From positions 28,458,001-28,522,000 of the forward strand of contig NC_073382.1 of the NCBI RefSeq assembly GCF_028641065.1: a DNA stretch of 64,000 nucleotides, written 5' to 3'. Every line of letters begins with the position of its first letter. Within the stretch, counting starts at the first letter, position 1. The stretch comes from Leucoraja erinacea (Eukaryota). Below are positions 1-64,000 of this stretch, in pieces. The notes beneath the pieces were generated by a model. That model did no database searches. It saw only the letters and a list, made by a program, of their open reading frames with translations, and was not told the origin of the DNA. Made by a program: the position numbers and the translations under genes.

Positions 1-744
1 TGTGGTGCATAATTTCAACAAATGGAAGTTGACATTTCCTGATCCCTTAAATTCTTCCTTTACTCATGTAAACATATAAATAAGCTCCTTATGATTCACT
101 GGGTTTTGTGGGAAATGGAGAGCATTTCTGAAAGTTGGTTTCTAATTAAAATTATATTTACTGTGTGCTCCCAGAGGAAAAGGAAATAGGAACTAACAGT
201 TCTAAACATCCTTCTCTTTGTTGAACTTGCAAATCTGTTCCTTGCAGTTTATTGCAAACAGCTGGGCCCGGGGTTTTGCATTGGAAGTCGTTGGAGACAG
301 AGGATATATCAAACAGATGATATCATGGCAGAGGGGACAAGGTTTTAGGAAGCCAGCCATTAATGAATGTAAATAAATTTGGAGCAAATGTACCTTGCGG
401 TTTCTGTTACATTTAATAACAGTAAGCATAACAGTGCTCCTGCAATGTTAATTCAAACTTCTCTGTACTGGGGTAATTTTTACTTATTTAAAAGGACCCA
501 CTTGGATTCTACTCAGATTAATTCCTCAGATTTTTATTTTTTGTATTTTACTATAATTTGAAAAGAAGATGATCTTTTAACCTTGGGGCAAATAAAAAAT
601 GAAATATAGATTTAAGGTTTTTGATGGAGTATGATTCCTTTCTTTGTTGCGGTGCCAATGCCGCAATTACAGTAGATATAGTGTCACATTGGCTGATCCA
701 CATTGTCAATAACGAGAGACATTGACAAAGCAATAGAGAGAAGG

Positions 745-1047
745 GGAGGCACAGTAGCACAGTGGTCGAGGTGTTGCCTTACAGTGCCAGAGACTCGGGC
801 TCGAGCCTAACTACTGGTGTTGTCTGTATAGAGTTTGCCGTTCTCTCCGTGACCGCGTGGGTTTTCTCCAGATTCTCAGATTTCCTCCCACATTCCAAAG
901 ACGTAATGGTTGGTTAATTGGCTTTGGTAATAAAATTGTAATTTGTCCCTCTTGTGTAGGATAGTGCTAATGTACTGTGTGATTGCTGGTCGGTGTGGAC
1001 TGGATGGGCCTGTTTCCATGCTGTATCTCTAAACCAAACTAAATTAG
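745..1047 (+). mobile_element. HE1-like tRNA-derived V-SINE
   Basis: tRNA-like head (ggcacagtagcacagtggt...cttacagtgccagagactcgggctcg), V-SINE core (gtgggttttctcc...ttcctcccacattccaaagacgt), CR1-type tail gggcctgtttccatgctgtatctctaaac. Confidence 0.85.
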
Positions 1048-1124
1048 ACAAATTTTAAAAAGTTATATATTCATATAGCACTATTCATGTTAATTTCTGG
1101 ATATTTCAAATTGTTTACGACCTC

Positions 1125-1410
1125 CCATCATTATCTCCCATGTACAAAACCATGCTGACTATCCCTAATCAGCCACAGTCAATCCAAATGCATATATATC
1201 TAATCCTTCAGAATTCTCTCCAGTAACTTGACGGCCACAGATTGTAGGTTCAATGGGTTATAGTTCCCAGGCTTTTCCTTGCAGCTTTTTTTAAATCGAG
1301 GCACATTAGCCACCCTCCATTCTTACAGAACCTCATCCGTGAGTAATGATGATTTGTATATCTCAGCTTGGGTGTCTGCAATTTCTTCTCTTGCTTAAAT
1401 TGCCTCCTCC
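1125..1410 (-). mobile_element. old CR1 LINE RT fragment
   Basis: caaaaccatgctgactatccctaatcag is the reverse complement of the CR1 'LIRDSQHGF' region; highly decayed. Confidence 0.5.
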
Positions 1411-1414
1411 CAGA

Positions 1415-2030
1415 GGTTACAATATACATCAATGATTTAGATGAAGGGATTCAAAGTAACATTAGCAAATTTGCAGATGACACAAAGTTGGGTGGCATTG
1501 TGTATTGTGAGGAGGATGCTATGAGAATGCAGGGAGACTTGGACAGGTTGGGGGAGTGAGCAGATGCATGACAGATGAAGTTTAATGCGGATAAATGTGA
1601 AGTTATCCACTTTGGTAGCATTACTATCTAAATGGCGTCAATTTGGGAAAAGGGGAAGTAGAACAAGATCTGGGGGGTCCTTGTACATCGGTCTATGAAA
1701 GTAAGCATGCAGGTACAGCAGGCAGTGAAGAAAGCGAATGGCATGTCAGCCTTTATAACAAGAGGAATCAAATATAGGAGCAAAGATGCCCTTCTGCAGT
1801 TGTACAGAGCCCTAGTGAGACCACACCTGGAGTATTGTGTGCACTTTTGGTCCCCTAATTTGAGGAAGGACATTCTTGCTATGGAGGGAGTGCAGCGTAG
1901 GTTTACAAGGTTAATTCCCGGGATGGCGGGACTGTCATATGCTGAGAGAATGGAGCAGCTGGGCTTGTACACTCTGGAGTTTAGAAGGATGAGAGGGGAG
2001 AGGGAATCTCATTAAAAAATATAAGATTGT
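1415..2030 (+). mobile_element. CR1 LINE 3' part, left half (interrupted by L1)
   Basis: YINDLD...SKFADDTKLGG RT motif and LVRPHLEYCVHFWSP CR1 C-terminus; resumes at 4464. Confidence 0.92.
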
Positions 2031-4463
2031 CTTAACGTAATGCACTCACATAAATCTCACGACCAAGAGTTATCTATTATCTCACTGGACGCAGAAAAAG
2101 CGTTTGATCAAGTAGAATGGGATTATATGATTAAAGTATTGCAAAAATTCCAATTGGGAGAAAACTTTATCGCATGGATAAAACTATTATATAACAAACC
2201 TACGGCTAGAATATTAACTAATAATATTTTATCCTCGAAATTTGAACTATCAAGGGGCAATAGACAAGGATGCTCATTATCACCGCTGTTATTTGCTTTG
2301 GTAATTGAACCCCTTGCTGAAAAAAAATAAGAACACAGCCGGATATTTATGGTTATAATACAAAATACTCAAAGAATAAAATATCCCTATATGCCGATGA
2401 TGTACTACTGTACATCACAAAACCACAAATTAGTATACCAAACATATTAAATTTAATTGAGGACTTTGGATCCTTTTCGGGATATAGAATAAATTGGAAC
2501 AAAAGTGAAATTATGTCGATAAAACCAAAAGACTCAACACATCTTCGGAAATTTCCCTTTAAAATAGCTACAGAAAAATTCAAATATTTGGGAATTGAAA
2601 TTACTAGAAATTACCAGGATATGTTTAAAGCCAATTATAATCCCTTACTCAAGAAATTGAATAATCTGATTAAATTCTGGAAAACACTTCCGATGTCCTT
2701 AATAGGCAGAATAAATGCTATTAAAATGGTTTTCTTACCACAAATTCTATACCTATTTCAATCAATACCTATATATCTCCCAAAAAAGTTCTTCAAAAAA
2801 TTGGACTCAGATATTACAAATTTTATATGGGATTATAAATCCCATAGAATACAAATAGCACACCTTAATAAACGAAAAGAGCTGGGGGGTCTAGCGCTCC
2901 CTAATTTTATGCATTATAATTGGGCAGTAAATATTAAAAATATGATTCACCTGCTGGACAATTCTGCACAGCAGGCGGACTGGATGGTAATGGAAAAAGG
3001 GGACTGCTCCCCGAGTAATATAGGAGCGACCATCCTCTCACCAATAAATTTGAATAATAAAAATTATAATAAAAATCCAATTATACATAACACAATAAGA
3101 ACATGGAAACAAAATAAAACAGAATTTAAAATTAGAAACCTATCTCTTTTAATACCAATAGTCAATAATCCATCGTTTAAACCATCAATCATAGACAAAT
3201 CATTTATACAATGGGAAAGAATGGGAATTAAAACGCTCGAAGATCTGTATGAATTGGGGAATTTACTATCATTTCAACAACTACAACTGAAATATAATTT
3301 GAAAAATAACCAATATTTTAAATATCTTCAAATTTGTGATTATCTGAAAAAAACACACAAAAGACTATCATAATATGCCTTCCGACTTATTGGATGAAGC
3401 AATGAAGACCAAGGCGGAATCAGCTAATTTAATATCGTACCTATATAATATCATTTTAAACATAGAAATACCCACAACAGATGGAATTAGAAAAGATTGG
3501 GAACAAGAATTAGCTATAAAAATATCAAAAGAGACCTGGGATAATCATTTACTACAGGTGCATAAATGTTCGATCAACGTACGACATACGCTCATCCAAT
3601 TTAAAACATTACATAGATTATATTATTCAAAAACTAAATTAAATAAAATCTTCCCTAATGTTTCACCAATCTGTGATAAATGCCTGTGTCAAGAAGCTAC
3701 CATAGCGCACTCTTTTGTTTTTTGTACAAAAATCCAAAAATTCTGGTATGAAATATTTGATATTTTTTCAAAATTGATCAAAATAAAACTGGTACCAAAA
3801 CCAGAATGGATTATCTTCGGAATATCGGAAGGTAACCCTGAATTAAACGTGTTTCAGAAGAATTTATTTAATTACGGGCTAATAATGGGAAAAAAGCTTA
3901 TACTTAAATTCTGGAAAAATGTGCCGACACCAACAATAAAAATGTGGATATGAAATATGTTTGAAACATTACATCTGGAAGAGATGAGATTCCTCCTAGC
4001 AGGTAAAGCAGACCAATTCCAAAAGACGTGGTCTATGTTTCTGGACCTATTACAAGTATGAGGTGCAATAGTAATTTAAAAAAAAACAAATATATAAATA
4101 AGTGGTATCAGGACCTGGTAATGGGAGGTAAAACAACAAAAACAGACTTGGTTGGTAGTCCCCTTTCTGCGGAGTTTAATGTTATAATAGAGCGATTGTT
4201 CCTATTTTCTCTTTCTTTCTTTTCTAGGGTCTATTTTCTCACTTTACTTCCTTCTCTAACTTCTTTCCTAAGGGGCTTTCTTTTCCCAACACTTTTGCAC
4301 TTCACGACTCTCTTGCACTTTCTTTACTTTCCTTACTTCTACCTTTTTCTTAAAGCTCAAAAAAAAATGAAGCGGTACAAAAAATGTATTAAGATATATG
4401 TGTTGTGTAGGATTGTAATTTACCGTACTTCTAATAAAAATAAAATTAAAAAAAAATATATAT
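2031..4463 (+). mobile_element. 5'-truncated L1-clade LINE inserted in CR1
   Basis: 12-bp TSD atataagattgt (2019-2030 / 4464-4475), AATAAA at 4433-4438, A-rich tail, T-rich 3'UTR. Confidence 0.93.
2040..4061 (+). pseudogene. L1 ORF2 remnant (RT plus C-terminal CCHC zinc knuckle), frameshifted
   Basis: SLDAEKAFD, RGNRQGCSLSPLLF, YADD (tatgccgatgat near 2390), FKYLGI, GGLALPNF, CDKC-x7-H-x4-C; split over ORFs 2040, 2513 and 3375. Confidence 0.92.
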
Positions 4464-4836
4464 ATATAAGATTGTTAAGGGTTTGGACACGTTAGAGGCA
4501 GGAAATGTTCCCAATGTTGGGGGAGTCCAGAACCAGGGGCCACAGTTTAAGAATAAGGAGTAAGCCATTTAGAACGGAGACGAGGAAACACTTTTTCTCA
4601 CAGAGAGTGGTGAGTCTGTGGAATTCTCTGCCTCAGAGGGCGGTGGAGGCAGGTTCTCTGGATGCTTTCAAGAGAGAGCTACATAGGGCTCTTAAAAATA
4701 GTGGAGTCAGTGGATATGGGGAGAAAGCAGGAATGGGGTACTGACTGGGGATGATCAGCCATGATCACATTGAATGGCGGTGCTGGCTTGAAGGGCCGAA
4801 TGGCCTACTCCTGCACCTTTTGTCTATTGTCTATTT
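4464..4836 (+). mobile_element. CR1 LINE 3' end, right half
   Basis: SRTRGHSLRI...FSQRVVSLWNSLP and 3' UTR gggccgaatggcctactcctgcacc with (tgtctat) tail. Confidence 0.92.
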
Positions 4837-5361
4837 AGTAGATACTGGTAGCATATGCAGGGAGAGCAGGTATTGGGGGAGTTGTTCTGGGACGCCAGAA
4901 CCAACTGTTGAGCCTTCCTGAGGTGTCGTGGGCCTAACTCAAAGAGAAGAGAGGTGCCGACTAGATAACCCCAATTATATAAGCATCTATACAATCAGTT
5001 TTTTTGTAATGTGCTCGTAAACATGTGGGTAGCTGATTATGCATATGGAGTTATTTATTGTCCTTATCATGTTAATATAATCAGTTTAAATAGTACTTTG
5101 ACTTTGGGCTTGGTTTTCTTAGTTGAGTGCTTATCCTGGTGTTATAGCACAAGTATTTGTGTTTTCATTGTAATTTGTAGGGCCCTCTATATATTGCCTG
5201 GGGAAACTTTTCTGAACACTTTTCATGGCACTATGACAATCCAGTCTATTTTGGAAAATCCTCTACTAGGACAAAGTTCTTAGTCTTGCAGCTGCCTCCA
5301 ATCTCCTGAATCTCCTGTTCTTCCAATTCTGATTAGCTCTCTGGGTGCATTTAGTACACTT

Positions 5362-5997
5362 TGGGTGCGAATGGTATGTTAGCATTCACAGCAAAAGGAT
5401 TTGAGTATAGGAGCAGGGAGGGTCTACTGCAGTTGTAAAGGCTGTTGGTGAGACCACACCTGGAGTATTGTGTACAGTTTTGGTCTCCAAATCTGAGGAA
5501 AGGCATTCTTGCCTTAGAGGGAGTACAGAGAAGGTTCACCAGACTGATTCCTGGGATTTCAGGACTTTCATATGAAGAAAGACTGGATAGACTCGGCTTG
5601 TACTTGCGAGAATTTAGAAGATTGAGGGGGGAGCTTTTAGAAACTTATAACATTCTTAGGGGGTTGGACAGGCTAGATGCAGGAAGATTGTTCCTGATGT
5701 TGGAGAAGTCCAGGACAAGGGGTCACAGTTTAAGGATAAAGGGGAAATCCTTTAAGACCGAGATGAGAAAAACATTTTTCACACTGAGAGTGGTGCGTCT
5801 CTGGAACTCTCTGCCACAGAAGGTAGTTGAGGCCAGTTCATTGGTTATAGTTAAGAGGGAGTTAGATGTGGCCCTTGTGGCTAAAGGGATCAGGGGGTAT
5901 GGAGAGAAGGCAGGTACAGGATACTGAGTTGGATGATCAGCCATGATCATATTGAATGGCGGTGCAGGCTCGAAGGGCCGAATGGCCTACTCCTACC
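5362..5997 (+). mobile_element. CR1 LINE 3' fragment
   Basis: ORF 5445-5927 VRPHLEYCVQFWSP...RTRGHSLRI...WNSLP plus typical 3' UTR. Confidence 0.92.
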
Positions 5998-6834
5998 CCT
6001 CTTTTACCCCATCTTTATCTGTACCCTGGAACATAAAGCTGACAATCCTGTCCCTTTCTTCGCCATCTTTCCATAATGGCTACAACATCCATGTCGCTCA
6101 TACCGATCCATGCCCTACGTTCATCCACCTTACCTGTCATGCCTCTCACATTTAAATAAATGCAATTCAATCCAACAGCCCTTTCGCTCTCCCTGCCATG
6201 CTCTTGCCTATTCTGTCTACTGAACTTTATTACCTTTCATATCGACTTCCAGCTCTCGACTGCCTCAGTTCTGCATTTCATCTCATATAAGAGTTTATAT
6301 TCATATAGAAGTCATGGACCATGGAATTGTCAGGAAGTAAAATGTCGGCTTGTATAAATTGCGCTGAATAATGTGTTAGGTATCAGTGGTTACCTGCTTA
6401 AAATGAAGTCAGATTTTGATAGTTCATTCACTATCAGGAAAGTACATTTATCAGTTTTGAAAGCAAAAGAACAAGTGTTTGAATTTGTAATTAATTTTAT
6501 AAACAGATGCACAAGGAGGTTACCTGGATCTTGTGAGACCAGGCACGGAGTATTGTGGAAAGATGATTATAAACCAAAGTAAACAAAGATAGAAACTTAA
6601 AAGATTTAGCATTGTAAGTAAAAGTGCTGACATTTAAAATTCTAAAATTTGAGAAGCTTATGAATGTGGGTCTATGGTTCAGCTTGTTAATAATATTGGA
6701 CTATTTGATTCCAAACAAATCCATACATTTTGCTTAATTTAAGGCACTCAGAACAAGAGTTTACTTGGTGTTTTCATTCTCCTAAAATTACGCTATTGCC
6801 AACAAAATCAACGGCCATTTATCAACGGCCATTT

Positions 6835-7200
6835 ATCAAAATCAGCAGTCATTCCCTTTTCTCCCCTCTTCTGTCGGACAATAGATACAAAAGCTTGAAA
6901 GCACATACCACTAAATTCAGGAAAGATTTCTCACCTGCAATTATCAAACTACTGAACTTCCTCTCAAGCTAATAGTGTTGCCACAATCTCCTGACCTACC
7001 TCATTGTGACCCTTGCATATTTTTGTTATCTGTACTCGTTCTGTAACTGTAATGGTATCACAACGTAATGTTGTTATTTGGACCACATATTGTACTTGTG
7101 CAACTGCTTGATTGTACTCACATGCGGTATAATTTACCTGGGCAGCATGTGAGTACTATGTGACCGGTATAAATACTTTATCTCAGTACACATGACAATT
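6835..7200 (+). mobile_element. Rex1/Babar LINE 3' end fragment
   Basis: HSLFSPLLSDNRYKSLKAHTTKFRKDFSPAIIKLLN matches the Rex1 C-terminal motif LPSGRRYRS...RFRNSFFP. Confidence 0.75.
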
Positions 7201-7241
7201 ATCCAATACCAAAACCAATAATAACATCAACTTCTGTCTTA

Positions 7242-8001
7242 ATGGCCTGTCCCTCTGACGCGACTTTTCAGTGACTGTCTTCGAACTTCAATCTTGAGGG
7301 CACTCGCCCGAAAAACCTCTAGCTGGATCGACCGTCAGCGATGAAACCGCGAGCCGGATCAACCGTCTGCACACACGCACACACACAAACACATCGCAAA
7401 GGTGGGGGCCAGGGAAAGCAGGGGAACGTTTTCTGAAATTCACACCAGCGATGAACAGGAATGTAAAAGACAGCTGGCACAGTTACGGTAGGGTTAGGTC
7501 CTTTAGAGAGCACAGGGGGGGGGGGGGGGGGGGGGGGGGCGAAGGAGGGGGGGGGGGGGTAGGGGAGGGGGGGGGTGAGAAGGAGTGGAGACACTTTTAA
7601 GAAGCCAGACACTTTTAATAAAGTTTAGCGGGCATTTAACAATACCGGTCGGTTTACTGACCTTTTTTTTCTCAACGATCTTTATCTTCGACTACCTTCG
7701 ATTACCTTTGACTACCTACGATAGCATTACGACCTACTAGGACCTACCTCGACTAAACCTACGAGTAAAAAAGATATCTATTTTTTCCATGGCAACTCTT
7801 TTTTTACTCGCGGGCCTTTTTAAGCATGTTGAAAAAAACGCCGCAACCTAGCTGAGGCCTCAAGTACGTGGGGACTACTCTCAAGCATGAAGAAGAGTTA
7901 CAAAGACCTCTTAGGACCTTTTGTCGACCACGCTGCGAGTATTAGTCGAGGGCAAATTCTTCTAAACTCGTTAATTAGGTCGCCACAGTGGGACAGGTCC
8001 T
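7242..8001. mobile_element. non-autonomous PIF/Harbinger-like element (MITE)
   Basis: Imperfect TIRs (a)tggcctgtccctctgacgcgac / gtcgccacagtgggacaggtcc(t); TTAA at 7239-7242 and 8001-8004; subterminal ctacc/tcga repeats; internal poly-G. Confidence 0.8.
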
Positions 8002-9840
8002 TAAGAGTCTCATGCATGTGGGCTCATCAGACTCTATAGTTTGCTAATCAGGATGCGCTTATGTTTTGCAATACACTATGGACATGTTCGTAAAAAAATA
8101 ATTCTGCTGTGCATTTGCACTTTTCACATGTGACAATAAAAGCACTATTGAACCTCTGCGGTACGTATTTAATTTTGAAATTGTCTCAAGGATGGGGCAG
8201 TAAAGGAAGAGAAGACTGTCTAAAGAAATGGTGATCAAGTGAGTCTCAGGAGAAGGAGTTGAGTGATCATATTTTTGTGGCAAATGTCCAGGGAGCAGTA
8301 GATGCAGGAGTCCATGTAGATGTGGGAAAATGTAGCCAGCTGTGGTTTGAGCCACTATGCAGTGCATTAAGGATGAATATAAATACCTACCTTATTAACA
8401 TTACTTAACTTATTACTATTTAATGTGTCTGAGATTCTGAGAAGGGTCCTCTGGTGCAGATAAACTCAAGGAGGTTGCAGAGAAATGTATTGATATTTAT
8501 TGATTTGGTTCCACAATTACTATTTTGTTACTCGATTGCGTTACATGGACCAAAATGATAGCCCATGATTAATGCCATGTAACGCAATCTAGTAACAACA
8601 TTGTGGTTGTGATGAACAGGGCTTGTCAGATACAGAGAATCTGGAAAAAATATTATTGAAATTCAATGACTGGTCAAACAATTAAGGAATGCATATGGGA
8701 AATAGAAAACATGGTAAAACTTGAAGCAGCTGGAAAATCTACAATAAGTTTAAAAAATCTGAATTTCATGGAGATTTTGCTTGGGATATTGAACAAATTC
8801 TTTGAATGCCCTCCTGGTGTATTGGTCCATCTTGATTCTCCTAAGTAAAGGAACAACAATGGTTATTGCTGAAATAGAAGAAGGCTACAGACATTCAGGG
8901 TGATGAACTTGAAAGACAGCCTCGGGTCATGGAAAGCTTTTTGTTTAACAGACTGCATGGTTCCAACTAGGCGGGGAAGTCTGAGTCGGCTAGCTGACAA
9001 GAAAATGCAACAGCCACTTGATGGTGATGAGGGGACAAATTTGTGCCAGATGGAGTAGATGCTGCTGTCTCATGGCTGTTTTGAATAAGCAAACAAAGTT
9101 CTACCTAAGCGTGCCCCCCTTCCCCCACCCCATCCCTTGCTGGATCTTCTTCATACACCTTAGTGGCAGAAATCAGATTTCATGAGGGTAAATTCCTGGA
9201 AAGCGGCTGGTTCAGATGGAGTTCCTGGAAATCTTTTGATAATCAACTGGCCACGGCCTTCACCAATACCTTCATATTTTACTTCAAAAGCCTACCATCC
9301 TCACGAGCTTCAAGGAAACCTCCATCATTCCAGACCTCAAGAAAAAAAAAGGACTTCCCAATATCTACCATCTGGTAGTTCTAATATCAAAGTGCTTTGA
9401 AAGATTGGTAATGGGCTACAGTTGCCGCAGTCTTTCAGACGATCTAGACCCCTTCCAATTTTTGTGTTTGGAAATAGGTCAATGAAAGACCATGTCTATT
9501 GCCCTACACTCAGCTCTGGGTCACCTTTACAATAAGAACACCTAAGGTAGGATGCTGTTCATTGAGTGCAGCTCAACCTTGAACACAATAATACTGAATC
9601 ACTTCATCCCTAAACTTCTGGACCTTGGTCTTGGGATCTTAATCTGCAATTAGTTTCTGCACTTTCTGACTAACAGATCTGTCAGTTAGAATTGGTCATG
9701 ACATTGCCTTCCCCCTAGACTCAATATTGGTGCCCGCCAGGGTCATAAAAGTAGTCCCTTCCTCTATTCCATGTACACCCATGATTGACAGGCCAAATAC
9801 AACATTAAATCAATCTTAAATACACCAATGATACCACTGT

Positions 9841-9892
9841 AGACAAAAATGCTGGAAAAATTGAGTGGGTGAGGCAGCAACTATGGACGAAG
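9841..9892 (-). mobile_element. short Penelope-like terminal fragment
   Basis: 11-bp TSD gataccactgt (9830-9840 / 9893-9903); sequence matches the PLE tail family found across the window. Confidence 0.75.
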
Positions 9893-10189
9893 GATACCAC
9901 TGTTGTCGGTCAGATTAATAATAATTATTATTTGCAGAGATCGTCTGACAATGGTCAGACTAATGACAAAAGATAAGTTGCAGGAAAGAGATTTAGAACC
10001 TTGCGTCAACCTGTCAGGACAACAACCTAGCTCTTAACATCAGCAAAATAAACCAGTTAGTTGTTCCCGAAGGAAGCGAGAGGGATAAACATAATCTTGT
10101 CCTGATCAACAGAGGTGCTGTAGGGATGGTCGACAGTTTCAAGCAACCTAATCTCATCCCTTCACAATGATGGCCGAGGTTTCTCTAGA

Positions 10190-10548
10190 ATGCCAGAGGT
10201 TGCAAGAAGACCTGATAGAAGTCTATTAAATTATGAAAGCTACAGATATGGTAGACAATCACAACCTTTTTCCCAGGATGTCAAAATCAAATGCTAGAAA
10301 GGCATCGCTTTAAGGTTCTTTACGCAGAGAGTGGCGAGTGCCTGGAAAATACTGATGGGGTTAGCAGTTGAGACAGATGTAATAGAAGCATCTAGGAGAT
10401 CTTTGGATAGGCATATGGATATGCAGGGAATGGAGGGATATGGATTATGTGCAGGTAAATAAAAATTGGTCTTGGCATCATATTTGGCACAGACATGATA
10501 GGCCGAAGGGCCTGTCCCTGTCCTCCACTGTTGTATTTTCTATGTTCC
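10190..10548 (+). mobile_element. CR1 3' fragment nested in Rex1
   Basis: gacctgatagaagtctat..., cagagagtggcgagtgcctggaa, tail ggccgaagggcctgtccctgt...ttctatgttc. Confidence 0.75.
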
Positions 10549-10835
10549 AGTTCAGGAAAGACATCAGCTTATTTACTTTCTTAACCATCTGAAAATATTT
10601 AACAAGTCCATGAGGATTCTCTCAAACTTATAGATTTATAATAGAAAGTATTGTGATTGAATACCTCTCAGCCTCTTATGGCAACTGCTCCGACTTATCC
10701 TGAAGGGACTGGTGAACACAGCCCAGTCCATCTTCACAGGGTGTTGCATCTGGAAGGCTGGAAGTATTGTCAAGAATGCTGCCTCCCTGGCCAATCCCTT
10801 CTCCCTCCTTCTACCTTCTGAGAGAAAACACAGGA

Positions 10836-13320
10836 GTAAAACAGTTGTAATGGGTGACTTCAATCTACATATAGATTGGGTGAATCAAATTGGCAGAGGT
10901 GCTGAGGAAGAGGATTTCTTGGAATGTATGCGGGATAGTTTTCTAAACCAACATGTAGAGGAACCAACGAGAGAGCAGGCTATTCTAGACTGGGTATTGA
11001 GTAATGAGGATGGGTTAGTTAGCAGTCTTGTTGTGCGTGGCCCCTTGGGCAAGAGTAACCATAATATGGTTGAATTCTTTAATACGATGGAGAGTGACAT
11101 TGTTAATTCAGAAACAAGGGTCCTGATCTTAAAGAAAGGTGAGTTTGAGGGTGTGAGACGTGAATTGGCCAAGAAGGACTGGCAATTGATTCTTAAAGGG
11201 TTGACGGTGTATATGCAATGGAAGGCATTTAAAAACTGCATGGATGAACTACAACAATTGTTCATCCCAATTTGGCAAAAGAATAAATCAGGGAAGGTAG
11301 TGCATCCGCGGATAACAAGGAAAATCATGGATAGTATCAAAACAAAAGATGAAGCGTACAAATTAGCCAGAAAAAGCAGCCTACCAGAGGACTGGAAGAA
11401 ATTCAGAGTCCAGCAGAGGAGGATAAAAGTTTTATTAGGAAAGGGAAAATAGATTATGAAAGAAAACTGGCAGGGAACATAAAAACTGACTGTAAAAGTT
11501 TTTATAGATATGTGAAGAGGACAGGATTTGTTAAAACAAATGTAGGTCCCTTGCAGCCAGAAACAGGCAAATTGATAATGGGGAACAAGGACATGGCAGA
11601 CCAATTGAATAACTAATTTGGTTCTGTCTTCACTAAGGAAGACATAAATAATCTGCCGGAAATAGCAAGGGACCCGGGGGTTAAATGAGATGGAGGAAGT
11701 GAGTGAAATCCAGGTTAGCCGGGAAGTGGTGTTAGGTAAATTGAATGGATTAAAGGCTGATTAATCCCCAGGGCCAGATAAGTTGCATCCCAGAGTACTT
11801 AAGGAAGTAGCTGCAGAAATAGTGGATGCATTAGTGATAATTTTTCAAAACTCTTTAGATTCTGGAGTAGTTCCTGAGAACTGGAGGGTAGCTAATGTAA
11901 CCCCACTTTTTAAAAAGGGAGGGAGAGAGAAAACGGGGAATTACAGACCAGTTAGTCTAACATCGGTGGTGGGGAAAATTCTGGAGTCAGTTATTAAAGA
12001 TGGGATAGCAGCACATTTGGAAAGTAGTGAATTCATTGGACAAAGTCAGCATGGATTTATGAAAGGTAAATCATGTCTGACGAACCTTATAGAGGTTTTT
12101 CGAGGATGTAACTAGTAGGTGGATAAGGGAGAACCAGTGGATGTGTTATATCTGGACTTTCAGAAGGCTTTCGACAAGGTCCCACATAAGAGCTAGGTAT
12201 GCAAACTTAAAGCACACAGCATTGGGTGTTCAGTATTTATGTGGATAGAGAACTGGCTGACAGACAGGAAGCAAAGAGTAGGAGTAAATGGCAGGCAGTG
12301 ACTAGTGGGGTACTGCAAGGCTCAGTGCTGGGACCCCAGCTATTTACAATATATATTTATGATCTGGATGAGGGAATTGAATGCAACATCTCCAAGTTTG
12401 CGGATGACATGAAGCTGGGGGGCAGTGTTAGCTGTGAGGAAAATGCTAGGAGGCTGCAAGGTGACTTGGATAGGTTGGGTGAGTGGGAAAATGCATGGCA
12501 GATGCAGTATAATGTGGATAAATGTGAGGTTATTTTGGTGGCAAAAACAGGAAAGTAGACTGTTATCTGAATGGTGGCGGATTAGGAAAAGGGGAGATTC
12601 AACAAGACCTGGGTGTCATGGTACACCAGTCATTGAAAGTAGGCATGCAGGTGCAGCAGGCAGTGAAGAAAGCCAATGGTATGTTAGCATTTATAGCAAA
12701 AGGATTTGAGTATAAGAGCAGGGAGGTTCTACTGCAGTTGTACAGGGTCTTGGTGAGCCAAACCTGGAGTATTGCATACAGTTTTGGTCTCCTAATCTGA
12801 GGAAAGACTTTCTTACCATAGAGGGAGTACAGAGAAGGTTCACCAGACTGATTCATGGGATGTCAGGACTTTCATATGAAGAAAGACTGGATAGACTCGG
12901 CTTGTACACGCTAGAATTTTGAAGATTGAGGGGGATCTTATAGAAACTTACAAAATTCTTAAAGTGTTGGACAGGCTAGATGCAGGAAGATTATTCCTGA
13001 TGTTGGGGAAGTCCAGAACTAGGGGTCACAGTTTAAGGATAAGAGGGAATTCTTTTAGGACCGAGATGAGAAAATCATTTTTTACAGAGAGTGGTGAATC
13101 TGTGGAATTATCTCCCACAGAAGGTAGTTGAGGCCAGTTCATTGGCTATATTTAAGAGGGAGTTAGATGTGGCACTTGTGGCTAAAGGGATCTGGGGGTA
13201 TGGAGAGAAGGCATGGATGGGATAATGAGTTGGATGATCAGCCATGATCATATTGAATGCAGGCTCGATGGGTCGAATGGCCTACTCCTCCACCTATTTT
13301 CTATATTTCTATGTTTCTAT
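10836..13320 (+). mobile_element. CR1 LINE ORF2 (endonuclease C-terminal part to 3' end), frameshifted
   Basis: VVMGDFN (APE), ILDWVLSN, NYRPVSLTS, QHGFMKGKSCLTNL, GVLQGSVLGP, KFADD; tail (ttctat) repeats. Confidence 0.95.
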
Positions 13321-15249
13321 GAGCTTGAAAGTTTGTACATTAAGATTTAAGAACAGTTTCTTCCCCACGGTTTTCAAACTCCTGAACTAATCACCTTTCA
13401 CACTCCCTTCCCAAAGATGCTGCCATGTCCGTTAACTTTGAACTCTACCTCATTTATACTTTTTTTTACAATACTGCAGATTTTACTCTTTTCTTGCACC
13501 ATTGTGCTGTTTCACACTCATGGTATTTATCAGTACTGCATGTATGCTCTTTACTTTGTGAACTGCAGGTGTATATGACAATAACTAATCTGAATCTGAA
13601 TGAGTTGCTTCAGTAACCCTTGAGGGTAGCTTGGTGGGGAACCTTGTCAGGATGTGGACTTTGAAGATAAATATACCGATTCAAAATTGTAGCATTCTAA
13701 GCTTGCATGACTGAGAGATGAGTTTGATTGAGAGCAGGATAAATGACTGACTACTCTGCACCAGACGTTGAATAGTCTCTGCTTGTGTTCAAGCTGAGCC
13801 ATTGACAACCAAATGCTGCATAGAAGTGGCAATAGGCTTGCCCATCTGGAACCGCGAGGCTCCCAGCTCAGAACATAGCTTTGATTCAGGTTGTGTAGGC
13901 AATTCATTGTGCCTACTCATCAGACACCTTCATCATTGTCACAGTGATTATTTGAATCCTCTGCAGTAAACCTAGGCTGCTTGGACCTACATCAGCCATT
14001 GCACTTCCCTGGTTGCAATCTCCTTGCTCTTGTGATTCATCAAGCACAAAACCTGTGAACATTTCACTAAATACAGCAGTGTTATTAGCTGAGTTGCAAA
14101 GTGAATGAGAGTGCTCCCTCAACTCTTCAGCTTCACTGCCTTCAGATTCTCTAACACAGCTTGGGCCAGTGGAGATATTGGGCATCAAGAGAGAACAATT
14201 TTTTTGGGTAGTCAGGTTGCAGTGAAGTGGGATAGGATGTGGAGGGATGTAACTTGCACAGGTTGTGGCATCGGGGATGGTGCCGGGTTCGTCGGTGACC
14301 ACACCTATATTCGCATTAGGGTGAACTCACATGATATGTTTTATTTACAGTGGTAAGAAAGTCCAGGACTAATTGGGGGCGCTATCTTTTGCTGTCGGGG
14401 CGCACGTGCGATGGTGCTGCCGATCTTGAGCTTGTTCTAGCAGTTTGGTCACAAAGGAGGAAGCGTGGCGATCTCAGGCTTCTACCTGCTGTTCATCCTT
14501 GCATCGAGAGGAGATGCTGGCAGCCTCAGGTTTACCATGGTGGCTCAGCTTTGGAGATGCAGTGCTGGCAGTGTCTGGATTATTCTGGCGGTTCACTCTT
14601 AGCTTCTGTGTGGGCACAGTCACTCATTGTCCATGGGCAAGACACTGACATCTCAGGCTTGCTCCAGCCACTAAGTCTTAGCCTCAGTAGAGATACTGGC
14701 TGTCTAGGGCTTGTTCCCAGCAACCCAGTCTTGCCACACAGTGGTACTGGTTGTCTCAGGATTGTTGCCGTGGCTGCATTCCGCCTGCAGGGATCTGAAG
14801 GCAAGCAGCAACTCTGACACTATCTCGTCGTGCCATGGACCCAGATCACCTCCTCCATCAGGCTATCAGCAGAGAGCAGAGGCCGCCCCAACTGAAGTCC
14901 CATCACCCTACAGAACCTCCATGCCCTCAACTTCTATCATCAGGAAATACATCTGGGATCACATTCCAACTACATGGCATCTCAACCTAGAATTATATCA
15001 CTGCTTAATTAACATCACTTGATTTGAATGTGTAGGGAGCAATGCTGCAGAGGTATGTATAGTTTGATATACTTGCCAAAATATGTTGGCTTTATTGGCA
15101 AAGCCATCATTTCTTAATAAAAAAAACACTATTATTTGTAATTTATTTCCCTGACATTCTTTGATATGAATTTATTCAAACATTGCTGATTTTTAAAATT
15201 CTGGTAATGGAAAATGATGCAGGAAAATAATAATGGAAATAACAAGGAA

Positions 15250-16197
15250 ATACTCCCTCTTCACCTACGACTGCACACCTGTACATGGTACTAACACCAT
15301 CATCAAGTATGCAGATGATACAACAGTGATTGGCCTCATCAGCAACAACGATGAGTTGGCCTATAGGGAGGAGATCCAGCTCCTAGCAGCATGGTGCGCT
15401 GACAACAACTTGGCCCTTAACTCCAAGAAGACCAAGGAGCTCATTGTAGACTTCAGAAGGTCTAGGAGCGGCACGCACACCCCCATCCATATTAACGGGA
15501 CGGAGGTGGAACGTGTTTCCAGCTTCAGGTTTCTGGGGGGCAATATCTCCGATGACCTCTCTTGGACACACAATTACTCAACACTGGTCAGGAAGGCTCA
15601 CCAGTGTCTCTTCTTCCTGAGGAGACTAAAGAAGGTCTATCTGTCTCCTCAGATTCTGGTGAACTTCTACCGCTGCACCATCGAGAGCATCCTTACCAAC
15701 TGTATCACAGTATGGTATGGCAACTGCTCTGTCTCCGACTCGAAAGCAGAGGGTGGTGAAAATTGCCCAACGCATCACCGGTTCCTCACTCCCTCCATTG
15801 AGTCTGTCCAAAGCGAGCGATGTCTGCGAAGGGCGCGCAGCATCGTCAAGGACTGCTCTCACCCCAACCACAGACTGTTTACCCTCCTACCATCCAGAAG
15901 GTCCTACAGGTCTCTCCGTTGCTGGACCAGCAGGTCCAGGAACAGCATCTCCCCTGCGGCTGTTACATTTCTTAACTCTGTACCTCGGTGATTGCCAATC
16001 AGCCCACCCCCCCGGATACTCCTTCCCCCAGAAAAATTGCACTACTACGACTGTATGTATGCATATATATTTATTGCTCATATTCTATGTTCGCTCTTCT
16101 GGGGAGATGCTAACTGTATTTCGTTGTCTCTGTACTGAACTGTACTCCTTCCCCCTGCACAATGACAATAACGTTTGAATCTGAATCTGAATCTGAA
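15250..16197 (+). mobile_element. Rex1/Babar LINE 3' part
   Basis: YSLFTYDC...KYADDTTVIG...KTKELIVDFRR...FYRCTIESIL; (tgaatc)n tail. Confidence 0.92.
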
Positions 16198-17139
16198 GGT
16201 ATAAACTAATCTTAAATCTCACAATGATTGAAAATAAAACAATGTAAATGCTGATAGACTGCATTGCTTGCAGTCTTCCAGCACAATCACAATACAATAT
16301 CACTTATGTATCCTAATTGATGATATAACATCAATCAACATCTGGTTGTCAATTCACTGTAGTTCAATTCAGTTATAACCACAATACATACCTTTGCATT
16401 CACAGGGATAATATCCCACAAAATGCAAGTGAAATTTGGTTGGGCATATGCGAATACAGATTAAATTGTCCTGCAAACCATCTAAACAACTTCCAATACA
16501 GACCTGTTTTGCACTGTTTAAGGATGTACCTTTGGGTACTAATATGTCAGAATCTGGCCTATCTGTCACACTCCCTCACAAAGCTTTAAACTCTGAAGTT
16601 AAGCTCATCTGAAAGGCCCCATAAGTTACATGCAAAATGAAAGCTAGAGCCTGTGAGGTATCAAGAAACTACCAGCCTGTGACAGTGATAACAGGAATGA
16701 CAAACACAATGATGATCGATGCATGAACCTACCTCAGGCCCACTTTACAATATACTAATGAGGTAAATATTTCTGTCAATGTCTGAGAGATAATTCATCA
16801 ATATTACTTTATTATTTGCTTCTTCTTTGTTTGTCGAAGCTGACAATTAATGAGCAAACAACTATTTGCCCTAGTTTAACAGTTAGTTTAGTAGATTTTG
16901 GTCGTTATTGTGTCACACTTCGAGGGATTATATTTAACGATTAACAATGCTCACATTGATATGCTGGTATAGAGTGAGGGGAAAAAGACTGGATACAGAA
17001 GTAAATAAAATAAACACATCCTGTTATGGATAAATAGATAAAAGACATATTTTCATTTGTGAATCCTCAATTTTATTCTCTTTGTATGAAAGAGATTCAT
17101 AAGAGACTGTTTGCCTGGAATGAAGCAAGAGATTTGACA

Positions 17140-17270
17140 GTAGGCACAAAGAAATGCAGATCCTGGTTTACCAAAAAAGACACAAAATGCTCGAGTAACT
17201 CAGCAGTTGAGGCAGCATCGGTGTAGAACATGGATTGGGGACGCTTTGGGTCAGGACCCTTCTTCCAACC
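17140..17270 (-). mobile_element. Penelope-like terminal fragment with decayed hammerhead core
   Basis: Reverse complement reads ggaagaagggtcctgacccaaagcgtc...gatgctgcctcaactgctgagttactc. Confidence 0.7.
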
Positions 17271-18301
17271 TTCTCTTCATAGCATAAAACCCAGAATGTA
17301 CAAATGCTTGCAGGTATCAGATTCTGTATTGTCTGTAGACCTTGTCACTTTGTAGATTTTTTTTGCCATCTTGAGAATGTGAACAAAGGTGTACAAAGTT
17401 ATGGAACTCCTGACCAATCTCACTCTTTCCTTTCATCTTTTTTCTTTCAAATTTTAACTTATTATTTCCTGATTTACAACATATTTGTTGTACTTTCTCC
17501 TTTTACTTTTGTCACAACAGAAAAGATGATCTTGGAAGAGAATGGGCTAATTAAGGATAGGCAGCATGGCTTTGTAAAGGAAATCTAAGTGCTTAACATT
17601 TTTTGTCACTAACTGCACATTCTGCAATGGTTTCTGCTGTAACTTCTATATCAATTTCAGGTAAATAGTGTGTGCAGGCAATTTTGAGAAGTGTACAAAC
17701 GTGACGCAAATTCTTCCTGCCAAGAGTAAAACATGTAAAAAATGTACAGTTTCTGTGCTCAGTACTTTGATTGCTCCATTGACACATAGTTCATGCCTTT
17801 GAATCAGTGAGCAATTTAAGATGCTTTATTTATTTGCAAAAGCAGTTATTTCTCTGATCCCGTCCATCCAACAAGATTCCACATCCAATGGTAGTAAAAC
17901 TGGGTACTTCACCTTTTAATGATCTGTGAACAGAAGAACCATAAGCAGGAGAAAGCAAGTCCTTCCAGATTGCTTTGCAATTCAGTGAGAACACAACTGC
18001 TTTGAAACCTCATGTGAATTTCCTTGCCTGATATCCACATCCACTTGATCCTTTCAGTATTCAAAACTTTGTCAAGTACATCACTGAAAATATTCAATAA
18101 TTAAAGTAATTGAGGTAGATAACTCAAAAGATTCACAACTGCCTAAAATATTTTTTTTTTTGTTATCTGCATGCTAAATGGGCTGATATTTATCCTGAGA
18201 CTATACGTTAATTCTTTCTCTGCACTCTTCCCAGTCTAATAACATAAAGCTTCAGTATAAATCATTCATCGATCAGCAAGATTTAAAATAATAATTACCA
18301 T

Positions 18302-18374
18302 TGCCCAAACCTGGAATTAAACCAGGGACCTTTAGCTCTTCAGTGTAACAATCTCCCAACCAAGTTCTTTCAGC
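18302..18374 (-). pseudogene. tRNA-Phe(GAA) pseudogene
   Basis: 73 nt colinear with vertebrate tRNA-Phe (GCTGAAAGAACTTGGTTGGGAGATTGTTACACTGAAGAGCTAAAGGTCCCTGGTTTAATTCCAGGTTTGGGCA); about 14 substitutions by hand count, including the A/B boxes; anticodon GAA retained. Confidence 0.88.
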
Positions 18375-18544
18375 TACCATAGTACATATGCAAATACATG
18401 TGTTTGATTAGTCTCTGTTTTAGTTTGTAATTGTTTCTGAATTTTGTAACAGCTCTTCAACAACTATATCAAATTGTAACATTAATTAATTAAGTGCACA
18501 TCTCAAATTATCAAGAAGAGAGAAGGCTTTTAACTGCCATCATA

Positions 18545-18997
18545 TCTATTAACTATTAAAACTCTGGTCTTAGATGTAGAGGTATGTGTGTGATTGTGTG
18601 TTTGTGTGTAATCACATCCCCTCAAAAAAACGATATTCCGATAGCGATTTCCCCCCTGGAGTACAAAATCGCCTTATCTGAAAAATTCATGCTTTATTTC
18701 CTCTCGTTATTAATGAAAATGTTCACAAAGCTCTCGATAAACCCTACCTTTGAAATCCCCCCCCACCTACACCAACCCTTTCATCTCCTCCTGTCTTTCG
18801 GGATTGATGATCGGTGCTTTCTCATGGATCCTCCTGCATGTCGTCCTCCCACCCCCGTTATTCCTTCCTGATGCAGCCCCTCTCACCCCCAGCTCTCCCC
18901 CCCCCCCCCAGCCTCTTTTTCCACCCCCCTTCCCCCCCCCACCTTTCTAGACCCGCCCCCCTCCTATCCCCCCCCCCTCTCCTCCCCTCCCCCCCCC

Positions 18998-19041
<44 letters not shown>

Positions 19042-20015
19042 TCCCCCCCCCCCCCCCCTCCCCCCCCCCCCCCCCCTCTCTCCCCCCCCCCCAACGGGTC
19101 CCTCCACTATTAAAACAGCTTGTTCCCACCCTCGTTTCACCTAACAGTCATCCCGGCAGAGATTTTTCCGTGCAGTCCCTGTTATTCATCAGAGTTATTA
19201 CTAAAAATGTACCGAATTTTTGAATTAAAAATGGTTTTTGGTTCATCCGAAAATCATTCCTCAGAGGTGCTTTTTGCAAGACTTGGCTCCTCAATCGGTC
19301 CAACATTTGCAACTCTCATAGCTTCTGGCTTTGGTGACTCTGCATTGATATATATTTTTTTCCCCCCCCCAATGCAAATCAGCCATGCCTTGAGGGGGGT
19401 ATGGGATCCAATGGGTCCCTCTTGGTCTAGTAACTATTAAAACTCTGAGCTTGGTTTCTTTATTTGTGTGTGTGCTTGTGTGTAATCACATCTTATCGAA
19501 AAAGCAATGCACTAACAGTAAAATGTTTACATATTCCGGCAGAGATTTTTTCCGTGCAGTCGAAATCGCCTTATCTGAAAAATTCATGCATTATTTCTCG
19601 ATTCATTACTAAAAATGTACAAAAATACTATGAATTTAAAATGGTTTTTGCTTTAAAATCATTCCTCAGAGCTTCCAGCACACCTTGATACAAAGTTGCA
19701 AGACAGGAACACTCAGAACTTTTCAGCTCAATGGTATCTCACAGCAAGTGCACCAACATTTGCAACAATGTTGCCATCATAGCTTCTGGCAGGACAGGAG
19801 TGGGAGGGTCAATTGGTATTGCAATTGGGGATTGATATATATTTTTTTCAACTCCAGGGCTGGGGGAGGCTCATGAGCGATGATCCTTGCTGAGTAGTGC
19901 TCAAATCTTACCTTCGGCAATGCGTTGAGTTGGAGGCCCACGCCTCCCGTGGGGGCTATGGGTAAGGGACAGGTGCGTTGGGGGAGAAGACCCAATGGGT
20001 CTGCACTTAGTCTAT
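18545..20015 (+). mobile_element. non-autonomous Helitron-like element, tandem units
   Basis: 5' A|TCTATTAACTATTAAAACT; hairpin gggatcc-aat-gggtccc followed by CTAG at 19427-19430; final hairpin agaccc-aat-gggtct followed by CTAT at 20012-20015. Confidence 0.75.
18895..19092. repeat. poly-C / C-rich tract
   Basis: Near-homopolymer C run inside the Helitron. Confidence 0.95.
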
Positions 20016-20103
20016 TGTACTATAAAAACAGAACAGCATTGCTCGGGTACAGGCCCTACGGCCCACAAAGTCTGCACTGACCAAAATACCAATCTAATTC
20101 AAG

Positions 20104-20421
20104 CTTAGTTTAGTTTGGTTTAGAGATACAGTGGAAACAGACCCTTTGGTATATTGGGTCCACACCGTCCAGCGATCCCCACATATTAACACTATCCTAC
20201 ACACGCTAGGGCCAATGTATACATTTACCAAGCCAATTTACCCACATACCTGTACATCTTTTGAGTGTGGGAGGAAACGTAAGATCTCGAAGGAAACCCA
20301 CGCATGTCACGGGGAGATCATGCAAACTCCATACAGACAGCACCCATTGTCGGGATTGAACCCGGGCCTCCGATGCTGCAAGCGCTGTAAGGCTGCAACT
20401 CTATCGCTGAGTCACCGTGAA
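20104..20421 (-). mobile_element. HE1-like V-SINE
   Basis: Reverse complement of the 745-1047 family, including the (aaact) tail and tRNA-like head. Confidence 0.85.
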
Positions 20422-21522
20422 CCTCTTCTGATAGTTAACATCCTAGTGAATCTTTTCTGCACCCTCACCGAAGCCCCATCCTTCCTATAATGTGGCAACC
20501 AGAACTGCATTCAATACTTCCAAATCTGGCCTAACTAAAGTTTTACGTCTGTAACTAGGGTTTTATGCAGCAGTAACGTTAAGCCCAATAATGTACATTA
20601 AACATTCCCAATTGAACCAGTATAGGACTTGATAACTTACAGTTACATAGTGTTTTATATGAGAACAACAATCTTCTTAATATTGTTTTTTTTATGGTTC
20701 AGCAAATTAAGTTCTTGCTGCCTATTGTGGGAAACGGCATTAATTCAACTACAAAAGAGGCAAGCCATCTTTACAGCCACATGGCTATTCATTTGTAACT
20801 TTAACCTGATATTAGTATTTTTTTAATCCCTTTCCATTCACAATTCCAGGACCACCACCTGGCCAACGATCACCTTTGACCTTCATTAGCAGCAATTATA
20901 AGAATCCTTCCTCAGTGCCATTCCCTTCTGTCCAGTTCTGTGTCATGTCCTGGGTTAAGTACCTTAGAAAATGGGTGATTTTCAGCATTTTCAGATTATC
21001 TATTCAAAACCACTTGTTTCTTTTCACTCTTTGCTTTTGTCCTTCTCTTTGCTGTTTAGATAAAAGATGAAATATGACAAAAAGAATTTAGGCAAAGTCA
21101 ACATAATCTGCTTGAACTACCTTTAATTCAGAAATGTAGGAATTAAGTCTTACAGTTTGAGGGTGACCTGCCTGTGCTTATTGCAAATGAGAACCAAGTG
21201 TGGAGAAAGGAAAGAAACAGTAAAGAAAGGCCAATGAGAATACCCTTTATGGTGTTTTGTAGCCTTTGGGAAAGGAAAGCAATGTGGTTTTTGAAAGACA
21301 AGCTGTGTACTTTCCCTCAGGCACATCATAAGGAGACACTTTTCATTTTGTGCATTATAATAGCTATCATCTGGAGAACATGGAAATGTTTCTTGGTTAG
21401 AATTGATAAGAATAACTTCCTTACAGGGCTTGGTCATCGTCAGCTGCACTTAAACTCAGAGGCTAATGATATAAAGACTGTTACAAATCTTTGTTTCAGT
21501 TTCAGGTTCTCTGCAAATATTT

Positions 21523-21576
21523 GGGGTGGAAGATTGCAACCTTCATGTTGTCCACCCTGTTTCGCCAAATGCAATC
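21523..21576 (+). ncRNA. minimal HDV-like self-cleaving ribozyme (predicted)
   Basis: P1 GGGGUGG/CCACCCU with G1-U wobble; P2 GAUUGCA/UGCAAUC; P3 ACC/UGU (1 mismatch); 7-nt L3 UUCAUGU; J4/2 C-AAA. Confidence 0.72.
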
Positions 21577-21656
21577 AACCCAGCGTGCACAATCAAATAA
21601 GATCAAATAGAACAAGTTGTCCTACAACTTTAGACTGTGCACATCAAGAACAAGAA
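21523..21656 (+). mobile_element. 134-bp non-autonomous retroposon with 5' HDV-like ribozyme
   Basis: 10-bp TSD gcaaatattt (21513-21522 / 21657-21666); 3' nested stems gtgcaca/tgtgcac and aagttgt/acaactt; caagaacaagaa tail. Confidence 0.8.
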
Positions 21657-22039
21657 GCAAATATTTTAAGAGCTTCGAGTGAGATTAAAGAAAATCATGG
21701 AAAACGTTGGCCAAAGTTTTGCACAAAATCTTTGAAATTAACTAACTTTAATTATATTTCAGTAATTATATTGCAAAATGGCATTATGTTTCTGCATCTT
21801 TCAGGAATTATTTAAAGCACATGAGGCATCCTACAGAATTAAATGTTGCTGACACCAACTTACCTGCTGACATCAATATTTGGAATTGGATTTGGAATAC
21901 TTTATTGTCACATGTGACTAGGCACAGTGAAATTCTTCGCTGCATACCCAATGTGTACAAATTCACATAAACTCTCTTTTAAAAGATCCAATATCTGACA
22001 TGGTGTGTAAGTTAGAATGTCCAAGTCACTATTAACTTC

Positions 22040-22363
22040 TCTAGATTTGACTCTAGACTTGCTTGAGAGATACGGTGCAGAAACAGGCCCTTTGGAACAC
22101 CGGGTCTGTGCCGACCAGCGATCCCCGTAGACTAGCACTATCCTACACACTAGTGACAATTTACAAATTTTACCAAAGCCAAGGTAACCTACAAACCTGC
22201 ACATCTTTCGAAAGTGGGAGGAAACCAGAGTACCCAGAGAAAACCCATGCGGTTACGGGGAGAAAGTACAAACACCATACAAACAGCACCTGTAGTCAGG
22301 CTCAAAACAGGATCTCAGGCACTGTATGGCAGCAACTCTACCACTGTGCCACAGTGCCACCCT
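22040..22363 (-). mobile_element. HE1-like V-SINE
   Basis: Reverse complement of the HE1 head, core and CR1-type tail. Confidence 0.85.
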
Positions 22364-22929
22364 GAGTAAAAATAGTTCTCCCTCATGGCAGCCCTCACAT
22401 CCTTCTGCAATCCACGTAGCTTGAATTTTTAAATCTATGACCTTTGGTTCTTCAACCATAGAGATATGAGGACAGCTTGTCTGTCGACCCAACTGAAACC
22501 AGTTACGACTTGCACACCTCAATCACATCTCCTCTCAAACTCTTTTCTCCAAGAAGCATAGCCCAGATAGACTCGAGAGTCATAGACTCATACAGCATGG
22601 ATTCAACCCCTTTGGCTCAACATGTCCATGTTCTTCTCGTTCTCTTCAGCATCTGTTTATAGAAGAAGGATTGAAGTTGAGGGAAATTTTCAACTATTCA
22701 GCTTTGGATAAATAAGTGATTTCGGTAGGATGGATATAAAGAGCGACAGATGAGATGATATCCATGGAGATGGAAGCAGACTTAATGCTTTTGGTCACAA
22801 GAACTCATATGACCTTACTTGAAAAGTTATTCTTAATTGGGTTGAAATAGAAAATATACATTTCATTGCACAATGAATAACTTATCAGCAAGCCTGGTAA
22901 ACTTTATATATAAACTACATATGTAATTC

Positions 22930-23380
22930 TTGTGTAGGAAGGAACTGCAGATGCTGGTTTACACCAAAGATAGACACAACATGCTGTTGTAACTCAGCAG
23001 CTCAGGCAGCAAATCTGGAGAAAAGGAATAGGTGAAGTACCGGGTTGAGATCTTTCTTCAGACTGCGAATCAGGGGAGAAGGAAATTAGATGTATGAAAA
23101 GGTACAGAACAGATCAGAGCTGGCCAAGGAAAGGTGGAGCCCACAATGGTCCATTGTCAGCTGTGCAAAAAGTAATAATGAAGGGATTCAAGTAGTGAAA
23201 CTAGCAGGTTGACTAGGGTGGGGAGGGATGGAGAGACAGGGAATGCAAGGGTTACTTGAAATGAGAGAAATCAAATTCATAACGCTGGGTATGAATTAGA
23301 GAAATCAAATTCATAAGCTGCACAAGCGAAATATGAGGTGATGTTCCTCCAATTTGCATGTAATTCTTGGGCAGTGAACA
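22930..23380 (-). mobile_element. Penelope-like element 3' end (ORF C-terminus, 3' UTR, decayed hammerhead)
   Basis: Minus-strand frame CKLEEHHLIFRLCSL...PSVMN...FSHFK* resembles the C-terminus of PLE GIY-YIG domains; then gtctgaagaaagatctcaacccggtacttcacc and the family tail. Confidence 0.8.
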
Positions 23381-23952
23381 TGAATCTAATGTTAATTGTT
23401 TTGTCACAGCTGCTGTGGTGGTGGAACATTTGATTCTCTGTATTAATAACCAGGTAAAACATATCACCTTATGATTTTAAACCATTTTCACAAATGACAA
23501 TTATAATAAATCATGTATCATATTGGAGAAAAAAATGTCTACATATAGTCTGCATGTATCTATCACCACATTATATCATTTTACATATATACAGAATTGT
23601 TTGTGTTCTTCAATTGGGAAGAAAATAAGTAAATAGAAATGGGAAGTATGTTCTTCGATAGTTACCGTTTTTTGTCAACCGTAGCTGCAACTGATGATTT
23701 CTGGAGCATTGAAATATTTCTGCAGAATATTTACTGACATATTTGTAATAAAACAATGAATGTATTGGATGACTTTGAAAACATCTGAAGCTGACAAATG
23801 AAAATTGTAATATCATAAATAAAGATTAGGATTTATTATCTACAGTCAATTATCTGAATTTGTAGATTTATTATTTACAAATATAAATGTCTTTGCACAG
23901 GTAATAAAATCTTCAATAAATTTATATTGCTGAAATCTCTTATTTAGAAGCC

Positions 23953-24007
23953 AAGGGCCGAAGCTGATCCAAATTCCTTGTATGCACATTCTTGGCCAAT
24001 AAACGTA

Positions 24008-24056
<49 letters not shown>
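23953..24056 (+). repeat. very short LINE 3' tail with (ATT)n microsatellite
   Basis: aaattccttgtatgcacattcttggccaataaa followed by about 16 ATT units. Confidence 0.7.
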
Positions 24057-24057
<1 letters not shown>

Positions 24058-27000
24058 ATGTTCAACATTTGAAAGTGGAGTTTAAATCATATTGGTTGTA
24101 TGCAACATGGACAAACTTTCAAATTTGCTGGCCTTTATTCATTCTAATTTCCACATTGGGATGGTTATAGTTTTTTAATCCATGGTCTCGCAAAAGCCAA
24201 CTTCACAAGCAATCATTCACTTTGACAAAATAAGCAACACGTGATCTGTTCATCATGAATTCATTGGAATAATTACCTCCACATTGCAGCAATCCTATTC
24301 ATTGAAGGAAGAGAGCATTTAAAGTTAGTCCATGTCATCTGGTTTGTATTATCATTTGAGTATCTTCTCCAATTAACTGGTCTCCTCAAGAAGTATTTAA
24401 CTTGTTCCGCCGGTGCCTCGATCCAGCAGTTTGTCTGGAACAATGACGAATCTTAAATAATGCACAAAATATGGGACGTTGTGAGTCGATTAAACACCTG
24501 ATAGAATGAAGAGAGCCTAAATAGTTTCATTAATGACAACTGATTCATCACCTAACACATGATGAAAATCCACAGGTAAACCAGGTGAAAAATCTCTCAA
24601 AGTCAAGAGCAGGTTATTCACATTGTTCCACCACTCGTCTTGTTTTAACATGTCATAAGCAAATTCTTGCATATTTTTCTTTGGTAGAAGTGCAGATTTC
24701 TGAGTCTTCCTAACTTCATTTTTATGTAAAGTTTGTTCTACTCAAGTCAGGTTTGATGGTTTGCTATTTAATATGTCAGCATCATAGAAACAGTCCTCGG
24801 GAATATTGGAATAATGGCTATATTTAAATAAATAAATCAAGATAAGCTAGACACTGGACTTATTTGTGTATATTTTATGTGCATAAAGCTATATATTAAA
24901 AGCAACTGTTCTTAGCTTGGATCTTACCGGCCGGTCATTTAATGATTATTGGGTAATTTGCCTGGGTGCTCCATGAGCATTTCACCTATGTGTATTTGAC
25001 TTTTAATCAGCATCAGTTGTATGGATATTAACATCAATTTGTGCATAATGGCCATTTATTTCTTATTACCCAAGTAAATTGAGGCATAAAGCCGCAGTTA
25101 ATGAACTCTGATTAACACACAAGAAATAAAGAACAACTTCCACAGCAAATCGCCAACATTACATAAATTAAATAGTCCTGATAATGGCATTGAAGACTTG
25201 CTCACAACATCTGCTGAACTCATTCAATATGCACAAGCATAAGTATGTTTCTCAATTACCACACCACTATTATATTATGGGGTCTATGTGTAAGATACTG
25301 TGATCGCTGCCAAACTGAAGTGCCGTACTTTGCAGACAATCGTGGACACTTGTGGCAGAGGACTTAACTTGATCACCTTGGGGATGGCCACAAGCACTGG
25401 AGATTAATATTTCCCCTTCCTCCCCGTTTTCCCTCACCTCCATGAGAATATTTTTTGCAGCTGGCCTATGCCCGCCAAGGAGATACGTTCTTTACTCTGA
25501 TCACCTTCCCAGCTGTCATTTTGGCAACAGAGATGTCAGCTGTGAACTCTGCACACATCCCCTGAGAGGAAACACAGGAGTTCCCATTTTAGCCAGTGAA
25601 CTAGTATGCAAAATCTGGGAGTGCTACTTTTTAGCATATTTGCGTCAATTTAGTGAATTTGTTTTTAGATCTGCACATGAACCATGAGTGTAATATGCTG
25701 CACATCTTTGGTATACAAAATAATGTGAAACCCAATGTTTAGGCATATATATATATTTTAAGTTGAATGGATCTACTATAATTCAATAAGTCCAATTCAA
25801 CTTATTGTTTATTGGTGCAAACCATCTAATGTTGTATGAAACACACATTTGAAATTAATAGGGGAAATTCCCTTACGAAATTAGGGGGAAAGAGAAGAGC
25901 AGTAGAGTTAATTGAATAATTGAAGAACAGAAACATAATAGGTAAAGTGGGACAAACTGCTGTCTTTTGTGTGACACCCTTCCATAATTCATTGATCACT
26001 GACGTTTATTTTGCTTTTCATTCCTCTCAATGCATCCTAGTTCCACAGGCACTTATTGCCCAATGGTAACCCACTGAAGTGACCATTACACAGAGTGATG
26101 GTCACAGTGTGTTCAACTGTAGAAAACTTGAAAGACAAACATGAACTAATCTACACCCAATGTCATGTCCCACATTCAGTATAGGCTCAATTGCATATTA
26201 TCTTGAATAGAAGTCTTCCTATATATATGCGGACTATGACTAATGCCGATTAAATTAACTGAAACAAACTTGGGGCTTTCCTGATGCATGTAATTCTTTT
26301 TTTTTCTGATTGTATTAGATAAGCACATAAATCACCAACAACCTAAAAATAACTTCTTGTAGTACCTCCATGCTACATGACAGCAAAGGTTTAAAACATT
26401 TGGTACAAAACAAACTGCACTGGTACTTAAGTGGGTCAGCCATCTGGATGTGGTTATCTTGGCTCTGAAACTGGTTGCAATTTGACCTTTGACCCCACCA
26501 CTTGAATGATGAATAGCAATCTATGCCTGCCTTTGAGCAGAGTCATTCCAGGCCTTTCTCTAATGCCATTATCAATTGGAACATTTGGTAGTTCAACTTT
26601 CCAGCTGGCTCCACGTTGGGCTGAGTCTTGCAGTCAGCAACAAACCATCCATGTTTGTTGTGGGCTAGTTTCATACACATCTCGTGTCAATCCCTTGAGA
26701 CCAATTTTCAATGCAAGGCTGGCTTTGTCCCTTGTGGCATAGACATCCAGGAGTAATGCCCGCTCTGTGGAGAAGAGGTGGGAAGACGTTAGACAAGAAT
26801 AATCTCCACCCATGGAGATACTGAGATAACATTGACAGCTGGATAAACGTCCAGTGGGCTCTCAAAAGTTGGCGAACAATTCCAACACTCACCAATTATT
26901 AAAAATATATACAAGTTATCTTTTGTGTTTAAAAAAAAAAGATTTGAAAAGCCTTTAACAAGAATTATCTAAAATTATCTAAAACTTACAGCTCACCATC

Positions 27001-27064
27001 ACAGCCGTTCCTCTCCTTTCAACCAAATAGAAAGGATACGCTTGATGCAGGTTGTTCAGGTCAC

Positions 27065-27465
27065 AAGGACAAGCAAGGGAAGTACAGGCCAGTGAGCCTG
27101 ATGTCAATGGTGGGAAAATCATTGGATGGGATTCTTAGGGACATGATCTATCAGGATTTGGATAGGTACGGTCTGATTAGGGATAGTTAGCATGGCTTTG
27201 TGCCTGGGAAAGTGTGTCTCACAAATCTGGTAGAATGTTTCGAAGAGATCACCAAGAGATTGATGAGACCACGACAGTGGATTTTGTCCATATGAACTTT
27301 AACAAGGCTATTGACAAGGTCCCATATGGTAGGCTACTCTGGAAGAACAGATAGCAAAGAATCCAAGGTGAGCTGAACAATTGGATTCAGGATTGGCTTG
27401 AAGAAAGGAGTCAAAGGGTAGTTGTGTTTTTCTGATTGGAGGCATGTAATCAATTGAGTACCATA
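27065..27465 (+). mobile_element. CR1 RT fragment
   Basis: Decayed YRPVSLMS, HGFVPGKVCLTNL and DKVP motifs. Confidence 0.75.
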
Positions 27466-27509
27466 TGTGTAGGAATGAACTGCAGATGCTGGTTTAAACT
27501 GAAGATAGA
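27466..27509 (-). mobile_element. Penelope-like tail stub
   Basis: tgtgtaggaatgaactgcagatgctggtttaaactgaagataga, same family as 22930 and 56222. Confidence 0.7.
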
Positions 27510-28535
27510 TGGTTAGGGTGGGAGGGGTCTTTGATGATCTTCCCGGCCCGTCTCAGACACCGTTTTTGGTGGAGGGCATCCATGGCAGGGAGCGGGACAC
27601 CGATGATGTACTGAGCGATTTTCACCACCCGTTGTAGTGCCTTCCTGTCCGCTATGGTGCAACTGCTGTACCATACCGTGAAGCAAGTGGTCAGGATGCT
27701 TTCGATGGTACAGCGGTAAAAGTTGGTCAGGATCTGGGGGGACAGGTGAGCTCTCTTGAGCCTCCTCAGGAAGTAAAGGCGCTGCTGTGCCTTTTTGATC
27801 AGCTTGGAGGTGTTGAGGGACCAGACAGATCCTTCGAGATGTGTACCCCGAGGAATTTGTAGTTGGAGACGCGCTCCACCTCAGTCCCGTTTATATGGAT
27901 GGGGGTATGTCTGCCCCCTCTGTTCTTCCTGAAGTCAACAATAATTTCCTTCGTCTTCTTGGAGTTGAGGAGAAGGTTATTGTTGGCACACCAGGTTGTC
28001 AGGTGCTGGACCTCCTCCCTGTAGGCTGACTCGTCATTGTCACTGATCAGTCCTACCACCGTGGTGTCATCGGCAAGTTTATTGATGGCGTTGGAGCCAT
28101 TGTTAGGGATGCAGTCATGGGTGAAGAGGGAGTAGAGGAGAGGGCTGCGCACACAGCCCTGTGGCACGCCGGTGTTCAGTGTTATGGTGGAGGAGGTGAG
28201 GTTGTTGACCCTAACAGACTGTGGTCTGTTGGTGAGGAAATCCAGTGTCCAATTGCAGAGGGAGGTGGAGATGCCAAGTCCACTGAGTTTGGTGATCAAG
28301 CTGGCAGGGATGACAGTGTTAAAGGCAGAGCTGAAATCAATGAACAGCAACCTGATGTAGGTGTTATTGCTGTCCAGGTGGGCCAGGGCAGAGAGTAGGG
28401 CCGCCGATATGGCGTCCTCTGTAGACCTGTTGGTCCGGTAGGCAAACTGATGGGGGTCCAGTGTGGGGGGGAGGCTGGCGTTGAGGTGAGCCAAGATCAG
28501 CCACTCAAAGCTCTTTGCAATGACAGGGGACTGAT
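27510..28535 (-). mobile_element. Rex1/Babar LINE RT
   Basis: ORF 27799-28554: [42 protein letters not shown]. Confidence 0.93.
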
Positions 28536-28539
28536 GCAA

Positions 28540-29152
28540 TTGTAAAGAAGGCACATCAGCGATTCTACTTCCTGAGAAGATTAAGGAGATTCGGCATGTC
28601 GAAGAAGATTCTCCTAAACTTCTACAGGTGCATGGTAGAGAGCATTCTGATTGGTTGCATCATGGCCTGATTCGGCAACTTGAACATCCAGGAGCGAAAA
28701 AGACTACAAAAAGTTGTGACCAATGCCCAGTCCATCACCGGCTTTGACCTCCCCACCGTCGAAGGGATCTGTCGTAGTCGCTACCTCAAAAAGGCAGCCA
28801 ACATCATCAAGGACCCACACCACCCTGGCCACACACTCATCTCACCATTGCCATCAGGAAGAAGGTACAGGAGCCTGAAAACTGTAACGTCCAGGTTCAG
28901 AAACAGCTTCTTCCCTACAGCCATCAGGCTATTAAACACAACAATGAATAAGCTATGAGCTCTGAACTGCAAAAGACTATATTAATATTTGTTATTTGCA
29001 CTATATTTGTTATTTATTGAACTTTTTCTTTTTTCCCCTTTATATACAATGCTTACATATTCACATATTCTGTTGTGCTGCAGCAAGTAAGAATTTCATT
29101 GTCCCATCAGGAACATATGATAATAAAACACTCTTGGCTCTCTTGACTCTTG
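28540..29152 (+). mobile_element. Rex1/Babar LINE 3' end
   Basis: IIKDPHHPGHTLISPLPSGRRYRS...RFRNSFFP; (ctcttga)n tail. Confidence 0.9.
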
Positions 29153-29154
29153 AC

Positions 29155-29855
29155 AGTCAATGGTAGAGCCATGGAGGGTTATGCTGAATAGTGAGATGTG
29201 GGAGTAAAGTTGCAGCTCCCTAAAGTTGGCAAGTAAAATGAACAGCGTGGTGAAGAAGGCATTTGGTGCACGTGCCTTCATTGGGAAAGGTATTAAGTAC
29301 AAAAAATGTAACGTCATGATGCAGTTGTACAAGTCATTGGTGAGACCACACTTGGCATATTGTGCATACCTCGGCACACCAGCTATTGGAAGGATGTCAT
29401 TAAGTTAGAAAAGGCGTAAAAGAGATTCACCATGATGTTACTTGGATTTGTGGGCTTTAGTTATAGGCTGGGACTTTTTTTGTATGGGGGGTGTAGGAGG
29501 CTAAGGAGTGATCTTATTGAGGTGTACAAGAACGTAAGAGGCAGAGACAAGTAAACACTCATATTTTATTTTCCCTGGGTGGAGGATTGAAAAACTAGAG
29601 TATATAGGCTTAACGTCAAAGAGGAGAAATTTAAGAGGGACCTGAGGGGCAACCTTTCACTCAGAGGGGAACCCGAATCTGGAATAAGCTGCCAGAGGAA
29701 GCTGAAAAATGCTGACTAATTTATGGACTAAATGCGGACATATGGAATTAGTCCAATACACTTACTTGGCATAGAGGGGGAAGGGGGGGGGGGGGGGGGG
29801 GGGGGGGTGGGGGCCTTGACTTTGTTAATGCTGTTCTATATTGTTTAATTCTATC
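29155..29855 (+). mobile_element. old CR1 3' fragment with internal poly-G
   Basis: VVKKAFG...LYKSLVRPHLAYC. Confidence 0.75.
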
Positions 29856-30740
29856 ATTCTATGCAAAATCTGATCCTTGATGTTAACAGTGACTTATCCC
29901 AGTCTAGGCCAGCTATAACTTCCTCCTGCTATTGCTACCGCTAATCATGTTAAAATATTATTAAATTTAAAGGTTATTTGCATTTTGAACATACAAGCAT
30001 ATATGCAAAAATTAACATTTGGAATAAAATTATCAGTAGAACGGTAGATTTCCATATACATTGAGAACAGATCACAACAAGCAGTCTTGATGCAATTGAG
30101 GCATAAAAATATTGTCTCCAAATACAATCTTGCCAAGTAAACCAGACTGCAAATCCAACCAAAACTTTCATTAAGCATAGAACTATCAAATTTCATAGAT
30201 ATGGAGCATTAATGCAAAATCTCATTTTTGAAAACTATAAACTAGTGTCATGGGGTTCAAAAATTACATTTACTTTCATTCTGTTTTCTTAAAATATTAT
30301 GCCTTTTAACTTCACTTTGCCAAATTTCCAAACATTGAAAAGGATTCTGAATAGAGATTCAATGTACTTTAATTGTCATATTCAAAGGTTTTGTTCCATA
30401 TCTAATATGGCCAAACTGTTCATGTCAAATCTATATAAAATACAGATGCATTAATTACATCTATCACAAATTCAACACCATTCACCCAAAAACTAATGAT
30501 GATTCAAACTGTATTGCATGATCATTTTGGATATGCTGATTAGGAGTTCTCAATTGAAATGATGTACACTTTCAGTCGAATCATGATGGATTAGCTATCA
30601 GTAGTGATTACAGTATCTAGACACCATGAAGTTTTGTTGTACTGAAATAATTAAGAAAGTTAAATAGAATGTAAGAAACAGAAAATAAGAACAGGATTAG
30701 GCATACAGGTCCTCAACCCATTGCCACCATACAATAAGTT

Positions 30741-30862
30741 GGAAGAAGGGTCTCGACCAGATACATTACCCATCCCTTCTCTCCAGAGATGCTGCCTGTC
30801 CCGCTGAGTTACTTTTTATGTCAATCTTCGGTTTAAACTAGCATCTGCAGTTCCTTCTTATA
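30741..30862 (+). mobile_element. Penelope-like short insert
   Basis: 13-bp near-TSD catacaataagtt / catacaattagtt (30728-30740 / 30863-30875); begins inside the hammerhead core (gaagaagggtctcgacc). Confidence 0.78.
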
Positions 30863-31124
30863 CATACAATTAGTTTGTGACTGTTCTGATCCGTCGTCTC
30901 AAATCTATTTTCTTAACTGATCCCCATTACTCCAAACTCCCACCATTAGCCCTCTCTGCACCCTCAATTAAAAATCTGTCTAACTGGTCCATGAATAGTT
31001 CGTTCCCAACGTTATCTGATATGGAGGATTCCAAATATTTCTCACCTCCAGAGAATAATTTCTGGTCCTTTACAATGAGGATATTGCCAGGACTCATGGG
31101 TGTGAGATAAAGGGAGAGGTTGTG

Positions 31125-31825
31125 TGGACCAGCACATAATTTCTTGGACCACAGGAGGCTGAGGAGGGATGTTACAGAAGTGTATAAAATAATGAGGGGA
31201 ATAGTTAGGGTGAATGTGAAAAGTCATGGGTTTTTTTTACAGTTCAGTTGTGTACCGAGGTACAGTGAAAAAAAATTGTCCCATGCTAAACAATTGAGCC
31301 ATTTATAGTGTATAGGTACATGATAATGGAATGATGTTTAGTGCAAGATAATGCCCCTGTCCCACTTAGGAAACCTGAATGGAAACCTCTGGAGACTTTG
31401 CGCCCCACTCAAGTTTTTCGTGTGGTCCCCGGGGGTTCCTGGAGTTTTTTTTCAGTCTCCCTACCTGCTTCCACTACCTGCAACATCTGGAAACCACGTG
31501 CAACCTCCGGGAACTGCACGGAAACCTTGGGTGGGGCGCAAAGTCTCCAGATGTTTCCGTTCAGGTTTCCTAAGTGGGACAGGGGCATAAAGCCAGCAAA
31601 GTCCGATCAAGGATAATCTGAGGGTCACCAATGAGGTTAATAATAGTTCAGGTCTGCTCTCTGGTTGTGGATAGTACAAGAAGTACCTGGAAAGATACAT
31701 AGATAGGAAAGGTTTTGTGGTATATGGGCCAAACGGGCAAGTGGAGCAAGTGTAGATGGGCATCTTGGTTGGAATGGACAAGTTGGGCAAATGGTCTGTT
31801 TCCATGCTGCATGACTCTACAAACT
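31125..31825 (+). mobile_element. CR1 3' fragment interrupted by an antisense Rex1-type tail that hosts a MITE
   Basis: RRLRRDVTEVYKIMRGI at about 31150; CR1 tail at about 31680-31820; intervening sequence similar to 42690-42950. Confidence 0.6.
31352..31587. mobile_element. Tourist-like (PIF/Harbinger) MITE
   Basis: TIR tgcccctgtcccacttaggaaacctgaa... extending about 90 bp imperfectly; TAA TSD at 31349-31351 and 31588-31590. Confidence 0.92.
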
Positions 31826-32014
31826 ACATGACTCGTTATTGTCAGACACGTTATACAGAAATTATGCCACATAGTTCTATGTTCCCATTCAAGTGAGCAT
31901 CTACTTTGTCAGGTATCCTTGGAATTTTAAACATTCCAATAAGATCATCATTCAGTCCTCTAAACTCCAGTGAGTATAGGTCCAAGATGCTCCACTCAAA
32001 CTTAGAAACCAATT

Positions 32015-32875
32015 AATAATAATAAAACATTTTATTTATAGGCGCCTTTCAGGACTCTCAATGACACTTTACAGATTAAAACAAGCAAATTACAAACATA
32101 TAAACAAAATGAAACCAAGGAAAAATAGTAGGGACATCAACAATACACAATTCAAAGAAAGAGCAGCGGCAGCTAATCGCGCCAGTATTCACTCTCACTT
32201 CCGGCAGCCATCTTGGAAACAGAACAATCAAAACACACTTTAACATGAACATCCACCACAGTGACTCCTACACACTCCTCAATGTGGTGGAAGGTGAAAT
32301 AAAGTTCAAGTCCTTCCCCTAGCTTTTCCTCGGTCGTGGACCTCGTGCCGCCGTTGACGGGACGATCTTGACTCCCGTAGCCAGTGGCATTTGGGCCCTC
32401 CACGTCGAGGCAATCCGCTCCCGCATTGGGGGGATGTCAGGTGATCGAACTTTGCGTTGGTGCTGGTCGAGCCTTCCGCCATCAACCTACCCTTGGAGCC
32501 CCCTGCTCGGCCTCACCCGAGACTGCGAGCCCTTGATATTAAAGTTCGCGGTGGTCGCGGTGGGAGCGATCCCAGGCAAGGTATCGGCTCCGATGTTAAG
32601 TCCACGCCCCGTGGTGGGGCTCACGACAGTCCGAGAAAGCCTCCAGCTCCAGCGATGGTAGGCCGCAGAGCCCGGAGAATGTGATCCGAAAAATAATCAC
32701 ATCTCCGGCAAGGTAAGAACCTGAAAAAGTGTTCCCTGATTCCCTCCCTCCTCCTCCCACATAAAAAAACCAAAGAATATTAAAACATACTTCTAACAAA
32801 CCAAAAAAATAACAAAAAGAGTGAAAAGACAAACAGACTGCCGGTAGGGCTCCAATCTCCCCGTGGCCACGCCCC
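32015..32875 (-). mobile_element. CpG-rich non-autonomous element with L2-type 3' tail
   Basis: Minus-strand tail gtaaagtgtcattgagagtcctgaaaggcgcctataaataaaatg...tattatt; candidate TSD ccaatt (32009-32014 / 32876-32881). Confidence 0.7.
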
Positions 32876-33151
32876 CCAATTCCTCTATCCCAAGAGTCCA
32901 CTCAACTGAACCTTCTCTGAATGGTATATAGTCATAGATTACTGATTATTGTCAACATAATGCTTATGAAAATAATTTCTTCCAAAATAAACTGCTAATG
33001 CAGGCCTGTATTTACTTTATTGTTTTAAGCCGCTCATAAATTTGATTGGCACTCTGAGAAACCACTCATCTTATGATCATGGAGCACTGCCTAAGAACTT
33101 GGACCATGTGTCCTGCAGACAATGTCAGCTATGGTCCAGTATGAACAAGTT

Positions 33152-34123
33152 ATAATAATAATAATACATTTTATTTTTGGGCGCCTTTCAGAAATCTCAA
33201 GGACACCTTACATCATTTAACAAGAGTAATAAAACATATTATCGGAATAAAATAAATAAAAGACATCACAGAAACACAAATTAAAAACAAAATTCAGTCC
33301 AAAAACAGAAAAATCAAAAACAAAATGTGAAGAGAGAGCAGCGGCAGCTAAAGCGCGCCAGCGTCCACTCTCCCTTCCGACAGCCATCTTGGACACAGAC
33401 CAACAGATTCACTTACAGACAAAAAATCATCCCCCCACAATGGTTGCCACTGTGGGGGAAGGCACAAAATCCAGTCCCCACCCCCAGTTCACTCAAAGTC
33501 AGGCCTATTGAGGCCACCGCAATTGCCTCTACGGAGGCTCGATGTTCCTGGCCGTGCTCACCAGGTGGTGTTGCCCCAGCGTCGGGAGAGTCCTCTCAGC
33601 GGCTGGGCCACCTGGAACGGCCGCTTCCTGACTGGGGACCGCGGCTTCCGAAGCCGACAAGGACGCGCCGGTTTGGAGCTCCCAGGCTCCCGATGTTAGA
33701 GTCGGTGCCGCCTCCTCCGCTCCGCAGACCCGCAGCCCGGAGGTGTTGATCTCGGCGGTCACATCTCACCGGAGCTCCAGCGCGTTGATCCAGCGCGGCG
33801 ACCCAGGCAAGGCATCGCCCGCTCCGCTCCGTGAAAGCGCCCCAGCGCTGTGCCGCCACCGAAGCCGAGGTGCTGGGCGGTCCCCGCCAGGAAACGGCGC
33901 TCCAAGCCCGCTGGTAGGCCACGAGGACGGGTCGCGGGCAGCCTGGAGAAAAAGCTGCCTCACCGACCAGGTAGGGACCTAGAAGTAGAACTGCTCCCTA
34001 CCCCCCACATTAAAAAGTCATTTCTCCAACGGACGAAACACAAGACTAACTCAAAAGTTCAAAAAAAAAGCTAATTAAACGGACGGCTGCTGGTTAGCAG
34101 CCGTTCCCCAAGATGGCTCCTCC
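33152..34123 (-). mobile_element. second CpG-rich non-autonomous element with L2-type 3' tail
   Basis: Tail gtaaggtgtccttgagatttctgaaaggcgcc...aaataaaatg(tat)n; shares the gagagcagcggcagctaa...cagccatcttgg block with 32015-32875. Confidence 0.7.
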
Positions 34124-34767
34124 AGAATGTGAGGCTAAAGTTCCTGTTTCCATGCTGTTTGTTACTATGATTCTTTAACATCCCATGATAATGTGCTTAG
34201 CTGTGCTGCATTCTCCTGTGTGACCCGTAAGGGAAGTAGATTAAGCACACAACTACATCCTTCACCAATCCCCCTGCATGAAAATTAGTATCCATTATTT
34301 CCTGATCTCCAATACTTCTAACCCCCACTTTCACACATCCCTCCCATTTCACCATCTTCCTAACCACATTTCCTGTAATTTCTGACCAATGTTGTCCCTT
34401 CAACTTCGTGACTGCTATCTATCGTAATCTCCTTCAATTGTCAGTTCCATCCCATCTTCCATCCTGCAGCTTTACCTGTTGTCCACTCTCTGGTCGATGT
34501 CCCTGCTCCTACTGGCCATGCCCTGACCTTTAATCCCTAACCCCATCTTCTCGCCACAACAACTGCTGGCTCTGATTCCATCCATTATTAAATAATTTGC
34601 CTGCTCTCGATCCCTTTATCCTACTCATAATCTATTCTCCCACCCTTGCCCAAAAAACTCTTGACTCTGTTCAGCCCCTCTCCTTGCACTCTCAAAGACA
34701 CTGAAGATGTTTACGCCTCCCTCAGCCATCTCCCTCCATGAATAATATGTCTGCTTGATCCTTCCCA

Positions 34768-35045
34768 GAAACATAGAAAGTAGGTACAGAAGTAGGCCAT
34801 TTGGCCCATCGAGCCAGCACCACCATTCAATATGATCATGGCTGATCATCCAAAATTATTACCCCGTTCCAGCTTTTACCCATATCCCTTGATTCCCTTA
34901 GCTCTAAGAGCTAAATCAAACTCTCTTGAAAATATCCAGTGAATTGGCCTCTACTGCCTTCTGTGACAGAGAATTCCACAGATTCCCAACTCTCTGGGTG
35001 AAAAGGTTTTTCCTCATCTCAGTTCTAAATGGCCTACCCCTTAAC
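34768..35045 (-). mobile_element. CR1 3' end
   Basis: FRTEMRKNLFTQRVGNLWNSLSQ plus 3' UTR. Confidence 0.88.
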
Positions 35046-35059
35046 CTGTGTCTTAAACT

Positions 35060-35310
35060 GTGACACAAAATGCTGGAGTAACTTAGCGGGTCAGTCATCA
35101 TCTCTGGAGCGAAGGAATAAGTTGGAGAGAAGGAGTGTGTGAAGTTTCGGGTTGAGACACTTTTTCAGACTGATGTCAGGAGAGTGTGTGGGAGAAAGAT
35201 AGAATGCAGTCGGAGACAGTAAGGCTAGTGGGAGAACTGGGGAGGGGGAAGGGATGGAGAGAGAAAGCAACGGCTATCTGAATTTAGAGGTCAATGTTCA
35301 TACCGCTGGG
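35060..35310 (-). mobile_element. Penelope-like 3' end inserted in CR1
   Basis: Minus strand PSGMNID ORF end, then gtctgaaaaagtgtctcaacccgaaacttca (decayed hammerhead) and tail. Confidence 0.78.
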
Positions 35311-35755
35311 TCTCCACGCTCCCCTGTAAACTGACCCAGACTCCACTCCCGCAAAATATATTCTTACAACTGTGGGCCCCTGGTTCTGGACGCGCCAACT
35401 CCCCTCAACCCCCTGACCATGACAGACGAAAAACATCATTCCCCTCTGCAGCCTACCTCACATTCCCCAATCCTCTAAGAATTTGTCCCGGAAGATTGTT
35501 TCTATGAGATCACCTCTTTCATCTTTCTCCCATCCTAAATCCTCCCTAGCGATGTACAAGACCCTCAGTCGACCCCGTTCTTTCATCATTTTCTCCAGGT
35601 CAGTCCCCCCCTCATCCCCAGGAATTAACCTGGTGAACCTCACGCTGCCGTTCTTCCTCAATAGCATAAAGCTCCTTCCCTCATAACTTAGGAGACCAAA
35701 TTGCACCCCAATACTCCAGGTGCAGTCTCACCAGGACCCAGTACAACTGCAATTG
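35310..35755 (-). mobile_element. CR1 continuation, indel-rich
   Basis: RFTRLIPG and LIET remnants with dense indels. Confidence 0.7.
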
Positions 35756-36257
35756 ACTTTTGTGACTATCTTTTCTTATTTTGCCAGTTCCAATTTCCTC
35801 CTGTGGCCACAGCCACACCCCACACCAAACAGTCATAGGGTTTTGATTCCATTCCTAACTATAGCATCCCTTCTATTGCTGCCACCTCCTCTGAATCCTG
35901 AGCTACCAAAACAATGCCCTGGGAATAGGAGAAACTGGAAGCAAGGCTTCACACTTGAAAATGTCCAATATTGGTTCTAATGGAATGTGTGGGTCATTGT
36001 GGTGACAGTTGAACTATTGATGGCAATTGTTTGTATAGTATGGCATTACAAAATGAGTGAGAATGCACCCACAATGGGAGGGGATGCATATTGGAGGGCT
36101 GTAATGCAAACAAGTTGGCTTGCATGTGTTCTTCAGTCTGATCTGAAAATATAGTTTGTACAAATTCAGGAGATTTGTAAATTAATTTGAAACATTCTGA
36201 CCACATTTTAATTTGATTGCCATTTGATCTAATGGAAGGTACTACTTGATACAGCAA

Positions 36258-37110
36258 TTATGGCATGTGTACGGAACGGGCAGGAGGAGGAATACAGGAA
36301 CTTGACCAGTTCCTTTTGTGCCTGGAGTGAAGAGAACTGTCTCATCCTGAACACAACTAAGACTAAAGAGATGGTGGTTAACTTTGGCAGGTCCAAGCTC
36401 CCCTTTCAGCCGGTCAACGCTGCTGGGGCTGACATTGAGGTGGTGCAGACATATAAATACCTTGTAGTGCACCTTGATAACAAACTGGACTAGTCTGTCA
36501 ACTCTGACTTCCTCTACAAAAAAGGCCAGAGCAGACTCTTTTTCCTCAGAAGGCTCAAATCCTTCAATATGTGTAATGACATGCTGCACATGTTTTACAA
36601 CACTGTGGTTGCAAGTGTTATTTTCTACGCTGTTGTCTGCTGGGGCAACGGCATTAGTGCAAAAAACACCAAGAAGCTGGTCAAACTGGTTAAACGAGCT
36701 AGCTCAGTGCTGGAGGGGAGAGTAGACTCTGGGATGGATGTGCTTGAGAGTCGTATGAGGCACAAGGTACAGGTCATCCTGAAAAACCCCGGGCACCCCC
36801 TCCATGTAATTCTGGAGAGTCAAAAGAGCACTCGGAACAACAACCGGCTCCTCTCCCTGCCCTGTAGAACGGAGCGGTTCAGGAGATCCTTCACCCCTGC
36901 AGACATTAGATTTTATAATTCGGACCGCTGGGCTGTAGGGGGATGCATTCTTGCAATTTTTAATTTTTAATTGTTAATTATTGGTCTTTTTAAGTATTTA
37001 TTGCTCTCAGTTTATTCTATGTATTTTCTGTCTGCGTTCGTTTTGAATCTGTGGGTTTGTTGGTTGGGGGCTTCTGGACATCAGAATTTCCCCTGAGGGG
37101 ATCAATAATG

Positions 37111-37157
<47 letters not shown>
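36258..37157 (+). mobile_element. Rex1/Babar LINE 3' part with (TTA)n tail
   Basis: KTKEMVVNFGR, YKYLVVHLDNKLD, FYAVVCWG, CRTERFRRSF. Confidence 0.9.
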
Positions 37158-37177
<20 letters not shown>

Positions 37178-37506
37178 TCTCAAAGTAAAACCCTTTGGAT
37201 TGAGAAAATTACATAACTTTGAAACTGGAAACTGCTGCCTATGATTGAGAGAAAGTCTCAATAAGCGGTTGGTTAACAGGCACCAAAGTGTTTCTGGGGA
37301 CAAGAGAAGCCTCTAGTGGTACAAATTGTCCACTGCACCAACAATATCATTTTGTTGGTCAAGAAATTCTTACATGCTGCATGTTTAGAGAATAACTATA
37401 TAACGATCAATAAAACAATGTTAATAATCTGTAATACTAGGTAATTAGACATAAATAATACAAACCGAAGTCTGTTGTGCAAAACAAAACAAAGTCCATG
37501 GTAGAT

Positions 37507-37730
37507 ATGTGTAAAGAGGTACTGCAGATGCTAGTCTACACCAAAGATAGACACTAAGTGCTGGAGTAACTTTGGGTCGAGCAGCATCTCTGGAGAAAAT
37601 GCATAGTTGACGTTTTGGGTCAAGACCCTTCATCAGACTGGGCATCAGACTGATGAAGAGTCTCGACTCAAAAAGTGACATATTCGTTTTCTCCAGTGAT
37701 GCTGAGTTACTCCAGCATTTTGTGTCTATT
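37507..37730. mobile_element. inverted pair of Penelope-like ends with two hammerhead cores
   Basis: Minus-strand copy then plus-strand copy; near-TSD catggtagat / catagtagat (37497-37506 / 37731-37740). Confidence 0.82.
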
Positions 37731-37739
37731 CATAGTAGA

Positions 37740-38575
37740 TTATAGTTGTTGATGTAGTGGCTAGTGTTGTGCAGTGTTTCACAGCCTGACAGTTGCTGGG
37801 AAGAATCTGTTCTTGAACATGGAAGTTATGGTTTTCACACTCTTCTACCTTCTTCCCAATCATAGTAGCAAGATGAGAGTGTGTGGCAACGGTGGCGTGG
37901 CTCAGATGATATCATGATTTTTTTAAGGGGATCCCGTAGATCCCTTAGATGGCAGGGCGGTCAGTACTTACCATGGACCAGGCAATGAGTGCTACTTTCA
38001 CATCCTCCTTTGTACCTGGGTGTTTGGGTTACTGAGCCGGGCCATGGAGAAAAGTCAATAATGTTTTCTACCATAGTTTCAATAGAGTATCAGTGACTTA
38101 CCAAATCTCCTCATCATGTGACAAAGTAGAGGTGTTAATGAGTTTTCTTTATGATAGCATTGATGTGTTGGGCACAGGGCAATCTTAAGTGATATGCATG
38201 TCCAGGAACTTGATGCCATTGACTCTCTCTGCCACACTCTTGTCAATGAAGACAGGTTCATGTCTCCCCTTCATTTCCTAGTCAACAAGCAGCTCCTTGA
38301 TCTTGCTAATGTTGAGGACACAATTATTGTCTAGCACCATTAAATCAGATTAGCAATCTCTCTCCTGTACGCTGACTCACCATTTCACATCTTTCATCCA
38401 CAGTGGTATTGTTGGTAAAATTAAATATGGCGTCGGAGCTGTGATTGACCACGCAGATTAAGTATAAAGAATAGAGTTACTCCATTGAGTATAAAGGATT
38501 GAGTGCACAGCACTGAGGCGTTTCTGTGTTGATGGTTATCTAGGAAGAAGTGTTGTTGCCAATTCGTATTAATTG
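37740..38575 (-). mobile_element. old Rex1/Babar LINE
   Basis: Reverse complement of decayed RT and C-terminal Rex1 sequence. Confidence 0.7.
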
Positions 38576-39134
38576 TATTCATTGTAAAACATTGTACTCA
38601 TTATAATAATTTAACGAATTGTAGCCTCAAATCTAGAAACCTTAGAGAATTGAACAGATTACAGCATGGGCCAGTGATGTTAATTCATTCTGTTATTGCC
38701 TGCAGTTGATTGTGTTTGTTGTTTTTCACACATTAAACAAAATTTGAATGTGGTTGCAAGTTGAGAAATGACTGATAAATCTAGCTTTCCTTTCATTTGA
38801 TTTCAAATAAGGGTCATGAAAGTCAAGATTATTTAATTATCAAATGTTCCAGCAATGGAACAATGAAATTCATGCACTGCAACTTAAACTACCCATTAAG
38901 TCATTAACACATAGATAAATACATCATTATCAATAACACAATGTTAATAACCGTAATAATAGGTAACCATGATAATGCAAAACCAATGTATGTAGTGCAA
39001 ACAAAGACACAGTCTGAAGAACATCATAGTTGCAGAGGTACTGTTTATGGTTGTGGAAAGTTCAAAAGCCTCATGGTTTCTGCAAATATGTTGTTCTTGA
39101 ACCTGATGGTTTTCAGACTCCTATACTTTGTTTG

Positions 39135-39154
39135 CCCCCCCCCCCCCCCACCCC

Positions 39155-39185
<31 letters not shown>

Positions 39186-39207
39186 ACACATACACACACA
39201 CACACAC
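39135..39207. repeat. poly-C plus (CA)n microsatellite
   Basis: Direct observation. Confidence 0.95.
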
Positions 39208-39376
39208 TGTTGGACTTGGCATTATAGAGTTTTTGAGTCAATTAATTCAACCCCAAATTCAACATTATCCCTCTATTTGTTAAGGAGATGATAGCTTGAT
39301 CATCCTGATGGCTAACACAGATAATTTGTAATCTCATAGATACAAAATGCTGGAGTAACTCAACGGGCAGGCAGCA

Positions 39377-40250
39377 TCTATATTACTAAAACTCTGTTCT
39401 TGACCGGTTTTGGGTTTCTGTGCTGCGGTTTCCGAGAGTACGCCACCACCTACGGCCGTCATTTTTGGCCACCTCGCTCGGAGCCCCCCTCCGCCGCATG
39501 TGTGCCGAGGATGTTTCCCGTCTATGAAAATTGAAAGATATATTAATGTTTTTACAACATTCCCCATTCTCTCTGCTGCCCCCGCTGGCAGGAGGGGGAG
39601 GGACAATAAAACCAGGAAGTGGTGTGCCTCAATCAGTCTCTGCAAATGGTGTGCCTCAATCAGAGCTTTGAATGACACTGACAAATGTCTACAGCACTGT
39701 GAGTACCCTTAATTTGGTTTGAAAATGAAAATATGGTTAGAGGTAAAAAAAAAAGCACTGACTGCAAATGGTTGTTTGGGTTTGGGGTGAAATAAAAAGG
39801 CACTCTCCCCCCCCCCCCCCCCTCCCTCTCCTCTCCCTCTCCCTCTCCTATCCCCCCCTCCCTCTCTTCTCCCTCCTCCCCCCACATCTCCTCTCTCTCC
39901 CTCCCCTCCCCCCTCTCCCCCTCCCTCTCCTCTCCCCCCGCTCCTCTCCCCCTCCTCTCCTCTCCCCCCTCTCCTCCTCTCCCCCTCTCCTCCTCTCCCC
40001 CTCTTCTCCTCTCCCCCTCTTCTCCTCTCCCCCTCTCCTCCTCCTCTCCCCCTCTCCCTCCTCTTCTCACCTCCCCCTCTTCCTCCTCTCCCCCCCCTCT
40101 CCCCCCACTCCTCTCCCCTCTCTCCCCCTCTTCTCCTCCCCCTCTTCTCTCCCCCTCTTCTCCCCCCCCCTTCTCCCCCCCTCTCTCTCCCCCTCTTCTC
40201 TCCCCCTCTTCTCTCCCCTCTTCCTCTCCCCCTCCTCCTCTCTCTCAAAC
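39377..40250 (+). mobile_element. Helitron-like non-autonomous element, 3' end not visible
   Basis: A|TCTATATTACTAAAACTCTG 5' end similar to 18545; ends in a CT-rich tract. Confidence 0.6.
39805..40247. repeat. polypyrimidine (C/T) low-complexity tract
   Basis: About 440 bp almost entirely C/T (ctctcccc units). Confidence 0.95.
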
Positions 40251-40354
40251 TGGACACAGTGAGACTCAGTCTGAAGAAGGGTCTCGACCTGCCTCACCTG
40301 CTGAGTTACTCCAGCATTTATTGTCTATCTTCGAGATAAACCAGCATCTGCAGT

Positions 40355-40635
40355 TAGAAACATAGAAACAGAGAAACATAGAAAATAGGTGCAGGAGGAT
40401 GCCATTCGGCCCTTCAAGCTAACACCGCCATTCATTGTGATCATGGCTGATAGTCCCCAATCAATAACCCATGCCTGCCTTCTCCCCATAACCCTTAAGC
40501 TCTATCTAACTCTCTCTTAAATCCATCCAGTGACTTGGCCTCCACTGCCTTCTGTGGCAGGGAATTCCACAAATTCACAACTCTCTGGGTGAAAATGTTT
40601 TTTCTCACCTCAGTCTTAAATGGCTTCCCCTTTCT
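40355..40635 (-). mobile_element. CR1 3' end
   Basis: (agaaacat)n tail and reverse complement of the CR1 3' region. Confidence 0.88.
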
Positions 40636-41451
40636 TTTCTGCACATTTGTAATCTCATATTAGCTTTTAATAAACTCACCAGGACCCCATTAGTAGATCC
40701 AACCTAGTTACTCCAAAGTGGATCTCCCATCCAAATGTCTATATAACTATCTACCAATGACAAATTTTGATAACACGACTAATTTAACAAGAGACTTGAC
40801 AAGGAGTCTCGATGCAGGTTTTCAACCCAAATCATCCATCACTCCTTTACCTCCAGAAATGCTGACTGATCCATCAAGTCCCTCCAGCATTGTGTTTTGT
40901 TTTGTTTCTGACAAGAAACTCCATTGTTTGTGCAGCAGGTGAGCTTTTTGCTTTACTGCAAACCAGCAATGGAGTGTCATGGGCCAGATAGTTTTATATC
41001 AGTCCCAGATTTTGTTTTGAATTCTTCATTTATTAAATGTATTTATTCTCTGCAGGAGTAATTGCCAGTGACATGCCTCATCAATCTTGTGGAACTAAAT
41101 GCAGATGATATTCTCTTTGTGCTGGGCTTTGATACCTTAATTGCTGGTTATGTGTTGCCATGGGGCAGTAGTCTTACATTATCCCTTCTGAAGGGTTCAA
41201 GGTACTGGGCATTTACTTTATTACTGACTTGAATCAATTGTAATGCCTACAATATGGATGGCATTATTAATCAACACAGCTTGAACCACTGAAAAGGTTT
41301 ACACATGTGAAAAGCACATGTAGGAATATAAGAAAGAAATCTGTTATGGGATAAATAAATACAAGATGGTCCATATAAAAAAATCGGAGAAGAACACGGT
41401 GGCACACGGAATTCTGCATTTTACATATATGGCAAAATGGAACTATAATTT

Positions 41452-41763
41452 GGGTGGCCATGGTGGTGCAATGGTAGAGTTGCTGCCTTACAGCGCAGGC
41501 AGGGCCGGAGACCCGGGTTCAATCCCGACTACGGGCGCTATCTGTACGGAATTTGTTCGTTCTCCCCCTGACCGTGTGGGTTTTCTCCAAGATCTTTGGT
41601 TTACTCCCACACTTCAAACACGTATAGGTGTGTAAGTTAATTGGCTTTGTGTATGTGTAAATTGTCCCTAGTGTGTGTAGTTAATGTGCGAACATGGTCA
41701 GAGCGTACTCGGTGGGCCAAAGGGCTTGTTTCTGCACTGTATCTCTAAACTAAAAAACTAAAC
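41452..41763 (+). mobile_element. HE1-like V-SINE
   Basis: tRNA-like head with box B ggttcaatccc, V core and CR1 tail. Confidence 0.87.
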
Positions 41764-41873
41764 ATGTACAATAGAGCATTGTAAGAGAGATGATGGGAGC
41801 CAAGTGAAGTCAAGTTTATTGTCAAATGCATAAGTATAGATACAATGTAAGGTACAGATACAATGTAAATCTC

Positions 41874-42125
41874 CAATAGATAAAACATGCTGGAGTAACT
41901 CAACGGGACAGGCAGCATTCTGGAGAGTAGGAATGGGTGACGTTTCGGTTTGGGACCCTTCTTCATACTGATGTCAGGGGAGTTTGCGGTACAGAGATAA
42001 AATGTAGTCGGAGACAGTAAGACTGGTAGGAGAACTGGGAAGGGGAGGGGATGGAGAGAAAGGGAAAGCAAGGGCTACTTGAAGTTAGAGAAGTTTCATC
42101 TGCAGTTATTTCCTACACAATGTAC
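41874..42125 (-). mobile_element. Penelope-like 3' end with short inverted tail
   Basis: TSD tgtaaatctc (41864-41873 / 42126-42135); hammerhead-derived gtatgaagaagggtcccaaaccgaaacgtca on the minus strand. Confidence 0.8.
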
Positions 42126-42284
42126 TGTAAATCTCTGTTGTAGCAGCATTACAGGCACAAACTCAAACAATGAAAAATAAATTATACACAAATTGTGCAT
42201 GACATTCTGTAAGACAGTAAAATGAAAATACACAGTGCACCGAAACAAGACAGTTCAAAAAGTTAATTAGAAATACAAAAGGTA

Positions 42285-42685
42285 TTCAATGTAGTCAAGC
42301 AGGGGACAAGCATAGAGTGGTCCCATGTGAGTGCCCACAGCTATACCTTTGATTTCAAGAAAATGCAAGGAATTTAAAAAACAGTTATTGATGGTGAGGA
42401 CTAGTTCTGCCAGGCCGAGGAGAGTATTAATTAAGGGGAACTATTTGGGTCTCTGTTCCAGGAAGAAACTGAAGGTCGTAAGGCCTTCCTGATGGGAAAT
42501 TGAGGTGTAAAGGACAATCCATGGTAGTGTGGGCTAAGGAATTTGAAGTTATTGAAGTGGTGGAGACTGTGAGCCATATCCAGGAAGTAAGTGGAAAGGG
42601 ACTAGACAAGGCAGGACAGGACAGATTCAAGGAATGTGGAGTTAAGTTTAATGTGGCAAGTGCAGACAGAAACAATGGGTCTGCA
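42285..42685 (-). pseudogene. Penelope-like reverse transcriptase fragment
   Basis: Manual minus-strand translation (with stops/frameshift): RPIVSVC...TMD..LYTSISHQEGL...LAELVLTINN...EIKGIAVGTHMGPLYAC, matching PLE RT motifs RPIVS and G.AMG..M.P.YA. Confidence 0.8.
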
Positions 42686-42689
42686 GGAC

Positions 42690-44170
42690 ACTTTCAGTTC
42701 AGTTTCAGTTTACTTTATTGTCATGTGTACCAAGGTACAGTGTAAAGCGTTTGTTTTGTGCTAACCAGTCAGCAGATAGACAATACATGATTACAATTGA
42801 TCCATTTAGAGTGTATAGATACATGATAAGGGAATAGCGTTTAGTTCAAGGTAAAGCCAGCAAAGTACGATCACGGGAAGTCCGAGGGTCACCAAACAGG
42901 TGGGCAACAGTTCAGCACTGCTCTCTGGTTATAGTAGGATGATTCAATTACCTGATGACAGCTAGAAAGAAACTGTCCCTGAATCTGGAGGTGTGCGTTT
43001 TCACATTTCTATACCTTTTGCCTGATGGAAGAGGGGAGAAGTGGGAGTGGCCAGGGTGCAACTCATCCTTGATTATGCTGGTGGAAGGAGCTGGATCATG
43101 GACTTTAGGAGGGCACATCATCCGAGGACGTACACTCCATTGAGTATAAATGGGGATCCTGTGGATAGGGTGAACTGTTTTAAATATCTGGGAGTCCACA
43201 TCTCTGAGGATATGACATGGTCATCACACGCCTCAGCACTGGTGAGTAAGGCAAGGCAGCGCCTTCACCACCTCAGGCAATTGAGGAAATTCAGAGTGTC
43301 TCCGAGGATCCTCCAGTGCTTCTACGCAGCGGCGGTGGAAAGCATCTTGTCCGGGAACATTACCATCTGGTTCGGGAATTGCTCTGCCAAGGACAAGAAG
43401 ACTCTGCAGAGAGTAGTGCGTTCGGCCGAACGCACTATGGGAACTTCACTCACCCCCCTGCAGGAACTATACAACAGGAGGTGCAACTCCAGAGCAAACA
43501 AAATCATGAGAGACCTCTTCCACCCCTGCAACGGACTGTTCCAGCCGCTATGGTCAGGCAAACGCCTCCGTTGCCATGCAGTGAGAACGGGGAGGTTGAG
43601 AAGGAGTTTCTTCCCAGAGGCAATTCGGACTGTAAACGCCTTTCTCACCAGGGACTAACTCTACAGAACGTTTTTCCTTCTATTATTTATTATGTAAAAT
43701 AATATGTGTGTTATGGTTGTGTTTATAATTTGTTTGGTTGTTTTGTTGTTCCGCGAGCATTGCCACTTTCATTTCACCGCACATCTCGTATGTGTATGTG
43801 ACAAATAAACTTGACTTGACTTGACTTGACTTGACTTGGTCTTGCCTAGTCAGCATGAGGAGTCAATAGAAGGGAGGCTGGTTTGTGTGATGGTCTGGGC
43901 TTCATCCACAATTCACTGCGATTTCCTGCGGTCTTGGATGGAGCTGTTCCCAAACCTAGCTCTGATGCATCCTGATAAAATGCTTTCTCTGGTGCAACTG
44001 TAGAATTTGGTGAGAGTTATAGTGGACATGCCAAACTACCTAAGCCTTCTAAGGAAGTAGAGGCATTGGTCATGCTTTCTTGGTCGTTGCTTCAATAGGG
44101 GTGGTTCAGGAAAAGTTGTTGGTGATATTGACTCCTAGGAATATTACATTTTCAACTATCTCTACTTCGG
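42690..44170 (-). mobile_element. Rex1-type 3' fragment interrupted by a younger Rex1
   Basis: HPGHSHFSPLPSGKRYRNVKTHTSRFRDSFF; resumes after 43836. Confidence 0.75.
43076..43836 (+). mobile_element. Rex1/Babar LINE 3' part
   Basis: IMDFRR...FKYLGVHISED...VESILSG...RSFFP; (cttga)n tail. Confidence 0.92.
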
Positions 44171-44174
44171 TCAA

Positions 44175-45100
44175 TGCAAACTTAGCTTGGTGTCAATTTG
44201 ACAACCTCTCCCTCAATGTCAGCAAAGCAAAGGACTTCAGGAAGCTTGTTGACTTCAGGAAGCATGTTGGGGTATTGCTTCAATTGTACCAAGGTGAAAA
44301 TGGCTGAGACCTTCAAATTCCTAAGCATAAATATCATCAATAATCTGTCCTGGTCTAATTATGTCAAAGCTACAGCCAATAAAGTACACCAATGCTTCTA
44401 CTTCTTTAGGAAGCTAAGGATGTTTGGCATGTCTCCAAAGACCCTTACCAACTTTTACAGATGCCCTGCAGAAAGCATACTAACTGGTTGCATCAGATCT
44501 AGGTTTGAGAATGGCTCTGTGGCTCAAGAAGGACTGCAAGAAATTCCAGAGAGTTATGAAGCCCACTACATAAACTTGAGTCCCCACCTGTAAATTACTA
44601 AATAATACAATCTGAAATCCAAGATCATCTTTAATCAGTATTTAAACTATAGCAGTACAGCAGGTTGTTAGTTGTTCAAACATCATGACCTCTTCCAAGA
44701 CTGACCAGTGCAGGAAGTGGGTGTTAGTATAAATTGAACAGTAGGGTGGGGTGAGTGATGCTATTCTACTATGATTGGTTCCCATGCATAAACCAATCTA
44801 CACCACCTTTGACTCTATGTACACTCAATGCTGCCCAGGAAAGCAGCCAAAATAATCAAGGTCCTTTTTCATCCCATTCATTCCCTCTTCTGTCCTCTCC
44901 TGATGGGCAGAAGAGCCAAAAGCTTGAAATCCCGTACGCTAGGCTTAGAAACACTAGACTCAGGAACAGATTCTTCCCCTCTGTTATTTGACTGCAAAAC
45001 AGTACTCCAATAAGCTCGGGTCTAGTCATGATCTTCCAACTGACATTGCAAACATTGGAATTTTTCCTCTGGAACTGTAACACTACAATGCTGCAACTCT
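44175..45100 (+). mobile_element. old Rex1/Babar fragments
   Basis: WCQFDNLSLNVSK, TLTNFYRC, RLRNRFFP remnants. Confidence 0.7.
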
Positions 45101-45445
45101 ACAGTCATAGAGTCATATAGCATGGAAGCAGCCCCGTCAGCTCAGCTTACCTATGCTGACCAAAATACCCCATCTACCCTAGCCCCATCTGCACAATTTG
45201 GCCCATATTCCTCTAAATTTCCTATTCTCATACCTGTACAAATACCTTTTAGATCTTGTAGTTTCTGCCTCAGCTATGTTCTCCAGCAGCTTATTTCATA
45301 TACCAAGCAGTCTCTGCGTGAAAAGGTTGTCCCTCAGATTCTTATGAAATCTTCCCCCTCTTACCCTAAACCTATATCCTCTGGTTCTTGATTTCTCTGG
45401 GTATAAAAACTTTATGTGTATATTCCCCTCAAGATATTATACATG
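45100..45445 (-). mobile_element. CR1 3' fragment
   Basis: agtcatagagtcata tail and reverse-complement CR1 3' sequence. Confidence 0.65.
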
Positions 45446-45469
45446 ATACTGAATAGATAAAATATTTTG

Positions 45470-46200
45470 AGAAGTTGGTTATGGCACATATCAACTCCTA
45501 CCTCAACAAGAAACTTGACTCACTACAATTTGCTTACTGTCACAACAGGTCAATGGGGGATGTCATGTCGCTGGCTCTCCACTCTGCACAGGACCACTAA
45601 GAAAATAAAGGCATGTACCTAAGGCTGTTGTTCACAGACTACAGCTTGGTGTTCAACGCCATAATTCCCTTCAATATGGTCACCAAGTTCATAAAACTGG
45701 GTCTCTGCGCCTCTCTCTTCAACTGGATCTCCAACTTCATCAACTAATCACACCCAGTACAAATTGGCAGCAACACTTCCCCTTCTATAACTGTCAGCAC
45801 AGGAGCACTCAAGGCTGCATGCTCAGCCCCCTGCTCAACTTACTCTATACTCATGACTGTGTAGCCAAACACAGTTCCAACTCCATCTCCAAATTCACCA
45901 TTCACAGTTATTGGATGAATTACAGGTGGCATTGAGTCAGAGTACAGGCGGGAGATCAATCAACTGACCAAATGGTGCCAGAACAACAACCTTGCTCTCA
46001 ACGTCAATAAAACCAAGGAACTGATATTTGACTTTGGAAGAGGAAAACTGAGGATCCACAAACTTGTCTTCATCAATGGGACTGTGGTGGAGAGAGTCAA
46101 AACCTTCAAATTGCTGGGCGTGCATATCTCTGAAGATCTGTCCTGGACCCAGCACATTGATGCAATCTTAAAGAAAGCACTTCAATGCTTTGACTTCCTT
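45470..46200 (+). mobile_element. Rex1/Babar RT fragment
   Basis: LQFAY, WCQNNNLALNVNKTKELIFDF, FKLLGVHISED remnants. Confidence 0.8.
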
Positions 46201-46234
46201 GGCTGAATTACATGTTCCTTATTAAACACAATCA

Positions 46235-46725
46235 CTTGGAGTATTGTGTTCAATTTTGGTCACCCTGATGTAGGAAAGGTGCCTTTCAGCTGGAAAGAAG
46301 GCTTTACAAAAATGTTGGCAAGATTTGAGGTTCTGATGCATCAAGAGAGGTGGAGCAAATTAAGTTTTTTTTCCTTGGAGTACAGGAGGCTGAGGGCTAA
46401 TCTTGTAGAGTTTATAAAATCTTGAGTGGAATTGAAAGGGTGAATGCATGGAGACTTTTTCCAAGGGTTGGCATATCAAGAACTAGAGGGTGTGGTTTTA
46501 AGATAAAAGGGAAAAAATAGGAATCTGAGGTGGAAACTTTTTCACACAGGGGCTTGTGGGTATATGAAATGAGATGCCAGTGGAAGTAGTTGAGGCAAAT
46601 TAAATAACAGTACTTAAAGGACAATTGGACAGGTACATGGATGGGAAAGATTTAGAAGGATATGAGTTAAATACGGGAAATATGGGCTTGTGTAGGGCAC
46701 CTTGGTTAGTGTTGTATGGCTTTAT
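46235..46725 (+). mobile_element. old CR1 3' fragment
   Basis: cacttggagtattgtgttcaattttgg (HLEYCVQFW) onward. Confidence 0.7.
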
Positions 46726-46784
46726 GGCCCAATAACTGTAGGTAAGTTACTGTAGGCAATTATAGACCTGTTAGTTTGACTTCA

Positions 46785-47408
46785 GAGCATTGAGTATAGA
46801 AGCTGGGGTGTAATGTTAAAATTGTTCAAGGCATTGGTGAGACCAAATCTCGAGTATGGTGTACAATTTTGGTCGCCCAATTATAGGAAGGATGTCAACA
46901 AAATAGAGAGAGTACAGAGGAGATTTACTAGAATGTTGCCTGGGTTTCAACAACTAAGTTACAGAGATAGGTTGAATAAGTTAGGTCTTTATTCTCTGGA
47001 GCGCAGAAGGTTAAGGGGGGACTTGATAGAGGTCTTTAAAATGATGAGAGGGATAGACAGTTGATGTGGACAAGCTTTTCCCTTTGAGAATAGGGAAGAT
47101 TCAAACAAGAGGACATGACTTCAGAATTAAGGGACAGAAGTTTAGGGGTAATATGAGGGGGAACTTCTTTACTCAGAGAGTGGTAGCGGTGTGGAATGAG
47201 CTTCCAGTGGAAGTGGTGGAGGCAGGTTCATTGGTATCATTTAAAAATAAATTGGATAGGCATATGGATGAGAAGGGAATGGAGGGTTATGGTATGAGTG
47301 CAGGCAGGTGGGACTAAGGGGAAAAAAAAGTTGTTCGGCACGGACTTGTAGGGCCGAGATAGCCTGTTTCCGTGCTGTAATTGTTATATGGTTATATGGT
47401 TATATGGT
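46785..47408 (+). mobile_element. CR1 (HER1-like) 3' part
   Basis: LVRPNLEYGVQFWSP...FFTQRVVAVWNELP; (ttatatgg)n tail. Confidence 0.92.
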
Positions 47409-48664
47409 AAGGTTTAGGAATATTCTGAAGGAAAACAAGAATCAGAGAAGTTTGAAAAGAAAATTCTAGTGCACATAAATTGGTAGACAAAAGCAAGGCC
47501 ATCAATAATAGTATGAATAAATTCATGGATGAACAAGAAGCAAGAATTAGAGTGTCCCTATGTGGAAATGTAGTAGGACTAGTGGACATAGAGTAGCTTG
47601 AGGCAATTGGAAAATTTGGAATCAAGAATGAGAATCTCAAAATTGATATGTTGCTTATGTATGGGTCTATATGCATGAGTTGAATGGAGGTTTGGTAGGT
47701 TAACTGGCCTTAGTCCAAGTTTGGATGTGGATGGTAGAGTATTAGATAATGTCAAATATTCTGGAGAGTAAAATTGAGGGAATTTAGTCAGGATGGCCTA
47801 CCAATAGGCTCAAGTACTTGTAACAATAGATGAATGATTCAAGTAGAAATGTGCTTTTAAAAACAAACAAAACAATTGAATGCATCAAACTAACAGAATT
47901 TTTAGACAGTTGATTTCCCTGCATTAACCTTCCATCCACATCTGGTCCCAATAACCTGGCTCAGGATAGCGGATTGGTTTCCTGGCCTAATTGAAGGGAA
48001 ATCTGTGAAATATCCATTCCACATGAGAAACTAAACAGAAGAGCACAGGCAATCAGCCGAGCAGGAAATAAAACTTCCACTAGTGCTCAGGAGTCGCAAA
48101 CTTCCAGCAAGTGAATAAAAGCTGACAGTTAGATATGAAACTTTAGTTTATATTTGGATTATATCTGTCCAAATGTTGCACCTCCTATTTCTACAAGAAT
48201 CCAATACCCCTCCTGAAGCTTTACTTCCCATTTAGTTTCTCAGCTGAATGTTTCCCCAGTGACTTTGCAATCTTCACAAGCCTTCTTAATGTTTTTTAAA
48301 CCTTGAAATTTCCAGAAACAGTTTATTTAGTTGATTTTAATAAGAGCGATCCTATGTGATCCAATTTGCTACACATATTATTTAAAAATTGAGTATTCCC
48401 TAAAGAATCTAATGCATTATTGGAAAAATTATATAAATAAAACGGTATCAATATATTATTTGAGTAAATTCATGAGTTTGAAAACTGTTTTCAAGTATTC
48501 TTCATTCAATTTTAATGGAACTAATTTCTGAAGCAGCATAGAATGTGAACCATCATATTATTGATATTGTACTAATGACAGGCAATACATTTCTAGATGA
48601 CTGACAATTTAAAACCATGCTTTTTCTTCAGCTCAACCTCATTATGTCAAAATGCAATAAAATG

Positions 48665-48732
48665 AAACTGCAGGTGTTGGTTCAAACACCCAAAGATAGA
48701 CACAAAATTACTCCAGAATTTTGTGTCTATCT
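48665..48732. mobile_element. PLE-derived fold-back hairpin
   Basis: Perfect 16-bp inverted repeat agatagacacaaaatt / aattttgtgtctatct (48694-48732). Confidence 0.75.
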
Positions 48733-49547
48733 CATTTTAAGTCACATCACTATTGAAAGGTATTGATGAATCTCAGAGGAATTGAACTGTCACAGTAATG
48801 CCTCAAAGTTAATTTAAATATACATCACTATCTTATTTTCTGCAATTGATGTTTATGTGCATTTCTCTGGATTAATTGTGCTATTAAAATCTCATAAACA
48901 CATTCAATTTAAATAAGAATGATATACCAATGTTTCAGCATATGATGTGTGATTAACTGACAAATAATTTTCTTGTTAAAGACAGACATTTAATGAGCTG
49001 TCACTCATGCTACCTATAAAACCAACAGGATGCCATTCATTTTATAATGATTTGTTTTATTTCTGACTTGCTATGCATGCACAAAATCCTGTAGTTTCTG
49101 TTTATATGTATATAATTTTTGTGTGTGAAGTGATTTGCATGCCCAATGTGAAAGAGGCAGTAACTTAAAGTGACATATATAGTATAGTTTGGATTTTGTG
49201 ATTTTTTTTCCCCATTTAGATAATAAAATAGAAATGTTATAATTTAACATTTTTTTTATGTGTTAAAACTTGGATTAGGTACACGTATCCTTTGCTGGAA
49301 AGGCCAACAACACAAATCAAATGTTGATGTTCATACTATAAATCTTTGAAAGTGCCAGGACATGTTGAGAGAATGGTTAAACATATATGTAGGATATCAA
49401 GATTCATATGTAGAGGCATATGGTACAAAGCAGAAAGATTACTAAAAGTTTTATAGAATGCTGGTTGAGCCCGAAATGGAATACAGCCATCAATTTCAGT
49501 CACCAGACTTTAGTAGGGTGTGGATCAATTTCAGTCACCAGACTTTA

Positions 49548-50820
49548 TTGTATTGTATTGTATATCTTTATTGTCATTTCCTGAGTATTCGCATACCCAG
49601 AGGAAACAAAAAAACGTTGCTCAACCAGTGTCCATTCAGTGTGCATGAAAAATAAATAGAAATAGAAAAAAATACATGTATCATGAACAAATTTAACACT
49701 CTACTAAACATTCAACAGTCGTTCCGACTGGCAGCGGCACAACAGTGGCTCTGCTGGAGTGTGGGGTTTGTGCGCGATACTTGGCAGGGGGCAAAGGAGA
49801 CAAGGCCATTTAGCAGTCTTATAGCCTGTGGGAAGAAGCTGAGGAGCATCCTGCTGGTTTCAAATTATGAGCTAATGCTCCTGTACCTCTTCCCAGATGG
49901 TTCTTGGATGGAGAAAGATTTAAAGTGTCATGCGATGGGTGGTAAGGGTTTGTTTGATGATGGAGATGGCTCTGCTGATACATCTCTTCCTGTATGGCAT
50001 TTCCAGCAGGTTTTTCTGCGAAGGGTGAGTGATCTACAGCACCAACAGACTAATCCTGCTGAATGGCGGTCTTCACTATCCTGTCTTTTGAGTTGGTGCC
50101 GTTCGTACGCCTTGCAGCTCCCGAACCAGGAAAAGTGAAGCTGCCGTGAATGTCAATGTGCTCTCGAGACAGTCCCCCTATAAAAGTCCGTAGGTGTGTA
50201 GTGGGGAGGCCTGCTTTACGTAGTCTTTGGAGAGGGTGAAGTCGCTGCTGGGCTCTTTTGACCAGAGCTGTGGTGTTGGCCGTGGACGTCAGGTCATCAG
50301 ACAGATGTACCTTTTTGTCCTAGGAACTTTTGTTATGCTGCTGACCCTTTATTGCCAAGATCAGCTCCGTCGATGTGCAGGGGAAGGTTGTATGGTGTTT
50401 CATTTTCCCAAAACTAAAAGCCCACCAAATTACTCCTGAAGTCAAATGACCATCTCCTTAGTTTTTCCATTAAAATGTCAGACGTTAACAATGAGGTTGT
50501 GGGATTTTTCACCAACATGTGAGCAGCTCCACCTCCATCCTGTACGCCGATTCATCATCGTCACTGATGAGACCCACCACTGTTGTGTCATCAGCGAACT
50601 TGTTGATGAAGTTGTTATCTAGTCTGGCAGTACAGTCGTGTGTCAGCAGACTAAACAGAAGGGGGCTTAGGACACAGCCTTGGGGTGAGCCAGTGCTCAC
50701 GGCTATGGTTTTTGATGTCCTACTGCCCACCCTGACTGTCTGCTGCCGTTGCGACAGAAAGTTCAGGACCCAGTTGCATGTGCCAGCATCAACCCCCAAT
50801 AGCTCCGACTTCTCCACCTT
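49548..50820 (-). mobile_element. Rex1/Babar LINE 3' part
   Basis: GSPQGCVLSPLLFSLLTHDC...[10 protein letters not shown]; (tacaa)n tail; indel-rich at about 49790-50500. Confidence 0.88.
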
Positions 50821-50867
50821 TAGTAGGGTGTGGAGGTCTGAGAGATGATAGAGAATATATTTACTAC

Positions 50868-50965
50868 AATCTGTTGAAAGATCATTACCCTGAAATGTTA
50901 ACTTTGTTTCTCTCTTGCATATGTTGACTGGCCTGATGCATTTTCCATTATTTCTTGCTTTTATT
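50868..50965 (+). mobile_element. older Penelope-like end with decayed hammerhead
   Basis: ctgttgaaagatcattaccctgaaatgtt... has the same CUGANGA...GAAA layout and tail as the younger family. Confidence 0.45.
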
Positions 50966-51494
50966 TAAAAATACCCCAAATGTTTGTTTTCAGCATACTC
51001 GAATGGTGCAGAGGATGATAAATTTCAAGTGTACTGTAAGGTTAAACTGGAAAAGTTAGCTTTGTTCACCTCAAGTCGAGTTAATTGCCATGTGCACAAA
51101 TACAGTGAAATACAGGTACAATGAATATCTTGGCAGTAACATCACAGGGACATAGACTCAGACACCAAACACAAACAAAAAAAACATGATATCAGTGCAA
51201 AACTGTTTTTTTTAAGTCCATGGTAGTGCAGAAGGTGATCCAAAGGTTCTGTTGTTGAGCTAGGAATAGGATTGTTTAGATTAGGTGAAGAACATGATGC
51301 TAGTGGGAAAGTAACTTCCTAAACCTGGCAGTGTGGGACTTCAGTTTTCTATAGTTATAGACTGAGGGTAGCAACAAAAAGGAGACAAGGTCCAGATGAC
51401 TGAGATCTGTAGTGATAGATGCTGTCTTTTTGTCTCACATAGGTGTGTTTGATGTTGGAGAGGGCTATGTTCCTGGTGGACCAAGAATGGTCAG

Positions 51495-51815
51495 AGGAGA
51501 TTTGACCAAGTGATTCAAATTATGACTAACAAATAAAGAGAAGCTCTTCCCCTTTTCAGATGGTTCTTGGATGAAGAGAGATTTAAAGTTATGGGGATAA
51601 ATTTGAAGATTGTGCAACAATGCTGTTTTCTGCATACAATAGTTAGGATTTGGAACTCACTGCTGGTGAGGATGAGAACTAAGTCATTTAGAACATTCAA
51701 GAGAAAAATTGACTGGCATTTCAGGAAAATAATTTATGTTTTCTGCGAATGAGGTTAACAGTGATGATCTACAGAAAGCCAGTACAGACTGTATCAACTG
51801 AATGGCCTCACCAGG
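51495..51815 (+). mobile_element. old CR1 3' fragment
   Basis: VRIWNSL...FKRKID remnants. Confidence 0.6.
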
Positions 51816-53482
51816 TACCAAAACAATTCTGAGAATCAGTGACCATTCCTGTTCATTTGAGAATGAATATGGATAGGATGGTCATATTCATTTGCACACC
51901 CAACAAATAGTAACACACTTTCTTTTTCCACAACAGGCACTTTGAAAAGCAATTAAAAAAAGCAAACCTAAGCTATTTCTGTCACCCACCCATTTTCCTA
52001 CCCTATGTTTATTTGTTAACATTGTTTATTTATTTCTTAAATTCCATCCCTTAACCCATAGATGCTAATTGACGAACCCGCCATACCACCCAGACTGAGA
52101 ACTCACATTTGGTCAAGAATTGGATTCCCATGGTCCATTTGGTGCAATGGTATGTTGAAAGGTGAACATTTTCACTAGAAACACACACACACTACTAACT
52201 TCTGTGGAACTTGATTTAGTTGTGGCATTAATTCCATCGCAAACAAATAGTGAGGATAAAGACAGGCTTTGGAGTATTATGCTTCCAACATGAGTTTGTT
52301 GACTGTGGAAACAGTGATGATAAAGCTCTAATCAAAAGTTTTTATCCAATGCTTCCTGACTGAGACACCAAGAAGGACAGCTACCTTTTTGGCATCTTTA
52401 AGAGTACAAAGAGCCTTTTTGTTATTCCTTATCTGAGCCTTAGTAATATTGCAAGAAAATGCTAAATCGAGGAAGCTAAAAAGCAGTTTTGGGTAAAGGA
52501 AAGTAATAGCAGGGGAAAAGCGTTGCTTTAAAGCAAATATGAGGACAATTTCATTTAAATTCTCAGAAGCAAACTAAAAGGAAATCACCAAATTACTTTG
52601 AATGAAACAATTTTTTTTACTGAAGCCAATGAAATAAATTTGTGAGAAATCTTGGTCTCCATTAAAATGTCAGAATTTTTATGAACTGTGTAACAAGATG
52701 AAGGTGCTGTTTGATGTAGATATTCCCTCTGTTTTCAAATTATACATGAATGCTGAATGAAGCCAGAATAGCATGGATGCAGAATGATGAACCATTGATT
52801 TCCAGAAAAATATATACTTTTTGAGTCAGGTGTAATAATATAAATATTTTAAAATTTTGAAAGAAAATAATTGTCAACAGAATAGCTTACAATTATTTGT
52901 TGCAGGAGTATTGACTTAATTTGCTACATATTTAATTATTTCACTTACAGTGTAGCTTTAAAAACTGAACAAAGTTTCAGAGATATGAAGCTGGACCCAG
53001 GACTCCTCCGTAACTTAATTAAACTTTGTTAAATTCTTGACCAAATGTAAGTTTATTAATATTAAATGTATCATGGGGTCATACAGAATAGAAACAGGCC
53101 CCTTTGCCAATCAAACTCATTTTGACCCTCACAATCCTATTTACCCTAATCCCGCACTGAACCCATTACTATTCTTTCATTCCCATTCATGGGGCTTTCT
53201 CACGGGGCGACTTGACGCAAGATGTAACCAGAGGGAAATGGTCGTGGTCTAGCACGATATCACACGATATAACGGGAGGTAGATAAAGAGTTCCCCCGGG
53301 TACTTGGCATTTCTGTTATTTGTGCGAGTGACTTGTCTGTCTCCCGAGCTTTCCCGTTAAATCTTGAATGAACATTGTGAACTGTGAAGTGTTGTTAAAT
53401 CATCACATGGCACAAATGATGTCACTTTTTTTTTCACACACTTTAAATATCCTCCCTTGGTTGAATTGGCTCATTTGGAGAC

Positions 53483-53770
53483 ATGCCTGTACTAAGTAGT
53501 TTCGAGTACAGAATGGTGGTGTTTTTCATTGACGCGCTGTATGTAGCAGCCCTCTATGTGAATCGAGGATGCTTGCGTGAAGGCAGAAGGGTGAGATTAA
53601 TTAAAAAGAGAATTAAGAGGAAGTCTCACTGGGTGAAGCCCATCTTTCAACGGAGACCTCTACTTGGACAATATGATAAACTGCTTAATGTGCTGTGCGA
53701 AGAGGATAAAAGTGCATTCACAAACTTTGTCAGAATTTCACCCGAGCTCTTTAATGAGCTGAAGAATAAT
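53483..53770 (+). pseudogene. Harbinger transposase N-terminal fragment
   Basis: WVKPIFQRRPLLGQYDKLL..L..ED...F.NFVRISPELFNEL is a typical Harbinger N-terminus; truncated before the DDE domain. Confidence 0.8.
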
Positions 53771-53774
53771 TGCG

Positions 53775-54691
53775 GTGCGGTGACCTTTCCATAGATTGTC
53801 CTCTGATTCGTGAACCATTGCATGAGTTGGTCATCTGCATTAAAGTAGAGTGGTGGAATTAAATAGAACTTCGAGCATTGAATGTCTTCCGTTATATTAA
53901 TAGTTCTGGACAGTAAATAGAGGCCTGTTTAAGAGCCTGCCCTCCGCATTTAAGGTGATATTTCTTGTGCTTCTTGGATACCTGAGCACAAGTTTGTAAA
54001 TACAGATAGCCTTTTTTAAGACAAGCATTACAAGTGAAAATTGCCTGCCCTCATGCATAATTTATTTTATGGCTCTTGGAGACATGATTCCAACTTCAAA
54101 CACAGAGCGTGTAAAAACTGTCTGCGACTTTTTTACTTTGCAGCTGCAGGGCACAGACACACTTATAAGATAAGTTTAAGTTAACTGCCAAAACAGCACT
54201 TTTACATGAATAGCAATGTATGTTTTTAAATCATGGGTAACATTAAATGGTTTTCCTGTTGATGTGCTAATATATCGTTATATATACTCACATGAGCACC
54301 CGGGATACTCCGCAGCCTTCGTCTCCAGCAGGTTCCGTTTTTTCTCACTGTTTCTGTAAGCCTCTCTGAATTTATCGTAAAGAATTTTGTTGAATTGGTA
54401 CCATTCTACAAGTTCCCCCTCTTGTTCCCTGGTGAAGTTATATGGCCTTACCTTCTGTCTTCTTCCCTTTATATACGCGTCTGTTGAGGCTATTCCTACA
54501 ATGGCTACTGGGGAGGCAATCTGAAATCCACCTTGCTCACCCTCTCCCTGCTCCAAGGAGCCCACAGGCAGTGTTATCTGTGGCATCTCCTGTTGCCTCT
54601 CCACCTGTCTTTCTTGCTGCATCTCCTCCTGCATGGCAAAAACTTTTCTGACATGCTTTACCCCCTTTCTTTGAGCTTTTCTGGGAGCCAT
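53775..54691 (-). pseudogene. Harbinger MADF/Myb-SANT DNA-binding protein, spliced and 3'-truncated
   Basis: Exon 54691-54292 (MAPRK...FTREQEGELVEWYQFNKILYDK...YRNSEKK), GT-AG intron 54291-53835, exon from 53834 in frame: YDQLMQWFTNQRTIYGKVT. Confidence 0.82.
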
Positions 54692-54810
54692 CTCTGCAAG
54701 TGTTCCAGTGAAAAAGATTATCCAACAATAACAATGAGGTGGGATGTCCTCGATGGACACATGTTCCATTGGCGATATTGAGACCACCTTTTTTACTCAC
54801 CTTCTGTCCC

Positions 54811-55782
54811 CTCTGGTCAGGAGTCTGGTGAACGACATTCTTGCCTATGGTGAGGTGAACGACCTAAGCCTCAACACAGACAAGACAAGAGAAATAATAA
54901 TGGACTTCAGGAAAAATCCACCCCCCCTGCAGCCCCTCATCATCAAGGGGACTGTGGTGGAGAGGGCTGACAGTTACAGCTACCTGGGATTACAAGTAAC
55001 ATCAGATCTGAACTGGACTTTGAACACTGCTGCCACAGTGAAAAAAGCACAGCAGAGACTGTACTTGATCAGGCTGCTCAGAAAAGTTGGTCTGCACTGT
55101 CGCCCTGTCACCCAGGTCTACAAAGGACTGATAGAGAGCATCCTTACCACAGGCATCACGGTGTGGTATGGAAATACCACGCAGACAGAGAGGAAGGCTC
55201 TGCAAAGAGTCATAAAGACTGCAGAGAGGATTATCAGAACGGAACTCCCCTCCATGGATACAATCTATACACAGCGCTGTCAAAAAAGAGCAGAGAGAAT
55301 CATCAGAGACACACTACATCCAGCTCACTCCCTGCTCAAACACAAAAACTGCACATACAACCTCAGGCACAGATGAGCGGACAGCATCGTCACAAACAGA
55401 ACACGCTTTTTTTAAGAGCTTCTTCCCTGCCACAGTGAGACTCTTGGCCAAAACAAAATGAACTGATGTCCTGACCTACCTCATAGCACATCATATTATA
55501 TTATATATTATATTGACTCCTGGGCCTGTGCAATTTACAATGCAATCGACACTTTTTATATAGGGTTTGTGTAATTTACAATGCTCTCACTTTCCCCTTT
55601 ATATAGGGTTTTAGGCATTTTCTTTCTTTTTTAGTTCTAGAGAAGTATATGTTTTTATATATTATGTGTCTTCTGTGTGTCTTTTTAACTTGACTTGACT
55701 TGACTCTCTGAACAACCGCACAAGAGTTCCTATGTGTGTAAGCACAAATGGCAAATAAAGTTTTTGACCTTGACCTTTGACC
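54811..55782 (+). mobile_element. Rex1/Babar LINE 3' part nested in Harbinger
   Basis: LSLNTDKTREIIMDFRK, YLGL, IESILTTGITVWYG; (tgacct)n tail; tctgtcc on both flanks. Confidence 0.9.
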
Positions 55783-56221
55783 TCTGTCCAGCTTCCGGGT
55801 TCACCGTTTGCAGGAGTTCCCACGGTAAACGCAAGAGTTATTACGGATATCGCACTGGCCACTACGTCCATATAATGTTTCAATGCTCAACCACAAGTGT
55901 ACAAGTCACTCTTGGAGAAATTCAAGCTTGCTTGAATTTTCTCCCGAGTCAACAAGTTACACGAGTACCTGCCGTTAGCGCCACGGTGGTCCACGGTGGT
56001 CCACGAATGCCATACGGTTATCGTACGAGGTTCCCACGATGTTCAACGCTGGTTACCTCTTGCGTCAAGTCGCCCCGTGAGAAAGTCCCATAACTCTCCA
56101 CAGATTCTACCAGTCAACTAGAGAAGAGCAGCAATTAAAGTGCCTGATTAATCTACCAATCCTTTGGCAGTGGATGGGAATCTGGAGCACTGGGAAAAAC
56201 CCGTACTGCCATGGGGTGAAT

Positions 56222-56365
56222 ATGTAGGAAGGAACTGCAGACGCTGGTTTAAACTGAAGATTGACACACAGGTCTGAAGAAGGGTCTCGACCCGAATAGG
56301 TCACCCATTCCTTCTCTCCAGAGATGCTGCCTGTCTCGTTGAGTTACTCCAGCATTTTGTGCCAA
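56222..56365. mobile_element. Penelope-like short insert (inverted tail plus hammerhead-bearing end)
   Basis: 15-bp TSD tgccatggggtgaat (56207-56221 / 56366-56380); ctgaaga-a-gggtc-tc-gaccc-gaa at 56274-56296. Confidence 0.85.
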
Positions 56366-57043
56366 TGCCATGGGGTGAATGTTACAAACTCCATACAAGA
56401 GAGTAATGGAGGTTAGGGTTCAACTCAGGTCACTGGAGTTTTGAGACAGGAGCCCTGTTGGCTGTGCCACTCTGCCATCAGATGGGTGATAAGAGAGGAC
56501 ATTGGAATTAAATAAAAACCCACCTATACCACTGCAATGATATATAATGGTAAACTCTTTATCATGGTAAATTTGAAATGGCACGTTTTAATTCTCCTTT
56601 CTATAATAATTTCAGTGGCCTATTGCTTAAAGTCAGTTGATTTGAATCTTATCTAGGCGAAATGATTAACAACACCTATTTGCACATATAGATTGCTTAC
56701 ATAGCAAAATATGGAAAGGCATTTGAACACAATTAATATTCAGTGGAAGGTATAGGAAAGGTTGTCCAAAAATTGCTCAGAGATAAATTTTAAGTAGAAT
56801 TTACAGGCAGAGTCGGTTGATTAGTCAAGGAAGTTTACAAATGGAATTGTGGAATATTTAACTCAGCCAGTTGAATTTTAGGGTTACCGAGTGTGTGTCA
56901 GAATGGACATGGGATTGTGGAGTAGAGAGTAAACAGAAAAAAATGCCAGAGGCAAAATATGAAACAAAAGCTTCAGTGTGGTTGCGAATCTGGACGATGC
57001 CACAGGCAATTAGGCAGAAATGAGCAACACATATGAAACACAA

Positions 57044-57133
57044 TGTGTAGGAAGGAACTGCAGATGCTGGTTTACCCCAGCATTTTGTGTTTGTCTTCAA
57101 TGTAAACCAGCATCTGCAGTTTCATCCTGCACA
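57044..57133. mobile_element. PLE-derived fold-back hairpin
   Basis: tgtgtaggaaggaactgcagatgctggttta ... taaaccagcatctgcagtttcatcctgcaca. Confidence 0.78.
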
Positions 57134-58789
57134 TGCTGTCACTTTAGCTGGGCCGCTTTGTGAATGGGGTAAGAAAGACTTTGGTGAGATTTTATTCCAC
57201 AATCATGATGTTTTAGGCTCCCATGTACAACTAATGGCTAAGGCCTTCGGTGAAATATCCTAGCAGTGTGTTGCTTTAGCACACCTTATCCAGCACTGTG
57301 GGATTTTTAGCCTGTAATATCTCATGGGCACATCAGTAAGAAAGCTCGGGATAAAAGTAACTATATGTTGAAATAGAAGAGATGTATTCGAGAGAGGAAC
57401 TCCCTTATGATAAATTTTGAAATCTCAGTTAGATTTCTAATTGCAGCCATGATGTTATGCAAAGATATTCTAAATTTAAACTGAAAATACTGGTAAAACA
57501 CAATGGGTCTGCAGCATTTAACCATATAACCATATAACAATTACAGCACTTTAATTCAGCATTTAAATGCGTAATGCACAGGAAACATAATAGGTATGTG
57601 ATTCTGACAACCCACATTAAAACATCATGTAACATTTACGTTGCTATTTTCTATTGTTTTTAATTCTCACTGATAAACTTTTCAAAATAAAATTTTAAAT
57701 TAATGGCAAGAATCTCAAAATAGTTTTAATGTTTCAATTTTTGCCATGTTTCACTGGAATTTATATGATTTGTTTTATTCTGTCCTTTTATCTGATGCTA
57801 AGTTTTGCTTGGTGGCAACAGAAGTTGATAGTGCAGGGGTTACCCTTGGGTGAAGGTAAAGTTCACCCCAAGTTGCCCTCTGAATAACCTTTTGCAATAG
57901 TTGTAAATAGTCAAAACAAGTCATAAGAACATGCTGTGTTCCACAATAGACCACTTCAGTCCACGGAAGAATGACCTTTATTGGTCTGGGAGATTTGTCA
58001 TTAAAGCCTTGCTGTTCATATGCTAATACTGCCAGCTCTAATTGGCAACAGAATGTCCAAAATGATATTCTTACGTCAATTATAATAACAACCAGTGACC
58101 TTCAGTAATATGAGAATTCAAGTAAAAATGCAAGAGTGTTGAGTCTGAAAGAAGTTAGGAGTAAAGAGTATTTATTTGTGGTCCAAGCTTGAAATTTTAT
58201 ATCCCAAAGCTCACATCAGGAACTAATGTGTCATGACGCCTCAGAAATTCTCATCAATTAATTTTAACAATCCTACAGGGTATGCTGACCCAATGGCCGA
58301 ATTCCTGATGTGCATATTCAAAGTGTGCAGCTTAATACAGGGAACACCAGGCTTGTGAAACCTGCCTTATATTGATTCATACTTGAACATATCAGGGTAA
58401 TTCTAAACACATGATGAACATTGTTTAAATAACATACTTTTGTAAATGTTCACAGTTGAAGAAATTTCTAATGTTTTGAGTTCGTCACAATTTTGTGTAG
58501 AAGTAAACTTAGATTCAGATTTTTATTAGCTGCATAACTGTTTAAATATACTGATTAATCACTTTGATACAGTTTTTTCCACAGTGGGCTTTCTTCTATT
58601 GCAAATTGAAGCTAAAGTTTGCTGGTGCAAACCGTTTTCATATACCCATATACGTGAGGAAAGTGGCAATTTGGCATAACCAATAGATGACACTTTGATG
58701 CTGCCTAATTTAAGCAGTTAAAAGCAAAACTTAATGTGGCAATCTCTCAATGTGTAGGGAACCTTTCTATTTGATTCTTGTCAACATCA

Positions 58790-59290
58790 CCCCATCACAG
58801 GAAAGATGTGGGGGAGATGGCGAGAGTGCAGAAGAGGTTTATCAAGATGCAGCCTGGATTGGAGGGTATTAGCAATTTAGAGAGGTTGGACAAGCTTGGA
58901 TTGTTTTCTATGGAGCATGGAACCTGAGGGAAAACCAGATATAAAATTATGAGGCATAGATAGGGTAGACAGTCAGAATCTATACAGTAGAAATGTAAAA
59001 GACTAGAGGGCATATCTTTAAGGGCAGATGGGAAAGTTTAAAGGAGATGTGTGGGGCAAGTTTTTTATAGTGGGGGTAGTTGGTGCCTGGAATGCACTGA
59101 CAGGGGTTGTGCTGGAGCCTGATACAGTAATTGTGTTTATGAGACTTTTAGATTGGGATATGCACATGCAGGGAATGGAGGGCTTTGGTCCATGTGCAGG
59201 CAGAATAGATTACTTTAATTTGCATAATGTTCAGCATTGACATCGTAGGACAAAGGACTGGTTCCTATACTGTACTATTTTATGTTCTAC
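58790..59290 (+). mobile_element. old CR1 3' fragment
   Basis: RVQKRFIKM, FKGDVWGKFF...VGAWNAL; ttctatgttcta-like tail. Confidence 0.75.
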
Positions 59291-59996
59291 ATTTGGTGCA
59301 AGTGTAATTTTCCTTTATGGCTTGCCGCAGATTCAGTTAAATTACTAATGATGTGATTATGTGAGTTTTCAGATAATTAGTTAATTTTTGGAGTAAAGAT
59401 TCTGCCCTCTATAAAGCCCCCGAATTTCTGGGTTGAATCGAGCTGTCCATGCTCGACAATTGCCCATTCACTAAGTCCATGCTTACCTCATCTAGTCCCT
59501 GGCTGTGATAGAATACTCTGTGTATGCATAGTAAATTCCCTTTAGTTTAATCCCTGTTATCCATGCAAAGGATGTGCTGCATCTTGAACCACTATGACAA
59601 TATCAAAGATGATGTAGATACGATACTTGAGGATTTGACCAAGAACTGACAATTCCAATTTTGAAGATACTTTGGATATGTTTTCTGTGTAACATAGAGT
59701 GAGGGGAGATATAATCAGGAGTTTGAGAGTTCAAATTGGAACAATTTTTTATCTCACACCGAGGCTTCAAAACTCAGGAGGTGTGGATTAAAATAAATGG
59801 TCAGAAGATTAGTGGATGTGGGTTCGAAGCAGTGAAAATATTTTCATCCAAATGCCCACCCAGTTTGCACAGCACTCTTGAGTTCCTGGGAACTTGAGCC
59901 ACATTAAGTTCACCCAGTTTGCAAGGGTCACCAAGTTCCCGGAATGGGGATAAGAGATTCACCTAATATCAATGAAGGTCATTTGGACTTGGATCA

Positions 59997-60556
59997 ACAG
60001 ACAATAGACAATAGGTGCAGGAGTAGGCCATTTGGCCCTTCGAGCCAGCACCACCATTCAATGTGATCATGGCTGACCATCCCCAATCAGTACCCTGTTT
60101 CTGCCTTCTCCCCATACCCCCTGACTCCGCTATTTTTAAGAGCCATATCCAGCTCTCTCTTGAAAGTATCCAGAGAACCAGCCTCCACCGCCCTTTGAAG
60201 CAGAGAATTTCACAGACTGACAACTCTCTGTGAGAAAAAGTGTTTCCTCGTCTCCAATCTAAATGGCTTACCCCTGTTATATGGTTATTCTTAAACTGTG
60301 GCTCCTGGCTCTGGACCTCCCCAACATCGGGAACATGTTTCCTGCCTCCAGCATGTCCAAACCCTTAACAATCTTATATGTTTCAATGAGAATCCTCTCA
60401 TCCTTCTAAACTCCACAGTGTACAAGCCCAGCCACTCTATTCTCTCAGCATATGACAGTCCTGCCACCCCAGGAATTAACCTTGTATACCTACGCTGCAC
60501 TCCCTCAATAGCAAGAATGTCCTTCCTCAAATTAGGGGACCAAAAACTGCACACAA
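59997..60556 (-). mobile_element. CR1 3' part
   Basis: FWSPNLRKDILAIEGVQRRYTRLIPG; (tgtctat)n tail. Confidence 0.9.
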
Positions 60557-60689
60557 TACACAAATTTTGCAGTCAATGGTGAAATTTGAACAGGGCAAAT
60601 TCATACCTAGTTCACTTGATATTACAAAATGCTACTCAGAAATATCTGAGGACTGGTGTCTTAAATCAGAGAGCAATAATCAGAAAAAC

Positions 60690-61015
60690 ATCCTCGTAGA
60701 ATTGTATTTCACACATAATGTGCCATATTTTCTCAGATATGTACAGATATATGATGAAGGTAATATGTTTAGTGCAAAGTAAAATTCCATTAAAGTCCAA
60801 GGCCTACAATTAGGTAGATAGTAGCTCAGGAATGATCCCTAGTTGTTTGTAGGACGGTTCAGTTGCTTGATAACATCTGGGAAGAAACTGTCCCTGAATC
60901 TGAAGTTTTCACACATCTGTACCTCTTGCCTGATGGGAGAGGGGAGAAGAGGGAGTGGCCGAGGTGCAACTCATTCTTGATTATGCTGCTGGCCTTACCG
61001 AGGCAGTGTGAGGTG
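60690..61015 (-). mobile_element. Rex1-type 3' fragment
   Basis: Similar to 42700-43075. Confidence 0.7.
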
Positions 61016-61719
61016 CTTTTCTTCTATACTAAGAAAGATCCTTCATTACAAACCATCGTATTGGTGGAATGCACAGATTCAATTTAATTGTCACATATAC
61101 CAATTAAGGTACAGTGAAATTTGAGTTACCATACGGCCATACTAAGTACTTTACAACAGGGTTTACCATTCTATTGTTCACTTGAATGGAATAAATCTGA
61201 ATAATTAAGTTTGGCCTAAAAAATATCCTCTACAAGAATCAGCATCTGGTGTTTAATATATTTGAATGCAGCAAATGAGGCATTAGTCCATTTATTTTGC
61301 AAGTTAACATAGCTGACTGGAGAATTAACCTAAAACTGCATTAATCTTTGCATCTCGAAAGATAAGGTCTGATATGAAAATGCAATGCAGGTGGGCTCTG
61401 CCATTATGAAAACATAATGGAGAAAATGATTGCCATATAAGTAAGAGGACATTGGTTGTATGGTCCCTTAGCTTAGCGTTCTTTTATATAATTTGCAGGA
61501 TGCATTTTCAACATGAGTGTACATGTGCATAAAATGTGTGTGTGCATCATTATGTGTCTGTGCATGTGACTTTAAAATTCAGGTATTTTTCCTTTAGAGC
61601 AGGCAGCCTTCTCAAGTTTGAACAGAGCAAGTAAAACTGGTTGGGGCTTGAACACATTAGAAACACTGTCCATGCACTTCCCACACCCCACCCCTCCCAC
61701 TCTAAAATCCTATTGTCAC

Positions 61720-63960
61720 TAGAAAATAAGATGGACTTAAGGGCAAGACTAGTTTACATGAGCAAATGCTGAGTATTCTGTTTCACAGAGACACATCTGA
61801 TCTTTGGCTCTCCAGAGCCCAGCCCAAAGGTTTTTTGAGCCATTGCATGAACCAAACAGCATAATCAGGGAAAGGGAGAGGCAGTAATCTCTGCCGCATG
61901 GTAAACTCTTTGTGGGTTCTCAGATGTAGAGGTCTTGTCCAACTCCTGCCCCGCACACCTGGAACATCTAGCAGTGAAGTGCCGTCCCTTTTATTACCAA
62001 TGGGAATTCACCTCCATCATGATGATTGTGGTTTAGATCCCACCCTAGGCTGGTGTTCAGCTAGCACTAGAAGAGCTGCACGCTCACCAAATACCAGATG
62101 GCGTACCCGGCTTGCCTTTTCCTCTCGCAAGAGGGGATTTCATCAGGGATAGTTTGAAGATGTCACTACCAAACCACCTCCAGCCAGTTTCCAGCAGCGC
62201 CAGGGGATCAAATGCTCTCGACCATTGCTACTGCACCATCAATGATGCCCATTTCCTCATCTCTCGGCCACACTTTGGAAAATCAGACGACCTGGGAAGC
62301 AACTGAAAAGTTGAATTCCAGAGGTGAGTATTGTACAGAACTTGTCAGGGGTGGAAGAGGAATTATTTTACAACATGTTGACATCGGTTGACTGCACAGT
62401 GTTCAAGGACCCGGCAATAGACTTTAACAAATACACTGCAGTTGATACTGACTTCATGAGCAAAAGTGAGGAGGAGTATATTTTCACTTAGAACATCTGA
62501 ATGTTCCCTAACCAGAAGTACTGGGAGAACATGGAGTTCTGCAATCTACTGAGGGTCAGATCTCGGGCATTCAGGCCTGGCTCTACATAAGAAGTACTGT
62601 TATGATGTGGATGAGGCCATTAGGGAAGGAAAGAGACACTTTAAGTCTAAACTGCAGGGTTAGATGAATACTTGGCAGCTGTGACAAGGCTTGCACTCCA
62701 TTAACTTCCATGAGACTATACCAATTAGTATCTCAAGAGACAGAATTGTATCACTCCTGATTGAACTCAATGCTTTCTATGCTCACTTCAAAAGGGAGAA
62801 CATTTAAGTACCCTTTCAGGCCCCCACAGCCTTCGATGACATTGTAATCTTAGTCATCGTGGCCAAATGTCAGACATCCTTCATGAGGATGAACCCTCGG
62901 AATGTGTCCAGCCCCGGTTGTGTATGTGGCCACGTTCTTAAAACCTGCATAGACCAACTGTTTGGAGTTTATGCAGACATCTTCAACCTCTTACTACCGA
63001 GGTCCGAGATCCGCACCTGCATTAAAAGGACATCCATAATACCAATGCCCAAGAAAAACAAGATGACCTGCTTCACTGAACACTGACATCTACGGTGGTG
63101 AAGTGCTTTCAGAAATTGCTTGTGACCATATCAAATCCCGCCTTAGTTAGGACCTAGACCCACTACAATTCAACAAGCACCACAGCAGATCAATATGGGA
63201 TGTGATCCCACTGGCTCTCAATTCTACACTGGGCTGCTTGGATAACAAAACCACTTGAGTAATGCTGTTGTTCATTGACTACAGCTTATTGCTCAACAGA
63301 ATCATACCCTCTACACTAAGCATCAAACTCAGAGAACTGGGTGTCTGCTCTTCTGATGGAATTGGGTCTTCAAATTCCTCATTGGCAGACCATAATGAGT
63401 ACGAATTGGCAACAACATTTCTACCTCGGTAACCATCAACATAGGATCACCTCAAAGCAATGTGGTCAAACCCCTTTTACAATCTCTCTACACCCATTAC
63501 TGTGTAGGCGGACACAGCTTTAACACTATCTTTATATTCGCTGACAATACCACTGTTGTTGGGTGAATAACAGGTAAAGATGGGTCAAAGCACAATTCTG
63601 ATTGAATGGTACCAGAACACAATCTTGTTCTCAGTGTTAGCATGACCGAGAATAATTCATAGTTATAGTTTCATAGAGCATAGAAACAGGCCCTTCGGCC
63701 CAACTTGCCCAACATTATGGGTACTAACCTCTCTACCATTGAAGGGATTTACAGGAGGCACTGCCTCAAAAACGCAGCTAGTGTCATTAAAGATCCACAT
63801 CACCGTTGCTATGCTCTCATCTTGCTACTACCATCAAGAAGAAGGAGCCTGAATACCATGCCCTCTTGGTTCAAGAACAGCTTCTTGACAGCAACGATCA
63901 GGCTCTTGAACACTGCACAATACTAACCACAACTCAACCTCAGCATTTATGATCTACTGT
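61720..63960 (+). mobile_element. long decayed Rex1/Babar LINE (endonuclease to C-terminus)
   Basis: NALDHCY, PHFGKSDD, IFNLLL...IIPMPKK, DLDPLQF, FADNTTVVG, IKDPHH...LLPSRR...FKNSF remnants. Confidence 0.8.
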
Positions 63961-64000
63961 TGGCTTTACTTTGGTTGCACTATACACTTCAGTATTCACT

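Follow-up and report, generated by a model that had tools for sequence, protein, structure and literature searches.

A ~135-bp non-autonomous retroposon derived from the ends of a Vingi-like LINE and headed by a predicted P4-less HDV-like ribozyme

The closest described systems come from trypanosomes, in which L1Tc starts with a 77-nt HDV-like ribozyme, L1TcRz, that possesses P4 and a 1-bp P1.1 and whose cleavage site is position +1 of the element (PMC3185411, PMC4035085). Bipartite non-autonomous LINEs have been reported to arise in four clades only, namely RTE, Ingi, Vingi, and R2, and the available text of that report lists ribozymes for R1, R2, R4, RTE, Ingi, plus LOA only (PMC5786205). 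Vingi elements are described as having a single ORF that encodes an APE endonuclease and a reverse transcriptase (RT), without RNase H (PMC13708176), and a full-text literature search on Vingi and ribozyme gave no description of a Vingi ribozyme in the accessible texts. Minimal HDV-like ribozymes are nearly 99% bacteriophage sequences, often adjoining tRNAs, and their eukaryotic origin is left open in the accessible part of the study that described them (PMC10879173). Here we analyze an insert within a 64-kb stretch of DNA (the window, meaning the whole stretch analyzed). With a probability of roughly 85%, we regard it as a ~135-bp non-autonomous retrotransposon made from the ends of a Vingi-like LINE, with a predicted P4-less HDV-like head that would cut at G1.

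The 134-bp insert is flanked by a 10-bp direct repeat, gcaaatattt, at 21513–21522 and 21657–21666, and all features given below are on the + strand. The left copy of this target-site duplication (TSD) ends directly before G1, as judged from both the repeat and the TSD boundary of the family. The predicted ribozyme head occupies the following 54 nt (21523–21576) and was laid out by structural segmentation, giving an arrangement identical to that at the 5' end of the partner LINE described below. It consists of P1 (21523–21529/21552–21558, with a G1·U wobble), J1/2 AA (21530–21531), P2 (21532–21538/21570–21576), P3 ACC/UGU with one C·U mismatch (21539–21541/21549–21551), a 7-nt L3 UUCAUGU (21542–21548), and a 1-bp P1.1 (C21544–G21559). 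P4 is absent, only 7 nt being located between P1 and J4/2 CAAA (21566–21569), whose first base, C21566, is the predicted catalytic C of the C-N-A-A motif. The remainder of the part derived from the LINE 5' UTR (nt 55–81, 21577–21603) contains the 5' arm of an outer stem (21585–21591/21636–21642). It is followed by a short junction (21604–21617) found in neither end of the LINE, which includes most of the 5' arm of an inner stem (21614–21620/21624–21630) and looks like a local duplication. The part derived from the LINE 3' end (21618–21644) comprises the final ORF codons, a TAG stop (21631–21633), and the 3' UTR, in which the outer stem has its 3' arm. The last segment (21645–21656) is degenerate; approximately 6 nt of the family 3' motif CCATACGC are missing, and an AAG-like tail follows, to which the first G of the right repeat is equally assignable. 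The repeat, P1, J1/2, P2, P3, L3, G21559, C21566, and the 3' stems were thus all located where the original prediction had placed them.

When both strands of the window were searched with a strict HDV descriptor tolerating a single mismatch in P3, only position 21523 matched, and 10 shuffled windows gave no match. Rfam detected no ribozyme at this locus, only chance matches, and a plain minimum-free-energy fold, a method that cannot represent a pseudoknot, was unremarkable (z = −1.18). Over its first 122 positions, the window copy departs from the column majority 11 times. One of these changes is G27T at 21549, where 77 of 84 copies have G and two have T, and which breaks P3. It also allows nt 14–18 to pair with nt 25–29, forming an alternative hairpin that takes the 5' strand of P2; the energy of P1 plus P3 is −7.8 kcal/mol in this copy versus −12.4 kcal/mol in an intact copy (L010). 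This agrees with the suspicion that the P3 mismatch may weaken the window copy. Because of this mismatch and the loss of the 3' motif, the window copy is probably a dead descendant, inactive both as a ribozyme and as a template.

Several other features were observed around the insert. A 222-codon stop-free frame (21147–21815) spans it, the insert and one TSD adding 144 bp in frame; this frame has no Pfam match and is probably a chance occurrence. No host exon was recognized in the 40 of 96 long frames that were scanned, in which every match was a LINE domain. In the RNA read pile-up, 21893–21941 proved to be a piece of a second short repeat, also very abundant, in the opposite orientation. Other LINE fragments containing RVT_1, endonuclease, and ALKBH8_N/DUF1891 domains are located at 2321–3953, 10661–11452, 15218–15991, and 27494–28659, as well as at 36494, 43026, 44186, 50509, and 54738.

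The prediction of a multicopy family was borne out by the genome. A search with the insert gave 1,456 candidates, the top 40 of which matched at 90–100%, and an exact 28-mer of the head and an exact 26-mer of the 3' end had 4,718 and 3,151 matches, respectively, against none for the reversed head control. The copy number of the ~135-bp family is estimated at approximately 11,000–16,000 from two overlap estimates, 16,513 and 11,344, which rest on 24/84 and 7/30. The mean divergence of a copy from the column majority is 4.4%. The 5' ends were examined at 100 loci, the first to be listed among the 3'-end matches and all located on one contig (C1); since these loci were picked by their 3' ends, the sample is unbiased as to the 5' end. 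Seventy-five of them begin at nt 1–3 (69 at nt 1) and nine at nt 4–16, 12 are truncated or interrupted, and four are LINE 3' ends. Hence, 69 of the 96 non-LINE copies start at nt 1, as expected if 5' ends are fixed at G1. Of 75 full-length copies, 61 have a TSD that stops directly before G1, compared with 8 of 2,000 in a mismatched-flank control; moving the boundary 2 and 3 nt into the element leaves only 19 and 9 such copies.

The TSD length has a mode of 12 nt, the tail consists of 3–6 AAG units, and the TSD overlaps the AAG run by 1–3 nt in 42 of 62 copies. The hallmarks of target-primed reverse transcription are present: TSDs, a simple-repeat tail, some 5' truncation, and one 5'-inverted copy (L255). 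The base preceding G1 is T in 58% and G in 8% of the 96 copies, and this T excess could stem from the site choice of the endonuclease or from pairing with an A added to the cDNA without a template. No empty site was found for the window locus, the contigs of three related organisms having the element or its 3' end.

The fold was evaluated in 84 copies by counting pairs through structural segmentation; a MAFFT alignment was not used, as it misaligned the variable P4 region of diverged heads. All helices are mostly intact, each pair being standard in most copies, and the family fits the nested double pseudoknot of HDV, with a 7-bp P1 in which G1 is paired, P2, a 3-bp P3, and P1.1. P3 is restored as predicted, C19–G27 being formed in 75 of 84 copies, and 21 copies retain all pairs together with the core bases. 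C44, the catalytic position, is C in 79/84 copies, and A46 and A47 are each kept in 83/84, while nt 45 is variable; J4/2 thus starts with C followed by N-R-A, and U and C of L3 are also conserved. When the LINE heads were compared with the mini-elements over nt 2–54, the common variants other than CpG changes were found at nt 8 (J1/2), nt 32 (P1, U·G or U–A), and nt 45 (the J4/2 bulge). These are all structure-neutral, and the other common head variants resemble CpG decay. The body of the mini-element, unlike the head, has indels and several substitutions. Essentially no two-sided covariation was observed among the 84 copies. The family head gave no Rfam match at E ≤ 1 (L283, L241), and Rfam models that include P4 may overlook P4-less forms. 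RNAfold, which cannot handle pseudoknots, kept P2 and lost P1 for the intact copy L010 with its upstream flank.

The same fold was sought in distant relatives at 75 metagenome loci, 30 of which reach the ORF start with sequence upstream. An HDV fold was detected just upstream of the ORF in 8 of these 30, versus 0 of 120 shuffles, and a strict version of the search matched 5/30 loci, 0/150 shuffles, and 1/30 antisense sequences. A good fold is missing in the other 22 of 30, many of which have no 5' end. Six relatives were tabulated; all but one of their 101 pairs are standard (100/101), and two-sided changes occur at 15 of 17 pair positions, although this pairing is partly by construction because the six were chosen by a pairing descriptor; the position and the shuffles form the independent part of the evidence. 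In one of them (L333), P1 probably lacks a base.

A second AAG-tailed mini-element family of ~170 bp, with 639 exact 25-mer matches, was also found in the genome (L426–L467; e.g., L461, G000:C1:139351580 onward). Its head is likewise P4-less and HDV-like with 53–54 nt, differs in sequence, and passes the Rfam CPEB3 model in some copies. Relative to the first family, 5 of 7 P2 pairs and 2 of 3 P3 pairs (7/10 in total) are changed on both sides, while L3 and C-N-A-A are the same; P1 usually has 6 bp. Of the 30 copies fetched, 20 had a readable 3' end and 15 of these had a TSD. The partner LINE of this family was not found among 30 Vingi-like loci. Selection on the minimal form is most strongly indicated by this second family. 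The anticipated covariation of P1 and P2 is hence seen across related families and is lacking inside the young first family.

A fixed 5' end could also be generated by an internal Pol II promoter, with the P4-less fold cleaving poorly and being retained as a protective or protein-binding structure. L1Tc offers a precedent, since its Pr77 was reported both as a promoter starting at +1 and as a ribozyme (PMC3185411). In the RNA data, which comprised one polyA run of a related organism (~6% read, 905 reads placed), there was no read-start pile-up at G1, which agrees with this idea. The missing pile-up is weak evidence because loose-end strands were pooled, approximately three quarters of the copies carry mutations, and a poly(A) is lacking in the element. 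It is also evident from the sequence that G37–C44 could close a 2-bp UUCG hairpin, which would tie up the catalytic C. On the other hand, J4/2 retains its catalytic C and its A-A in 18/18 LINE heads, 29/30 copies of the second family, and all six tabulated distant relatives, whereas the neighboring bulge base varies freely. Activity has furthermore been reported for P4-less HDV-like ribozymes (PMC10879173). We therefore consider a promoter in place of cleavage to be unlikely; a promoter together with an active ribozyme would be compatible with the ribozyme-headed retroposon that we favor. In the same run, 209 reads cross G1 into other upstream sequence, which indicates that the family is transcribed within other RNAs, and the unique flanks of the window locus had zero coverage. 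A strand bias of ~1.7–2.5 fold in the RNA reads was rejected as a sign of cleavage, as a neighboring unrelated repeat shows an equal bias.

The partner LINE was reached from the 3' end of the mini-element. In two loci (L126, L110), the last ~45 nt are common with the mini-element and are preceded by an ORF ending in a CCHC finger. Walking upstream from such LINE 3' ends passed through 5'-truncated copies and the RT domain to the 5' end. There, the LINE opens with the 54-nt head of the mini-element, remains alike up to ~nt 81, and then proceeds through a short UTR to an APE endonuclease. Nt 1–81 of the mini-element hence correspond to the LINE 5' end and nt ~96–140 to its 3' end, joined by the ~14-nt junction without any ORF. 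Since the first ~81 and last ~45 nt are shared with the LINE, the insert family is, on this comparison, an internal-deletion derivative (a bipartite non-autonomous LINE of the NARTc/RIME type), not a true SINE. The expected "SINE-like family" is thereby refined to a deleted LINE. The partner is ~3.1 kb in near-full-length form (a later insertion being removed), with a single ORF for endonuclease, RT, and a CCHC finger and no RNase H. An autonomous-type LINE sharing both termini was thus found as anticipated, though an unbroken copy was not, every near-full-length copy seen being broken. The TSDs of two near-full-length copies (L222, L226) stop at G1. These copies are colinear with an intact homologue of 1,019 aa (P0001) over its residues 29–1011, with 72% identity in the RT; Pfam detects EN, RVT_1, and a weak zf-RVT in P0001 and no RNase H. 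Named relatives of the partner at ~50% are arthropod proteins, and P0001, which is far closer, may indicate a close relative or horizontal transfer. A C-terminal CCHC finger is present in 72 of 79 long homologues, which are single-ORF proteins of ~1,000 aa, and this arrangement fits Ingi/Vingi and is atypical of RTE. The 120 homologues listed include no named Vingi or Ingi reference, so that the clade name comes from the architecture and not from a tree with such references.

A conventional Pol III SINE whose head comes from a tRNA or small RNA, with a LINE tail and a coincidental pseudoknot, would also explain the small size, the many copies, and the LINE-derived 3' end, and a weak B-box-like stretch can be discerned by eye at nt 37–47. 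We regard this as very improbable, because the LINE itself supplies the head as its 5' end, no tRNA was detected in 3/3 loci scanned, and no small-RNA match was obtained from Rfam. The A- and B-like boxes would moreover stand too close together for a Pol III SINE. Mobilization by an RTE-clade LINE, for which HDV-like ribozymes and bipartite derivatives have been reported (PMC5786205), is less probable still, as the LINE that shares both ends matches the single-ORF, CCHC-fingered proteins above. From the suggested Ingi/Vingi- or RTE-type partner, the Vingi-like part therefore stands and the RTE part does not; the partner fits Vingi because it has one ORF and no RNase H, as described for that clade (PMC13708176).

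Among 30 loci of the partner LINE reaching the 5' UTR (L191–L220, some of them duplicates), 16 are 5'-inverted, with antisense LINE sequence abutting upstream, and this high inversion rate resembles twin priming. Ten of the inverted pieces extend to nt 1–13 of the head, which fits an RNA template starting at about G1. The outer stem (21585–21591/21636–21642 in the window) pairs a segment of the LINE 5' UTR with one of the 3' UTR, so the full LINE RNA could pair its ends; the A61G change of the mini-element gives this stem one more pair. Of 27 distant relatives, 14 have a CATAYG motif close to where the ORF ends, which in approximately three of these is CATATG inside the coding sequence. A partner candidate obtained through Pfam PF14529 was rejected as a different LINE without a ribozyme or shared ends in 30/30 loci, one of which contained a separate mini-element copy. 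A young, different LINE family (L061–L089), which we take to be Nimb-like, has near-identical endonucleases and open frames of up to 1,268 aa.

Three other Vingi-like families were found in the same genome, and both of those with intact 5' ends begin with P4-bearing HDV folds. The TSDs of their members L366 and L380 stop at G1. L380 (G000:C8:43217000–43220185, − strand), a sister LINE of ~3.1 kb, scores 56.0 bits with the Rfam CPEB3 model against a threshold of 35, and the 5' end of its family (L397–L418) reaches 62 bits. The family of L366 and L368 (G000:C34 and C27) has a near-intact ORF, a 1,086-codon frame with three stops, and its head is HDV-like with P4 and scores 26 bits, below the CPEB3 threshold. 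The CPEB3 model (RF00622) gave 59 scored matches on this genome, 48 of them above threshold, and older CPEB3-like heads of at least two more degenerate families were observed (L396, L400, L411, L413, L414, L419–L424). On two metagenome contigs (L343:2188–2271 and L342), an HDV-like head that is nearly identical to the Rfam CPEB3 consensus across P1–P3 lies upstream of a related broken LINE ORF; that of L343 scores 55.6 bits (threshold 35). The covariance search proposed in the original prediction thus gave no match for the family head itself, whereas sister LINE heads and some second-family copies pass RF00622. The sister heads suggest a LINE origin of the mammalian CPEB3 ribozyme. A wider reading, which we hold tentatively and at somewhat less than even odds, is that HDV/CPEB3-type ribozymes form the standard 5' end of Vingi-like LINEs, that P4-less mini-elements originated at least twice here and left thousands of competent cleaving sites in host transcripts, and that mammalian CPEB3 is a domesticated LINE 5' end.

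For the insert family, we infer self-cleavage 5' of G1 by the predicted ribozyme head and propose the following mechanism. A copy in a transcribed region would be read through by Pol II or transcribed from a weak internal promoter, and co-transcriptional self-cleavage would then produce a defined, pseudoknot-protected 5'-OH end. The LINE endonuclease/RT protein would recognize the common 3' end (the stem, the CATACG motif, and the AAG repeats) in trans. Target-primed reverse transcription would begin on 1–3 nt of microhomology to the AAG tail and proceed to G1, giving a TSD of ~11–12 bp. In sum, the initial observation is confirmed and its overall interpretation is supported.

The NARTc/RIME design of a ribozyme-headed, promoter-light mini-retroposon is hereby extended to an animal genome with ~10^4 copies. 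The P4-less HDV-like ribozyme, known earlier almost only from phages (PMC10879173), would gain a eukaryotic home and a function. The finding also bears on the question raised by the accessible text of PMC5786205, why RTE, Ingi, Vingi, and R2 alone yield bipartite LINEs. Vingi is the one of these four clades without a listed ribozyme; should these heads cleave, none of the four would lack one, and a 5' end made by the element itself would be the likely enabling feature for bipartite LINEs. As approximately a quarter of the copies (21/84) keep every pair, cleavage sites may number in the thousands in host introns. In gene writing, where Vingi elements are used as tools (PMC13708176), a natural 135-nt template that processes its own 5' end is attractive in practice. 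Furthermore, because sister heads score as CPEB3 ribozymes, the idea that CPEB3 arose from a retrotransposon can be put to the test. Among the titles and abstract openings returned by the literature searches, none describes the present family or derives CPEB3 from Vingi, and it is quite possible that the family is already annotated in a repeat collection such as Repbase or Dfam, in a patent, or in a supplement. As far as was checked, the design is known from NARTc/RIME and the R2 SIDEs, and the Vingi-like partner, the P4-less head in an animal retroposon, and the scale are apparently new.

The family can finally be compared with five known systems. The mammalian CPEB3 ribozyme (RF00622) shares the Rfam-consensus L3 letters UUCACGU and the G-U start of P1.1; it is a single intronic copy with P4, whereas the head of this family reaches no Rfam score. 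The drz-Mtgn-1 and theta ribozymes have the same P4-less nested double pseudoknot, with the catalytic C first in J4/2 and a short J1/2 and L4 (PMC10879173), and in contrast to these mostly phage-borne minimal forms, the present ones head retrotransposons in an animal genome. The R2 SIDEs are likewise internally deleted, ribozyme-headed, and moved in trans (PMC3414825, PMC6765202), but R2 is site-specific in 28S rDNA and uses a restriction-like endonuclease, whereas this family is dispersed and of the APE type. Vingi LINEs and their deleted derivatives (Vingi-1_EE) agree in the single-ORF EN plus RT architecture and in having bipartite offspring, and differ in that, among the four Vingi-like families and several metagenome relatives analyzed here, intact 5' ends begin with an HDV fold. 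The closest likeness in design is to NARTc/RIME, derived from L1Tc/ingi of trypanosomes, in which both ends of an Ingi-group LINE are kept behind an HDV-like head (PMC3185411, PMC4035085). Compared with these, the present family has an animal host, an RNase H-less Vingi-like partner, a 54-nt P4-less head, an AAG tail, and ~10^4 dispersed copies.

Follow-up and report, generated by a model that had tools for sequence, protein, structure and literature searches.

The locus at 37507-37730 of the window (the whole stretch of DNA analyzed, 64,000 nt) is a single 224-bp insertion of two head-to-head pLTRs of a Penelope-like retrotransposon, each arm containing a decayed core of a minimal hammerhead ribozyme (Table 1). 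The locus is not a working ribozyme, is predicted to form a long imperfect hairpin if transcribed, and has no evident function. Very probably, what remains here is a fossilized Penelope-like element (PLE) insertion, in which a hammerhead-bearing pLTR entered as an inverted, truncated double copy, decayed neutrally and acquired by chance an A-U pair in stem II.

Table 1. Features of the inverted pLTR pair, of other family copies and of the neighboring reverse transcriptase fragment (positions in the window).
Feature	Coordinates	Strand	Details
Left target-site duplication, 10 bp	37497..37506	+	9/10 identical to 37731-37740
Minus arm, 5'-truncated pLTR copy	37508..37648	-	nhmmer E 7e-37
3' tail extension of about 38 nt, minus arm only	37508..37545	-	plus arm without tail
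Decayed minimal hammerhead, minus arm	37609..37636	-	C3 at 37636, C17 at 37609
Head-to-head junction, arms overlapping as quasi-palindrome	37631..37655	.	immediately upstream of the two cores
Plus arm, tailless 5'-truncated pLTR copy	37640..37730	+	nhmmer E 2.6e-26
Decayed minimal hammerhead, plus arm	37650..37677	+	C3 at 37650
Right target-site duplication	37731..37740	+	9/10 identical to 37497-37506
Family copy with G12>A and A15.1>G; truncation apparently within the core	17152..17267	-	
Long copy: ORF C-terminus remnant followed by tailed pLTR; core with A13>G, A14>U	22931..23355	-	
Solo copy truncated inside core; 13-bp duplication (12/13)	30741..30862	+	
Long copy: ORF C-terminal remnant followed by pLTR; core with G8>A	35060..35313	-	
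Family copy with 3' half of core deleted	40262..40355	+	
Degenerate copy absent from the earlier note	40802..40900	+	E 1.4e-10
Long copy (C3>A), inverted tail 42097-42120, 10-bp duplication; reference for read placement	41876..42120	-	
Penelope-like reverse transcriptase fragment	42273..42691	-	tblastn E 6e-32
Distant old relative, core broken	50870..50955	+	pairwise scoring vs random tiles
Second inverted insertion: inverted tail and least diverged copy	56222..56364	+	perfect 15-bp duplication

An earlier note on this DNA had described an inverted pair of cores at this locus, with A-U in place of G-C in the plus-arm stem II, and we found both as it placed them. The pair has the structure of an inverted pLTR insertion, with truncated arms lying head to head, a palindromic overlap, a tail on one side only and a target-site duplication on the outside; the score of the latter is modest evidence, since it was reached by 2% of 1500 random intervals (P 0.02). 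The junction contains a 13-bp self-inverted match and two overlapping profile matches (37651-37520 and 37634-37744), with only 13 nt separating the cores and no ORF between the repeats. The tail of the minus arm also aligned in the copies at 17267, 23061, 30740 and 40271, and 2421 RNA reads of run X24 carry it as a loose end. The two arms are 75.5% identical over 94 columns, differing at about 25% of them; the minus arm differs from the family majority at 13 of 88 positions, and the plus arm has an internal deletion of 10–12 nt. U7, G12>A and a third departure from the majority are common to both, which suits a single template or a later conversion, and this sharing of three departures is not unique to these arms, as it is seen in other pairs of copies too.

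Inverted pLTRs have been reported to overlap by 15 bp, with an optional 31-bp tail, duplications of 8–10 bp and palindromes at the junction (PMC3846280), and the insertion structure described in bioRxiv 2021.04.23.441226 is in agreement. The pair shares with the endonuclease-containing PLEs of these reports an overlap of about 15 bp, the junction palindrome, a tail of 30–40 bp on one end and a duplication of 8–10 bp; unlike their inverted pLTR insertions, it has no ORF in between and both arms are truncated at the ribozyme. The inversion cannot bear the weight that had been placed on it, because the inverted arrangement is the usual insertion structure of these elements. There are four further head-to-head arrangements in the window (42097-42120, 48666-48735, 56222-56364, and 57044-57134), which makes a total of five, and target-site duplications of 10–15 bp flank four of the ten inserts tested, with the other six lacking them.

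The majority of the nine core-bearing copies reads, at the sequence level, as a complete minimal type I hammerhead core: C3-A9, an extra A, G10.1-C11.1, G12-A15.1, a 4-nt palindrome and C17 are all present. As had been proposed, the family consensus keeps CUGANGA, GAAA, and NUH, both among the nine window copies and in four read or contig runs, and its majority includes the extra nucleotide after A9 and the palindromic helix III. The consensus CUGA(A/U)GA drawn by eye needs correction at position 7, which is A in seven of the nine copies; U7 appears only in the pair and stays below 10% in all four runs. Stem II, which had been drawn with a 2-nt loop, is better read as 4 bp with a 4-nt loop because a loop of 2 nt cannot close; it lies within the range of 3–7 bp, is closed by G10.1-C11.1, and 85.7% of its cells are paired. 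Helix I of the majority has 2 bp (U-A and G-C), with 0–3 bp in individual copies and 3 bp in only one of the nine, and is thus shorter than the 3–7 bp of the published descriptor (PMC4209133). However, Fig. S3 of that paper includes cases with a 2-bp helix I, each with two G-C pairs, so that the majority falls outside its search descriptor and not outside the wider set presented there. The change A2.3>G was below 10% in DNA runs X1 and X9, and a minority with C1.3>U may exist. The sequence of the 3' arm of stem II recurs in the bases located 3' of the cut site. In predictions, the majority monomer mostly adopts a competing fold, and stem II has a probability of 1–8%. Scoring against Rfam, which the earlier note had suggested, did not retrieve any hammerhead among the six matches obtained for the whole window at E up to 10. 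About 10–25 nt after the cut site (e.g., 56302-56325) there is a pyrimidine tract leading to AG, with an ATG close by, which resembles a splice acceptor followed by a start codon; PLE pLTRs hold an intron end and the start of the ORF.

A degenerate core pattern matched nine times in the window, against 0.72 expected, and none of 100 shuffles reached this number. Seven of the eight other sites previously assigned to the family are among the nine matches, and the eighth (50871) is a distant relative: it was missed by the nine-copy profile, which produced 21 matches in the window at E up to 1, including several 3' fragments, and as high a score was reached only by random tiles (20 and 21 of 1500, with two references) that lay on or overlapped known copies. 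The suggested frequency of one ribozyme motif every few kb amounts to about one copy per 6–7 kb. It also holds that no copy is fully intact: a scan of both strands of the window with a re-implementation of the published RNAmotif descriptor (PMC4209133, Fig. S7) gave no matches, and dropping the stem I requirement did not change this. In the least diverged copy (56274), there is a 1-nt insertion after A14 together with 15.2>G, and the palindrome is broken. The decay of the copies is neutral, because cores change as often as flanks (8/90 vs 67/604 for non-CpG changes, P 0.72) and CpGs change more often than other positions (18/67 vs 75/694, P 0.0006). The 5' ends are clustered: six of the nine core-bearing copies (17267, 30740, 37636, 37650, 40271, and 56274) begin from about 12 nt before to 2 nt inside the core, and none begins at the cut site.

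At the pair, the minus-arm core has an intact stem II, U7, G12>A and a helix I of 1 bp. In the plus arm, G10.2>A (37659) and C11.2>U (37668) replace G-C by A-U in stem II, and the core additionally shows G12>A, 15.2>A, C17>G, and U2.1>A, the last of which breaks the first helix I pair. Neither arm has the intact core expected of an active hammerhead, with G12 and a position 17 other than G: G12 is the general base of the hammerhead (PMC6155905), and G at position 17 is barred because the published descriptor requires NUH. Folded arm on arm, the locus gives a predicted hairpin of -109.7 and -104 kcal/mol (z -10 and -12), within which stem II would have a probability of about 1e-10 or less. The idea that the ribozyme acts as a dimer does not apply to the pair, where the two same-strand copies that this needs are missing; a same-strand dimer is impossible because the arms are on opposite strands and pair with each other. 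When the minus motif (37597-37646) is folded in isolation, stem II is predicted with P 0.99, with a helix I that is shifted and extended by 5 pairs into the junction and a mispaired core; this is probably a matter of chance.

Seven stem II positions are changed in five of the nine copies; two of them form the A-U pair and the other five, in four copies, break pairs. The observed covariation was matched by 50 of 500 shuffles, which is not significant. Likewise, when positions were mutated independently at the rates observed, one or more compensatory pairs appeared among nine copies in 21% of 200,000 simulations, a value that is slightly high because flank columns of two truncated copies were counted as lesions, and in 9% when the remainder of the stem was also required to be intact. 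The A-U change also introduces a C-A mismatch in the long arm-on-arm hairpin. The change from G-C to A-U most likely arose by two ordinary transitions once the copy was already dead; given the shuffles, a P of about 0.21 and the presence of G12>A and C17>G in the same copy, the significance that had been attached to a compensatory change is not sustained.

A first alternative, which we regard as unlikely, is that the A-U pair was inherited from a sister subfamily, where selection acted on it as long as the ribozyme was active, with the two arms derived from two templates by a template jump. Such a subfamily may exist, because one contig piece of run X1 pairs the 3' stem variant of the plus arm with an intact 3' half-core; moreover, three variant places of X1 (one C>T, two G>A) are outside the 40 rows listed, and consensus families rich in covariation have been reported (PMC4209133). 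Conversely, neither stem variant is among the 40 variant rows listed, the minus arm retains G-C, and the departures common to both arms (U7, present at below 10% in each of four runs, G12>A and a third one), together with one shared duplication, suit one template. It is quite improbable that the double change arose in one DNA step, with stem II as an inverted repeat in which one arm templated the other and without selection. Quasi-palindrome correction is a mechanism that copies one arm of an inverted repeat from the other, the plus-arm stem and its closing pair form a perfect 5-bp inverted repeat, and the junction is rich in palindromes; however, chance is sufficient (P about 0.21) and five single changes in other copies remained uncorrected. 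Co-option of the locus as a functional RNA, whether a selected ribozyme or a regulatory hairpin, is very improbable, since the strong predicted hairpin and the folding of stem II in the isolated minus motif, with its shifted, extended helix I, are opposed by A at position 12 in both arms and G at 17 in the plus arm, by arms that differ at about 25% of columns and a compensatory change that puts a C-A mismatch into the hairpin, and by the fact that any inverted repeat yields such a fold.

The initial suggestion that the family represents PLE pLTRs carrying a minimal type I hammerhead is supported by remnants of an ORF end, by their ranks in profile searches and by the core. Three copies extend 205–290 nt upstream of the core into such remnants, with 74–82% identity over the shared sequence. 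With a profile for the PLE C-terminus (21 of 34 PLE-type proteins), two remnants ranked first and second among 6,384 tiles, although their individual matches were not significant (E 1.5 and 2.7); a first C-terminal profile, made with seven proteins, did not detect them. The loose-end consensus of the contigs at 42094 runs into the same ORF-end motif. ORF-end remnants, each of them weak, precede three of the nine cores, and the reverse transcriptase (RT) fragment nearby is a separate insert. Among named proteins, one of Chiloscyllium punctatum is the nearest to this fragment (54% identity, E 6e-32), which points to a cartilaginous fish. The fragment is on the same strand as the copy at 41876-42120; it is a neighbor and no proof of linkage, because it lies outside the duplication of that insert. 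A 57-aa RT fragment gave no match by word-seeded search or in Pfam, and a full HMMER scan found 184 relatives. Among the long RT homologs scanned, a C-terminal GIY-YIG domain was found in seven of seven and an RT domain in six of seven, with four each at the Pfam cut-off, and four have an extra Cys motif before the endonuclease that is absent from the window; we take this motif to indicate the Neptune/Nematis type rather than Poseidon. In the window, we found no complete element in which RT and endonuclease are connected to this pLTR. An exact-pattern scan with the 3' part of the pLTR retrieved 0 loci in viral, prokaryote-genome and metagenome contigs, as expected because this is an animal repeat.

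The copy at 41850-42130 was compared, at 80% likeness, to two RNA runs and one contig set with the best-matching species label, plus one contig set from another organism; the RNA runs were read to about 5% and 1%, and the evidence on variants is limited to the 40 rows listed, so that the core may have further minor variants. Matches were obtained for 14,895 of 12,895,792 and 15,953 of 17,596,208 RNA reads, and for 36,349 (of 26.4 million) and 28,241 contigs; with 14,895 of 12.9 million RNA reads matching one 281-bp copy, the family is very abundant. The position-3 lesion of the reference is replaced by C in about 91–92% of reads or depth in the four runs, stem II is restored in the read and contig majority, and loose-end consensuses with an intact 3' half-core were found in all four. 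G12>A, at a CpG site, ranged from 12 to 22%, with 17–22% in RNA reads and 12–13% in contig depth. The higher values in RNA were considered as a sign of cleavage and rejected, because non-core variants shift alike (18% vs 5% at 41927; 14% vs 2% at 41932). Read ends do not pile up at the cut site in the two RNA runs, from libraries not made for such ends, and depth in X24 shows no step there (3,585/3,067 vs 3,532/3,068), a weak test since most source copies are decayed. X24 depth drops about 14-fold from 41960-69 to 41980-89, partly owing to subfamily differences in the upstream sequence. In run X22, single-cell reads over 41880-41970 are about 7:1 on the strand nominally opposite the ribozyme; an A-rich loose end suggests internal oligo-dT priming. 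For 36950-38900, which includes the pair, no RNA data set was listed as a match, and this carries no information about expression.

The fossil-insertion reading implies the following course. In an active parent, the pLTR would follow an ORF for RT and GIY-YIG and carry the minimal type I hammerhead; by analogy with known elements, cleavage by this ribozyme may be weak and take place in a same-strand dimer formed through the 4-nt palindrome or with the aid of an element protein. Reverse transcription would be initiated 3' of the ribozyme, from either of two sites separated by about 38 nt, so that every copy with both a core and a 3' end would derive from uncut RNA. Judging from the structure of the pair, synthesis probably ended immediately 5' of the core, and another copy, inverted and 5'-truncated, was attached head to head at the quasi-palindrome, after which both arms would have decayed neutrally. 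It is also conceivable, if doubtful, that in the dominant PLE family helix I has shrunk to 2 bp and the competing fold predicted for the majority wins, so that the hammerhead would no longer cut and the core would be kept as a stop or template-switch signal for reverse transcriptase. If true, this role would explain why 5' ends cluster where the core begins, and why a G12-dead template may have given rise to the pair.

The kind of element, its ribozyme and the inverted structure are already in print. Metazoan minimal hammerheads cut weakly, as same-strand dimers (PMC4209133; reviewed in PMC6765202), and those of metazoan PLEs (Cervera and De la Peña, 2014; PMC4209133) share with the family the type I core, a nucleotide located between 9 and 10.1, G10.1-C11.1, the palindromic 15.2/16.2 without loop 3 and, probably, the location 3' of the ORF. 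They are likewise mostly solo truncated copies, with opposite-strand pairs separated by 100–700 bp instead of the 13 nt found here, and there is no cartilaginous fish among the 40 species in Fig. S3 of that paper. For the Poseidon element PAc of Anolis, it is reported that the ribozyme needs protein and is dispensable for insertion in vitro (PMC11167929). As in our family, two 3' end points define the tail of PAc and RNA-seq reveals no ends at its cut site; PAc, by contrast, is an active element with assay results. Non-LTR retrozymes (bioRxiv 2026.07.22.740005), reported in one chondrichthyan, are also non-coding, pLTR-related hammerhead repeats, but they are same-strand tandem units and our copies are dispersed or inverted; the window contains neither two or more consecutive same-strand units with complete motifs nor any complete motif (0 found). 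A search confined to papers located none devoted to this family, which may be listed in the supplements to that preprint. The family, probably chondrichthyan, is therefore an addition to the class described in 2014, and its departures of interest are the 2-bp helix I and the 5' ends that cluster where the core begins. Its complete core, short helix I of 2 bp and great number of copies make it good test material on the role of PLE hammerheads, suited to asking whether cleavage matters for transposition.

The rest of the window is dense in retrotransposon relics. By eye, LINE-like RT/endonuclease ORF fragments occur at 2321-3953 (+), 5439-5927 (+), 10661-11452 (+), 15218-15991 (+), 27494-28659 (-), and 43026-43658 (+), and a 172-aa frame at 54278-54796 (-) presumably resembles a MADF/Myb-like DNA-binding protein of DNA transposons. 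Rfam also gave a weak match to the C/D-box snoRNA SNORD126 at 57441-57517 (+) (31 bits, gathering 55, E 0.023), which has box-like motifs and may be a real intronic snoRNA, and a weak tRNA-like match of 23 bits at 18302-18374 (-), possibly the tRNA-derived head of a SINE. Close inverted repeats unrelated to the family are found at 31351-31588 (98 nt, 86%) and 43941-44517 (130 nt, 77%).
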